In this document: in pieces, positions 1 through 64,000 of the stretch | How the letters are laid out: every line of letters starts with the position of its first letter | Position numbering within the stretch: position 1 is the first letter of the stretch | Source of the DNA: Mytilus edulis | Lineage: Eukaryota | Direction of reading: 5' to 3' | Assembly: GCF_963676685.1 (NCBI RefSeq) | Contig: NC_092346.1 | Location: 58,900,001 to 58,964,000 of the forward strand | DNA length: 64,000 bases | Notes under the pieces: model-generated | Seen by the model: only the letters and a program-made list of their open reading frames with translations | Told to the model about the DNA's origin: nothing | The model's database searches: none | Made by a program: the position numbers and the translations under genes

Positions 1-1126
1 TTACAAAAATGAAAAACACACACTGAGAATTGAAAATTACACACTGAGAATTGAAAATTACACACTGAGAATTGAAAATAACACACTGAGATTTCAAAAA
101 GACACACTGAGAATAAATAAACTGAAAAACACACACTGAGAATTGTTAATTACACACTGAGATTTCAAAAATACACACTGAGATTAATATGCAAATTACT
201 AATGAATATTCATGAGATGAATAATTCAACAGATTAATATCTTGATCTCAAAAACTCTTGTCATTATAGTGAAATGCGATTCCTTCAACCAATTAACATT
301 CGTAATAAATTTCATGACTTAACATCGCTCATATTCACAAGTTTGTTGCCTATAATTCATATCATTACTACCAGTGTATCGGGACTTAAAACCGTTTTAG
401 CATGGGTCCCTTTTAAAAAGTCTTCCAACTGTTACCCTGATTTCGCAAGTTAATCTTTTATATTTTTGTTACGTTTATATGCTATTATAGACACTTAAAA
501 AACTTCACTGCATTATATGTTTTTCAGTGCAAATTGTTCCAAGTTTTCTTATAATTTTAATATAAAGTTTTCCATTTGGTATAAATATTTTGTAAGAAGA
601 ATAAGCGGGTATTTTTCTTGTCCTTGTATTTCTAAAGTTTTTTTTATGAATAATTTGGAACCAAATCGAAGGACTAACGAGTTCTGTCCCCTAGTTGCTA
701 TAAGCTTGTAATAGATTCAGATTAAGTATGCTAATTAGATATGTGCGCATAAAAAGTGCGCACAAATCTCAGTGTGTCATTTTAAATTCTCAGTGTGTAA
801 TTTCAAATTCTCAGTGTGTGTTTTCAATTTATTTATTCTCAGTGTGTCTTTTTGAAATCTCAGTGTGTTATTTTCAATTCTCAGTGTGTAATTTTAATTC
901 TCAGTGTGTAATTAACAATTCTCAGTGTGTGTTTTTCATTTTTGTAATCTCAGTGCGTCGTTATGAAATCTCAGTGTGTAATTTTTAATTCTCAGTGTGT
1001 GATTTTTAATTCTCAGTGTTTGTTTTGAAGTTTTTAAATCTCAGTGTGTTTTTTTTTATAATTCTCAGTGTGTAAATTTCTCGAAAAATGGTTTAAACAT
1101 AGTTTTGACGAGAACGGCTTGCCATA
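1..1126. mobile_element. Foldback-type non-autonomous DNA transposon with tandem-repeat arms (left end outside window)
   Basis: ACACACTGAGA(A/T)TT tandem units at 1-185 are mirrored by inverted TCTCAGTGTG units at 767-1075. The putative right terminus ...CGGCTTGCCATA resembles the ...CGGCGCCCCGTA terminus of the element at 26844-28083. Confidence 0.7.
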
Positions 1127-1325
1127 ATATCATATATGGAATTAGTATTGGGGTAACTGAAAAAATGAAATCATTGGATATGCCTACAAGAACGCGTGCT
1201 AGCAGCCAAATATTCATTGGCGGTGTGAAGCAATCTTCCAGTATTGATAATTCAACAAGGTTGCTTGGAATCCACGATTCTTACTTTTGTTACCAGATAA
1301 GGATCACTCTTCAAATGATTTATGT

Positions 1326-1394
1326 CACGGTGGGTATGGTTGTCCTGCGAGAGAACGTACTGTGCTGGTGATTTGGTCCTGACGGGTGCTGGTG
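1326..1394 (+). repeat. Left terminal inverted repeat with RSS-like heptamer CACGGTG
   Basis: Reverse complement of 13711-13779 at 68/69 positions. Confidence 0.95.
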
Positions 1395-2460
1395 ATCAAT
1401 GAAAAAATGTAAACAAAGACGAAAATAATGATTTTTGACGTTTTCACTCATAAAAAATGGAAGAAAACGGTTGAGATTTTTCAATTTTGTTTCTTATGGG
1501 TTCATATGTAAACCATTAAAAAGTTGACCCTCTAAACTTTTTCAGTAAGCGTAACACAGAAATGCTCATTTTCAGAAAATCTCGAACTAAAAAAATAAAA
1601 CAAAAATGCTCATAGAGTCCACTTTCTATACCGCAATCCACGCGACAAAACTATTTTGTGAAAAAACATTGCAATTTATTAACATTTAGCATTTTCTCAA
1701 TTTATTCATGTCCTGATACTGTGCTGGTGGGTCCTGTCATTGTGCTGGTGGGTCCTGATACGGTGCTGGTGATTTTGGATAAGAAGTTGGTCATATTTGA
1801 AACAAATGTTACAAAATCAATAAAATTGGGCAGATAATTGTTGTCAATAGGATCTATGACTCCTATTTTAGCTCTTGTGCATCCATTTGGCTGTTTAATA
1901 TGTGTTTTGAAATGATCGTAATCAACAATGATCAAAGCCAATGCCGCATAGACATGTTTGTTAGCGCTCCGCATACCCCTCCCCACTTCCACCCAACCAA
2001 CCCTCCTCATGTCCTCCTTCATTGTTACAGTGGTGTACCAACACAACAATTTATTACATAAAATAATAACACAAAGACACACATTATTGAATAACGAATG
2101 CTTGCAGGTACTGAAAGCTAGTTCAAAGCCGCATTTTCAACTTATAGATAAACCATGTTCTCATATACAAAAATCCCAATCGTGTAGTTTAAAAAAGTCT
2201 CAAAACTTAAGTTCACATTTTAATGTTTGATGAAGCAGAACTTTAAAAGTGTGCAGTGAATCTTGTTCTCACAACAGTTATTGTCATAATTATGTTTACA
2301 TAAGACTCATAAAGGAATTAAGAAGGTACCAAGCAATATTTTACAGTTCAATTTAATGATCATGAATGGAAGGAAATGGTACGTACGTTTACATAGGACA
2401 AAAAGAAATTGATAGTATTTTTTGGCGAAAGACTTAAATGCTTCCTTGCATTATATAGTA

Positions 2461-2736
2461 CAGCTCTTCTATAAAAGCATGCAAAAAAAAACTTTGATTG
2501 ACTTGCTTGCTATGTTTGCTTGGATGTTTTCAAACAATAGGTAGGCGGAGTTTCAATACATACTGGGATTTGATTGAACAAATACAAACTGACAGGAATT
2601 GAAGTTAATGTTTATTTTCCAAATAAATTGTAGTATATAGTAAACAGACTACTTACCTGTCGTTTACAAACATCCAAACAATCATAGCAAGCAATTTAAT
2701 CAATGGTTTGCTTTGCATATATTTATAGAAGAGCTG
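2461..2736. mobile_element. Tc1/mariner-type MITE
   Basis: TIR CAGCTCTTCTATAAA / TTTATAGAAGAGCTG, TA on both sides, largely palindromic. Confidence 0.8.
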
Positions 2737-3430
2737 TAAATTCTAAAAAAAAAAAAATTGTTGTCGTAGATGGTTAAATCCTCAACAAAATCACAATATC
2801 TTTGTTGGAACGAATAAAGGTTTTAAATCAAATTTTCGTGGACTTTTTAGCTTCCACCCTGACGAGACATGTTAGCTGTTCGTATGCTGTTGCACCTGAC
2901 GCACGGAAACTTTCACATTTCCATCTTCTTTTCTGAAATATTTTACCCAGCTCATACTTGACAGGACTGTTACCCCTAGTAAAAGGTGTAACCAATGAAT
3001 TGAACACAAGTTAAAAATTCCATAATACTATATAATTCATTTTATGTGTCAATTTGTTCGAAAAAAGTCGAAAAGAAGAGAGTTTTTTTAATGCCATGAT
3101 TATCTGCCGCTTTCTAGATCTATGCTTAGCATTTATTTCAGATGACATGGACTCCTCACCCTGGTGACCCTGCTGCCTTTCATAACTTTATCCGTATACA
3201 TATATTAATGGATAAACAAAAGGCTGCAACTGGTATTTGATTCGTTGTAACGAGAATATTTGTGGTGAATGGAAACTGTGAGGGTCAAAATCTTAAATTG
3301 CTTATAAATGTTGCTGGACCCAGTTTCGTTATCTGATCTGAATTTTCTGAAATGTGCAAGGTGATAGACATTTTGATTTTTTTTTACTCGGTAAGTTTTG
3401 CCCTAATTGCTTGAACATTTGCAAATATTA

Positions 3431-3692
3431 AAGCCGATTTCAATGAGTGTGTAGACAAAGGGAATATCTTTGGTTATCTTGCTTGCTGAACAGAAAAGTC
3501 ATTGTTAGGTTATGTAAACTACCCTACTTTAAGAGTAGACTAGTCCGACAAATGACACATCTTTCTGTCTGTAGGACCAGGCTAATTCGAAAGGAGGGTA
3601 TAGACCTTACCTAACAATGACTTCACGGTTTAGCTAACAAGCAAGGTAACCAAAGATATAACATTTGCCTACATACTCATTGGAATCGGCTG
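3431..3692. mobile_element. Palindromic MITE (TA-flanked)
   Basis: AGCCGATTTCAATGAGT...ACTCATTGGAATCGGCTG with long internal inverted symmetry. Confidence 0.75.
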
Positions 3693-4559
3693 TAACTAAA
3701 AACTCGAATACATTTTAACAGACAGTGGTCTGGTTTGTTGATGAATATTGTTTTTCCTAGATTCACTCTTGAAAAAATCATTTGGTAACATTTGGTCATT
3801 GTAATACGGACGCCAAGACAATAAATGAACCACATCTGCCTTTATCTATCTACTCACACGATCCCTCGACACAGTTGAGCTTATATATGATCTTATAGCG
3901 ATTCGGGTTAAAAATCAGTTGAAATTAAGCCAGTTATTTGTGTGTGTAGATTTGTATTGTTTTAAACTGTTATGACTTTTTAAAGTTAAATCTAGGTGTT
4001 TAATCTAAGAATTTCTTTTTTAAACTTATTTACTTGTTTTATACTCAATTGGTAGTATGAAGTTACGAGATATTTTAATTTTTGAAATTGAAGGCACAAT
4101 TAACAAAGCAAACGTTAGTTTCAAATACTTTTAAATAGATTTTTAAGGATAATGTACCCTTGTGTTGATCCCATGCTAAACATAACAAAAATTTCTGTAC
4201 AAAGGTCTGTGAATTTTCTACAAAAATAGTGATTTTATTTTCACCAAATTCTCTTTTTCTACTAATTACAATAATGAACTATAAATAATAATGCTTTGCA
4301 AGAAGTTTCCCCTTGATACATGTATATGTACAAAATTATATCTCTATTATTCATTGTCTGTGCTGTTTTGATACTATTGCAGTTTGCACATTTTCGTAAT
4401 TGACAGGCCACAGGAGGGGGTGATAAACCATACACGAAAATATAAAATATTGATCTAAGTACTTAATTTGCATCTCTGAACCCCCACCCCGGCTTGTTTT
4501 TTAGGAGGGTGTCTAAAAATGGTCGATTACAGACAGCCGAGTACGCATTTTACTTTCCA

Positions 4560-4697
4560 GGCCTCAGGGTCATAAAACTTTCGAGCATGATTTTTGTACT
4601 CAGACTCGAAAATCAACCAATCAAATTGCTGGATTTCATGTTTCGAGCATGATTTTTGTGCTCCGAGCACTTAGCAAAGTTTTATGCCTTCAAGGCC
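4560..4697. mobile_element. Short MITE (PIF/Harbinger-like)
   Basis: GGCCTCAGGGTCATAAAACTT ... AAGTTTTATGCCTTCAAGGCC in a CCAGG context at both ends. Confidence 0.6.
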
Positions 4698-6194
4698 AGG
4701 CGTGTTTACGTTGATTGTTAAAGTCCTGAAAACGGATAGATAGAAACAAAAATGTTTGATTTATCTGGCTTTAGATTCAGTTTTTTTAAATATAAATTAA
4801 GTCTACATTTTAATATAATAATACTAAGAATTCACAATATAAAAAAATGCAGAAAAAAAATGGAGATGTGAAATATCTTAATAAGGAGTCATTACTACAG
4901 AGATGGTGTGTTTGACACACAAAACTTAAAAGCTTAGTGATATTACCAATATTAAAATAAAAATGTATTTTAGTTTGGTAGTTTTTCCATTTACTCATTT
5001 TCAATCATAATTAAGGCACATTTGATTTTTTATTCATAAAAATATTTAAATATAGAAAAGTAGGGCACATTGTTCACTTCCTCCCCTGTAATTCTTTATC
5101 AAAAATATTTATTTATTTTGGAATTTTGAAATGAAAAAGCTAAGAAATCTTAAGTTTTGTTAATGTTCTCTAGGTTATCTCGTCTTCATTCTCTGACATA
5201 TTCTCTGACATATTCTAGTCTGCCCTTTCATAAAATAGTGAACTTTTTTTAGTGTTCTATCGAACTTTCGAAAAAAATACCTGATAACCGTTCAGACAAA
5301 AAAAATATGTTGAAAAAATCTTACAGATACAGCAAGTGATTCTTAATAGCTGTAAGATACATTTTTCTTTTAAAATACAACTTTTAAATCGGACGGGAAA
5401 CTATTCCAAGCTTAACACTTTCACTGTAACCTCGCTCTAACTTATCCCCCATCCCCCCCAAAAAAACCAAACAAACAAACCCGCAATACTATTGTCATTC
5501 TTATAGTTAGCACTCAATTTTTCACAAACAAATGTGTTTTAAGCTGCTAAAGACATATGATTCAAACGCTCAGAAAGTCCTTTCTTCTATATTTTTTCTC
5601 TCCATTTTTATACAAAACCTTTTACATTTTTATTTTATGGGTTATTGTTGAAGGTCGTACAATGACGACGTATGGTTGTTAACACATACTTTCTTTGGTT
5701 TCTTATGGAAATTTGTCCATTGACAAGAAATATACAACATCATCTACTTTATATAAGTATTGTATAAATTACAACGTATTTTGGCGATCTTGCAAAATGA
5801 TCGTAATCCCGAAAATCGTAAACATATTTTCTTATCTTACAAGTGTGGACACAGATGAGTGTGGATAGAATGTTTGGATGTTTGACAGTGTTTTATGATA
5901 AATGTAGTTCTATGATTTTCCTATATGTGTTGTTAACTGTGTTGCACGATGACAACCAACCGGAGCATTAGGAGTATTGTTTATTTTATATTTAGTTTAG
6001 TTTTTATGTTCAAGACAGGCATGGAAGAGACACTAATTGCATTAGTTACCAAATGATTATGATAGAATATGTTCCACATCTTTGATTTTGGATACATTTT
6101 ATAGTTAGGAGAGCAACACATAATAGGTTCAATTTTTCGTGATTTTTTTAAATTGGGAGATGCCATCAGAGATATGATATCTGAGAACATGATA

Positions 6195-6460
6195 TAAGGA
6201 GCCTGTAATTCAGTGGTTGTCGTTTGTTTATGTGTTACATATTCGTTTTTTCTTTATTTTTTGTACACAAATAAGCCTGTTATTTTTCTACTTTGAATTG
6301 TTTCACATTGTCATTTCGAGACCTTTTATAGCCGACTATGCTGCATTAGCTTTGCTCATTGTTGAAGGTTGTGCGGCGACCTGTAATTGTTAATTTCTAT
6401 GTCATTTTGGTCTGTTGTGGAGAATTGTCTCATTGGCAATCATATCACATCTTTTTTAAT
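6195..6460 (+). repeat. Abundant interspersed repeat (GGAGCCTGTAATTCAGTGG...TCATTGGCAATCATACCACATCTT family)
   Basis: Matches 29878-30145. Further copies in either orientation at ~39700-39900, 43415-43610, 48260-48410 and 48750-48840. Confidence 0.8.
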
Positions 6461-6498
6461 ATGTATTTGCTAACTATTTGTATGGTTCTATTTATATA

Positions 6499-7660
6499 TA
6501 CTGAGTGCCAATGAAAACGCAACACTTGGTTTTTAAAAAATAAAATTTATATTAGAAATCATAATCTTTCAAACTGAATTGTTCTTGAAAATTAACAATT
6601 CTAACAATAGATCGATATCAAACAAAAATGTTTCATTGTCATCTTTCGGGCGCAATAGATAAACGAAACATCCAATGTCGAATCATCAAATCACAGTCCT
6701 AACTAAAAATGTTACAACCCCGTTGTGCAGTGCAATCTCGACAGCGCCGTGGAATTGATCATCCCGGACGTTTAATGTGATCTCGGGGAATGTTATTCCA
6801 CTTGTCCTGTAAAGCAAACTCAAGCTGACTTTATGATATTGGTGGTGGTTTTCATCGTCTAAACTATGTCAAATCTGATGCAAAATTTGCTCTATCGGAC
6901 CTAAATCTGGCGAAACGCATGACTTTTGGCCAAGGCTGGTGCCAAACGTCTATGTAACCACCACTGATGATTTTTGGTACATAATAAATGATTTTTGGTC
7001 TAAAGAATTCGATGTTTACACCAGACAGCCGTTTAGATGTCGACTGAGGTCCTCTTTAACCGTTGAATTTCTGCGCAAATAGTGCTTTACTGAAATTGCT
7101 CCATAGGATCTACCGTGCCCACCATTGAACTCACGTGACCTTTGGACATTCATCAGAGTCGATATCGGATATGTTAAAGACCAAATGTATCGGTTTTACT
7201 GAGCGTTTCTTGCTTTTTGAACCCCGGGATGTGGCTTATCATTAACTGATCCATTTTTGTTGAATTTGTGGATGATTTGGGTTATTGTATGCTGTGAAAG
7301 GCTTCATTGGATCTTGCCCGAAACTGCATGTCGCTGGTTGTCAGAAAGTCCTGGCATTTACTCAGATGTTTATTGCAGTTTCCTTACAATAAGGGCGGGA
7401 AAATTCATGACATTAGCCAAGCTTTAAATGACAAAATCGTGAAAATGGTGCGTATGTTGAAAAGCGGTGAACTCGATTTATGTCCGTTCAAAATAACCCT
7501 TACTTTGCATTTGTTCCAAAAATCACCCAACCCTAAAGTTGTAGACAATTGTCTTTAAAGTCATTTTCAACCAACTTTACAAAGTTCTAATATAAAATAA
7601 ATAAAAATTATCAGACTTTTTTGAAAAACAAAAGTGTTGCGTTTTCATTGGCACTCAGTA
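6499..7660 (-). mobile_element. Tc1-family non-autonomous transposon (deletion derivative), copy 1
   Basis: TIR TACTGAGTGCCAATGAAAACGCAACACT, TA TSD, degenerate Tc1 transposase fragments. Homologous to 14713-15727. Confidence 0.85.
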
Positions 7661-10600
7661 TATCTTTGTGGTGGCTTGTCAGTATCATTAGTAAAACACC
7701 TTAAAATGTTGAATTGATCCTCAGATTAGAAGACATTTATTGGTTTTTAGTAATGACAATGCCTAACATGATGCTTGGGCCTGATGAGCTAGAAAGTAAG
7801 CTTCTGTGCTGTTTTCTATCAATTCTTTGATAATATCTCCTTCAAAGCTGGTGAAAGCAAAACAATTTTGGTCAATGGACAAATAATGTTTGGTTCAAAC
7901 AGAAAAAAATGCTTTTATCTCCCTGTTACTTACATTGTACATAGAAATGATAATACTTGGAGACATCCTTGTACATGAGAGTTGTCTGTAAAATCTTTAT
8001 TTCACAACGAATGAATTGCATAACAATGAACTGAGCTCAAAGCAAAGCACTTTAATAATACACTTTGACCGAGAGCTCAATCCAGTGATATACTTTGTAC
8101 TACAGGTCCTTCATGAACATCCATCAACCAGAACCATATCTCAATAACATGCCATTCTACATGGTTGGATCAGAAGTCCTGAAAAAGACATGATTTTTTT
8201 TTATTGTATTTAAAGTATATATGCATACATGTAGGTTAAAACTTTCACAAATTGGTGGTATAATCATTCAGTGTCTGGCAACTATCAATCGCTTCATGCA
8301 CAAACTGATATAGGTTGAGCATGAGTGCCCCTCTGTTGGAAATAAAAATATACCTCCACCTAATTTTAGTCAACTGATGAAGAAACATTCAAAACTACAA
8401 AATGTTATCAAAGACTTGTCAGTGTCTATATATAGCTAGTCACCATCGCCACTGAATCAGTGATATATGTACACATAAATACATGTAAGACTAAAATTAA
8501 AGTACATATATAAGACTAAAACTGACATTCGGTCTTTACCTTCATTCCCCAAGTCTTGTTCAAATCTGATTCATGATAAAATAAAAATCATAACCAATGA
8601 AATCAAAGGTAAATTAAGAGCCCACCCCCCCCTCCCCCTTGTCTGGAAAAAAAATGGTTGATTATTTAGAGAACCACTGGATCATGATCAGAGTGGTCCC
8701 TCTCTTAGGCAGTCAGTGGGCCCCCACTTATGAAAATTTCTGGATTCGCCACTGGAAATATCCCTCTAATAGACTAGCGTTTAAATCCCAGTTTTCTAAT
8801 ATGGTAGCTAGGTGGAACCTAAAACTAAAAAATTTGAAAAAAATATTTTAAATATATTTCAAATGCATGTACATGTGATAATATAAATTCTCCAAATTTC
8901 ACTGTATTTTCCCTTTTGATGTTTTTCAACTACAGCCAGTTTGGTGTGGGTTGATGTTTGATTGTTGTACATGTTATATATCGACATGAGATTTGTTTAT
9001 ATACATACAACCCAAAGAAATTGTTCTGGTCATATAAAAAAATGTTAAGCGTCTTAATTTTCTTCCAGTCTTAGTACCGCCTACTTAACGTTTTTTTTGG
9101 TACAATTTTCAATAAGCACTGTTAAAGTGTGTGAATAACGTATAAATGTTAAGTTTAATAAAAGACACAAAAACTGTATTGCTATCAATTCTAAAATGAG
9201 TTTTGAGGGTGGTGTGAAGAAGCAAGCTTATTATAATTATATATGCCAATCTCTTATTATATTATTTATTGGCAACCCTTATTACCCTCGTGACACAAGT
9301 TCTATTTATTTTTCACTTTTAAGAGGAAAATAAATGACTTAGGGTTAGCGCTAAAATTAGGGTAGGTCATCAGGTAACGGTAAACAAACATATACTATTT
9401 TTTTGCCTAAGACTAGTCATTTTGCCACTGAGTTTTGAGGGCAGTGTGAAGAAGAAAGCTTATGCCAATCTCTTATTATATATTATGCAAGTGTATTTCG
9501 AAAATTTTGAGGAAAATACAGCAAGATTAGAGTTAGTTTAGCATGGGCTTAGTTTATTTATAAACATAATGTAAACTTACCTAAATTTTCACTATTAACT
9601 ACTGAACAGGATCCGGAACACTAACAATACTATGGTATGAAAATACTTCTAATCTGCAACACCTACTAAAAGACCAAGAAATAAAGAGAAATCAAAAAGT
9701 AAAATAAATAAGTTTGATTGCACCTTGAGTGAATAATTCTACATATTCCCAAAAATTCATTTTTTATTGAATCTTGGATTTCTAAATACCTAAATTGACT
9801 GGCTGATTAAACATACACATGTATCAATGAACTTTAATAGATCAGGTTTTCAATGATCTTTCACTATTTTGGTTTCCCTCTTACACCTCAATTGATATCA
9901 ATAACCCCAAATAAGAGGCCCACAAACCATAAACTGAATACAATTTCATTAAATATCTGGGAATCCACCCCCTTTATAAGTAACGTACCACTCAGAAATA
10001 TTAATCTTAAATTTATGTAAATGAAAAGTAAGCTCCATAAATAAAATTCAACAATGTGGCTAAAAATTGACCATAGATAGACAAACAATTCACTTACATT
10101 CGCATTTGAACTATGTTTTTGTTAATACAAATTAAAAGTAAACGTCATTCAGACAGCTAAGCTAATTTGAGGCGCATTGCAATTCAAATTACAATTGATG
10201 GTAGGATGTAAACCTTTTCAAATGTGAATTAAACTAATTCAAATTAGTTAATGTCAATCCAATTCAAATTAGGTGTGAACTCTGTATTATTATCAGGTAG
10301 TTTTAAAACTGAAAGATACTTTTAAGGGAAGGGAAAGAAACGGTTGAAACCATGTGTGTTACAAACACTGTTTATTCAAGTCAGAATCCTGGATCTCAAA
10401 AGCACTTTCGTAATGTCAAATGAAAACATGAATATGATAGTAATATACAAAACTATTTATTACTAAGTAAACGACATTTATTTTAGTGAAAAATCTGCAT
10501 TCCAGGTGTAAATTGAGGCAAATAATATCATTGAGTGCATTTTCTTGTCAAGTGACCAGCAGACATTGAAATCTACCTTTTGAATGAAAGGAGAACTCAT

Positions 10601-11538
10601 AAGTTGAAAATGAATGATGTAAATCTAGATTCTAATAATAGCAAAAGGGAGCTCACATTCACAACAGTTAAAGCATTGCTGAGTTAGTGAACAGAGCATT
10701 TTTCTCATTAACTTAAATCCACCTATTGGAATGGATAAAACCCGAATTTTAAGACATAAGTTATAAAATATCTGATAAAAAGCAGTACTAAGCGTGCATG
10801 TTACGCTAGAAACATATTCAAAGAATACAGTTTTATAACTTCTTAATGTCATATCCAATATTTATCAAAACCTAAAGGGGAGATACATGTGTACATGCAC
10901 CTTACTTCCTATTTTTTTCCGTGGATGTCAATACACCTAATCGCTATTTATTCCATACCGGATAAGTTCTAACATTACACAACTTTTTCATCCAGTTGAA
11001 GCTATCTGGGGGCCGTTGAAACAATTCACCATGCACAATACTTTTTAATGAAAACCCTTTTAACTTACCGTAAATACTTAAAACAAAATCATTTTTACTT
11101 CAATTTAATTTCGAAAAAAGTGGATCATACTATATTAAAGTTTCTTGATGATCGCTTTCTAAAGTTTTTCCTCCCTCAGCTCTCTACTGAAAAACCTCTA
11201 TTTTCAGCCGCATGACCCAAACAGGAAGTTTTACATGTGACTGGTTTTGCCAGATTGGACTAAATAGCAATAAGGTGTATTTTCTGGGATTGTTGAAAAC
11301 TTGCATATTCATCACTATCTGATTTTATGGGTATAACAATCCAGACAGACAAATAGCAATAAGGTGTTTAGGAAAACATGACCTAAAGCCTCCTTCATAT
11401 AAGTCAAAAACTTGGGAACTCATACTGAATGGTCAAATGTGTTCAATATGAAAATTGCAGTTAAGATGGTAAAATCACAAATCAGCCGTTAACGAAATGG
11501 ACTGAAAGTATGACTTTTGCGCAAATTTAAAAGGGAAA

Positions 11539-11688
11539 CAGAGGCGGATTTAGAGGGGGGCCCGGCCCCCCCTTTTTGGGAAAAAATTTGGTTGCTTATA
11601 TAAGGAATCACTGAAGCGTGACTGGAGCGGCCCCCTCTTAGGTCAGTCAGTGGGCCCCCACATATGAAAATTCCTGGATCCGTCACTG
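11539..11688. mobile_element. Small MITE with G/C-run interior
   Basis: CAGAGGCGGAT...ATCCGTCACTG, flanked by GGAAA on both sides. Truncated relative at ~8620-8754. Confidence 0.7.
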
Positions 11689-13710
11689 GGAAATGACGGG
11701 GAAGGGCCAAATTAACATTCAAGCAGAGCAAATGCTGTTTAAATTAGTATGCGGGTTTTAAATATAGAGTGAAAGTGGAGTCATCTTTTTAAACTTAAGT
11801 TAAATATAACTTATGTAGACTTACCTTCTAATTCAATAAAAAAAAAAACACACGACTCAGAACTATGTCTAATTCACTTGGACTACTAATATGCAAACCT
11901 AAAAACAAAAAGAAATATATCATAAAATAGTGATTGAAAAATTCACAACACTGTGAAAGGATAATCCAGACACGTGTTACACGGGGAGCATGTTTGTTTA
12001 CAAATAATAATGTCACATGATCGCGCACTGACCTCGCATGTTGCATCGCCCTTACAATTCACCAATACATAACCATTTTCATGCAAACATGCAACGTGAA
12101 TGTGATTGGTTATCAAATAATACAAAAATAATGCATGAACCGTTGAAGAAAAAATTATTTCATCAAATAGATGGATTTTCACTTTCGACACGAATAGGTC
12201 GAGTTGACATTTCTGTCATCGGAGATAGTATTGAGATAAATGGGATAAAACGGACCGTCAAAAAGGTCTAGAGAAGCACATCAGTAGAACCTTAACATGA
12301 ATAAGTAATACTTACAAAAAATTCTCTAATTGATAAACTATATGACTAAAATTTCACGAAAATAACAATAAATAATTTTGTTCTTCGTGATGAAACTGCT
12401 TAAATTGGCGCGAAAAAATATTCTTACTCCTACTGCTTCACGTAAAAAAAAATGTATAGAATTGAATTCGACTACAGTTCAGCATAAAAAAAACGTGAAT
12501 ATGCAAAAGTCTGATAATATGTTAATGAAAAAAGTGTGTATAAATTTTCGTAAACGAAGTTACCTGTATACTTCACCAAGAACTACATTTGAGCGCAAAG
12601 ATCGTATGTGTGATTTGGCTTATGTAACAATCGTCAATCGGAACTACTCGGCTATTCACTTCGTGCAACCAGAAAGGCCGAGTAGTTCCGATTGGTAACA
12701 AAGTACAACATGATTAATGGAATTTTTTGCGTTGCTATTAAATCATTGAAACCACGTGATTGAGGCCATCTATTTTTATTGCGGGTTCCACATATCTAAA
12801 TCGGAATTATAGAAAAAATGGAATTTTGTGAGCAGAATCAAAACAGAAATGATGAACACTGCAACATTTCCATCAAAATAAAAATAGGATGGAGGATCTG
12901 TGTATTCACATTATTTGTAAAACTCTCCTTCTTCCTGTGAAGCGTGTGCTTTACATCGAGGCTTATTATGCTAAGCATCGACGCCACAGTACTTCAACCA
13001 ATCAGACAATGTTTATTTGGGGCATTCTATCTAATTTTACTCAGATTTTGGAATATTTTAATCGAAATTATAGAAAAATGGAACATTGTTAGTACATATA
13101 AAATAGAAAAAGATGAATACTTTTAGCTGGAGATAATTTGGATGGGGGTTCTGTGTATTCACATTATTTGCACAACTCTCCTTACTGATGCCATATTTTG
13201 GAATTTCCGTGACCTAAATGGTTCGCGAAAATTAATATTTTTATATATAGTATAGTAAAAAGGGGGCAAGAAGGGTTCCATTAACAGGCCAATAAATAAA
13301 ATCACAGTTAATTATAAAAAGAATAAAAAATAGTTTTTTTTTCTCTCATAATAACAGTAAACAGATTCATAACAATGTCAATTTCAAGAAAGCAGACAAC
13401 AGTTAATTACTAGTAGTCAATAACAGTACAGCATCAATGATCTTGACTGAATATTTGCCACTTTTAACTAAAATATAAAGGCACAGAACCAGGACATAGG
13501 AGCACAGAACCAGGACCGTTTTTCTTAACACCAGCACATCGTCAGGACAATTCCGTTTAACGAACTTGCACGACTTTTGCAATTTTATATTGTTGTAATA
13601 TACTTTGCATGGTAATTATGACGCATCAGAGAAAAATTAAGCAACAAAACAGTCGTTTTATTGCCGTTCTGATACAATGTAAACAAACCCACCAGCACAG
13701 AATCAGGACC

Positions 13711-13779
13711 CACCAGCACCCGTCAGGACCAAACCACCAGCACAGTACGTTCTCTCGCAGGACAACCATACCCACCGTG
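13711..13779 (-). repeat. Right terminal inverted repeat with RSS-like heptamer CACGGTG
   Basis: Ends ...CATACCCACCGTG and is followed by the TATGT duplication. Confidence 0.95.
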
Positions 13780-14712
13780 TATGTTATCTTTAACTAATCT
13801 GGAAAAAAAACATCATACAGTTATATTGGTGGTACAAAAATTAATGATGGTTTACAATATTTCACCAATTTTTTTTTAGATAGTTTGTTTATTTTACATT
13901 ATATTTATCCATTTGTTTATACCTTTTTTAAATTGTAAGCTTATTAAAAATTAAACATTTTCTTGTCAAAAATCTATTTTCTTCAAACTAGCGGAAGATT
14001 ACTTTAACAAAACTTATAAATCTTCACCAATATCGAAAGCAAGGTTTGCCAAATATGTACTAGATTTTAACACTTGTGTAACTTGCTTATAATTTAATTT
14101 GTGACATTGTTATTATTCTCCTTAACTGTAACCTCATTTTTGGTCGGTGTTAATGACTTAACTAAAAAAATATACATATATATATATATAGCATATACAG
14201 TTTTCCAAGAAGACATTTATTGGCTTCCTCCAATGCTTAGATCTCTATTATTATTCTCTGATTATTCTGTGTATTTTCCCAAGTTCTCCCGTGATTTTAT
14301 TTATTTTTTTTTTGCTCCCATGATTTGGATTTGTTTTGTTTATTCTTCCGATAGTTTGAAAAGTATTTTCGATAACTACTAAATCGAAGCATATACATAG
14401 ACTATCAGTTAAAAGATTACAGTTTATTTTTAATATTTTTTCTAAGCTCTTCATATTGTATGACCGTTCATTAAAAACACGCAATCATATAGGTTATTTC
14501 ATTATTCTATATTATAATAAAAAGATTAGTTAAATAAAAATTATCAGTTTCACATAGATAATTTAACTAACTTGTCAAAACTATTATAAAAACATTGTAT
14601 ATCGATGGTCATTACCGATTTGATATAACGGGTGAATGGCAATATGTCGACTTAAAAAAAATCCAAAGCTTTCAATGAACCGTTACACAAGAAGTCACTG
14701 GAAAGTAACATA

Positions 14713-15727
14713 TACTGAGTGCCAATGAAAACGCAACACTTTTATTTTTCATAAAAATCTTATAATTTTTATTTTATTTATATTATAACTTTGTATAGTT
14801 GGTTGAAAATGACTTTTAAGACAATTGTCGACAACTTCACGGTTTTCTGACAACCAGCGACATGCAGTTTTGGGCATGATCCATTGAAGCCTTTTACAGC
14901 GTACAATTACGAGAAGACTGAAGTTGTAGCCTCTACAATAACCCAAATCATACACAAATTCAACCAAAATAGATCATTTAATGACAAGCCACATCCTGGG
15001 GTACAAAAAGCAAAAAACGCTCAGCAAGATCGATAAATTTGGTCTTTAACATATTTGATATGACTATGATGGCTGTCCAAAGGTCACGAGAGTTCAATGG
15101 TGGTCACGGTAGAACCTTTGGAGCAATTTCAGTAAAGTACCATTTGCGCAGAAATTGTTAAAGAGCACCACAGACTTTCCTTAGTGACATCTAAACGGCC
15201 GTCTGGCGTAAACATCGAATTCTGTAGACTAAAAAAAACAATCAGTTTGTTCCAAAAACCGTCAGTGGTGGTTACATAGACATTTGGCACCTGCCTTGGC
15301 CAAAATCATGCTGTTCGCCGAATTTTGGTCCGATCGAGCAAATTTTGCATCCGATTTGACATGGATTAGACGATAAAACCCACCACCAATATCATAAAGT
15401 AAGCTTGTTTGCTTTGCTTGACAAGTGGAATAACATTACCCGGGATCACATTAAACGTCCGGGATGATCAATTCCATGGCATTGTCGAGATTGCGCTGCA
15501 CCACGGGGTTGTAACAGTTTTAGATAGGACTGTGAGTTGATGATTCGACATTGGATGTTTCGTTTACCTATTGCGCCCGAAAGATGACGATGAAACAGTT
15601 TTGTTTGATGTCGATCTATTGTAAAAATTGTAAATTTTCTAGAACAATTTAATTTGAAAGATTATCATTTCTAATATAAATTTTATTTTTGAAAAACCGA
15701 GTGTTGCGTTTTCATTGGCACTCAGTA
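14713..15727 (+). mobile_element. Tc1-family non-autonomous transposon, copy 2 (opposite orientation)
   Basis: Same TIRs and TA TSD as 6499-7660. Interior is the reverse complement with substitutions and a deletion. Confidence 0.85.
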
Positions 15728-16125
15728 TAGTTTATTTAAGTATTGCAGTCATGTACGATATTTAAGTTCTAGAGCTTCTTAAAAATACCGTAGACATATC
15801 GGAATGACCCAAGACCTCGGTATCACTGTACGCATCTACAAAAGCTAGCTCTTCTCTCGCAAACAAAAGGTGTAAATGAAAAAGATCGTGCACAACCAAG
15901 ACTTGCAAATTCAAAATTTAAAAAGCTACGATACCATGTGGAAGTAAATGTCACCCCAAGCCTACATGCAAGAATATAATTAGCGATGAAAACTTACTAT
16001 GGCATCTAATTTTTACGTAGTATTTGAATTATAAAATTAATAAATTGTCATGTAACCATCATTGTTTTTTAGATAAAGTTTTTGTATTATTCCAACTTTT
16101 ATAATGTAATTTAAAAAAAAATACC

Positions 16126-16268
16126 TATATGGTCCAAATACTCATATGGTCCTGCCCGTTAATAACCAAACTAGTATTATACTCATCTGGCCGTCGGACC
16201 ATATGAGTATACGCATATGGTCATGACCATACGCGTATGGTCCAAATACTTATATGGCCCGGAACATA
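16126..16268. repeat. Short MITE-like repeat built of CATATGGTCC units
   Basis: Repeated ATATGGTCCAAATACT units and an internal palindrome (CATATGGTCATGACCATACG). Confidence 0.55.
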
Positions 16269-16715
16269 TATATAAGCAGGTTTATTTTACGAAAGTATTT
16301 TGAAATGTTTTTGAATGAGTCGAATTAGGAAAACTCAAATGTCTTGAAAAAGATAGTTCTTTAAGTTGCTATGTATATTTGTGATGAAGTTTTTTTAATA
16401 AAGACTTCTAGATTATAATGTGCAAAAGATGAGAAAATAACTATATATATGCAGTAATGAAACTCCGACAGGAATTAAGATGGATTAACATCTATATCCT
16501 TGCTGATTGAGAGACAACATCTCCTATTTTATCATACATATATTATCTGCAGTATTACCAAATTTTCACAGACTGATCGATTCCCAAGCATCTAATAGTA
16601 AGCCTCTATTGATCTGTTCACGATTCCAATAATTTATTCATAACATCCGCCATTTAAAGAATAGATGGAACTTTGTATTGATTATACTAACCATGTGTAT
16701 CTGTGTTTGTAAATA

Positions 16716-18770
16716 ATGTCACGTTACATGAAAGCAGAGAAGAAACAGTTCTCCAAAAATGTTCACGACTTTATTATTCGTCCATTGTTGCGACAGCGGC
16801 AGACAGGAGAACTATGCGACATCACATTGGTAATTAACGGGAAAAAATTCAGTGCACATCGTTCAATTCTTGGATTATGGAGTCCATATTTTCTTTCAAT
16901 GTTTACTTGCGATATGAGAGAAAAGTCTCTAGAGGAAATAGATCTGTCTGAATCCCTTGTTTTAGATGATGACGATGTATTTGGTCTAGTTTTAGATTAC
17001 ATGTATACGGGATCGTTAACCATCTGCATAGAGAATGTAGAAGCAGTATTAAGAATCTCAAACTTTCTGCTTTTGGATGATGTGAAGGAATACTGCAGAC
17101 AATTCTACATAGACTTAGGTAATTTGGACTTGTCCAATTGTCTCCGGGTCAGATTTTTAGCTGAAACCCATAATTTATTAGATGTTTGTAATGCCTGTCA
17201 AAAGATGATTGAGTCGCGCTTTCATGACTATCTTATTTTCCAGCCTGATATCATAGCACTACCCCCACAATATTTTTTCCAGTTACTGGAGGATCCAAGA
17301 AACGTGATTCATTCGAATTATTCTGACCTCAAAAAACTAATACAAAAATGGGTCGATTTCGATCGAGCTACACGAATAGATTTTCATGAAGATTTGAGTG
17401 CTTGCATCAAACTTTGGGTATGTGACTCAACAGATACGCCGAGTACTATGCTGTCTTTCGGTTGCATGGATTTCTATAAAAGTGAAATATCTATGCAATC
17501 TTCGCTTACAGACGGCAATCGTAAGGCCAAAGGGTATGTTCTTCTATCTCAAGTGCGAGACAATGTCATGCACGGTTCTTTTGGAATGCAGGAAGATCCA
17601 AAACCAGTATTATATAGTGTAGTATGTAATCAAGGTATGAAATATATTAAGATGCTTGTTTACAGTATTTTTGACAGAAAATGGTACAGTTTCCCTATAC
17701 CGGGAGAAAAACTATCACATTTAATCCCAACAAGACAGACCGTCTGTAGTCTTGTATCTTACAGAAGTTGCTTATATATGTATTTATGTTCTAGTTTTCC
17801 GTATCCCACTGATATGTTAAAGATAAATATACTGATGATAGATATGCTGAAAGGAGCTCCCGTTCTCTATTCATTCCGTACTACAGATTTCTACAACCCT
17901 AGCTACCGGACTACCTTAACGAACTATAGATCCGTCCCTCCAGCTATTGTAGCTTGTAATCACCACCTATATATTGTTGGCAACAGAGAAGGAACAGGAA
18001 ATATTTTCATGTGCAATACAACTAATCAGCAGTACAAATGTTTTCAAATTCCTGGTGCTCGTTTTATCAGTCTCGCCAGAGCTGTTGTTAAGAATGATCG
18101 ATTCATATTTCTTTGGTTTAGACATAGAACTGGCCCATCAGAAGAATTCAGTATCAAGAAAAATATTGGCTTCGTTATGTTTGATTCTAAAAATAGAATA
18201 TTCAATTCTTGGGAAATATCTCCTCCTGAGATTTCTTATGATGATTTTTCATCTCCATACACTTTGTGTGTAAGAGACGAGACGGTTTTAATTTACCACC
18301 CTGGTAAACCGGCACTTGTTCTTGATGAAGTAAGATACAAATGGATCATATCGTTAAGAAAAGTTCCATCCTTAGAGATAACCAAATATGCAGATGCATA
18401 TGGCTTCCATCTACACGTGGCAACAAACAATGGGATATTTGTTTTAGAAAATGATGCACCATTTACTACCTCAATGTACGAAATAAATGAAACGTTTCCT
18501 CACCCGATCGTTCACGTTCCTCCACCAATAGATAATTTATCTTTAGTTGCGGCTGGATATTTATCAAGTCAAGATTTAAACGGACTTGAAGTATTCGATA
18601 AATATGACGAATGCTATGCAAATGCTCTTCATGTAACAATGAAACTGTCCGAACCAGAAACCGAAGATAGCGGAACCTCGCCTTCGGACCGTGACTCGGA
18701 GAACGATTTTGAATATGATGAGGATATATATGATTATGACTACGATCTAACGGGTGAATACGGGTTCTGA
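16716..18770 (+). CDS. BTB/POZ-BACK domain protein with divergent kelch-like C-terminus (KLHL/KBTBD-like Cullin-3 adaptor), single coding exon, 684 aa
   Basis: BTB: CDITLVINGKKFSAHRSILGLWSPYFLSMF...LDYMYTG. BACK: SNCLRVRFLAETHNL. Beta-rich C-terminal half and an acidic Tyr-rich tail. Uninterrupted 2-kb ORF. Confidence 0.9.
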   Translation: MSRYMKAEKKQFSKNVHDFIIRPLLRQRQTGELCDITLVINGKKFSAHRSILGLWSPYFLSMFTCDMREKSLEEIDLSESLVLDDDDVFGLVLDYMYTGSLTICIENVEAVLRISNFLLLDDVKEYCRQFYIDLGNLDLSNCLRVRFLAETHNLLDVCNACQKMIESRFHDYLIFQPDIIALPPQYFFQLLEDPRNVIHSNYSDLKKLIQKWVDFDRATRIDFHEDLSACIKLWVCDSTDTPSTMLSFGCMDFYKSEISMQSSLTDGNRKAKGYVLLSQVRDNVMHGSFGMQEDPKPVLYSVVCNQGMKYIKMLVYSIFDRKWYSFPIPGEKLSHLIPTRQTVCSLVSYRSCLYMYLCSSFPYPTDMLKINILMIDMLKGAPVLYSFRTTDFYNPSYRTTLTNYRSVPPAIVACNHHLYIVGNREGTGNIFMCNTTNQQYKCFQIPGARFISLARAVVKNDRFIFLWFRHRTGPSEEFSIKKNIGFVMFDSKNRIFNSWEISPPEISYDDFSSPYTLCVRDETVLIYHPGKPALVLDEVRYKWIISLRKVPSLEITKYADAYGFHLHVATNNGIFVLENDAPFTTSMYEINETFPHPIVHVPPPIDNLSLVAAGYLSSQDLNGLEVFDKYDECYANALHVTMKLSEPETEDSGTSPSDRDSENDFEYDEDIYDYDYDLTGEYGF

Positions 18771-18944
18771 ACTCAATTGACGCAAGTTTATTATGTATAT
18801 TATGTTATCAATAATCTAAGTCGTTATATTAGAAAATTACAAATATATTTCTACTACGTATTACTGTTTTTTGTTTGTATAGAAACATCCGTTCGCTTCT
18901 CAGTTTCAAAATAACTAACTTTTCAAAACACTAGTATATATTGA

Positions 18945-19289
18945 TAGGGGGTTAATAAAGGAAATAAAAGAGCAAAAAAAAAAAGTATATAGGTCAATGT
19001 GCTTGTTTTCGAGATATTAGGCATTGAAATTTTGGCGGGAAAATGTTCTCTCTTGACTTTTCATAGCTTTATCATTGACAAGTTTAAGATCTCAAAAACT
19101 ATCAAAAAATGATAAAAAATTTAATCAGACTTTTAAAGATGGCTTATCATAATACATGTAAACGATTTATAAAAAGAAAAATGGGGGTTAATGGGCAAAT
19201 TTTTATAAGGCATTCAAATGAATAAAAGCAGAGGATTCCGAAAAACTGACAAAAAAAATCCAAAACTTGCAAGCAAATAACCTCCTTAA
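18945..19289. mobile_element. Degenerate Kolobok-like MITE
   Basis: Right end ...AATAACCTCC followed by TTAA. TTTTCGAGATAT and TTTGGCGGGAA motifs. Left end eroded. Confidence 0.4.
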
Positions 19290-20139
19290 TCATCTTTTTC
19301 TCATTCTGAAAAATCACATTATTTCCTAAACGTAAGTTCGTACTATTTAGAAAAAAGGGATAGTCAACAGTCAGTTAATACCAAATTCCATAATAAACAA
19401 AAACACAACCATTCAGATATAAATTAAAACAACCACTGACATGATTTCTGAACTACTACAAACATGTGTACATTTGGCGGAGTTGCAGCTCAGAAGTACA
19501 AGTATTTATTAATCTTTCTATTTGGCTCATCGTGTAACTTTTTCATTAATTTATCGCTTGCAACAGAGAAGATTAAACAGTAAAAAAACAAGTATCTAAA
19601 GCCATATGCCAACTTTTCAAAATGCCCATGGGGGTTTTTGCTTGCAAGATGGCAGTCATATAGTCCTAAAAAAAAACCTTCAAGAGGGCCTGCAAATACA
19701 TTGTAATGTTGTTTTTTGGCTTCTTCATACTTTTATAAGCCTAAGTTCATTGGAAAATTAATTGTTTTGTTTAAATTGTGGACCGTGAAAATTGCTCTTT
19801 CAAAATTTCAATTTGGGAGCCTTCATGGGGGAAATCCCCCACCACTAGTTGGCAGGTATGCAAAGCTGGAAGACATGGACATCAAATCAAACGCCAACAC
19901 AAACCGTGGATCGGATGAGAGAAAAAAACAAGATAACAAACTAACAAGAGCCAAAAACACACAGGAAAGCACAAAGTACAAAGTAACGGAAATAAAAAAA
20001 AAACACAACAAAAAAACCAATATAAACATGAATGATTGATTGGTGATTGTTTTACGCAGCATCAGCACAAAAAGTCTATAAAGCGGAAAACAAACTAAGA
20101 AACGATTCAAAAAAGGCAAACATTTTTTGGCGTTTTTGA

Positions 20140-20289
20140 CTATAATATTATTTAGAAAACTATAGGAGCTAGGTTAAAAGTTTGAAATGAACAACTTCAT
20201 GGCAAGTATTATGTTTTTGACTATTATTTAGAAAACTATTGGAGCTAGGTTAAAAGTTTGAAATGAACAACATCATGGCAAGTATTATC
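20140..20289 (+). repeat. Direct tandem duplication (~76 bp)
   Basis: TATTTAGAAAACTATxGGAGCTAGGTTAAAAGTTTGAAATGAACAACxTCATGGCAAGTATTAT occurs twice. Confidence 0.85.
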
Positions 20290-20457
20290 TACCCCAAAAA
20301 TATCAGAAAAATCTGAAGACCCTTTGTTGAGTTATTGCCCGTGACATGTTAGTGTGTATCACCTCTTAGTTTTAACTGTAATGTTCAAAACTGTGAAAGC
20401 TAGATTAAAAGTTATACTCTGAAAATTGAAGAGGAATCTGTCATCGTGTTTTGGAGT

Positions 20458-20735
20458 AAAAGAGGGGCGAAAGATACCAGATAAAAAAGTCAAACTCATA
20501 AATCGAAAATAAACTGACAACGCCATGGCTAAAAATGAAAAAAAAACACAACAGACAAATAATAGTACACAAGAAACAACATAGAATACTAAAGACTGAG
20601 CAACACGAACCCCACAAAAAATGGGGGTGGTCGCAGGTGCTCCGGAAGGGTAAGCAGATCCTGCTTCACATGTGGCACACGTCGTGTTGCTCATGTTATT
20701 ATAAATCCGGTAAATAGTATAAGTCGGTAATATTC
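20458..20735 (-). mobile_element. 3' end fragment of Penelope-like element
   Basis: Matches 39930-40200, the downstream region of the RT fragment. Confidence 0.8.
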
Positions 20736-21830
20736 ATGTTTTCGAGTCTTTGCAATTTTTCTTTCATTCTAAATATTTGTGAATACATGTATGTACTAAA
20801 ACTAATGATAAATCACAAATATAAACCAGACAAATCAAAAGCAAATCTAAAATATTTGTATTGCTGCGCTTTATCTGAAAGTCACAATAAAACTGTCAAA
20901 ACAGAGTTAAAGCTCACACTCCATGCACTGTATGTTCAAGAACTATAGTTCGAGCATAATTCTTTGCTCGATTTCTTTCACGATACAACTGTGTATTGAA
21001 GATCACAACTTCAGTGTAACATCAAATCATTATAAACTATGTCGATTTAAGAATTATAAATATACTGTAATAGATCAAATACCCGACAATCTCTTCGCAA
21101 AATACAGAATATTCATGCGCATTTAAACAACCACGTGTTCACCAAAATGAAGATCTATGAAAATGGAAAATAGTTTCAGTGGATTTCAAACCAATATCGA
21201 AAACAGAAAACAGGCCAAAAAGAGATAAGGAAGTAATACACAGTAACAGAAGTTATCTCTAGAACCATAAAAATATAAGAGAATATGCCACAAGCATGAA
21301 GGATGATACTTTTCCCAGCTTGAGACAGCACTAAATATACTAGTAATGGAAATGAAAGGATATACTGTGACCAGTGGATCGAACAGCGTCATTTTGGCGG
21401 CTATGTGCTATACATAATTTCGTGTTTTATGACGTGGAAGATAAAAACGACAGCTTACGTAAAGAAAGGTAAGACATCATGTTTGGTAATAGGTTATGGC
21501 AATTTCCTTTTGAACATGTCCAAAGTATGCGCAATGACAGTAGAGGCGGGAAGCGGGTTCCAAGAGTTTACTTCTCGATTTGAGAAAAGTTTTTTTACTA
21601 ATAGTAATATCAGTTGCTTGACTTATCTTACAGTTGTGGCCTCTAGTATGCGATATACTCATTTCGAATAAATTGTCTGTTTATATGTTTTACATATATC
21701 ATGTTTCCATCTTCTAGATTTAAGTGACTCTAAATCAAATGCGAGTGACGGCATCTACGTTATGTATCATGTATTATAAGTTACAGTCAAATAACTTCAA
21801 TCTACTTATAAAGGTTGGCCTTCTTTTATT

Positions 21831-22012
21831 TTAAGGGTCCCTATAATTTAGGGGTAGGGTTCATTCATTGTAATGGTTAGGTTAGGGGATGTTTTAGGTT
21901 AGGGTTATGTTTGATGGTTAGGGCTAGTGTTATGGCTAGGTATGGGTTAGGGTAAGATTTTATGTTTAGTATAGTTTAGAAATGCTCTATAAGGGTCGGG
22001 ACCCCTAAAGTA
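21831..22012. repeat. Degenerate telomere-like (TTAGGG) tract bounded by inverted GGGTCCC/GGGACCC motifs
   Basis: GTTAGGTTAGGGG, TTAGGGTTA and GGGTTAGGGT inside TTTAAGGGTCCC...GGGACCCCTAAA. Confidence 0.6.
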
Positions 22013-22186
22013 AATACAGTTTCTCAGTGTTGTATATAAATTTTACTAAATAAAACAATTTGAAAGGTTCGACCTGTTGTTGTAAATGATGGAGCTAAAA
22101 TTGGGTATATAGGCCCTACATCACAAATAGATTTTAATAGGAGCGGTTCTGAAATTCTCAGATTGTGTGCAGGTAGATTTTTTTTT

Positions 22187-23943
22187 CATTTAGGGATAAC
22201 ATCAAGAAAGATATTTTAAAGATGACAAAAAGTAACATCAAGTGTGACGAAAAGATAAGATTTTTACAGTCTGTGTGTAAAAATAACAAAGTTCTTCCTT
22301 TACCAGAAAAAATGCTTCCTACTAATATTATCCAACACAAATCCTTACCAAAAGCAACAGAGAGAAAAGGTAAACGACCAGCACCAAACCCTAGCGTTTA
22401 TGACTTTCCCGAGGAATACTGGCCATCACCAGACACAGAACTAGTACCTTCAGACATGAGTGCAAATCAGGTAGTACAGTGTATCTATGCTAACTAATAA
22501 AACAATATGATTATATGGTTCTCATAATTCCAATAAGTAATTTTTAAGAATCTTTTGAAAATTGTAAAGTCAATCTATATTAGTGGTAAAAAAAAACGTC
22601 AATAGTTCGTCGTACTGTAAATAAGGTCAATGGTTGTTTTAAAATATTATTGTAGTTGTAAAAGTAATTTAAAGAAATATTAATAATATTGTTATTTCAT
22701 TTCATACTTATGTTATACTACATGACTTATAGTAATTATAGATTGTTTTTACGATGCTAAGAAAAACAAACATACTAAAGATAATTAAAATTCATAATAT
22801 GACAAACTTGGTCAACAGAAAAAAAACCACATGAAAGATAAAAAAAAATATACCAAAAAAATACTTAAATTCTGAAAACTCTCTAAAAAAAGGGAGTATA
22901 AGGGACAATTGACAGCCACACAAGATAAAATATTTTATTGTTGTAAAACTATCTTCAGCTATTGATGGAGTGTAGCAGAGAAAAGAGAAGGAAAAGAGAA
23001 AACCATTCTAACAGTGCTGTAGAACCTCATTCGTAAGTATGTCCTTTTACTTTCTTGTACTTGGCACTATTTACTGATTGGTTGAAATTTAACAATAGTA
23101 TTAAAAAAAAGAATTTGTCAGTGATTTTGTTTTTAAATGATTACGTTAAGCTGGAAATAGTATGTTACAGCGTTCAGTAATGTCACATCTAGGACAGCAA
23201 TCTGATTAAAACTCTGATCCATATTTACTCGTGTGCTCGAATATATAAGGAAATTTACTTATACCTTAATAAGTTATATATGGCATTTTCAGATCACACA
23301 AGCTCGAGAAAAACTTGACTTCTTAACAGAGAAATGGAACACAGACACTAATAAAATTCCCCATATTACTAACAAAAGGGTTGTTTTCAAGCTGAATATT
23401 CAAACACGATTAACCAAATAAATTTAAGCCTTTTTCGCCATTTATCCAGGAGGTTGTTTTAAAGAAAACTTTTAGCATAAAAAATGCGTAGGTTATTGCA
23501 TTTAAAATAAATTGAATTGGGTATAACTTAGTTAAAGAAATTCCTGTCCTTATTCTTATCATTACACACCGGTTATAATGTAAGTTTTGAAAATCAGTGG
23601 TAAGGATTTATCGAACTTAATAGCTATGAGTTAAATACACTCAACGGCTTCGACTGGAATTGATTTAAGCAAGGACCGTTACATCTAGTCTGTAAATGGA
23701 ACCTGAGATCGCTCCTTTTTCATTATTTATCTAATTTTGGAAAGTTTTGAACAATGAAAAAAAACACTCAATGTATAATTTTACAGATCGTCTCTAGACC
23801 TTTTAAATGCAGTAAGAAGAACTGAACGTTTGCCAATTGTCTTCCTAAAACAGAATCTTTCTATGGTAAAACAAGCACTTAGTTATCCTGATAGTACAAT
23901 ATTTGAACAGAAAATCACAGAGAAGAGAAAGACCTTTGTCAAG
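22187..23943 (+). pseudogene. Multi-exon gene or gene fragment of unknown function (possibly transposon-borne)
   Basis: Exon-like segments with AG/GT borders: ~22196-22470 (DNIKKDILKMTK...PSVYDFPEEYWPSP..NQ), ~22959-23032, ~23293 onward (ITQAREKLDFLTEKW), 23787-23943 (SSLDLLNAVRRTERLPIVFLKQNL...TFVK). Confidence 0.4.
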
Positions 23944-24445
23944 GTATTTAACTGGTGATATGCGATTACTCACTGGGGTAAAGCTGATGACCGTATCTGC
24001 ATTCACGGTCATCCCAAGATGTTGGATGAAAAATTAGGTCAGTTTCTGTATTGTCTGTTAAAGTGTTTCTATATCATTTTCTTTACAAATCATACATTGA
24101 AACGATGTAAATTTATAAAAGAATCACTCGGAAATCACTACTTACTTCTGAGAAATGTGCATGAAACGGGAAAGTCGATTTGAAAAAATCGCCAAGATGA
24201 CCGTAAATCACAATCGAGATGACCGTAACAGAATCAGCGATTCATAACAAGGCTGACCGTAACAGAATCAGCGATTCATAACAAGGCTGACCGTAACAGA
24301 ATCAGCGATTCATAACAAGGCTGACCGTAACAGAATCAGCGATTCATAACAAGGCTGACCGTAACTGCTTTTAAGATGACCGTAATTTGTAAATGATGAC
24401 CGTAACTTTTAAAGGATGACCCTCAATTCTAAGAAATATCGGGAA

Positions 24446-24988
24446 TTATTGAACTTGACCTCTAATTTGCCATCAGTAACAACATATAAAAATTTCAAAA
24501 GCTTTGGTAAAATGGTTCATGAGAAAATGCACGGACACGACTGGAAACACCATTTTTCAATCTTTCAAGAACCATAACTCCTGAACGGTTGAAGTAAAAA
24601 TCGTCATTATTGAACTTGACCTCTAATTTGCCATCAGTAACAACATATAAAAATTTCAAAAGCTTTGGTTGAATGGTTCATGAGAAAATGCACGGACACG
24701 ACTGGAAACACCATTTTTTCAATATTTCAAGAACCATAACTCCTGAACGGTAAAAGTCAAAATCGTCATTATTGAACTTGACCTCCATTTTGTCATCAGT
24801 AACAACATATTAAAATTTGGGAAGCTTAGGTAGAACATTTCATGCGTAAAATTTTAAAAGCTTTGGTTGAACGGTTCATGAGTTAATGCACGGACAACAT
24901 TTGATTGCCGCCCGCCCGCCCGACCGACCGCCCGCCGTACATCCCCAAATCAATAACCGACATTTTTGTCACAAAAATCCGGTTAAAA
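24446..24988. mobile_element. Helentron/pearl-like non-autonomous element fragment with internal ~160-bp tandem repeats
   Basis: ATTATTGAACTTGACCTC unit x3, (GCCC)n/(CCGA)n microsatellite, terminal hairpin AACCGACATTTTTGTCACAAAAATCCGGTT followed by an A-run. Confidence 0.65.
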
Positions 24989-24991
24989 AGA

Positions 24992-25568
24992 AGGTAAGGA
25001 CCGATTTTGGCATCAAATTTCAGGTTCATCTGACGAAAGATTTTGACCACTTTTTAAACACTTAAGTGTCTATTTTATTTGAATTAATTAGTTTATGTGA
25101 AAGATTTTAACCGATTTAGTCATTAAAAACGATCCGATTCAAGCTCAAATATGACAAATCTACATGTACCTAATATGACGAAAAATGTCACTTTTCAGAT
25201 GGTTTTTGGTAAAAATGAAAGTGGCCGCATCCGTGTCCATCCTCAACCTTTATATATATGTTATGTATTATCATAAAATACAACTTGCATTTCAATATTA
25301 AGGATGAACACGAATGCGGCCACTTTCGTTTTACACGAAAACCGTATAAAATTTAACTAAAATGCTAGAATTATGAGGATTTCAGTAATTTAGCATGTTT
25401 TAATGGTGCTAGTACCGGATATATGTGCATTGTATTGTCAAAAACAGCCCATATTTATGTAGCAGAAGCATTCTACTGTCCAATAAATAACTAAAGGTTT
25501 ACATTTTAACAATTTTGTAAAACTGCTATATTTTGGGGCCAAAAAGGGGTCTTACTGAACCTACTCCT
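24992..25568. mobile_element. Kolobok-like MITE (left-truncated copy)
   Basis: Highly similar to 36756-37336. Confidence 0.75.
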
Positions 25569-26231
25569 TTATGAAACATATTTATATCCGCTAACCGAGC
25601 CCTTATTGAGTTCGACAAACTCAACAAAAAAGCTTTGAATACAACACGGATATTTCTTAGAATTGATGGTCATCCTATAAAAGTTACGGTCGTCCTATAT
25701 AAATTACAGTCAGTCTTTACAAATTACGGTCATCCTTTACAAGTTACGGTCATCTTTTTACCAATCACAGTCATCCTTGTTTTATGTTACGGTCATCTTG
25801 AAAATATTTTGATTATGATTTACGGTCATCTTAACGATTTTTTCAAATCGAATTTCCCGTTTCATGCACATTTCTCGGAAGTAATTAATGATTTTCGAGT
25901 GATTCTTTTATAAATTTACATCGTTTTAATGTATGATTTGTAAAGAAAATGATATAGAAACACTTTAACAGACAATACAGAATCTGACCTAATTTTTCAT
26001 CCGACATCTTGGGATGACCGTGAATGCAGTTACGGTCATCAGCTTTACCCCAGTAATTACTGTCGGATTTCAAATTAATTGATGTTTCGATGCCGCACCA
26101 TTTACATGTAAATCATCAATTAAACATTTTCCTTTTTCGTACACAAGTTGGGTTTTACCCCAAATCATCAAAGTATAAAAGAAATAGGTCCACACATAAT
26201 TTTTTTCAGGTCATATATATATATATATATA

Positions 26232-28212
26232 CTAGAACACACCCGTGATATCGCGGGTCCGTGACTGAATTAAAGTATACCTATGCGCAAGCCTTATTTT
26301 AGTATTAGTATTGTCATCTGATAAAGTCATGCCGATTATAAGATACACATTTTTCTCTGCTTTCAAATCTTTCTGTTTGAACCCGTCGAACTGGAACTTA
26401 TCAATTATTGGTAATATTAATTATTTGGAAAACAAAAGGTCCTGAAATGGAGTATTGTCCTATATTAGTTATGAATAAAGTTGAATTCTTTGATTCGCTG
26501 TTTTACGTCACGCCCGCTAACAAATTGAAAACTGTACCTATACGCCTTATTTTTAGTCACAGATTTTTAGTATTCGTCTTGTTATCTTAGAAAGTCTTAC
26601 TGATCAAAATACTACAATAGGTAGCAATTTGACAATTTAGTAGTGTCAACCCTGCGATTATGACCCGTGTATTTAGCATATTAATCCTGAATACACCGTT
26701 TGGTGGTGCGCCTGTCAGATGCGGAACGTACAGATAAGGTAATCGGTAACAGGTGAATATACTATTGGTATCGGTATCGGACTGGACCCGGAACTTCTTA
26801 ATTATTGGCAATATCAATTACGTGGAAAACAAAAGGGCCTAGATACGGGGCGCCGAATGGGACTCTTGTGGTTTTGTACAAAATTCAATTCTGTCATAAC
26901 AAAATCATTTTTGTCTTACAAAACTATGTGCTACAGACTTGTTTTGTGAGAACTTCAATTTTGTGATGACAAAATTCATTTGTGTAGACAAAATTCATTT
27001 TTGTCATGACAAAATTCATTTTTGTAGACAAAATTCATATTTGTCATGACAAAAGTCAATTTTGTCTAAAAGGTATGCAAATATAAACATATTTGCATAC
27101 AAAATTGACTTTTGTTACCTGATATGGAAATTAAATCACAAAAGTCAATTGTGTGAGGTAAGATTCAATTTTGTGAGACAAAATTGACTTTTGTGAGACA
27201 AAATTGACTTTTGTGAGACAAAATTCAATTTTGTGAGACAAAATTCAATTTTGTCAATTTTGTTGAGACAAAAGTCAATTTTGTTAATTTTGTTGAGACA
27301 AAAGTCAATTCTGTCAATTTTGTTGAGACAAAAATCAATTTTGTTGAGACAAAAGTCAATTTTGTTAATTTTGTTGAGACTAAAGTCAATTTTGTTAATT
27401 TTGTTGAGACAAAAGTCAATTTTGTTAATTTTGTTGAGACAAAAGTCAATTTGTCAATTTTGTTGAGACAAAAGTCAATTTTGTGACGACAAAATTCATT
27501 TTTGTGACGACAAAATTCAATTTTGTAACAACAAAATTGACTTTTATGTGACAAAATTGACTTTCGTGAGACAAAAATCAATTTTGTTGAGACAAAATTC
27601 AATTTTGTCAATTTTGTTGAGACAAAAGTCAATTTTGTCAATTTTGTTGAGACAAAAGTCAATTTTGTCAATCTTGTTGAGACAAAAGTCAATTTTGTCA
27701 ATTTTGTTGAGACAAAAGTCAATTTTGTCAATTTTGTTGAGACAAAATTCATTTTTGTCAATTTTGTGTAACAAAAGTCGATTTTGTATGCAAATTAGTT
27801 CACAGAAACCAAACTAAACTAATTTGAATACAAAATTGACTTTTGTCGCCCAATTTTCAAATTAGGTAACAAAATTCAAGTCTGTGTAACAAAAATGAAT
27901 TTTGTCATGACAAAAGTGACTTTTGTCCGCTGATAGATAATTTTGTATGACAAAATTTTAAATTTGTAGTATGATACAAATTTTGTTAAACTGAACTTAT
28001 TTTTGTTGAACAAAAGTCACTTTTGTCCGTACAAAATTGAATTTTGAGTACAAAACCACAAGAGTCCCATTCGGCGCCCCGTACTAGAGTGGTGTAATTT
28101 TTAATCTACACCTTTGTACTATATTAGTTATATATAAAGTTGAATTCTTTGATTCGTCGTTTTTATGTGATGACGGCTGACAAATTGGACCTCGTAATTT
28201 TAGTATTATAGA
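26232..28212 (-). mobile_element. Non-autonomous Helitron
   Basis: Minus strand: 5' TCTATAATACTAAA..., 3' hairpin CCCGCGATATCACGGG then TGTGTTCTAG. Inserted between A and T, no TSD. Interrupted by 26844-28083. Confidence 0.8.
26844..28083. mobile_element. Foldback DNA transposon with minisatellite interior, 5-bp TSD
   Basis: TIR TACGGGGCGCCGAATGGGACTCTTGTGGTTTTGTAC. TSD CTAGA at 26839-26843 and 28084-28088. Interior of GACAAAA(G/A)TCAATTTTGT units (21/30-bp periods). Confidence 0.9.
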
Positions 28213-28229
28213 TACATGTATATATATTG

Positions 28230-28460
28230 AAACCGCTGCAATTCTCATCGACTTGTTCCTTTGTTCATGTCAATCAGGGCTGTTAACGAAGAGTGAAAAT
28301 CATAGCACCACTCTCTAACTTTAAGTACCGCTATAAAGATGATATCGTGTTTATACCATTTAACTTGACAAAAAAAGCTCCACAGATACAGGATCATACA
28401 CTTAAGTCTGATTCATATTTCGACTGTTTAAATATGTTTGTTTATATTTTAGACTTTAAA
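28230..28460 (+). pseudogene. Highly degenerate Penelope-like RT fragment
   Basis: Remnants resembling LIDLFL, RYKDD and IQD...SDSYFD, in the same order as in the RT at 40190-41200. Confidence 0.4.
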
Positions 28461-28866
28461 AGAAGTTTTTGCTGAACGAAATATTGGAGACTCCCCTAAT
28501 ATAGACTGTCCAGAGCAGCTGACTAGGGAGATAGGTAGAAGATTAAGACTTTGTTTAATTGGTCCAAGAACATTCAAACCCATACCATGTGCCATCGATA
28601 TAACAATTGATAACCTCAAGTCTAAAGTTACCGAATCAAGAACCACAAACATATATCAAGAATCAAGTTCAGATGTGTGCGTGTAATAACTGCAATGTAC
28701 CATCGTTTGGACAAGTGGAGCTTAAGATTTGCACTTCCTCAAACTGGTTGACCTATATTCTGTTTAAACTTCAATAAAACATTTGACGAATTTTTCCATT
28801 CTCGATTTTTTTTATTCATTATATAGTTTTATTTCGTATTTGTTGTACCTGCAATTCTGCTAGAAG

Positions 28867-28903
<37 letters not shown>

Positions 28904-29341
28904 TATTGAAACAGTAATATTGATAAAAAGAAACCTGGTGTATACGCCAATGGAAGATATATAAACATATCAACACACCACATTTACAGATATACCAACA
29001 AAATTAAACACAGTCTTGAAAAATTGACCAGCATTTGTCTTAATAAGTTGTGAATAAAGAGGTTTTAACAACATTTAGCATTCAATATTGGTACTAAAAT
29101 TGATTTTGTGTTTGTTAAATTAAAACAAAACTAAATATATGAGTTGCTACATATATATATAGACCATCATGAAAGCTTATGACCATGCTTCCTGTTGACA
29201 TTCTGATGGTATTGGTGTTTTCCTTGTTGAAGGCCTTATTGTTACATATAATCAGAAGGCAGTAAGTCTATATATAAAAATTTATATATTTGTTTTGTTT
29301 TTATGACTTGTAAGCGACCATATGATGATTAAGTCCGCCCT

Positions 29342-32300
29342 TTATCCAATGATCTGCTGTCCTGTAGCCGCCCTGAAAAAGATATAAATATTGATTTTGT
29401 TATCAGTAAATTAAAAGCAAACTAAATATTACTAGTAGGTTATACATATACACATTCATGGATCTACAATCTGTCGATACCTGTAACTTGGCATTGCACA
29501 AGGTCATGTTTTTCTTTGGCTGTTTATGACGTCTTTACACTAAACCCATTGGATGTTGGATGTGTACGGATTGATAGTTTAGTCTTAGATGCATGATTTG
29601 TTTTATTAGTTGTTAGTGGCTTTGAACTAGCAGTCAGATAACTACGAGTACTCTCAGATCTGTTCCTAGTGTCTTTTTTTGTCGGGATGTACAAGTACCC
29701 GGCCACGTCCTCTTGTATTTGTGTCCATCTGATGAGTTAAGCCTTTTACAACTGATTTTTATAGTTCGTTCTTATGTTGTACTGTTATACCAGTGTCCCA
29801 GGTTAGGGGGAAGGTTGGGATCCCGCTAACATGTTTAACCCCGCCACATTATTTAAGTATGTGCCTGTCCCAAGTCAGGAGCCTGTAATTCAGTGGTTGT
29901 CGTTTGTTTATGTGTTACATATTTGTTTTTCGTTCATTTTTTTTTATATAAATAAGGCCGTTAGTTTTCTCGTTTGAATTGTTTTACATTGTCTTATCGG
30001 GGCCTTTTATAGCTGACTATGCAGTATGAGCTTTGCTCATTGTTGAAGGCCGTACGGTGACCTATAGTTGTTAATGTCTGTGTCATTTTGGTCTCTTGTG
30101 GACAGTTATCTCATTGGCAATCATACCACATCTTCTTTTTTATATAAAAAAATAAATTAAGTAGGTCCAGTTTTCGTTTGTTGATGTGGTTCATAAGTGT
30201 TTCGGTTTCCCGTTTTTTTTTATAATAGATTAGACAGTTTCTTTTCCTGTTTTAATGGTTTTACAATTGTCCTTTAAGAACCCCCAAATTCACCAGTGTA
30301 AAACCATTCAAACAAGAAAAGCAACTGCGGCTTTATAGCTTGTTGTTTGGTGTGAGCGTACGTCCGTGTGGAAGGACGTACTTTGACCTAATTTGGTTTA
30401 TTTTTATAAATTGTGACTTGGATGGATACTGTGTCATTGGCACTCATACCACATCTTCTTATATCTATCTTTAACCTACTTCACGATGACATGAAGATGA
30501 CATGATATTTTAAAGATAACTTTTAATCAAATCTCTAAAGTTAAAAAAAAATCGAACACATGAATTCCAAAACTTACGGTTTTTCGCAAAGGAAATTTGC
30601 CTGGCGATCACACCGTTCGTCATTCCAGTTATAATTTTCGTGGTGAAGGAGATCCATACAATCTTCTCCGAGGTTTCCACTCGAGTTTGGCTCTCCTGGC
30701 CACCAATGAGTGAATTCCTGTTGGTTGATGGACACTCCAGTTTTTACCCACTGCCATTCTCCTTCTACTAAAGAATCTGTACCTCCTATCCACACACCAT
30801 CGGACATACCTTTATATATTCATAATAAACGTAAGTGACATTTTTCCCCCAAATTTCGATCACAACTAGTGATTTTCACTAGATTATGGAACTGAACTTT
30901 TTTATAAAGCTAGAACAAAATAACAGATTTTTTTCTCGAAATGACATTTAATCGATTTTGTTGATAGGGTTATCATACAAGTGAAAGGATATATATGACG
31001 GAAATGAGTTGATTCTTTCCCTTCAAATAATACAGGATCACATTCATTACCATGACAAACTTACAAAACACGAAGTGTATAGGAATTTTTCTTCCCATTT
31101 CCACCTTGAATATTGAGCAACGTACAGTGTACGGACTTTTATTGGTAGCAACGAATTGTTACAACAAATACAAATCATCGCACTGTACGTCGAATGTTTG
31201 GACGTCAAACATACTTGCTAAAGTTTTGTTAAGTTTGGTAAACCACAGAATACAGGGCTCACGTGTACCCTGCCCGCAACATATCTCTTAAACGGTAAAT
31301 GTCCGCTGTCAATACGTTCAGGTATTTCACATCCAAAATTTTATGGAAATATTCTTTATAAAGCACAAAAATGTCAGTATTCTCCTCAGAAACTAACAAA
31401 ACCTTTAAATAGACTTATTAAAAGGGGATATAGTTACGATACTGTTGTCAGGTCATTAAAAATTGCATATTTTGGCTTTAACATTGATTCACTGATAGGG
31501 TCTTTGCATCGGAACTAAACACATTTATTTCTAAAAAACAGTTGTTGGCATGACACGGGTTATGTTCTTCTCATATATTTTATGATAGTATGATACTAAA
31601 CCCCTAACGGGAGGGATTGTACCTGATATTCATATGATGAAGACATAATCTTTCAATCAGTTGAATTGAGGTCTGGAGCTGGCTTGTCAGTTAACTGCTA
31701 GTAGTCTGTTGTTATTTATGTATTATTGTCATTTTATTTATTTTCTTTTGTTACATCTTTTGACATCAGACTCGGACTTCTCTTGAACTGAATTTTAATG
31801 TGCGTATTGTTATTCTTTTACTTTTCTACATTGGCTAGAGGTATAGGGGGAGGGTTGAGATCTCATAAACATGTTTAACCCCGCCGCAATTTTGCGCCTG
31901 TCCCAAGTCAGGAGCCTCTGGCCTTTGTTAGTCTTGTATGATTTTAAATTTTAGTTTCTTGTGTATAATTCGGAGTTTAGTATGACGTCCATTATCACTG
32001 TACTATTATGCATATTTTAGGGGCCAGCTGAAGGACACCTACGGGTGCGGGAATCCTCGCTACATTGAAGACCCATTGGTTGCCTTCGGCTGTTGTTTGC
32101 TCTATGGTCGGGTGGTTGTCGCTTTGACATATTCACCATTTCCTTTCTCAATTTTATTGATCTTTTGATTAAGGTTCAGTGTGCTTCAATTTGTTTTAAA
32201 TTCATAACATTGATTTTTTAGGGGAAACTTTGTTTAATTCTTGATCCTGATTCAGCCAAATTGTTCATTTTTGTCCCCAAAAAGTAATTTCGATAGTACT

Positions 32301-34508
32301 GTACTATAAAAATAAACTTGCGTCGAATGAGTGAAAATAAGAATCTCAACCCATTGCTAGAGAAACGCAAGTACGGGAAAATGTTTCAAAATATCAAATA
32401 TAATTTCAGTTTTATCGTGATTAAAGCTATAATGATTAATGATTGTTGGTTGCTATTACATGTATATACTTTTTCTTAAATATTTGATGTCGAACATGCT
32501 AGATGTTCAAAATGTACAAATGAATACCCTATAAGAAGAAGATTGATATTCGGAGAGCTTTACCTGACTTGAATTCCCTTCTAAGAAAACCTTCTACAAA
32601 GTTCTGTTCTCTTGCTGTTTCAATTATTGCCAAATCGGAACCAAACACTTGGCAATACATCTGTGATAAAACAACAGATTTATATACACACATATATAAT
32701 CATTAACACATCTGATTTAATCTAATGTTATCACGGAAATAGTAATTAAAGCATAAGGGAGCTACAATTTGATTTTTATGGGGGCTTGGATGAAATTTGG
32801 AAAAAAGGCAGGACATGCAGGAGTTATGAGTAAAAAATGGGAGATGAACAACTTTGCGGAAAAAAGGCAGGATGACAGTGTATGTAAAAAATGTCAGGAT
32901 AAACTAATAAAAAAATGCAGGAGCGAATAAAATAAAAATAAAAAGACAGGAGAAGATTACATTAAAAAAAATGCAGAACAACATTTTTCGTCCTAGCTCT
33001 CTCTATTAAAAACCAAATGGAAGATCCCTAAACAGAAGAAGAACCGTTACCATACAACAGTAAATATTAATGTCAAAATGTCCGGCTTGAGATTTTTGTT
33101 TTTCGGTTACTGTCGTGCACGATATTTTCAGAAATAAAAAAATGAACTTTGAAATAATACTAAGGAAAAGGTTAATGTATTTTAGAACTATAAACCATTA
33201 ATACATGTTAAATAAATATAACGGTACTAATAAAGATAGGATGAGGATAACTTTTTAAAATTTGTCTGGCATTCATGACTGAAACAAATATAGAGAACAC
33301 TAAACCGACCTCTTTTACAATTGGTCACTAACTTGACAACTTATTCCCAAACAATTTAAAGGAATCGAAAATAAAATGTATACAGCAGTTCATATGAATA
33401 TTTAGTATTGGTTACATAATAATAAATTAGCATATATATATATTATGTATCTTAAAACTTGCAAATGCCTCGGCCCATGACGCTTTGGTGGAAGCATACA
33501 ATTTATAGCAGGAATCGTCATGCCTCATATAACCATTAGGACAATCGCAAACAGCTAAAACATAAAAAAACAAAAAAACCGCTAATATGGATGTTTTGAT
33601 AATTACGTACATTTTGTAATTAAATTAGATTAATTTATTTTTGTTTTCTTGGAAAATTAATTCATCATATTATGAGTTATATATATGCTGTATTTGTTCT
33701 TTCAAGAACACATCTTTGGGGTAATTGAACCAATTGTAAAATATAGCTGGCAATCAATGCTTTGAATTTACATGTTTGCCAAGTTACATTTGGAAAATAT
33801 ATTATTGAAAGAGTTAACTTAAGCCTCGGTCACACCTTACCGGATAGCACGAACGGATGAAAATAAAAGTTGTCCGTTGACAAATTGTTATTCGTTGGCA
33901 GTCCGTAGATGTACTGACCAAATTAAACAGATGCGTAACGAATGCATAACGGACACACAACGGACATGTAACGTACGAGAAACGGAAACGTACCCGACAG
34001 AACGGATGTCGAACGTACACCCAACGGACGAGTACCTCATAAAACAGACACCTAACGGAAGCGTATTGGATAAAACGGATGAACAAGATATACAGAAAAA
34101 TTAAAGGCGACAATAATAATACATGTAAATCGCATAAATTTTCATAATGTTTCTGTGTAAGCGGTTTTGGTTTGTTCTTCAAAATGTCGCCAAAAGGGCA
34201 GCGTCTTGCCTGAATAAGAGCTGCTTGATAGTGAGGACGTGTCCTTCCTCTAAGATCGATTATGAATAATAAGAATTTATGAACCTCAAGAAATCTGACA
34301 TACCAATAATTGGCATTCCGTTCGTGCTATCCGTTAAGGTGTGACCAAGGCTTTAGAAGTAAACGATTGACAAAATGTTAACGTTAAGTTTATGACCAAA
34401 AAAAAACCCCAAGCATTCAATATTTTAAAAATCTCCAGTACAAGATAAAAGAATCTTACCATTCACAACAAACAGTCCAAGTATTGTAAGCGTGGCAATC
34501 AATGTCAT
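29342..34508 (-). CDS. Secreted perlucin-like C-type lectin (EPN/WND, mannose-type), 5 exons, 166 aa
   Basis: Exons: 34508-34460 (MTLIATLTILGLFVVN, signal-like); 33554-33463 (AVCDCPNGYMRHDDSCY..SWAEAF, GC donor); 32660-32564 (MYCQVFGSDLAIIET..EQNFV); 30809-30578 (VWIGGTD..EGEWQW..WWPGEPN..EDC..WNDERC..FLCEK); 29372-29342 (AATGQQIIG*). Sum 501 nt, phases consistent. Confidence 0.9.
29480..30470 (+). repeat. Composite interspersed repeats (CATGTTTAACCCCGCC/CCTGTCCCAAGTCAGGAGCCT family)
   Basis: Core shared with 31870-31920, 35035-35100, 54530-54560 and 6195-6460. Confidence 0.7.
31480..32160 (+). repeat. Interspersed repeat in lectin intron 3
   Basis: Contains the same CCTGTCCCAAGTCAGGAGCCT core. 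Inverted partial copy at ~34960-35140. Confidence 0.65.
32758..33028. mobile_element. PIF/Harbinger-like MITE
   Basis: TAA-GGGAGCTACAATTTG ... CAAATGGAAGATCCC-TAA, with internal AAAAAGGCAGGA repeats. Confidence 0.6.
33822..34352. mobile_element. PIF/Harbinger-like MITE
   Basis: TIR AGCCTCGGTCACACCTTA..GGATAGCACGAACGGA and its inverse; TTA TSD. Confidence 0.85.
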
Positions 34509-34748
34509 GTTCAGTTCAATAATGTGGAAATAAAGTAGAATATACATTAGATAACCTGTGACCTTGGACACAGAAACACCGATCTTAAAAGTAAACTGTT
34601 CATGTACTTTGACTAGGGATCGTAACGGACAAAAATAACTGCGTTCTCAAATACGTTACTAGACGTTTAGAGGATATTTTGAGAGATTTGTCCGTATTCA
34701 GTATAAATCTTCGAACGACAAAAATTGTGATAGCCTGGATCCATAGAA
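34509..34748. promoter_or_regulatory. Putative bidirectional promoter and 5' UTRs between divergent lectin genes
   Basis: Only 240 bp between the two ATGs. TATA-like GTATAAAT at ~34701. Confidence 0.6.
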
Positions 34749-37700
34749 ATGTTGAAGAAATGTTTGTCAGTTTTTATCACTCTTGCTGTTCTCGGATCAC
34801 CATTAGGTAAGTTCAATTTCTGTACACAAAATATTCTGAATATAATTATCTAAACTATCGTTCCCTGTATGAAATTGAGTTTCAATTTATTGACATGTAA
34901 AAGGTGCATTTATAGGCACTCTTACATGTAGTTAATATGCACAATACATACCAGGCCATACGTCATACTAAACTCCAAAAATTAAACACATAAATGAGCT
35001 AAAATTTAAAAAAAAACACACAAGACTAACAAAGACAGACCAGGAGCTCCTGACTTGGGACAGGCGTAAAAATGCGGCGGAGTGAAACATGTTTTGTGAG
35101 AATTCAACCCTCGCGCTATACATTGTACCTCTGGCAAATGTAGAATAAAGGAATCAAAACTTGTTGATACATTTGTCTTAAATAAAGTATACAGAAATAA
35201 CAATAAACTACATATTTAATCAAATAATTTTCACATTCAATGACAAAATCAGACTTTACAGCTTTTCTCTATTCCACAACTTTGGTTTTACACCGTTACT
35301 TTTCAAATACAATTTTAGAGAATGGTCTGTATCATATAATCTTCTTGTTCAATTTTATTAAATCAACAGTTAATTTATTATTGATCTCTGCTTCGGAAAT
35401 TTCTTCTAAAATCAAGGATCATTATAAAGCTTTATTTCGCTGACCTAGAGTTTTTAAGGTCATTTGTCGCCGAATTTGAACTTTTTCATTTGCCTTTTTC
35501 CCTTTCTTATTATTGGTATGTCCAGAGTCATATATGTGTATATATGTCATATATGTTTCTTGTATGTCACAGTGGCAAAACTTTTTTTTTCTAATGATTT
35601 ATTTTCTCGCCATTCATCTGTTTATAGTCATAGTGGGGGTTCCTTCTAAAAACTATTGCGTCTGAAATTATCGTATACATGCTAATAATTTATTATTTAT
35701 TACGAGATATGCCTTACGGCAAAGCGACATCTTTTTGTGGGGTGTTCGTTTAGGGGAGTTATCTTTTCAAATTCTTATCTTCTGATCACCAGACGACGAG
35801 AACAATATGGGAACCAGAATAGAAAATTCATACGATTATCTCGCCTTGAAATGTCCGTAATTCTTGTACATGTAACCCTGAACGTACTCTTGACTAATGC
35901 CCTAGTTTACCGTTATGAATGCAGTAATACAAACATTGCATCATCGATAATATAAAGAGAACGCAGAAAATAGTGAAAATATTGTATAGACGGGATAAAT
36001 TCACGGTATATTAAAAGCAAAACGGACCGGAAGCAACGGACAAAAAGCAAAAGTGTCGGACAAAAAGCAACGAACAAAAAGCAAAAGCAACTTCTTTTGT
36101 TACAACTCTTCAAATTTCTCTTTGTAGTACTTTCTGAATGTCCAGGTGGTTTCGTCCATAATGGAGATTCGTGTTACTTGTTTTCAATTCTTCGAGTCTC
36201 CTGGATACAAGCCATGGTAATATATTTGATATGTACATGATCTAAAAACAAGAATCATATCATTTTTAAAGATTTGGTAATTGTTGTTTCATGACTCATT
36301 GCCAGATTCTATGTCTGGTTTATTCACTGTTTTCCTCTTGACACATCACATTTTAACACCAAATTTTCGGCAATAACGATTGATAAAAAAAACCAACAAA
36401 GAAACAACCAAATTGTTATCATTAAAGTCTTATTAATCTATTATCTCAAACACTGGATCATACTCCAAATGACAGTCGCTGTTGAAAATCTTTTTAAATT
36501 TGAAATTAACGTGAACTGCTTGATTCTTGGATTATGACGGTCCAGATGATGAGTAATTTTTTTGGAGAACCTTTTACTTACACTACAAAAACGTAATTAT
36601 AATTATGATTAATTATTTCAGAAATTTTGTGAAATTTACCAGGGAGAATTAGCAGTTATCGAGACAGAAGCAGAACAACTCTTTCTTGAAAGTTACCTTA
36701 ATTCAACGTGGAAAAATGGTAATTTAATATATATCCGCCCTTTCAAGTTTATCAAAGGAGTAGGTCCGGTAAGGACCGATTTTGGGATCAAATTTCAGGT
36801 TCATCTGACGAAAGATTTTTGACCACTTTTTAAACACTTAAGTGTCTATTTCATTTGATTCAATTAGTTTATGTGAAAGATTTTAACTGATTTAGTCATT
36901 AAAAACTATCCGATTCAAGCTCAAATATGAAAAATCTACCAAATATGCCGAAAAATGTCACTTTTCAGATGGTTTTTGTCAAAAATGAAAATGGCCGCAT
37001 CCGTGTTCATCCTCAACCTTTATATATGTTATGTATTATCATCAAATGCAACTTACATTTCAATATTAAGGATGAACACGAATGCGGCCACTTCCGTTTT
37101 ACGCGGAAACCGTCTTAAATTTAACTAAAATGCTAGAATTGTGAAGATTTCAGTAATGTAGAATGACTTAATGGTGCTACTACCCGATATATGTACATGG
37201 TATTGTCAAAAACAGCCCATATGTATGTAGCCGAAGCATTCTTCTGTCCAATACATAACTAAAAGTTTACATTTTGACAATTTTGTAAAACTGCCTTATT
37301 TGTGGGCCAAAAAGGGGTCTTACTGGACCTACTCCTTTAATAATTAATCGTAAGATTTTATATATATTTTGTGAATTTTCAATTACTTGCGATTGCATTT
37401 TTTATCTTCTTTTTTATTTATGCTCCCGATATTTCTTTCCAAATTCCAGCCTAATCGTGTCTGATGAATCCGATTCGTTTGGAAAAAGGTCATTATGCAT
37501 GATATTTGGTAAAAAATGTTGTTATTAAACATTGATTATTTTTAACTACTTGTTATATGAAACAGCAAATCAGACTAATGTTTGGATTAGTGGTACCGAC
37601 TTGCTAGTGGACGGCGAGTGGATCTGGGCTAAGGAAGGGAGGTCAATCGATTATTTTAGATGGGCTCCAGGACAACCAGACAGTGCTAGCATGAACTTGG

Positions 37701-39560
37701 GTGGAGAAGATTGTATCGAATTAGTTCGTGGTAGCAACTTCATGTGGAATGATGCGCCTTGCCAAAAGCATATCAACTTTGTCTGTGAACGCCCGTGAGT
37801 TTCGTTTTATATATCATGACATATCAACTTTGTCTGTGGACGCCCGTGAGTTTCGTTTTATATATCATAACATATCAACTTTGTCTGTGAACGCCTGTAA
37901 GTTTCCTTTTATATATCATGACATATCAACTTTGTTTGTGAACGCCCGTGAGTTTCGTTTTATATATCATGACATATCAACTTTGACTGTGGACGCCCGT
38001 TAGTTTCGTTTTATATATCATAACATATCAAGTTTGTCTGTAAACGCCCGTAAGTTCCTTTTATATATCATGACATATCAACTTTGTCTGTGAACGCCCG
38101 TGAGTTTCGTTTTATATATCATGACATATCAACTTTGTCTGTGGACGCCCGTGAGTTTCGTTTTATATATCATAACATATCAAGTTTGTCTGTGAACGCC
38201 CGTAAGTTTCCTTTTATATATCATGACATATCAACTTTGTTTTTGAACGCCCGCGAGTTTCGTTTTATATATCATAACATATCAAGTTTGTCTGTAAACG
38301 CCCGTAAGTTCCTTTTATATATCATGACATATCAACTTTGTCTGTGAACGCCCGTGAGTTTCGTTTTATATATCATGACATATCAACTTTGTCTGTGGAC
38401 GCCCGTGAGTTTCGTTTTATATATCATAACATATCAAGTTTGTCTGTGAACGCCCGTACGTTTCCTTTTATATATCATGACATATCAACTTTGTTTTTGA
38501 ACGCCCGCGAGGTTTGTTTTATATATCATGACATATCAACTTTGTCTGTGGACGCCCGTTAGTTTCGTTTTATATATAATAACATATCAAGTTTGTCTGT
38601 GAACTCCCGTTGGTGTCCTTTTATATATCATGACATATCAACTTTGTCTGTGAACGCCCGTAAGTTCCTTTTATATATCATGACATATCAACTTTGTCTG
38701 TGGACGCCCGTGAGTTTCGTTTTATATATCATAACATATCAAGTTTGTCTGTGAACGCCCGTTGGTGTCCTTTTATATATCATGACATATTAAGTTTGTC
38801 TGTGAACGCCCATAAGTTTCCTTGTATATATCATGACATATCAACTTTGTCTGTGAACGCCCGTAAGTTTCCTTTTATTTATCATGACATATCAACTTTG
38901 TCTGTGAACGCCCGTAAGTTTCCTTTTATATTTCATGACATATCAACTTTGTCTGTGAACGCCCGTAAATCTCCTTTTATATATCATGATATTTAAAAAT
39001 CAATTAGAATTTTTTTCTACTTTGTTGAATATTGTTATATTCATAAGTTGTTTCAGAATGGTCCTTTTGAAATTCTAATCGTGTATTTTGTAGTAATTGT
39101 ATAAGGGAATCGGATTTTAAAAGTATTGCTGTGAAAATATCAAATATTCTCATAGTAAGTTTACGTTCGGATTAACAAATAATTGAAAAACAAAATATTA
39201 AATGTAATTATTGGAAGAAGATGTTAATACGGTTAGATATTATGAAATGTGTACCAATCAAGTACTAATTTCCTCCTTTACTAATTTGTTTATCACAATT
39301 AGTTTGCATCTTTGTCAGATAGGTACCTTGTATTACATCAAATGCATAGTTGCATACTTTATTATCATATTGTCAAAGTTTCACATCTGTTATGGGAAAA
39401 TTGAATAAAATGGACACAAGAAACACAATACTGTTTATAACCAATACAACCAAAATTATTTATACATCATCAGTAATATATAGATCTTATGATAATTTGC
39501 ATCTAATCAAACAAGCTATACATCTTTTTTTCCAGATTTATGGTATCAGCGGACTCATAA
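34749..39560 (+). CDS. Secreted perlucin-like C-type lectin (QPD/WND, galactose-type), 5 exons, 165 aa
   Basis: Exons: 34749-34806 (MLKKCLSVFITLAVLGSPL); 36128-36216 (ECPGGFVHNGDSCY..SWIQAM); 36622-36718 (KFCEIYQGELAVIETEAEQ); 37566-37794 (VWISGTD..DGEWIW..WAPGQPD..EDC..WNDAPC..FVCER); 39536-39560 (FMVSADS*, less certain). Same intron phases as the neighbouring lectin. Confidence 0.88.
36756..37336. mobile_element. Kolobok-like MITE
   Basis: TIR AGGAGTAGGTCCGGTAAG / CTTACTGGACCTACTCCT, TCAA/TTAA flanks. Second copy at 24992-25568. Confidence 0.8.
37769..38992 (+). repeat. 51-bp minisatellite (~24 copies) derived from the exon 4 / intron 4 junction of the QPD lectin
   Basis: Unit CATATCAACTTTGTCTGTGAACGCCC|GTGAGTTTCGTTTTATATATCATGA. 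The first copy is the true exon end and donor site. Confidence 0.95.
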
Positions 39561-39929
39561 TTTATCACTGGACAGTCTATTATATGCATTTCCAAAGACT
39601 GTATATCATATGAAAGAAATAAAATATTGAAATCAAAATTGTAGTTTGAATGTACACCAAGTATATTGGTGGTTATATCACAGATTAATGCCAATATAAA
39701 AAAGAAGATGTGGTATGATTGCCAATGAGACAACTATCCACAAGAGACCAAAATGACACAGACATTAACAACTATAGGTCACCGTACGGCCTTTAACAAT
39801 GAGCAAAGCCCATACCGCATAGTCAGCTATAAAAGGCCCCAATATGACAATGTAAAACAATTCAAACGAGAAAACTAACGGCCTTATTTATATAAAAAAA
39901 TCAACGAAAAAAAATTGTCTAGTGTACTT

Positions 39930-41360
39930 AAAAGAGGGACGAAAGATACCAAAGGGACAGTCAAACTCATAAATCTAAAACAAAACTGACAACGCCATGG
40001 CTAAATTTGAAAAAAGACAAACAGAAAAACAATAGTACACATGACACAACATAGAAAACTAAAGAATAAACAACACGAACCCCACCAAAAACTAGGGGTG
40101 ATCTCAGGTGCTCCGGAAGGGTAAGCAGATCCTGCTCCACATGTGGCACCCGTCGTGTTGCTTATGTGATTACAAATCCGGTAAATAGTCTAATTCGGTA
40201 GGTCAAATTCATGAAAGGGAAGGGGATTGTAGTTACGACGTAAGGAACATATCATTTGTGAAACGGTTATTCCATAACGGTCAACCAACTCGTGATGGCG
40301 TCCGTAAAATTTACGAAGGGATGATTTCAACTTCACCATTTGGAACTCTTGGTTTAATAGCTTCCTTGTAAGCAGTAACCCTCTATCAAGAAAATCATGA
40401 TAGGAAATGCAAGCACGGGAATATCGTATCAATTGGGAGATATATATATATACAGGTGCTGCTGGAATGTTGCTACTTAGAAATGGAAAGTTCACAATTG
40501 GAAAGCTGAAATCATCTCTTTTGTCGTAAAGTTTTGTTTTCAACCGACCCTCATTGTCAATTTCTAGATGTGAGTCAAGATATGAAGCCGACTTAACTGT
40601 ATCTGTAGTATCCTTTATCTCAAATTCGATGGGATAGATGCGTTCCACATAGTCACCAAATTTTGAATTGTTTAGTGAAAGAACGTCATCTATATAGCGG
40701 AAAGTAGAGTTAAAGGATATTGCTAACTTCTTATCTTTCTTCCTAAGAAGTTGCTGCATGAAGTCAGCCTCATAATAATAAAGAAACAAGTCGGCAAGTA
40801 GAGGGGCACAGTTTGTTACCATTGGGATGCCGACAGTCTGTTGAAAAACACGTCCTCCGAACGTTACAAATATGTTGTCAATCAAGAAATCAAGCATCTT
40901 GATAATATCGGTTTCAGATAATTTTTTGTTTGAATCAGAGTGATTCTTTACAAAGTATGATTTATCCCTCCCTAAGACAAGATACTTGTATCTACGTTGG
41001 CCATTCTTTTTTATGAAGCAAAGTAAATAAATACCAACTCTTTTAATTTGTCTTTTAGTTTGGAATGTGGAATACTTTAGTACTTGTGTAAAGAGTAGAA
41101 AAGTCAAATGTTTTAATATTGTTACAAGATGAAAGAGAGTTAGATTGTATGTACTCTAAAAGATCTTTGGAATTTTTAAGTATCCACATCTTAAATGATA
41201 CTTAAATTGACACAAATCGTGATGTGTAAAGAGTAGAAAAGTCAAATGTTTTAATACTGTTACAAGATGAAAGAGAGTTAGATTGTATGTACTCTAAAAG
41301 ATCTTTGGAATTTTTAAGTATCCACATCTTAAATGATACTTAAATTGACACCAATCGTGA
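39930..41360 (-). mobile_element. 5'-truncated Penelope-like retroelement (RT without C-terminal GIY-YIG; Naiad-like), pseudogenised
   Basis: WILKNSK..KTFDFSTLYT, GIPMVTNCAPLLADLFL, FRYIDD, YLD, KLYDKRDDFSFPIVNFPFLSSNIP, YISQLIRYSRAC. Frameshift and deletions present. 3' region repeated at 20458 and 61800. Confidence 0.85.
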
Positions 41361-41653
41361 GGCACTCCAATATCTAATTTCATTTCCGTGTATGTCCGTG
41401 TAATTCCGTTGATTTGTACGTTTCATTATAATTCGTTATTTTAATTGGCTGACTGCAACAATCGCGATGCAGTCGAATATTTTTTTTATATTTCCTCCAA
41501 TCTAAATAAAATAAAGGTCTCTGATTTCGTTGTTCCGGCTTATCTGCCAATAAAAACTGATCGCCACAAAGTAGAATAATAGTGTTGAAAGTGGCGTTAA
41601 AACACAAATCAACCAATCTATCAATCAATCAATTTAATCCGTTATTATCTTAT

Positions 41654-42417
41654 AACAAGAGTGCACACACTGAAATATCTCGCCTTCTTAACTTATCATT
41701 GACATTATGTTGATAGTCCTAAGCATAAAGCTTTATTAAAAACGGTCACATAAACTTAACATTAACCAAGATAACTAAACAAAGACCAATGAACCATGAA
41801 AATGAGGTCAAGGTCAGATGAACCATGCCAAGCAGACATGTACAGCTAACAATGCTTCCATATAACAAATATTATTAATAGTTGACCTATTACTAATAGT
41901 TTAAGAAAAATAGACCAAAACACAAAAACTTAACACTGAGCAATGAACCGTGAAAATGAGGTCGAGGTCAAATAAAACCTGCACGACTGACATATAGATC
42001 ATAAAATATTTCCATACACCAAATATAGTTGACCTATAGCATATCGTATTGTTCACTGATCCATGAAATGAGGTCGAGGTCAAGTGAAAACTGTCTGACA
42101 GGCATGAGGACCTTGCAAGGTACGCACATACCAAATATAATTATCCTATTACTTATAATAAGAGAAAATTCAACATTACAAAAAATCTTAACTTTTTTTT
42201 CAAGTGGTCACTGAACCATGAAAATGAGGTCAAGGACATTTGACATGTGACTGACGGAAACTTCGTAACATGAGGCATCTATATACAAAGTATGAAGCAT
42301 CCAGGTCTTCCACCTTCTAAAATATAAAGCTTTTAAGAAGTTAGCTAACGCCGCCGCCGCCGGATCACTATCCCTATGTTGAGCTTTCTGCAACAAAAGT
42401 TGCAGGCTCGACAAAAA
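41654..42417. mobile_element. Helentron/pearl-like non-autonomous element with internal tandem repeats
   Basis: AACAAGAG start, repeated CATGAAAATGAGGTCAAGGTCA units, (GCC)n, terminal hairpin CTGCAACAAAAGTTGCAG followed by an A-run. Confidence 0.75.
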
Positions 42418-44432
42418 CGAACACGCGAGTTAATATAGATATAAGAAGATGTGGTATGAGTGCCAATGAGACAACTCTTCATCCAAGTCACAATTTATAA
42501 AAGTAAACCATTATAGGTCAAAGAACAGTCTTCAACACGATGAATTGGCTCACACCGAACAGCAAGCTAGGTCTAAATTTTAATCAGATTGCATTTCCAC
42601 ATAAGATACAACAGCTATGATCGCACGTGCTATCCGTTAAAATGTTGAAATAATGCTTTGAAAAAAAGTTTGGTATAACGTAATTTAGCGCCATACTGAC
42701 AAGCGTCGTAAAAAATCAAGGAATGTGGCTTTTATTGAAAAATCAAGCACATGGACCCCTATTTTTTTTCTTTTGAAATCAATCAAGTACTGTGTCATTC
42801 AAGACCACTCCGCCAAAAGGTCAAGAAAAAAAAATCAACGATGAAATTTTTTCTGCACTTCCGAATAGTCACAAAAATATAATCAATTTCTTTATTTCGA
42901 ATATAGCAATCTAAATTTGGAATAAAATAATCTGTTTCAACCTTAAACTTGTTTCAGCATGTTGATGCCATGGATCAAGGGAACATTTTACAAAAAAAAC
43001 GGTTAAGTTATGGCTTTTCCTTCGAAAGTATTGTTACTTTCTTTAAAAGTCCTTATTTATGAAATTTCAGGGATTTTCTTCCAAATATGCAAATTACGAA
43101 CCAAATTATCACAAAAAGTAAGTCATGAAGGTACTTTTTTCTTTGCATATTTCAAAAGTACACATTGAAATTGACTTTTTACCAAAATTTCAAGAAGAAA
43201 TCAACGAGGGATCTCTACTTTATCGTATGCCCTTAATTTCTCATACAAAATGTGCTTTTGTCAACACTTTTACACCCGCTCCGTATAAAATTACAAAAAG
43301 AAGCATTCGATTATTATAACATGAAAAAGTGTACATTGTCACAGACTATAGTTTCTTGCGACCAAGGGTGCGACAAGTATTTGTAATGTGTCATCTCTTT
43401 TGGTATTTAAAAAAAAGGAGATGCGGTATGATTGCCAATGAGACAACTCTCCACAAGATACCAAAATGACTCAGAAATTAACAACTCTATGATAAGTCAC
43501 CGAATGGCCTTCAACAATGATGAAAAGCCCATGCCGTATAGTAAGCTATACAAGGCCCCGAAATGACAATGTAAAACAATTTAAACGAGAAAACTAACGG
43601 CCTAAATGATTGTTTTTCAGGACGCTCGAATGAGTAATGAAATCAACAATATAGAATACAAAAATTAGAATAGATCTAAGATGGACCCTCATTTTAAAAC
43701 ATAGAAGATATTCCGATCTTTTCACATTCATCCTGATTTGTTTTAATATAATATGAATAATTGTACATTGCATGAGTTTTAGAAGGTTTAGACAGTAGAG
43801 TACCTGACATCACGGATTGTTTATGTACAGAAAATTAAAAAAAAAAAAAACCCAAGAGACTAAAAAAAGATTGCCAGCATGCTTGCTTTGAAATTCAATT
43901 TAGAAAAAAAATTTAAAAAATGGCAGTATACACCTAGAGATTTCCAAACACCTGCGTAAATGGAGCGAACAAATTGACATGGTAAAAACTTTAGTGTAGT
44001 AACATCCAAAAGAGGAACAAAAATAGAATTGGAAATGCAAGATCTGCATTTCACTGAACTCGGGGAAAACACCACAATTCATTCGATAAGACTAAAAATA
44101 CTTATACCCCTATACATACTTAGCTACATGTAAATACATTCATTGATTTAGGATTTACCATACTAGGTTAGTCATACATCTATGGATAGATGTCTGGAAT
44201 GAGTTTCACAAAAATAAAAAAATAAAAATAAAAATTTAAGTTTAACGAATAGTGTAAGACTTACGATCAATTTTAGTTGAAAGATTGTTTATGAGACGCA
44301 TTTTTGTTGTGCATTTAATTTCAGTTGATGGATTGATATGTTTGTTAGTTTCATTTGCCTAAACTCCAGATATATATATATATTTGTTTCGATTAAGAGA
44401 CTACATGTATATATAGGTATATGATTTTTTTC

Positions 44433-44709
44433 TAGATCCCGTTTTATACACTTGCAACATTATTAAATCGATCTTTATTTGAAAAGACCAGTTCGCGTTT
44501 ACATTGCACAAGCAAGATCGGTCGAGATCGATCTTATTTAATCCGGTCTGATCTTTATTTTTCTATCAAAATATGTCATTCACCTGACAAAAGATCGATC
44601 GCGATCGATCTAAACGTTTTACGATTCAAATAAGATCGATCTTTTTAAAACCACCTCTAGAGGTAGACTTTTTTTATCGATCTCAACTTTGTCAGTGTAA
44701 ACGGGGTCT
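44433..44709. mobile_element. PIF/Harbinger-like MITE with GATCGATC repeats
   Basis: AGATCCCGTTTTATACACT ... AGTGTAAACGGGGTCT. Confidence 0.6.
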
Positions 44710-45004
44710 AATATACTGGAAGACCCGTTTTACAAATCGCATATTGTTATTTGTTTTTTTTTCAAGCTACAATCTGTTCCAAGATTTATTTCTTAATCCT
44801 TTCCTTAAAGTATATATTCTGTAATTGTTTTGAGGTTAAATTCTAGTTTGTTTCCCTATAGATTTTAAGTTTTTATTTGGCAAAGTGAAATGTGAATGAG
44901 AAAAGGTTGTGGTGTACATCATTTAGACAGAAACCAATCCACAAAACTAACAAGAAGACTTCTTGGGGGCAGCACATATTCACCAACAATAGACAGGCGT
45001 CTAA

Positions 45005-45231
45005 GGGACGACATCAAAAGTTCAATTTAGGATAAAAAAAACTTAATTCACATAGTTTTTTCACTGACCCCCTTCCCCCCGCTCTTAACTCGATTTGGAA
45101 AAAATGATTGAACAATATGGATATATACATGTAAAATCGATTTTTGGATAAACAAAACTTGCAGCAATTTACAACCCCCCCCTATTTGATTAAGTTTTTT
45201 TTATCCTACATTGATCTTTTGATGTCGTCCC
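45005..45231. mobile_element. PIF/Harbinger-like MITE
   Basis: TIR GGGACGACATCAAAAG / CTTTTGATGTCGTCCC with TAA TSD. Confidence 0.85.
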
Positions 45232-45844
45232 TAAACAGTTGCTCAGTATCTCAATCGACCCAAATCTGTAAAATATGTGAACAATTTGATGGATAAAAAT
45301 GATGGTTTGCCTTAAAATATGCTTCAGTTCAAATGTACGAAGCTACAAAAGTGTCATCTGCCAGTACCGGTTAATTCCTTAAAATCTGTTCCGATCACAT
45401 TTGAATTGTGCCCTTGTAAGTGTTTATATACACAACTTATATTATATAAATAGTTAATGCAATGAAATTTTACATTCCATATAAATATTATCTGTAAACA
45501 ATTGATAAACAAGTAGGCCAATTTAAAATTAGACTTGATTAGTAGCTTCACATGTTTTGGTTTCGCTATTATCTACAGCTAGAACTTAAACATTTAAAAC
45601 ACTTAGTACTGAAATCCGGTTGAATAGACCTATATCTGAAAATAGATTAAGGAAGAAAAGGAGCGGAAGTTTATATATTACAAACTATTTGGAAATTCAT
45701 AGTTTTTATCGACCATATCAGTTGAATATCACATGATCTTTTAAAAGTCACCTGAATGTTACAAGTGTGAGGGGGTGTGTACGTGTACTTTAGTAGATAC
45801 ATATATAGTTTTGTTCATCATTTACCGGTGAAATCTCTGTAAAG

Positions 45845-48800
45845 ATGGCTTACGCAGGATCAGTTGTCAACCCAGTGAGTACATTATTCATATTTCATAC
45901 ACGTAATCGTATCTATTTTAATAAAAGAAAAAAAAATGGAAAAGTACCGGTTTTTGTTTAATTCTAACATTGAATTTGTGTTAAATTGGTTCCGTGTTTG
46001 TATGTTCTATATAAAAAGTTATGATTACTTATATGAAAGTTCATTCTAAGTCCTCTACAACTTATAAGTTTCCCAGTGTTTGTTCTATATAAAAAAAGTG
46101 TATCGGCATCTAATGCGTTTAAATAATCAAGTATATAAATGCCACATGAAGTAGACGTCAAAATACATACACTAAGATATTTTTTCTCCCTTATTTCATT
46201 TATGAAAAGTTCATGCTTTAGCTTCTACAACCTTTCTAAGATCGCTCTTTTCTAGAGAGAAAAAAAAAACACCGGCTGTAAGCATATAAACAGAAATAAG
46301 GAGATGTGGTATAATTGTTTATGACACAACTATACACCAGAGGAGAGATCACTGTGCGGCCTTTAAAAAAGGGAAATTCCATACAATATATAGTCGCATA
46401 AAAAGGCTCCGGCATGAATGGTCATTATTCAGCAGATTGGTACAAAGCACAAAAAATATGAAAACAAAACCAACTAAGTCTTAAAGAGTTCTTGCAGTTT
46501 AAATATTATGAACTATACAGGAAAACGTAAAATTCCAAACAATTTTATTTTCATATATGAAAGAATTTCACAACATTTCAAATACGCTATATTATTTTTT
46601 TTCTCCAGCCTCTTCCATATATCGGGGGAATACCCGGTGGTATGACAGATGGCCGACAGATCATTATACAAGGAACCGTACCATTTCATGAAAATGCGTA
46701 AGTATGAATAAAAAATATTTTTTCATGTAGTGATCCATGCCAAAACTTTTTCTGTTGAAACTGTTAAAACTTATGTATTACAAATCCAGTGACCACAATG
46801 CAAATACACAATCAAAAGACGAGAAAGGGTTCCAGCTTTACCATCTCTTAAGTTTGTACGTAATTTTAATTTATCAATATGTAAAAACAGTTATTTAGGG
46901 AATACAGAGGGTTTCAAATGCAGCACAGGTAAGGAGCTGATCCCCTTTTAAAAAGTCATTTCGACTCATCATTCGTTGTTTCCGAAGTCCCCTTTCTAAT
47001 ACGTAATGGTCGTAATAATTCATGGAAGTCAAGCAAATAAATATATTTTGATAATCATTTTTTTTTAAATTTGCAGATTTACAATAAATTTAATGAGTGG
47101 CTCTAGTCTTAATCCTCAATCAGACACAGCTTTACATTTCAACATAAGATTTAATGAAAATTGTGCAGTAAGAAACTCTCTACAGAATGGATCATGGGGG
47201 TCGGAGGAGAGAACTGGTGGCATGCCATTTCAGAAAAATTACCCTTTCGAAATAATAATTTTATGTCAGCATCATCACTACAAGGTATGTATGACGAGAT
47301 ATTTATTTAACAGGAAAAGGTTAAAGGAAAAAACATGTTACTATTAAACAACAGGAAAATAACGACGCATCGGTTTTTCAAGATGTTTATATATTGCGGA
47401 GAATCATCTGCACGTCTTACGGGTATTTACGATGATATAATATGTAGGAAAAAACAACGGAAACCCTCTTTATATTGATAAAACGGGGTTATCTTGGGTA
47501 AAGCTCATTGCTAGATTAAAGTCTGGAGATCGATAAAATATCTTTTGTGTAAATATGACCGATAACATTTATGTAGGGAAGGGATGTATATCCAGTCAAA
47601 GTCGTTAAACACTTCCATCATCATGTAGGGAATTTTCAAGCTACATTTCTACTCAGAATGTTTCCTTTTCCTGTTTTAACTTTGAATTGCATTAAAAAAA
47701 AACTGTTTATGTATAACAAAATTAACCAGTTTCGCTTTTAAAATGATATTATCAAGATGAAATATACAGATAAGTTGTTTGATTTCTTCATTAATGTGTG
47801 TATCATCTAGAAAAAAAATTGAAATATTATAGTTTAAATTTGATTGCCGGGAAGTATACAATGGTTGGTTTTACATGTACTGGCTACAGGTACCATTCAC
47901 TTGCTTTATATCTAAAAGACGCAAGTCGTAAATATTAGTTTAAGAATGATGCTAAAATTGTAATAATTAAGATAAAATGGGTTCATCTCGGGTAAAGTTC
48001 ATGGCAAGATTGTGAAGTCTAGACATCAATGAGTTAACTATACAAATATGACCAATACAATTTATCAAGAGTTTTTGAAATCATCCCAGACAAGTTAGTC
48101 ATTTGTTATGTTTTTTTGTAGCCGCTTGTTTTTGTTTTTGTCGTTATTTTCTAATTTTGCCCTGATTTTGTCTGTCTCTCCAACTTATGTGTTTTTATTC
48201 TCTCTTTGGTATCCTCTGCCTCTTTTTTCTTATTCTTCAATTCTTTTTACACCAGGGGCCTTTTTAGAAAGGACTTTACGGTATAGACCTTGCTTTATTT
48301 TTGATGGACGTACAAAACCTATAGTTGTTGATTTAAAGTTGTGTCATTTGGTCTATTGTGGAGAGTTGTCTCATGTGCAATCATACCACATCTTGGTTTA
48401 TTTTTATATTTAAATCTTTACTTAGATTCACAGTACCACAGCTCCATGTGTGTGTTTTGAAGCTGTAACACAATATTAAAAACGCCTTACGCTACACCTA
48501 ACCTGCACTATTTGATTGTTTTTTTTTCCAAAGAAAATTTACAAGGAAAGACAGTTTTCTATTTTCTATATCAAACTAAGAACTCTGCTAGAAAATAATC
48601 TATAGATAAAAATATTCTAAACAAACATGTAAATATATTTTAAACATAATGACTTCAGTTGAAACACGTAACACTGGGTAACATTATATTCTATATGTCA
48701 AAACTATTGTACATTTGTTTTATACAGACTCTTTATTATCAAAATTATGCAGGCCATACGGTGACCTATAGTTGTTAACTGCTATGTTATTGCATGTCAA

Positions 48801-51800
48801 TGACTCTGGTGGAGAGTTGTCTCATTGCCATTATACCGAGCCCTAAAACAAATTTGCCAACATATAAAAAGAGAGACTATCCGAGATCTGTCTTTACCAC
48901 CAAGCTTCTAAAATTACACTTAACACAAGATATGACAAAAATCCAACATATACAATTTTCTTTGATTAGATCGGGAACAGTTTAATGTTTATCAATTCGT
49001 ATAGTAAAACCTTTTCAGCGTGAAACAAGCGTAATAACTAACTTTGAATTTTCATTTTCCCTTTAATTTCATCTTATCAATGTATAACAAGGAAGAGTTT
49101 ATAATTTAAAACAAACGATAAGAGGATATATCAGCTTCCTTATAAATCTTTTTACCCGTCTTTTATTTTAAAATTCCCAGTTGATGACTTAGGATTGGAA
49201 TAGTGACGAAGAGGTTATTTCATTAAGCGGAAATCAGCACTACAAACCTAAAAGGGAACGATCAGTGCTACGCGTCATCAATAACACAAGTAGGCAATAA
49301 AGGTTCTCCAATAAGAAGCGATAGAAATATAAATCGTGGGAGGCAAAGCAGGAACATATATATTGACATAGATATACTGTTCCAAGGTCAAAGCATATAT
49401 GTGCTACGTTCAATATCAGTCGCATTCATTGTAATAAACGTATAGTAATATCCTAGTACAAAAGAAATTGGTTGGTTTGTTATTTCTGAAACATGTTTTC
49501 CTATTACAGGCATATTTCAATAACCGAATTTCAATGAAACATTATTTTGTGTATTCAGGTAGCCGTTAATGGAAAACATTTCTGTGAATTTCGCCATCGA
49601 ATTGCTAAACACCAAGTAAACACTTTGGCTGTTATAAGTCCAGCAGGGCAAGTCAGTTCAATCAGATTTGATGGACCAGGAGCAAGCGTAAGTATATGAA
49701 CTGTTGGCAAATTCTTGCTTTTCATGGTTGTTGCCTTTAACTGCTTAAACTTTGAGTTATCTTTATGTTTCGATTTAGATGATAGATTTTTAAAGCTCTG
49801 CTTTTTCAAAGATATTGTGCACATACATTTCTGAATTGATTTTATTTTAATTCACACGAAAAATAATCATTGATTCATTTAATATCTTCTATGTTTATAT
49901 GAACCTACCTTTATTTCAAAGAATGAGAACACTCAAAACTTTACTATGTATTTGCATTTTGTTGAATCACTAACTTAATTTGTTATTCAGAATTAAATTT
50001 GATTTGCAGACTTTTTAGAGCACGAATATTGCTTATTAAAAAACTACTTTCGGCAATGTAAAAGTACTATTTTTTTTGCGCTTTATTTATTTTAGTGTGA
50101 TTTAGATGTTATATCTGACAAAAGAGGTTTCTATGTTAGCTATATCGTGTATAGAAATTAGAGCAAATACAAAAGGTTTAAAAAGGTTCGAAAAAGAGCA
50201 GGCTAATGCCGCTACAAGACAGCACTCGCACCCGCAAAGTGGAAAGGGATTACTATAAGTTGCAATAAATTGTTTCCCAATTCACTATAAATAAATATGT
50301 TTAAACTAAACAAAAGGTTTGGAGGACCAAGCTTTTCAAAATGCATGTAATAATTGTATACTGTAAATAAAATTTAGTTTAGTTATGGAACTTTCACTTG
50401 TAACAGATTTCAGAAAGTAGCCAACATAAATTGCGTTTTATTTTACTCTATGTTTGACTTGTAAAATATGTTTCACACAGGGAGTTCCACATGGAAAGAT
50501 AAAGCTTGGTCCTTTTTCATTTGAATTTGGAAATCATGGCCCCCAACATCATAATCCACCGCCGGTAAGTCAAGATACAGCTAGAAACCCATATAACCAC
50601 GTGATACTAACCAGAAGCATGCAAAAACGATACCAACATACTCTTTTGTAAATGTTTTGTGCTCTATGCTTTGGATTTGTTTTCTTTTTACATTAAGTGT
50701 CAGTTTCATTATCTTTTATTATTTAAAAACAGACAAATTATTACCTTAAAATATAGATTTTAAAAAACGCAAATAAAGCCAACTAAACAGCTTTTGATAA
50801 GATTGTGCATATGATTTTACTTTTAGATGGCACAACCTGCAGGAGGATTTCCACAAGGTGGTGGTTTTCAACCAGCTGGGGCCTTCCAACCTCCACCTCC
50901 ACAGCCTTCAGGATATCCTGGTGCACCAATGATGAACCCGGTACGTAATGCGTTTACTTTTCGGTTAATTTTTTTTCTTGGAATTCAACAATGTGGACTT
51001 CAAGATTTTAGTCCAATATAGCTTGATTCATTATTGACTATATACTAACTGTTAAATAAAGTTCTAGTCAACTAAGAAATCCCTATACCATTTTTTTATT
51101 GTTTTGATAAAATGGCCGTAGGGACTACTAATGTCGGTACTTTATGTCTTATTCTTTCTTAGTTGTTTTTGCTTGGTGTCAATCTGAAGAATTAACCCTT
51201 TTTGGGAATGATTTTTTTTTTTATAGTTTTCTCTTATTTTGTGCTGTAACACCACTGTCTAAGGTTAGGGCAGAGAAGACCGCTCGCATAATGTTTAACC
51301 AGCATAACCCCGTCACATTGTGTACATGTACCGAGTCAAGATCCCGTTATTCAATGGGTTTCGTTGCTTGCTGTCTATCAGGTTTGTTTCTTGGTTTGTA
51401 GATAAATAACGCCGATACTTTTAGTTTGAATTATTTTACGTTTTTTCATATAGGTACTTTTTATAGCTTACATACAGTATGGGTTTTTCCCATGTTGAAG
51501 GTGGTTGAATGGCATTTTATTTAATAATTATAAATAAATATAAGAAACATCGAAGTCATAAATACAGATTATAATATAATATTAGAAGTTCATGTTTGCA
51601 CTTACACAATAATGACAATTCGTTGCAACAACTCCCGTGTCCAACGCCATAGACAGCTCTGGTATATTTTCACCATTACATAGAGTCTATATTCGATGCA
51701 ATGGATATAAAGGATTTTACTGTACTTTAAAATACCTTTTCATCTTGAAATCTATCCAAGAATGTTGGAACTGTTTTTGTAATTAAAATAATTCGTCCCG

Positions 51801-53538
51801 TCAGCGTGATGGCAAAACCAGTTGCGCTGTACATAAACGTTTTGTTGAATATTTTTCAGCCTGTACCACTTGTTACACCAATCCAAGGAGGATTATATCC
51901 CGGAAAAATGATCAATATAAGCGGTGTACCAAATCCAACAGCAACTAGGTAAGGATATTCAAGATAAGTTCAAATGATGAGCGACTATTTTCTCAGATGA
52001 TCAAGTTTTAAAAAGATCAACACTCAATGGACATTTCATTAATTAGTGGTAAAATAACTTTCGTGTCTTCCATGATGATTTATTCCAGTCTGTAAATGAA
52101 TGCATAATCATTGTATGAAATTTCTTTCTTGAGATGAAGTATTTGTGAGATTATTGACGTGACGATATACCTCCAATATCCTTCTTTCTACAGGTTTACA
52201 GTAAATCTACAGTGTGGTGCTTATGAAGGATCAGACATAGCTCTTCATTTTGATGTTCGATTTCAAGCTGGTGCAGATTACAACGTAGTCGTACGTAATT
52301 CCTGTCAGAACGGAAGTTGGGGTGCAGAAGAAAAACAACTACCATATTTCCCTTTCATGCCCAATGCTAGCTTTGATATGATAGTTCTTGTAGAACAGAA
52401 CCAATTCAAGGTAAGTGTAAGAATGTCATATTCAACTTGAAATAACTGAATATTTTATAATTTTACAGGTAACTATCTATATTTGAAATATAAATTCTTA
52501 ATTTAAGAGATTATGATACCGGTGTACATTTGAATCTGAATTTGCCCTTCACAGCCCCGTGAACACTTTCAACGTAAATTTACTACCAGTATCATTAGAC
52601 AAAACACAGCTAACTACATGTAAACCGCTAAAATAGTCCGCTAGTTGCTGTATTTTTACAAGCCAATAGGCAATATGTTACAGCGAATTGTTATAAACTA
52701 GTTGTGTGGTAACAACAGAAGTTTCGAACGACCAACGCGTCTGTGTCCCTTCTCAATCTACATAATTGGAGGTACTCCAACAAACTGAGCATGATCATAG
52801 TTGACATAACAACCTTGCTGCTGCGTATCCCTTCAGTTTACACAAAAACCTTAAAAAGGCACCTCTAGTTTACAAAACAACTGGTCCATACCACCTGCAC
52901 TTTACAAAACAACCTTGCTAAAGCAATTTCTCCGTTTGGCTCCAGTTTATACGACAACCTTTGCAACTGCTCAGTATGCCTTCATTTTACACAACAAGCT
53001 TTCTAAAGGAACTGCTACGTATGACTTCAGCTTACACATCAACCTCGATAAAGCAATTGCTTTGAGTGACTTCAGTTTACACAACAACCTTGCTAAAGCA
53101 ATTGCTCCGTATGACTTCAGTTAACATAACAACCTTGCTAAAGCAATTGCTCCGTATGCCTTCAGTTTACACAACAACCTTGCTAAAGCAATTGCTCCGT
53201 ATGACTTCAGTTTACATAACAATCTTTCTAAAGCAATTACTCCGTATGCCTTCAAATTACACAACACTCTTGATAAAGCAATTTCTTTAAAGCAGTTGCT
53301 ACGTTAGCATACAGTTTACACAACAACTTTGCTAAAGCAATTACTCCGTAAGCATTCAGTTAATATGCACTTGTAAATGTATGTCACATTGAAATGAATA
53401 TGATAACAACAATTTGTTTTACAGGTAGCCGTAAATAATCAACATTTATTCGCCTTCAGTCATCGTATTCCATTTCAAAGAGTGGACTCCCTAGTCATAA
53501 AAGGAGACGTACGTCTTAGTCAAGTACGCTTCCAGTAA
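45845..53538 (+). CDS. Tandem-repeat (bi-CRD) galectin, galectin-4/8/9-like, 9 exons, 357 aa
   Basis: Exons 45845-45874, 46609-46697, 47077-47284 (ALHFNIRF..VRNS..WGSEER), 49559-49687, 50481-50564, 50827-50940 (Pro/Gly linker), 51860-51948, 52194-52410 (ALHFDVRF..VRNS..WGAEEK), 53425-53538. All GT-AG, 1074 nt in frame. Confidence 0.92.
50180..50309 (+). mobile_element. Short retroposed fragment with 11-bp TSD
   Basis: ACAAAAGGTTT at 50169-50179 and 50310-50320 flanks the insert. Confidence 0.55.
52800..53362 (+). repeat. ~45-bp minisatellite in galectin intron 8
   Basis: CTTCAGTTTACACAACAACCTTGCTAAAGCAATTGCTCCGTATG units. Confidence 0.85.
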
Positions 53539-56422
53539 ACACTCATTGTACGGAGATATTTTTAAGTTAAACAGCTGTTGGTACCTTTTTGTAAACTTGG
53601 TTTCACACTTTTCAGTCAGCTTTATAGAAATGACACTTTTTTGTTATACAAAGTATTTATTAACGTTTCTTCTTTGTGATACAAAGGTATTTTTATGTTC
53701 AGCAATATTTTTCTATTAAAATTTGTTATTATTTATTTGCCTAATTTATTATGTTGCCTTTATAACTATCAAAAGAAACATTGTTTACAAGACATGCACA
53801 TTTGGTGAAAGAACTATCCATTTTACCAAAAAAAAAAACCCGATATGGCGAATAAATTCATGTACAACCAATTAACTTAAGGACAGACTTCAGAACTTAC
53901 CAGTAGAAATGAGTTTCAAAACTGTATCCAAGTAGTATTGCCTTATTTGAAGGCATTTTTGAGACAATAGATTTGACGAAGACATACTGTAATCACCATA
54001 CACTATCTGAATATTTAATTCAATACGATAAATTCCTAAAAAGGAGAAATATACAACACAAGCCACTGAAAAAATAATAAATGATAAAAATTAGAAGAGA
54101 ACTGTAGTGTATTGTCTCAAATTGAGATATTCTAGCGACGCAAAGTTCAATGAAGAATCGCTCTTTCAAAGAACTGAATAGAGTCTAAAAATATACCGAT
54201 TACCATTAAGATATAGATGATAATCATAGAGAAGTTTCGCAGGATAAGGTAGGTGCTAGAGCGGGCCAAAATTTATAAGCTCAAAAAGGCGTTTCAGGGG
54301 AAAATAATGGGAATCCCACGGTCGTACAATATGATATACAGCTCGGAAGTTTTTTTTTAAATATTATATTCAATGAATTATTAATTATATTCAGGAGAAA
54401 AATACATGAGTTGTAATATTGTGTGTATGATCATTTTAGCTAAAAGTTAAAACGATTAAAATATGCCTAAACGAACAGAAAGAATTGAAGAAATAAACAG
54501 GTTTAATCCACCATTTTCTACAAAAGAAAATGACTGTACCAAGTCAGGAATGTGACAGTTGTTATCCATTCAATTATTTTTATAGTAAACGGACAACCGC
54601 AACACTTTTGTTGGTAATAATACTGAAAAATTTACTTTTAACTTGTGTGTTATGGGCTAACAGTGATTTTACTTTAACTCAGTCTATCAGAGGCATTCCA
54701 ATGGGGATTCAAATAGAAACAAGAGTAAAGTACATGCTGGTGAACGAGAAGAAACTATGGGCTCTCAGGCAAGAGCCTGTGTCGCTCACCTGCATTTACT
54801 GTTGTTTTCGAAATCATGTAATATAAGAATAAAATCACAATTAATAGTGTTAAATACTATACCGTTATAATATTTAAGGTAATAACCAAACACTGCAAAA
54901 TTTCCTTAAAATTATTTATTCAGGGGCAGCAACCCTACAATAACTCCTTAAGGAGTCGGTTGAGAATTTTGGCCATGTTAACTCATTTGTAGATCTTACT
55001 TTTCAGATCATATTGATGTTTACTCGTACTATTTGATTCATGCGTTTAGAACTTTTGGCAACCCCACAGTTTAAATGTCTATAACATGCACGATATGACA
55101 AGAATAATTATTATCGCCTCAGTTGACAATGTTTTCTCGTGGTAACAATCTGCTCTATCACCCTCTCAGCTATGTGTTATTTATATAGTGTTACAGACGA
55201 ACGTTCACCTAATCTGATCCAATCAATTGATAACATGAGCGCAGCAAGAAATGGTCTTGTCTACGTTGTTATAAAAACGTTTCTAATCAAAATATTCCTT
55301 CTTGTCGTACTATTTAACACAATACGAGTTAAAGACTATGCTGGTTAGAGAATTTGTTTCGATATGACTTGTCATGAGAGCGTTAACCATGATAAAGATA
55401 AAGAAAGAGATATCAGTCTAAATTTAGTAGACTAAACATTCCGCATTTGAATTGATAACATTGTCTTTCTTAAAATAAACATATTGTATAAAAAGTTAAT
55501 GGATTCGTCATGGACAAGGAAAAATACAAGCAGATTAAAAATAAATTAAAATTTAAAAAAAAACGAGCTCTAATGTATATCTATGTCATCTATTTCCTTA
55601 CAACTTTAGGGGCTTCTAGAAAAACAACATTTTTGTTTTGTTTTAAAATTGTAAAACAAATATTTTCAAAGCTGATAATGTTAATAGAAAAACTAAAATA
55701 TATAGGGTCATAAACTTATTATTAAGCCGAACGAGTTGGTTCTTCACTCGGTTTAGTTTTATATCACGCTGAATTTCACCAACTAAAACGGTCTGGTACA
55801 TACATTTTTGTGACATTATAGGCTAATATTTTTTCATTTAATCTTCAAATTTTAAGTTTCGCACAGGAAACTGTAGAAGTATCTATATCTATTGTATTGT
55901 TGTTTATATCATCTATTCGGTAACTGAATGGAATACACCAAGATTTGTTTACCTTTTACAATTGTAATTAAACACCCAGTACAAAATACCATGTTATAAC
56001 AATGAATAGTAAATGAATATTATGGTCTTGTATTTCTCAAGTGTATTCGTAAACATGTTCCTGGGATTCTTTAAGTGTTGTAAAATCTTTACTTACCGTG
56101 ATAAACAGTCGTAATATTTATTTAATTATTTAAAACGTTTTTATTTCTTGACCCGACCATAACTACTTCCAAAATTAAAACACTAGTAATGGAATTAAAG
56201 ATAACCCTTTTTTTGTTCCGGAGTTATGACTTCATTTATTAAAACCATTCAACTTTATTATTCATTATTGTGAAAGGGAATTTAAAAGTATGTCAACCAT
56301 TACGTAAGATTATTGTCGAAGAAAGAAAGGATAATGACTGGATTTATGAGATAACGATTTATTCCTAGACCTATGTAACTTTTATTTAAAACTTGTATTA
56401 GTTATAAAGTTCAAGATTAAAA

Positions 56423-59400
56423 ATGAACAAATACGTGGTAGGGACCACCAAGGTAAGACCAGTTTCAATTTATGTTATGGTTCACTTTGATATTTTAATT
56501 TCTAACCCATTTATTTACTTTATGGAACGACCTTTTTGTTTATAGTTCCATACCTTGCTTTTTTCAATTGTAATTCAAAATAGCGTGCTAGTGATATCTG
56601 TGTTATATGCTTAATGCAATCAGGAATTATACAAACAAAAGTGAAAGAACAAATTTGAGCTCTTAACATTATATATTTTCCTAGACAATCATGAAATTAG
56701 AAAATTATCAAGGAATGTGTAAATATTTTGTACGGCCAAGTCTTGTCCGCTGAATGCATAAATAATTCGTTCATATTCCCTTTAATTTAGAAATTGCCAA
56801 AAGTATCTGCTTGTGTTGAATACCCCTAGAGGTTTATCTTTATATTGTTGTTTCATTCTCGTTTAAACCTATATCTATTATCTATTTAATCATATAAAAC
56901 AACAATTATCAACACCAATTTCAATTTCAATTCTTTATTACTTTAAGCACATTATGCTACTCAGTGCAACAAATACAAATACATTTCTATAACACAACAT
57001 GACATAATACATCAGAGAAGCAAATAAATATCAAGTATTGACCAATAACAGTTTGGTCCTATGATTAAGTGCATTAAACAAGAATTTACACAAATTACGC
57101 AAATCTCTTACATTTTCAGTGCTGAGAAGTTGCATTAATTTGAACGACGATGGACGTCTATAATAATAAGGTTTAATAAACTGTCTTCTTAAGTCTCTAT
57201 AGCATTCACATTGTAAAACAAAATGGAATTCATCTTCAGTGATATTCAAAGTACAAAGAGTACACTTTCCATCTAACCATGATAACGGCCTACTTCAACA
57301 AACAAATTATGAGAAAAAATCTAAGGCGAGTTAAATACACTCTAAAATTCATATGTTTAGTTAGATAGTTCTGTAAACATACATTATTGACAATATATTT
57401 ATGATTAATAACACTTTAATAGATGAAACGTTCAGTTGATCATTCAAAGTCTGTTTTGCTTGATCATATATCCTTGTTTTTACAAATAATAATAAATTTG
57501 TATCAATAATCAAATTGTGTTGGTTATACCAGATCTCATTTAAACCTAAGTTAAATAATAATTGTTGTAGTTGATAAATCCAACTGCTTCTAATATTACA
57601 GAAATTATACAGTTGTTCCCTGTAGCAGTTTTTAAGAATGCAGTTGCTTGTTGATTACAATTTTAACCAGTACTTCATTATTTTGTACATTCTAAAATAT
57701 ATCAAAGGATATCTACCCAATTCAAAATAAACCATAACATTTGTTGTACATTGTTTGACACCTAATATGATTTAGCAAAAATCAAGTTGTATTTTTTCGA
57801 TATTTGGAGCTTTATGGAATCCCCATATTTCACAACCATAACATAAAATACTGCTAAGTATCAAATAAATTCAAATATGTAAAAACATTCAAATACAATG
57901 ACGAAACCTTCGACTTTAAACCAAAAACAGCCTTTCTACTTTGCTCAGCTAAATGTTTTTGAGCTTTAACAAATTTACCGTTAAAATTTAACAGTACACC
58001 AATGTAACAAAATTCATCCACTATGTTAATAGCATTGCCATCATAATACCAAACTTCTTCGTCTTTTACAAAACCTCCGTTTCTAAATACCATAATTTTT
58101 GTTTTGGCAATATTTACAGTCAAACCCCATTTACAAGTATATATTAATAATGTGTCTAACATATATTGCAAGCCAATACCTGAATCAGAAAATAAAATCA
58201 TATCATCAGCATACATAAGTAAAAATAAAGACAAGTCTTGCACTTCATATGGTATATTACTATTACGTAGAAATTCAATTTCAACGTCATTTACATATAA
58301 CGAAAAAAGTATAGGAGAAAGAACTTCTCCTTGCATAAGACCAACTGAACAAACTGCTCAGAATAAAAACCATAAACTTTCACAAATAGTTTTACTGTAG
58401 AATACATTGATTTTAAAACAGTACTGTAGAATACATTGATTTTAAAACAGACAGTAATTTGCCTGTTATACCAACTCTTGATAGTTTCAACCATAAGTTA
58501 AGTCTGGTTACGGAGTCAAATGCCTGTTTTTAGTCAACGAAACAGCAATATAAACATTTTTTCCTGAAAAGTGCTTTCTGAACGAGTGTCAACAAAGAAT
58601 AAATTGCATCAACAGTGCTGCTACCCGGGCGAAATCCAAACTGCGCATCTGTACAGTGCATAGTATCAATTACCCGCTGTTGCGTCGAACATTTTTTTTT
58701 ATTTTACAGGAGCTTAAAAAAGAGACATTATATTGTGAGCAACTACTATGATGAAATTCTGATAAACATTTATTGTTTCATGATATAATTTTTTTTTCTC
58801 GCTTTAACAGCAAACCGGAAGAGAACTTAGTATGAAATTCAAAACAGTGTAGCTGTGGCCATTGATTGACACATTAAAATCATTCATTGACTGGGACAAT
58901 TTAGGTGAACGTTTGTATGTAACGACCAATGCTCACTATGTACTTTTTAAAGACACTTAAACTATGGGGTCACCAAAGGTTCTCAACACCTAAATAAAGT
59001 AATTCGAAAAATTAATCAGAAATAACACGATATTTTGATTTATATCAATTATATAAATCAAAACACAAAGGTTATTCCTGATTAATTTTTCGAATTATTT
59101 TATAATTAAAGGCGTAAAGAAACCTTTGTTGACCCCACAGTTTAAATGTCTATCGTAGGTACGTCATGAACAGTGGTTGTTACAGACAAACGTTCACGTA
59201 AATTGTCCCAGTCGATGGATGATTTTGATGGGTCAATCAATGGCCACAGCTACACTGTTTTGAATTTCATACTATTACAAACGGGATATTACATCATCAT
59301 TGTTTCGGGGATGTTGCTTATAGAGCCCGTAATTATTTACGGTTCATTTTAGTTTGTCGATCCTTTTCATTTAATTATCCCCAATGCTGAAAGGTTATCT

Positions 59401-62400
59401 TTCTAACACCACTGTAATACGACAACTATCCACCAAAGTCGATTAATAATGGACAACTAATTACAACAGTGAACAAACTACTAGTATTTACCGTGTAATC
59501 AGCTATAAAAGACAGCGACAAGACACAATGTGAAACAATTCAAACGAGTAAACCAACGGCCTGATTTATGACAAATCAATAAATGAAAAGCAAACATGTA
59601 ATATTGTGGATTTGGTGTTTCTCTTTCAATAATTTGTCAGCATTCTATGGGAACGAACTGTATGCCTCTCCTTGCCGACCTCTTCTTATTTTCATACGAT
59701 TCGAAGTTCCTTTAGACACTTGTCAAAAACTTTTAAGAAGATCAAAGAAGCCAGATCATTTGATTTCACATGCAGATATATTTATAATGTTTATTCCGAC
59801 CATTAATAATCTAAACTTTTATGATTGGGTTCCAATTATATTCCAGAACTAGAAACTAAATAAACAACCGACGTGGCCTCCTCTGCTTATTTTTGGACTT
59901 TTTATACCTTGAATTTGACATAAGCGGTCATTTCAGTACCAGAATCTATGACAAACGAGAAGATTTAAACTGTGAAATTATCAATTATCACTGTCGGAGC
60001 AAAAAACTGGGTTTGTCAAAGAACGTCTAATCCATCTAAATAAATCATCGGATGATACCAATACTTTGTCTATAAATATCTTTGTATGTAAATTATTAAC
60101 TTTAAATGTTTAGTCCATTTTTGTTAATATCTGTTTGGCGTGGCTCGGAACTTATGCATCCCGTCAATGTGTTGTTGCGCTGTGGTATTTTTTGTATTCT
60201 TGTCTTACATCTTTAATTATATCTATATGCCATTTTTGGGGTTTTTTTTGTTGTCATATTTATTTGTTTTATAGTGATCAAGATTATAACACAATATTGA
60301 ATACACCTGTACTTAGTCAGGAATATGACAGTTGTTGTTCATTTTTTTTTATGTGTTTTATCTTTTGATTTTGCCATTTGATTAGGGACATTTAGTTTTG
60401 AATTTTCCTCGGAGTTCAGTAATTATGTGATTTTACTTTTGACTGCTTTACTCCTATTTTTGACATTTTACCCATTATGTCTATTTGTCTCCTTCACATA
60501 GTGTTGTCAATATAATACAATTTTATGCGATTGTCATATAAGTGAGAAGTTTAGCTTGCTTTAAACCCATGTTTAATCCACCATTGTCTAAATATTAAGG
60601 AATTGCCTGTACCAAGTAAAGAATCTGACAGTTGTTTTACATTCGTTTGTTGTGTTTCAGCTTTTGATTTTGCCATTAGATAAGGGAGTTTTATTTGAAT
60701 TTTTCTTGGAGTTAGATATTTTTATTATTTCACTTTTTGCTGAATATAACTTTGACAAATCCTCTCTTTGGACGATATTGATTATTTTTTCTCATAACAG
60801 AATCCAGCTAGACTTAGACAAAGAAGAGCCATACAGATGGCACCTTTGGAAAGACTTCAACAGAAGAAAAAGGTTTCCTTTAAAATGAGAGAGGTATATG
60901 TATGTTAACGAAATGTTTTCAGCACATTAACATTCATCATAATAAACAAAAGTCCTGAACAAAAAAAAGAGAACCTGATTCGGTAGGAATTTACATATTC
61001 TGTAACTGAAAGAAGGAGGTATACTCAGTGCCATTAATTGGCCTCTGAAAATGTAGACATCATTTTTCAATTCTTTCAGTTCATGTTATTTTGACGATAT
61101 ATGAATGGATGATATTTTTGGTCATTGAACACATGCAAAATTGTCACCTATGCTATCACTTGAAAGTCCATCGATGGTTAATTACCCAAATGGTCTGACA
61201 TAATGGTTCATATTTTAAGTATGATCCTTAAGTATTATCAAAGCCTTACGAAAAGGACATCTCACTTACACAAACGTATTTGCACAATCTTTTGACACGG
61301 TGTGTTACAAATAAATTTCAATAGTACTGATGCTTATATATGAATATGAATAGACAACATGTGAAAATTTTTGTAATTTTAAAAGCAGGTTTTGTCGTTT
61401 TCTTGAAATAAATACATTTGAGGTCCAAAGTTCAAAATATAGTATTATTTACAGTAGTTAATATATTCATTTTAATAGCCCCCAAAAATTCGACCTTATT
61501 GCACAATCTCTGACATACCATATATAGCTAGCCCAATATAAATAATGTTCACAAAACCTGTTTAAACTAGAATAGTTTACTAGCCAATTTTGATTAAAAT
61601 ATACTGGTAATACTAAACTTTTTATTAATTATTAGTATATCTATTTTCATAGTCCGTTATGGAAGATATTCATGTTGTTGAAGAATGCCGCGAAATGTTC
61701 AGAAAGGAAATATATGTTCTTGGACAGGAGATACTTAAATTCAGAGAGATGTGTGAAAAAGAGGTAATTTAAAGTTTTCTTAATTCAAACTCCATTGCAA
61801 AAGATAACAGAGAAACACATAGATCGAAAAATAAATGACAAGGCCATGGCTAAAAAAGTATGAGACAAAAAGACAAGCAGACAAATAATAGTACACAAGT
61901 CAAGACACAAAATAGAAAACTATATAGACTAAGTAAGCAACACGAACCCACCCAAAAATTCAAGGCGATCTCAGGTGCTCTGGAAGGGTGAGCAGATCCT
62001 GCTCCAAATATGGCACCCATGTTATTACAAGCCCTGCTCCAAATATGTTACTCATGTTATTACAAGCCCGGTAAATAGTATAATTCGATAGGTTACATTC
62101 GTGAAAAGTTAATGGGATTGTAGTTACGACACGGAACATATTCGATATCATCCGAGAAACGCTTATTCCATAGCGGTCAACCAACATGCGAGAGAATTCT
62201 TGATTAATCAATGTAGATTTTTATGTTTTTCTTTTCTTTATTCAATATGCTTATTATCTGCACGTTTTTTTTTATATATAAATGTATGTCCAAATCAAGA
62301 GTTCTTATTATAATGAGTTTGTGTTCATCATTTGGTAAGTCATGTAGGAAGACAGGATATCTAAACCAAAAATTATCAGATTGAAAGTTCAGTTTTGTTT

Positions 62401-63146
62401 ATGTACCTTTGGTTAGTCTAGATTAAACTTAAAGATTTTATTTAAAACTAGTTTAACAGTGCCACGTGTTCAGTGTCCTTGTCCTAAGACAGGAATCTCG
62501 CCAGTGAATGGGAAGTGTCATATTATTATGTTTTGGTCTTTTTTTTTTAATTTGGTGTAAATGCAAATATTTAGTAGTTTCTGTTTCATCTATTCACAAC
62601 TTTAGGGATTACATAGAGCTTATTATAATGCATAGGAACCAGTTTATCGAAGGCAGTCTTTGAGCGTCTTAAAAATCAGGAACAGAAATCCTCAGCTGTA
62701 TTTGCCAAACTTCTAGGAATTTTTGGTCCACAATGCTCTTCAACTTCGTACTTATTTGGCCTTCTTAACTTTTATTTATTTGAACGTCACTGGTGAGTCT
62801 TTTGTAGACGAAACGCACGTTTCTATCCTTTTTTTCTATGATGAGTTTGTTTTGTAATGTTTGTCATTTGGTTACTATCTCATTGACGTTTACCCAATAT
62901 TTCATTTTATTCATATTTCTATAGAAACATATGTTTGATACACTTCCATTTCACTGACGTTTAACATACATCTTCTTTAATTTATTTATGACATTCTGTG
63001 GTTTTATAGCTGCAAAAATATAAAATAAAAATACACAAAGAATTGCATCAAAGCATGGCTGATGCTGATATAGAACAAGCAAGAAATGACGATACAGCAT
63101 TACTTGTCAAGGCAACAGATATTGAAACAAAAGAAGAGATGAACGG
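56423..63146 (+). CDS. Partial multi-exon gene, unknown helical/coiled-coil protein (continues beyond window)
   Basis: In-phase AG/GT exons: 56423-56452 (MNKYVVGTTK); 60801-60872 (NPARLRQRRAIQMAPLERLQQKKK); 61653-61763 (SVMEDIHVVEECREMFRKE..CEKE); 63010-63146 (LQKYKIKIHKELHQSMADADIEQ..MNG). Confidence 0.6.
56917..58655 (-). mobile_element. 5'-truncated, degenerate non-LTR retrotransposon (CR1/L2-group LINE)
   Basis: AQFGFRPG, QGEVLSPILFSLYVND, YADD, C-terminal EDEFHFVLQC. 3' AATAAA followed by a (GAAATT)n tail. Confidence 0.88.
58828..59274. mobile_element. Palindromic MITE with TAG termini (Academ-like)
   Basis: TAGTATGAAATTCAAAACAGTGTAGCTGTGGCCATTGATTGAC and its exact inverse, nearly a full hairpin. 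Eroded relative at ~55050-55230. Confidence 0.8.
59600..59990 (+). pseudogene. Degenerate Penelope-like RT fragment
   Basis: MGTNCMPLLADLFL and YDKREDL remnants. Confidence 0.65.
61800..62190 (-). mobile_element. 3' fragment of Penelope-like element
   Basis: LVDRYGISVSRMI plus the same 3' region as 39960-40300. Confidence 0.75.
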
Positions 63147-63251
63147 GTAAGACCGACTGATTTATAACAGGAGAAAAGGTATAAATTTATAAAAGGAAGC
63201 AAATTTAGCTTTAATACAAGAGATCATTTGTTTTATAGATAGAAATATGTA

Positions 63252-64000
63252 ATAAACAGCTGCGCCATGAGCGCATGATACGCCCGACGTCTTGTGTGGA
63301 AGTTTTATGCAATAATCATAAATAGTTTCTGAGAAAGTTTTAAGCAATAACCATATATTGTTTTTGAGACACGGCGGGACATGTGAAACCCCAAACCCTG
63401 TTTTATTTTTACAAAAAACTAAATATCACTAAAATAAAATTTTGAATCAAAACCAAAAAGTATACAGATCTTTAGATTAATATAACAAAGAAGTGTGTAA
63501 AGTTTTAAGCAATAATCATAAATTATTTTTGAGATACGGCGCGACATGTAAAAAAAACCTCCCCTGTTTAACAAAATACTCAATAACTCCAAAATAAAGT
63601 TTTGAATCATCACCAAAAAGTATACAGATCTTTAGATTAATATAACAAAGAAGTGTGTAAAGTTTTAAGCAATAATCATAAATTGTTTTTGAGATACGGC
63701 ACAACATGTAAAAAAAAACCTCCCCCTTTTTTTACAAACTACTCAATAACTCAAAAATGAAATTTTGAATCATCACCAAAAAGTATACAGATCTTTAGAT
63801 TGATATAACAAAGACATGTGTAAAGTTTTAAGCAATAATCATAAATCGTTTTTGAGATATGGTGCGACATGTAAAGAAAACCCTCCCCCTTTTTTTACAA
63901 AATACTCAATAAGTCAAAAATAAAATTTTGAATCATCACCAAAAAGTATACAGATATTGAGATTAATATAACTAAGAAGTGTTTAAAGTTTTAAGCCATA
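63252..64000. repeat. Helentron/pearl-like element with ~165-185-bp tandem repeats (runs off window)
   Basis: AACAGCTGCGCCATGAGCGCATGATACGCCC start. Repeated CACCAAAAAGTATACAGATCTTTAGATTAATATAAC units. Confidence 0.75.

What the first reader, a model, noticed from the sequence alone, without database searches (positions are those of the whole stretch)
1321..13784. Intact-ended RAG-like (ProtoRAG/RAGL) transposon: CACGGTG TIRs, 5-bp TSD, convergent RAG1-like and RAG2-like remnants
Seen: a 12,454-bp segment bounded by 69-bp TIRs (1 mismatch) beginning CACGGTG, one base from the V(D)J RSS heptamer CACAGTG, flanked by a perfect TATGT duplication. Established: CAC termini with 5-bp TSDs characterise Transib/RAG transposition, and ProtoRAG/RAGL elements carry RAG1L and RAG2L tail-to-tail between such TIRs. 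Seen and inferred: + strand remnants give the RAG1 N-terminal Zn motifs in the right order, and - strand remnants give kelch-like and PHD-like motifs. The ORF track shows none of this because the genes are spliced and decayed. Inference: a bivalve relative of the transposon ancestral to V(D)J recombinase, with its own long TIR family.
Basis: partly seen in the sequence, partly recalled or inferred. Interest (0 to 1): 0.93.

Follow-up and report, generated by a model that had tools for sequence, protein, structure and literature searches.

The report
Gene-less Transib-type transposon copy, swollen by insertions
This is a real, recently mobile DNA transposon with RAG/Transib-style ends, but it is a non-coding 5-kb element present about 500 times in this mussel genome and enlarged here by an unrelated 7.4-kb insertion; it is not a RAG1/RAG2-bearing ancestor-like transposon.

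Summary
The ends are exactly as described: 69-nt TIRs (one mismatch) starting CACGGTG, flanked by a perfect TATGT duplication. The family is real. The 31-nt tip occurs 694 times exactly and 1,012 times with up to 3 mismatches, so there are about 500 copies. All 9 other complete copies I read have perfect 5-bp TSDs. The full-length family member is about 5.0 kb, about 99% identical between copies, and has no stop-free frame longer than about 92 aa. The window copy is that 5-kb element minus 121 bp, plus a 134-bp MITE (4562-4695) and one 7.4-kb unit of an unrelated young repeat (about 5844-13257). Pfam scans of 147 stop-free pieces found no RAG1, zf-RAG1, RING, Kelch, PHD or RAG2. Pfam RAG1, RAG2 and zf-RAG1 also found nothing genome-wide, though that negative is weak. 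The TIR matches neither the protostome RAGL consensus (7/17) nor the Transib nonamer layout. Instead both ends carry arrays of GTGCTGGTG. Verdict: a non-autonomous Transib-type element moved in trans by a transposase I could not find. The scan had already noted similar CAC-ended, 5-bp-TSD elements elsewhere in this genome (23 notes).

The parts
1321..1325 (.). Left target-site duplication TATGT
   Evidence: 5-bp TSDs are perfect in 9/9 other complete copies
1326..1394 (+). Left terminal inverted repeat, 69 nt, begins CACGGTG
   Evidence: 99% complementary to 13711-13779; single mismatch at TIR position 46; tip repeated 694x exactly in the genome
1362..1771 (+). Left subterminal array: exact GTGCTGGTG at 1362, 1386, 1721, 1742, 1763; 21-bp tandem unit at 1710-1771
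   Evidence: 9 exact copies, all in the two element ends, none elsewhere in 64 kb; 0 of 100 shuffles reach the count
1326..4561 (+). Family body, part 1 (reference copy positions 1-3333), with a 121-bp deletion between 1921 and 1922
   Evidence: 98.0-99.7% to reference copy L039; 29 other copies carry the extra 121 bp
4562..4695 (.). Nested 134-bp MITE-like insertion flanked by CCAGG (4557-4561 and 4696-4700), absent from other copies
   Evidence: a second copy lies in L050:4795-4924
4696..5843 (+). Family body, part 2 (reference positions 3328-4470)
   Evidence: 98.0%
5844..13257 (.). Nested 7.4-kb unit of an unrelated, non-coding, young repeat family (left boundary uncertain by about 5 bp, 5839-5844).
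   Evidence: absent from the reference copy; both ends 98-99% identical in dozens of loci; paired lengths 7.3-7.4 kb, e.g. C10:17478007-17485422; no Pfam domain
6496..7663 (.). 1.17-kb TIR-bounded element inside the nested repeat (45-nt arms)
   Evidence: I4; solo copies covering only this part; another copy at window 14707-15729
13258..13779 (+). Family body, part 3 (reference positions 4466-4989)
   Evidence: 98.9%; right 380 bp at 97-100% in 40 scored loci
13529..13743 (-). Right subterminal array: exact GTGCTGGTG (minus strand) at 13529, 13690, 13711, 13735
13711..13779 (-). Right terminal inverted repeat, 69 nt
13780..13784 (.). Right target-site duplication TATGT

Best explanation
Window 1326-13779 is one copy of a non-autonomous, non-coding cut-and-paste DNA transposon family. 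The family has about 500 copies. Its full-length form is about 5.0 kb, with many internal-deletion derivatives of 2.1-4.5 kb, and copies are about 99% identical to each other. The ends are of the Transib/RAG type: they begin CACGGTG and always make a 5-bp target duplication.

This copy reaches 12.45 kb only through later events: one 7.4-kb unit of an unrelated repeat and a 134-bp MITE landed in it, and it lost 121 bp. It encodes no RAG1-like or RAG2-like protein or remnant.

Inferred mechanism: a transposase encoded elsewhere, most likely of the Transib/RAG1 superfamily, recognises the CAC tip and the arrays of GTGCTGGTG in the terminal ~450 bp. It excises the element and inserts it with a 5-bp stagger, here preferring AT-rich sites. 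Gap repair after excision then produces the deletion derivatives.

Shown: ends, TSDs, copy number, identity between copies, nesting, and absence of coding capacity. Inferred: the identity of the transposase and the role of the 9-mers.
For: TIR and TSD.

Family size: 694 exact 31-nt tips and 1,012 with up to 3 mismatches, against 0 for the control.

TSDs: 9/9 other complete copies have perfect, mutually different 5-bp TSDs.

Lengths: 6 of the 9 other complete copies read are 4,977-5,025 bp. 36 tip pairs on C1/C2 range from 2.1 to 5.4 kb, plus three of 7.1-8.7 kb. Pairing the left and right ends found gives mostly 4.93-5.03 kb.

Identity: mean pairwise 98.99%; window copy 98.4-99.1% to the others.

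No coding capacity: the longest stop-free frame in reference copy L039 is 92 aa, about what chance gives; Pfam found nothing in 147 pieces; stop density is random in all frames.

Nesting: the window copy is colinear with the 4,989-bp reference except for the 121-bp gap, 4562-4695 and 5844-13257. The large insert is an independent 7.4-kb repeat unit.

9-mers: 9 exact GTGCTGGTG, all subterminal and inward-oriented.

Recent local movement: two 99.8%-identical copies of the same deletion variant lie 30 kb apart on C8 with unrelated flanks.

Literature: Transib is described as the only eukaryotic DNA-transposon superfamily with 5-bp TSDs, and it has non-autonomous members (PMC1131882).
Against: No transposase was found. 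Pfam RAG1 (PF12940), RAG2 (PF03089) and zf-RAG1 (PF10426) gave no match anywhere in the genome, although these searches had no positive control.

The TIR lacks the A-rich nonamer at 12 or 23 bp that is typical of Transib. Targets are AT-rich (TSD GC 23%), whereas Transib/RAG prefer GC-rich sites (PMC1131882).

Subterminal 9-mer arrays are a CACTA/En-Spm-like trait (own knowledge). A survey of bivalves found only one Transib DDE domain (PMC10294476).

Only 11 copies were read in full. The three long copies (7.1-8.7 kb) could not be fetched, so an autonomous version with the same ends is not excluded.
Confidence: 0.82

Rival explanations
1. One reading: a RAGL/ProtoRAG transposon whose convergent RAG1-like and RAG2-like genes are spliced and decayed between intact TIRs.
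For: CAC-heptamer ends and a 5-bp TSD. RAGL transposons do exist in bivalves, including mytilid mussels (PMC7204232).
Against: The 'RAG2-like' region lies entirely inside a nested unrelated 7.4-kb repeat that all other copies lack. The shared body has no long frame and no Pfam RAG1/zf-RAG1/RING/Kelch/PHD/RAG2 signal. Stop density is random. The TIR fits the protostome RAGL consensus at 7/17 positions and lacks the AAA at 8-10. Pfam RAG1, RAG2 and zf-RAG1 are silent genome-wide.
Confidence: 0.02
2. Same anatomy, but the family is a non-autonomous derivative of a RAG1L+RAG2L (RAGL) transposon rather than of a RAG2-less Transib, and is moved by a RAGL pair elsewhere in the genome.
For: 5-bp TSD and CAC tip. 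RAGL-B TIRs also lack a nonamer and are symmetric (PMC10462144). Non-autonomous RAGL elements are reported in a pearl oyster (PMC7204232).
Against: There is no A-rich TR2 next to the heptamer, and the match to the protostome RAGL TIR consensus is 7/17. Pfam RAG1 and RAG2 gave no match in the genome. Martin et al. do not mention Mytilus at all, so it is not among the RAGL-bearing species they list.
Confidence: 0.1
3. Same anatomy, but the mobilising enzyme is not of the Transib/RAG1-core kind. It could be a CMC-like (CACTA/Chapaev) or other transposase that happens to make 5-bp TSDs on CAC-ended elements with subterminal repeat arrays.
For: Subterminal 9-mer arrays, AT-rich targets and no nonamer are all atypical for Transib. 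Earlier unchecked notes on this genome describe 5-bp-TSD transposons whose transposase has a RAG1-type N-terminal finger on a non-RAG core. Only one Transib DDE was found across bivalves (PMC10294476).
Against: 5-bp TSDs are described as unique to Transib among eukaryotic DNA-transposon superfamilies (PMC1131882). CACTA/Chapaev make 2-4-bp TSDs (own knowledge), whereas 10/10 copies here have exactly 5 bp.
Confidence: 0.22

Closest known systems
Non-autonomous Transib elements (e.g. Transib-N families of mosquitoes; Kapitonov and Jurka 2005, PMC1131882)
   Same: TIRs begin 5'-CAC with an RSS-like heptamer. The TSD is an invariant 5 bp. There is no transposase gene, so the element must be mobilised in trans. 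It is multicopy.
   Different: There is no A-rich nonamer 12 or 23 bp from the heptamer. The two TIRs are identical for 69 nt, so there is no 12/23 asymmetry. Targets are AT-rich rather than GC-rich. The body is unusually long (5 kb) for a non-coding element. Both ends carry GTGCTGGTG arrays. No Transib transposase was located in this genome.
Protostome RAGL-B transposons and their non-autonomous derivatives (Martin et al. 2020, PMC7204232)
   Same: Bivalve host; CAC tip; 5-bp TSD; symmetric TIRs without a nonamer.
   Different: No RAG1L or RAG2L gene or remnant. The TIR fits CACTWMCAAACKTYKBB at only 7/17 positions and lacks the conserved A-rich block at 8-10 (TR2).
CACTA/En-Spm (CMC) elements
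   Same: CAC tip, and arrays of a short motif in the subterminal few hundred bp of both ends, oriented inward (own knowledge for the family; for this element).
   Different: The TSD is 5 bp in 10/10 copies, not 2-4 bp, and the tip is CACGGTG, not CACTA.

Membership tests
RAGL / ProtoRAG transposon | Convergent RAG1-like and RAG2-like genes (or recognisable remnants) between the TIRs | tested here: not met
   No Pfam RAG1, zf-RAG1, RING, Kelch, PHD or RAG2 in 147 stop-free pieces. The claimed RAG2L region is a nested foreign repeat. The 5-kb reference body has no frame longer than 92 aa.
RAGL / ProtoRAG transposon | TIR starting 5'-CAC with an RSS-like heptamer | tested here: met
   CACGGTG, one mismatch from CACAGTG
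RAGL / ProtoRAG transposon | 5-bp target-site duplication | tested here: met
   10/10 complete copies
RAGL / ProtoRAG transposon | Protostome RAGL TIR consensus CACTWMCAAACKTYKBB with an A-rich block (TR2) at positions 8-10 (PMC7204232, PMC10462144) | tested here: not met
   7/17 positions match; positions 8-10 are GGT
Transib superfamily (non-autonomous member) | 5-bp TSD, stated to be unique to this superfamily (PMC1131882) | tested here: met
   10/10 copies, all TSDs perfect, nine distinct 5-mers (ATATT occurs twice)
Transib superfamily (non-autonomous member) | TIR with 5'-CAC and a heptamer like CACAATG/CACAGTG | tested here: met
   CACGGTG: 1 mismatch to the RSS heptamer, 2 to the Transib consensus
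Transib superfamily (non-autonomous member) | A-rich nonamer 23 (or 12) bp after the heptamer | tested here: not met
   TIR positions 31-39 read CGTACTGTG and 20-28 read CTGCGAGAG (sequence printed)
Transib superfamily (non-autonomous member) | Preference for GC-rich targets | tested here: not met
   GC of the 30 five-base flanks at the TSD position (left side of each copy) is 23%; T at TSD position 5 in 22/30 and A/T at position 3 in 29/30
Transib superfamily (non-autonomous member) | An autonomous partner encoding a ~700-aa RAG1-core-like DDE transposase with matching TIRs | tested here: inconclusive
   Pfam RAG1 found nothing in the genome, but the search had no positive control. Only 4 loci share the 20-nt tip with different sequence after the TIR. 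The long copies could not be fetched.
CACTA / Chapaev (CMC) | 2-4-bp TSD | tested here: not met
   Exactly 5 bp in 10/10 copies
CACTA / Chapaev (CMC) | Subterminal repeat arrays | tested here: met
   9 exact GTGCTGGTG within 450 bp of the ends

The most novel reading that the evidence does not exclude
About 500 copies at ~99% identity, 69% of tips letter-perfect, and a 99.8%-identical pair 30 kb apart together imply very recent or ongoing activity of a transposase that cuts at CAC tips and makes a 5-bp stagger. This is in a mussel where no RAG1/Transib core is detectable with Pfam, and in a class where a survey found a single Transib DDE. The enzyme may be a divergent, uncatalogued Transib/RAG1-superfamily member that reads its ends through CACTA-like 9-mer arrays instead of a nonamer or TR2. 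Alternatively, an unrelated transposase may have converged on the RAG-type end signature.
Probability: 0.3. Interest if true: 0.55.

Novelty: new member of a known kind. Interest (0 to 1): 0.25.

Why it matters
As it stands this is an ordinary finding. It is a non-autonomous DNA transposon with nested insertions, and it removes a spurious candidate for a bivalve 'proto-RAG'. RAGL transposons in bivalves are already published in any case (PMC7204232).

The residual value lies in the family. It is abundant and very young, and its RAG-type ends are in a mollusc. That points to a living transposase of the RAG1/Transib kind, or a convergent one, still to be found in this genome. Its ends (heptamer plus 9-mer arrays, no nonamer, no TR2, AT-rich targets) would extend the known range of end recognition in this superfamily.

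The case also cautions that motif-level reading of AT-rich non-coding DNA easily yields zinc-finger or kelch 'fossils'.

Tried and rejected
1. Genome-wide Pfam searches for the RAG1 core, RAG2 and zf-RAG1 found no match. The controls were silent, so these are weak negatives only.

2. I looked for an autonomous partner in four ways:
- (a) I read 10 copies out to 20 kb. All are non-coding, and the one lacking a right end (L047) is interrupted after position 792.
- (b) I searched for the 20-nt tip followed by non-family bases just after the TIR. This gave only 4 loci, which look like indel or variant copies.
- (c) I ran Pfam on 10 of the 15 stop-free frames of 160 aa or more in the ~290 kb fetched. 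These were host genes (GPCR, homeobox, BTB, B-box) and no transposase. The five shortest frames (162-266 aa) were not scanned.
- (d) I checked the 337 bp of non-family tail in the 7.05-kb copy L001. It is AT-rich and non-coding.

The long copies at C1:92646853-92655575, C2:29802121-29810686 and C2:23264502-23271597 and the variant-TIR loci therefore remain unread.

6. Rfam found nothing in 1-16000.

7. A literature search for CACGGTG together with Transib found nothing useful.

8. I rejected a Helitron reading for the 7.4-kb insert: it has no TC...CTRR ends and sits at T|A, not A|T.
Full report
**1. The observation**

- The window reads ...gatt TATGT CACGGTGGGTATGG... at 1321-1339.
- It reads ...CCATACCCACCGTG TATGT tatc... 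at 13766-13788.
- The repeat finder gives arms 1326-1394 and 13711-13779, 69 nt, 99% complementary. The single mismatch is at TIR position 46.
- The element is 12,454 bp and has no N.

**2. It is a family, and the family settles what the body is**

The left 155 bp recurs at 99-100% identity in all 40 loci that were scored. The right 380 bp does so at 97-100%. The 31-nt tip occurs 353+341 times exactly and 513+499 times with up to 3 mismatches, against 0 for the reversed control. With two ends per element, that is about 500 copies in a 1.37-Gb assembly with 14 large chromosomes.

An earlier follow-up note calls the species the blue mussel. I did not verify this.

I read ten other copies out to 20 kb.
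- Nine have both TIRs and perfect 5-bp duplications, eight of them distinct (ATATT occurs at two loci): CATTT, ATATT, GTAAC, ATATT, GGTAT, GATGT, GTATC, AGTCT, GATAT.
- Six are 4,977-5,025 bp. Two are 3.98 kb with a 1-kb internal deletion. One is 7.0 kb with two inserted blocks, the larger holding a 438-aa frame with a reverse-transcriptase-like motif.
- The tenth is interrupted after position 792.

Tip pairs on C1 and C2 give 36 further lengths. Thirty-three fall between 2.1 and 5.4 kb, with clusters near 3.1, 3.6-3.7, 4.0-4.15 and 4.9-5.0 kb. Three are 7.1-8.7 kb. This is the usual picture of a full-length form (here about 5.0 kb) with a swarm of internal-deletion derivatives.

Mean pairwise identity among six full-length copies and the family part of the window copy is 98.99%. 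The window copy is 98.4-99.1% identical to the others. Two copies of the same deletion variant lie 30,015 bp apart on C8. They are 99.8% identical but have unrelated flanks, which looks like a recent local hop.

**3. Anatomy of the window copy**

Against a 4,989-bp reference copy (L039), the window aligns as follows:

| Window | Reference | Identity |
|---|---|---|
| 1326-1921 | 1-596 | 99.7% |
| 1922-4562 | 718-3333 | 98.0% |
| 4696-5843 | 3328-4470 | 98.0% |
| 13258-13779 | 4466-4989 | 98.9% |

So this copy is the 5-kb element with three changes:
- It lacks 121 bp, which the other 29 sampled copies retain.
- It has a 134-bp MITE-like insertion at 4562-4695, flanked by CCAGG.
- It has a 7.4-kb insertion at about 5844-13257.

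The large insertion is a single unit of another repeat family.
- Its first 1,857 bp and its last 1,858 bp each recur at 98-99% in dozens of loci.
- Those hits start and end at the ends of my queries, which I had set at the insert's boundaries.
- The paired coordinates give unit lengths of 7.3-7.4 kb, for example C10:17478007-17485422 and C2:33269170-33276578.
- It contains a 1.17-kb TIR-bounded element (6496-7663) that also exists solo.
- It has no TIRs or clear TSD of its own.

**4. The claimed gene remnants**

That stretch lies wholly inside the foreign 7.4-kb insert, which every other copy of the family lacks. That stretch is family sequence, but the family body is not coding:
- The longest stop-free frame in the reference copy is 92 aa. 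About one frame of that length is expected by chance in 5 kb at the observed stop density (my estimate).
- Stop density is 0.05-0.07 per codon in every frame of both claimed regions, of the whole element and of flanking DNA.
- Pfam scans covered 77 stop-free pieces of at least 45 aa (all six frames, whole element) and 70 pieces of 22-44 aa on the claimed strands. None matched RAG1, zf-RAG1, RING/C3HC4, Kelch, PHD or RAG2 at E<=1.
- The best hits of any kind (E 0.0036-0.007 per query, single pieces, unrelated families) are what about 150 queries produce by chance.
- Genome-wide searches with Pfam RAG1, RAG2 and zf-RAG1 found nothing. These searches had no positive control and are weak negatives.

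A spliced protein-to-genome alignment with real RAG1L/RAG2L/Transib proteins could not be run, because no such protein was available by reference.

**5. What the ends say**

The 5-bp TSD and 5'-CAC heptamer are the signature of Transib/RAG transposition. Kapitonov and Jurka describe Transib as the only eukaryotic DNA-transposon superfamily with 5-bp TSDs, and note that it has non-autonomous members (PMC1131882).

Beyond the heptamer the resemblance stops:
- There is no A-rich nonamer at 12 or 23 bp.
- The two TIRs are identical, so there is no 12/23 asymmetry.
- The A-rich TR2 block of RAGL-B TIRs is absent, and the fit to the protostome RAGL consensus is 7/17 (PMC7204232, PMC10462144).
- Target sites are AT-rich: TSD GC is 23%, with T at TSD position 5 in 22/30 and A/T at position 3 in 29/30. 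Transib and RAG prefer GC-rich sites (PMC1131882).

Instead, nine exact copies of GTGCTGGTG lie within 450 bp of the two ends. Five are on the + strand at the left and four on the - strand at the right. Two sit inside each TIR, and there is none elsewhere in 64 kb. Part of them forms a 21-bp tandem unit whose copy number varies between copies. Such arrays are the likely transposase-binding sites and recall CACTA/En-Spm, but CACTA-type 2-4-bp TSDs are excluded by 10/10 five-bp TSDs.

**6. Mechanism**

Shown: the element is a gene-less member of a young, abundant family, and this copy was later hit by other repeats.

Inferred:
- It is cut out and pasted in trans by a transposase encoded elsewhere.
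- That enzyme recognises the CAC tip and the 9-mer arrays and makes a 5-bp staggered cut.
- Gap repair after excision generates the deletion series.
- The enzyme is most likely of the Transib/RAG1 superfamily. I put this at roughly 0.55-0.65, including a small share for a RAGL pair. About 0.2 goes to another kind of transposase.

I could not find the partner:
- Only four loci share the 20-nt tip with different sequence just after the TIR, and they look like variant copies.
- The fetched DNA holds only host genes.
- A survey of bivalves found a single Transib DDE domain (PMC10294476), which makes the partner worth finding.

**7. Comparison and novelty**

RAGL transposons with RAG1L-RAG2L pairs, TIRs and 5-bp TSDs are already described in oysters and mytilid mussels, together with non-autonomous derivatives (PMC7204232).

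What is here is a new member of a known kind: a non-autonomous Transib-type element with some atypical end features. The scan had already flagged CAC-ended, 5-bp-TSD elements elsewhere in this genome (23 notes hold the word Transib). Two of them have CACGGTG ends and may be the same family. None had identified a transposase.

**8. Limits**

- Only 11 copies were read in full.
- No population or read data could be used.

Noticed in passing
window 5844-13257; also G000 C10:17478007-17485422, C10:22873240-22880584, C2:33269170-33276578: A 7.4-kb non-coding repeat unit at 98-99% identity between copies, with 7,583 and 3,554 first-look candidates for its two ends. It has no TIRs, no clear TSD and no Pfam domain. 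Its class is unknown. It starts (A)CAAGTGTGGACACAG and ends ...TATATATAGTATAGTA.
   Followed up: partly
window 6496-7663 and 14707-15729: A 1.17-kb element with 45-55-nt TIRs (ATATACTGAGTGCCAATGAAAACGCAACAC...). It is present inside the 7.4-kb repeat, as solo copies elsewhere in the genome, and a second time in this window at 88-90% identity.
   Followed up: partly
window 4562-4695; L050:4795-4924: A 134-bp MITE-like insertion with about 20-nt imperfect TIRs, flanked by a 5-bp CCAGG duplication. A second copy (89%) lies in another locus.
   Followed up: no
window 10-187 and 763-1080: Two arrays of a 21-bp tandem unit (TGAAAATTACACACTGAGAAT) in opposite orientation just upstream of the element. 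They may be the repeat-built ends of yet another element.
   Followed up: no
window 16716-18770 (+): An intronless 684-aa ORF with BTB and BACK domains (E 6e-23 and 2e-4), 3 kb downstream of the element. It is a host gene, not part of the transposon.
   Followed up: partly
G000 C8:36163742-36168699 and C8:36193757-36198714 (L017, L016): Two 4,958-bp copies of the same deletion variant, 99.8% identical and 30 kb apart in the same orientation, with unrelated flanks. This suggests a recent local transposition.
   Followed up: partly
L035:5619-6932 (-), inside a 7.0-kb copy of the family: A 438-aa stop-free frame with a reverse-transcriptase-like motif (LPKLHK...YRFISSS) but no Pfam hit at E<=0.001. 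It sits in a 1.96-kb block inserted 97 bp from the right end of that copy.
   Followed up: no
G000 C7:2667886-2667956 (+), C6:38376938-38377008 (+): Loci with the same 20-nt tip but a variant TIR (GTTCTG, CTGTCAGG) and different sequence after the TIR. They may be a sister subfamily and are worth reading when looking for the autonomous partner.
   Followed up: no
window 40190-41107 (-) and 57854-58336 (-): A 305-aa ORF with no Pfam family, and a 160-aa ORF that is a reverse-transcriptase fragment (RVT_1, E 1e-12).
   Followed up: no
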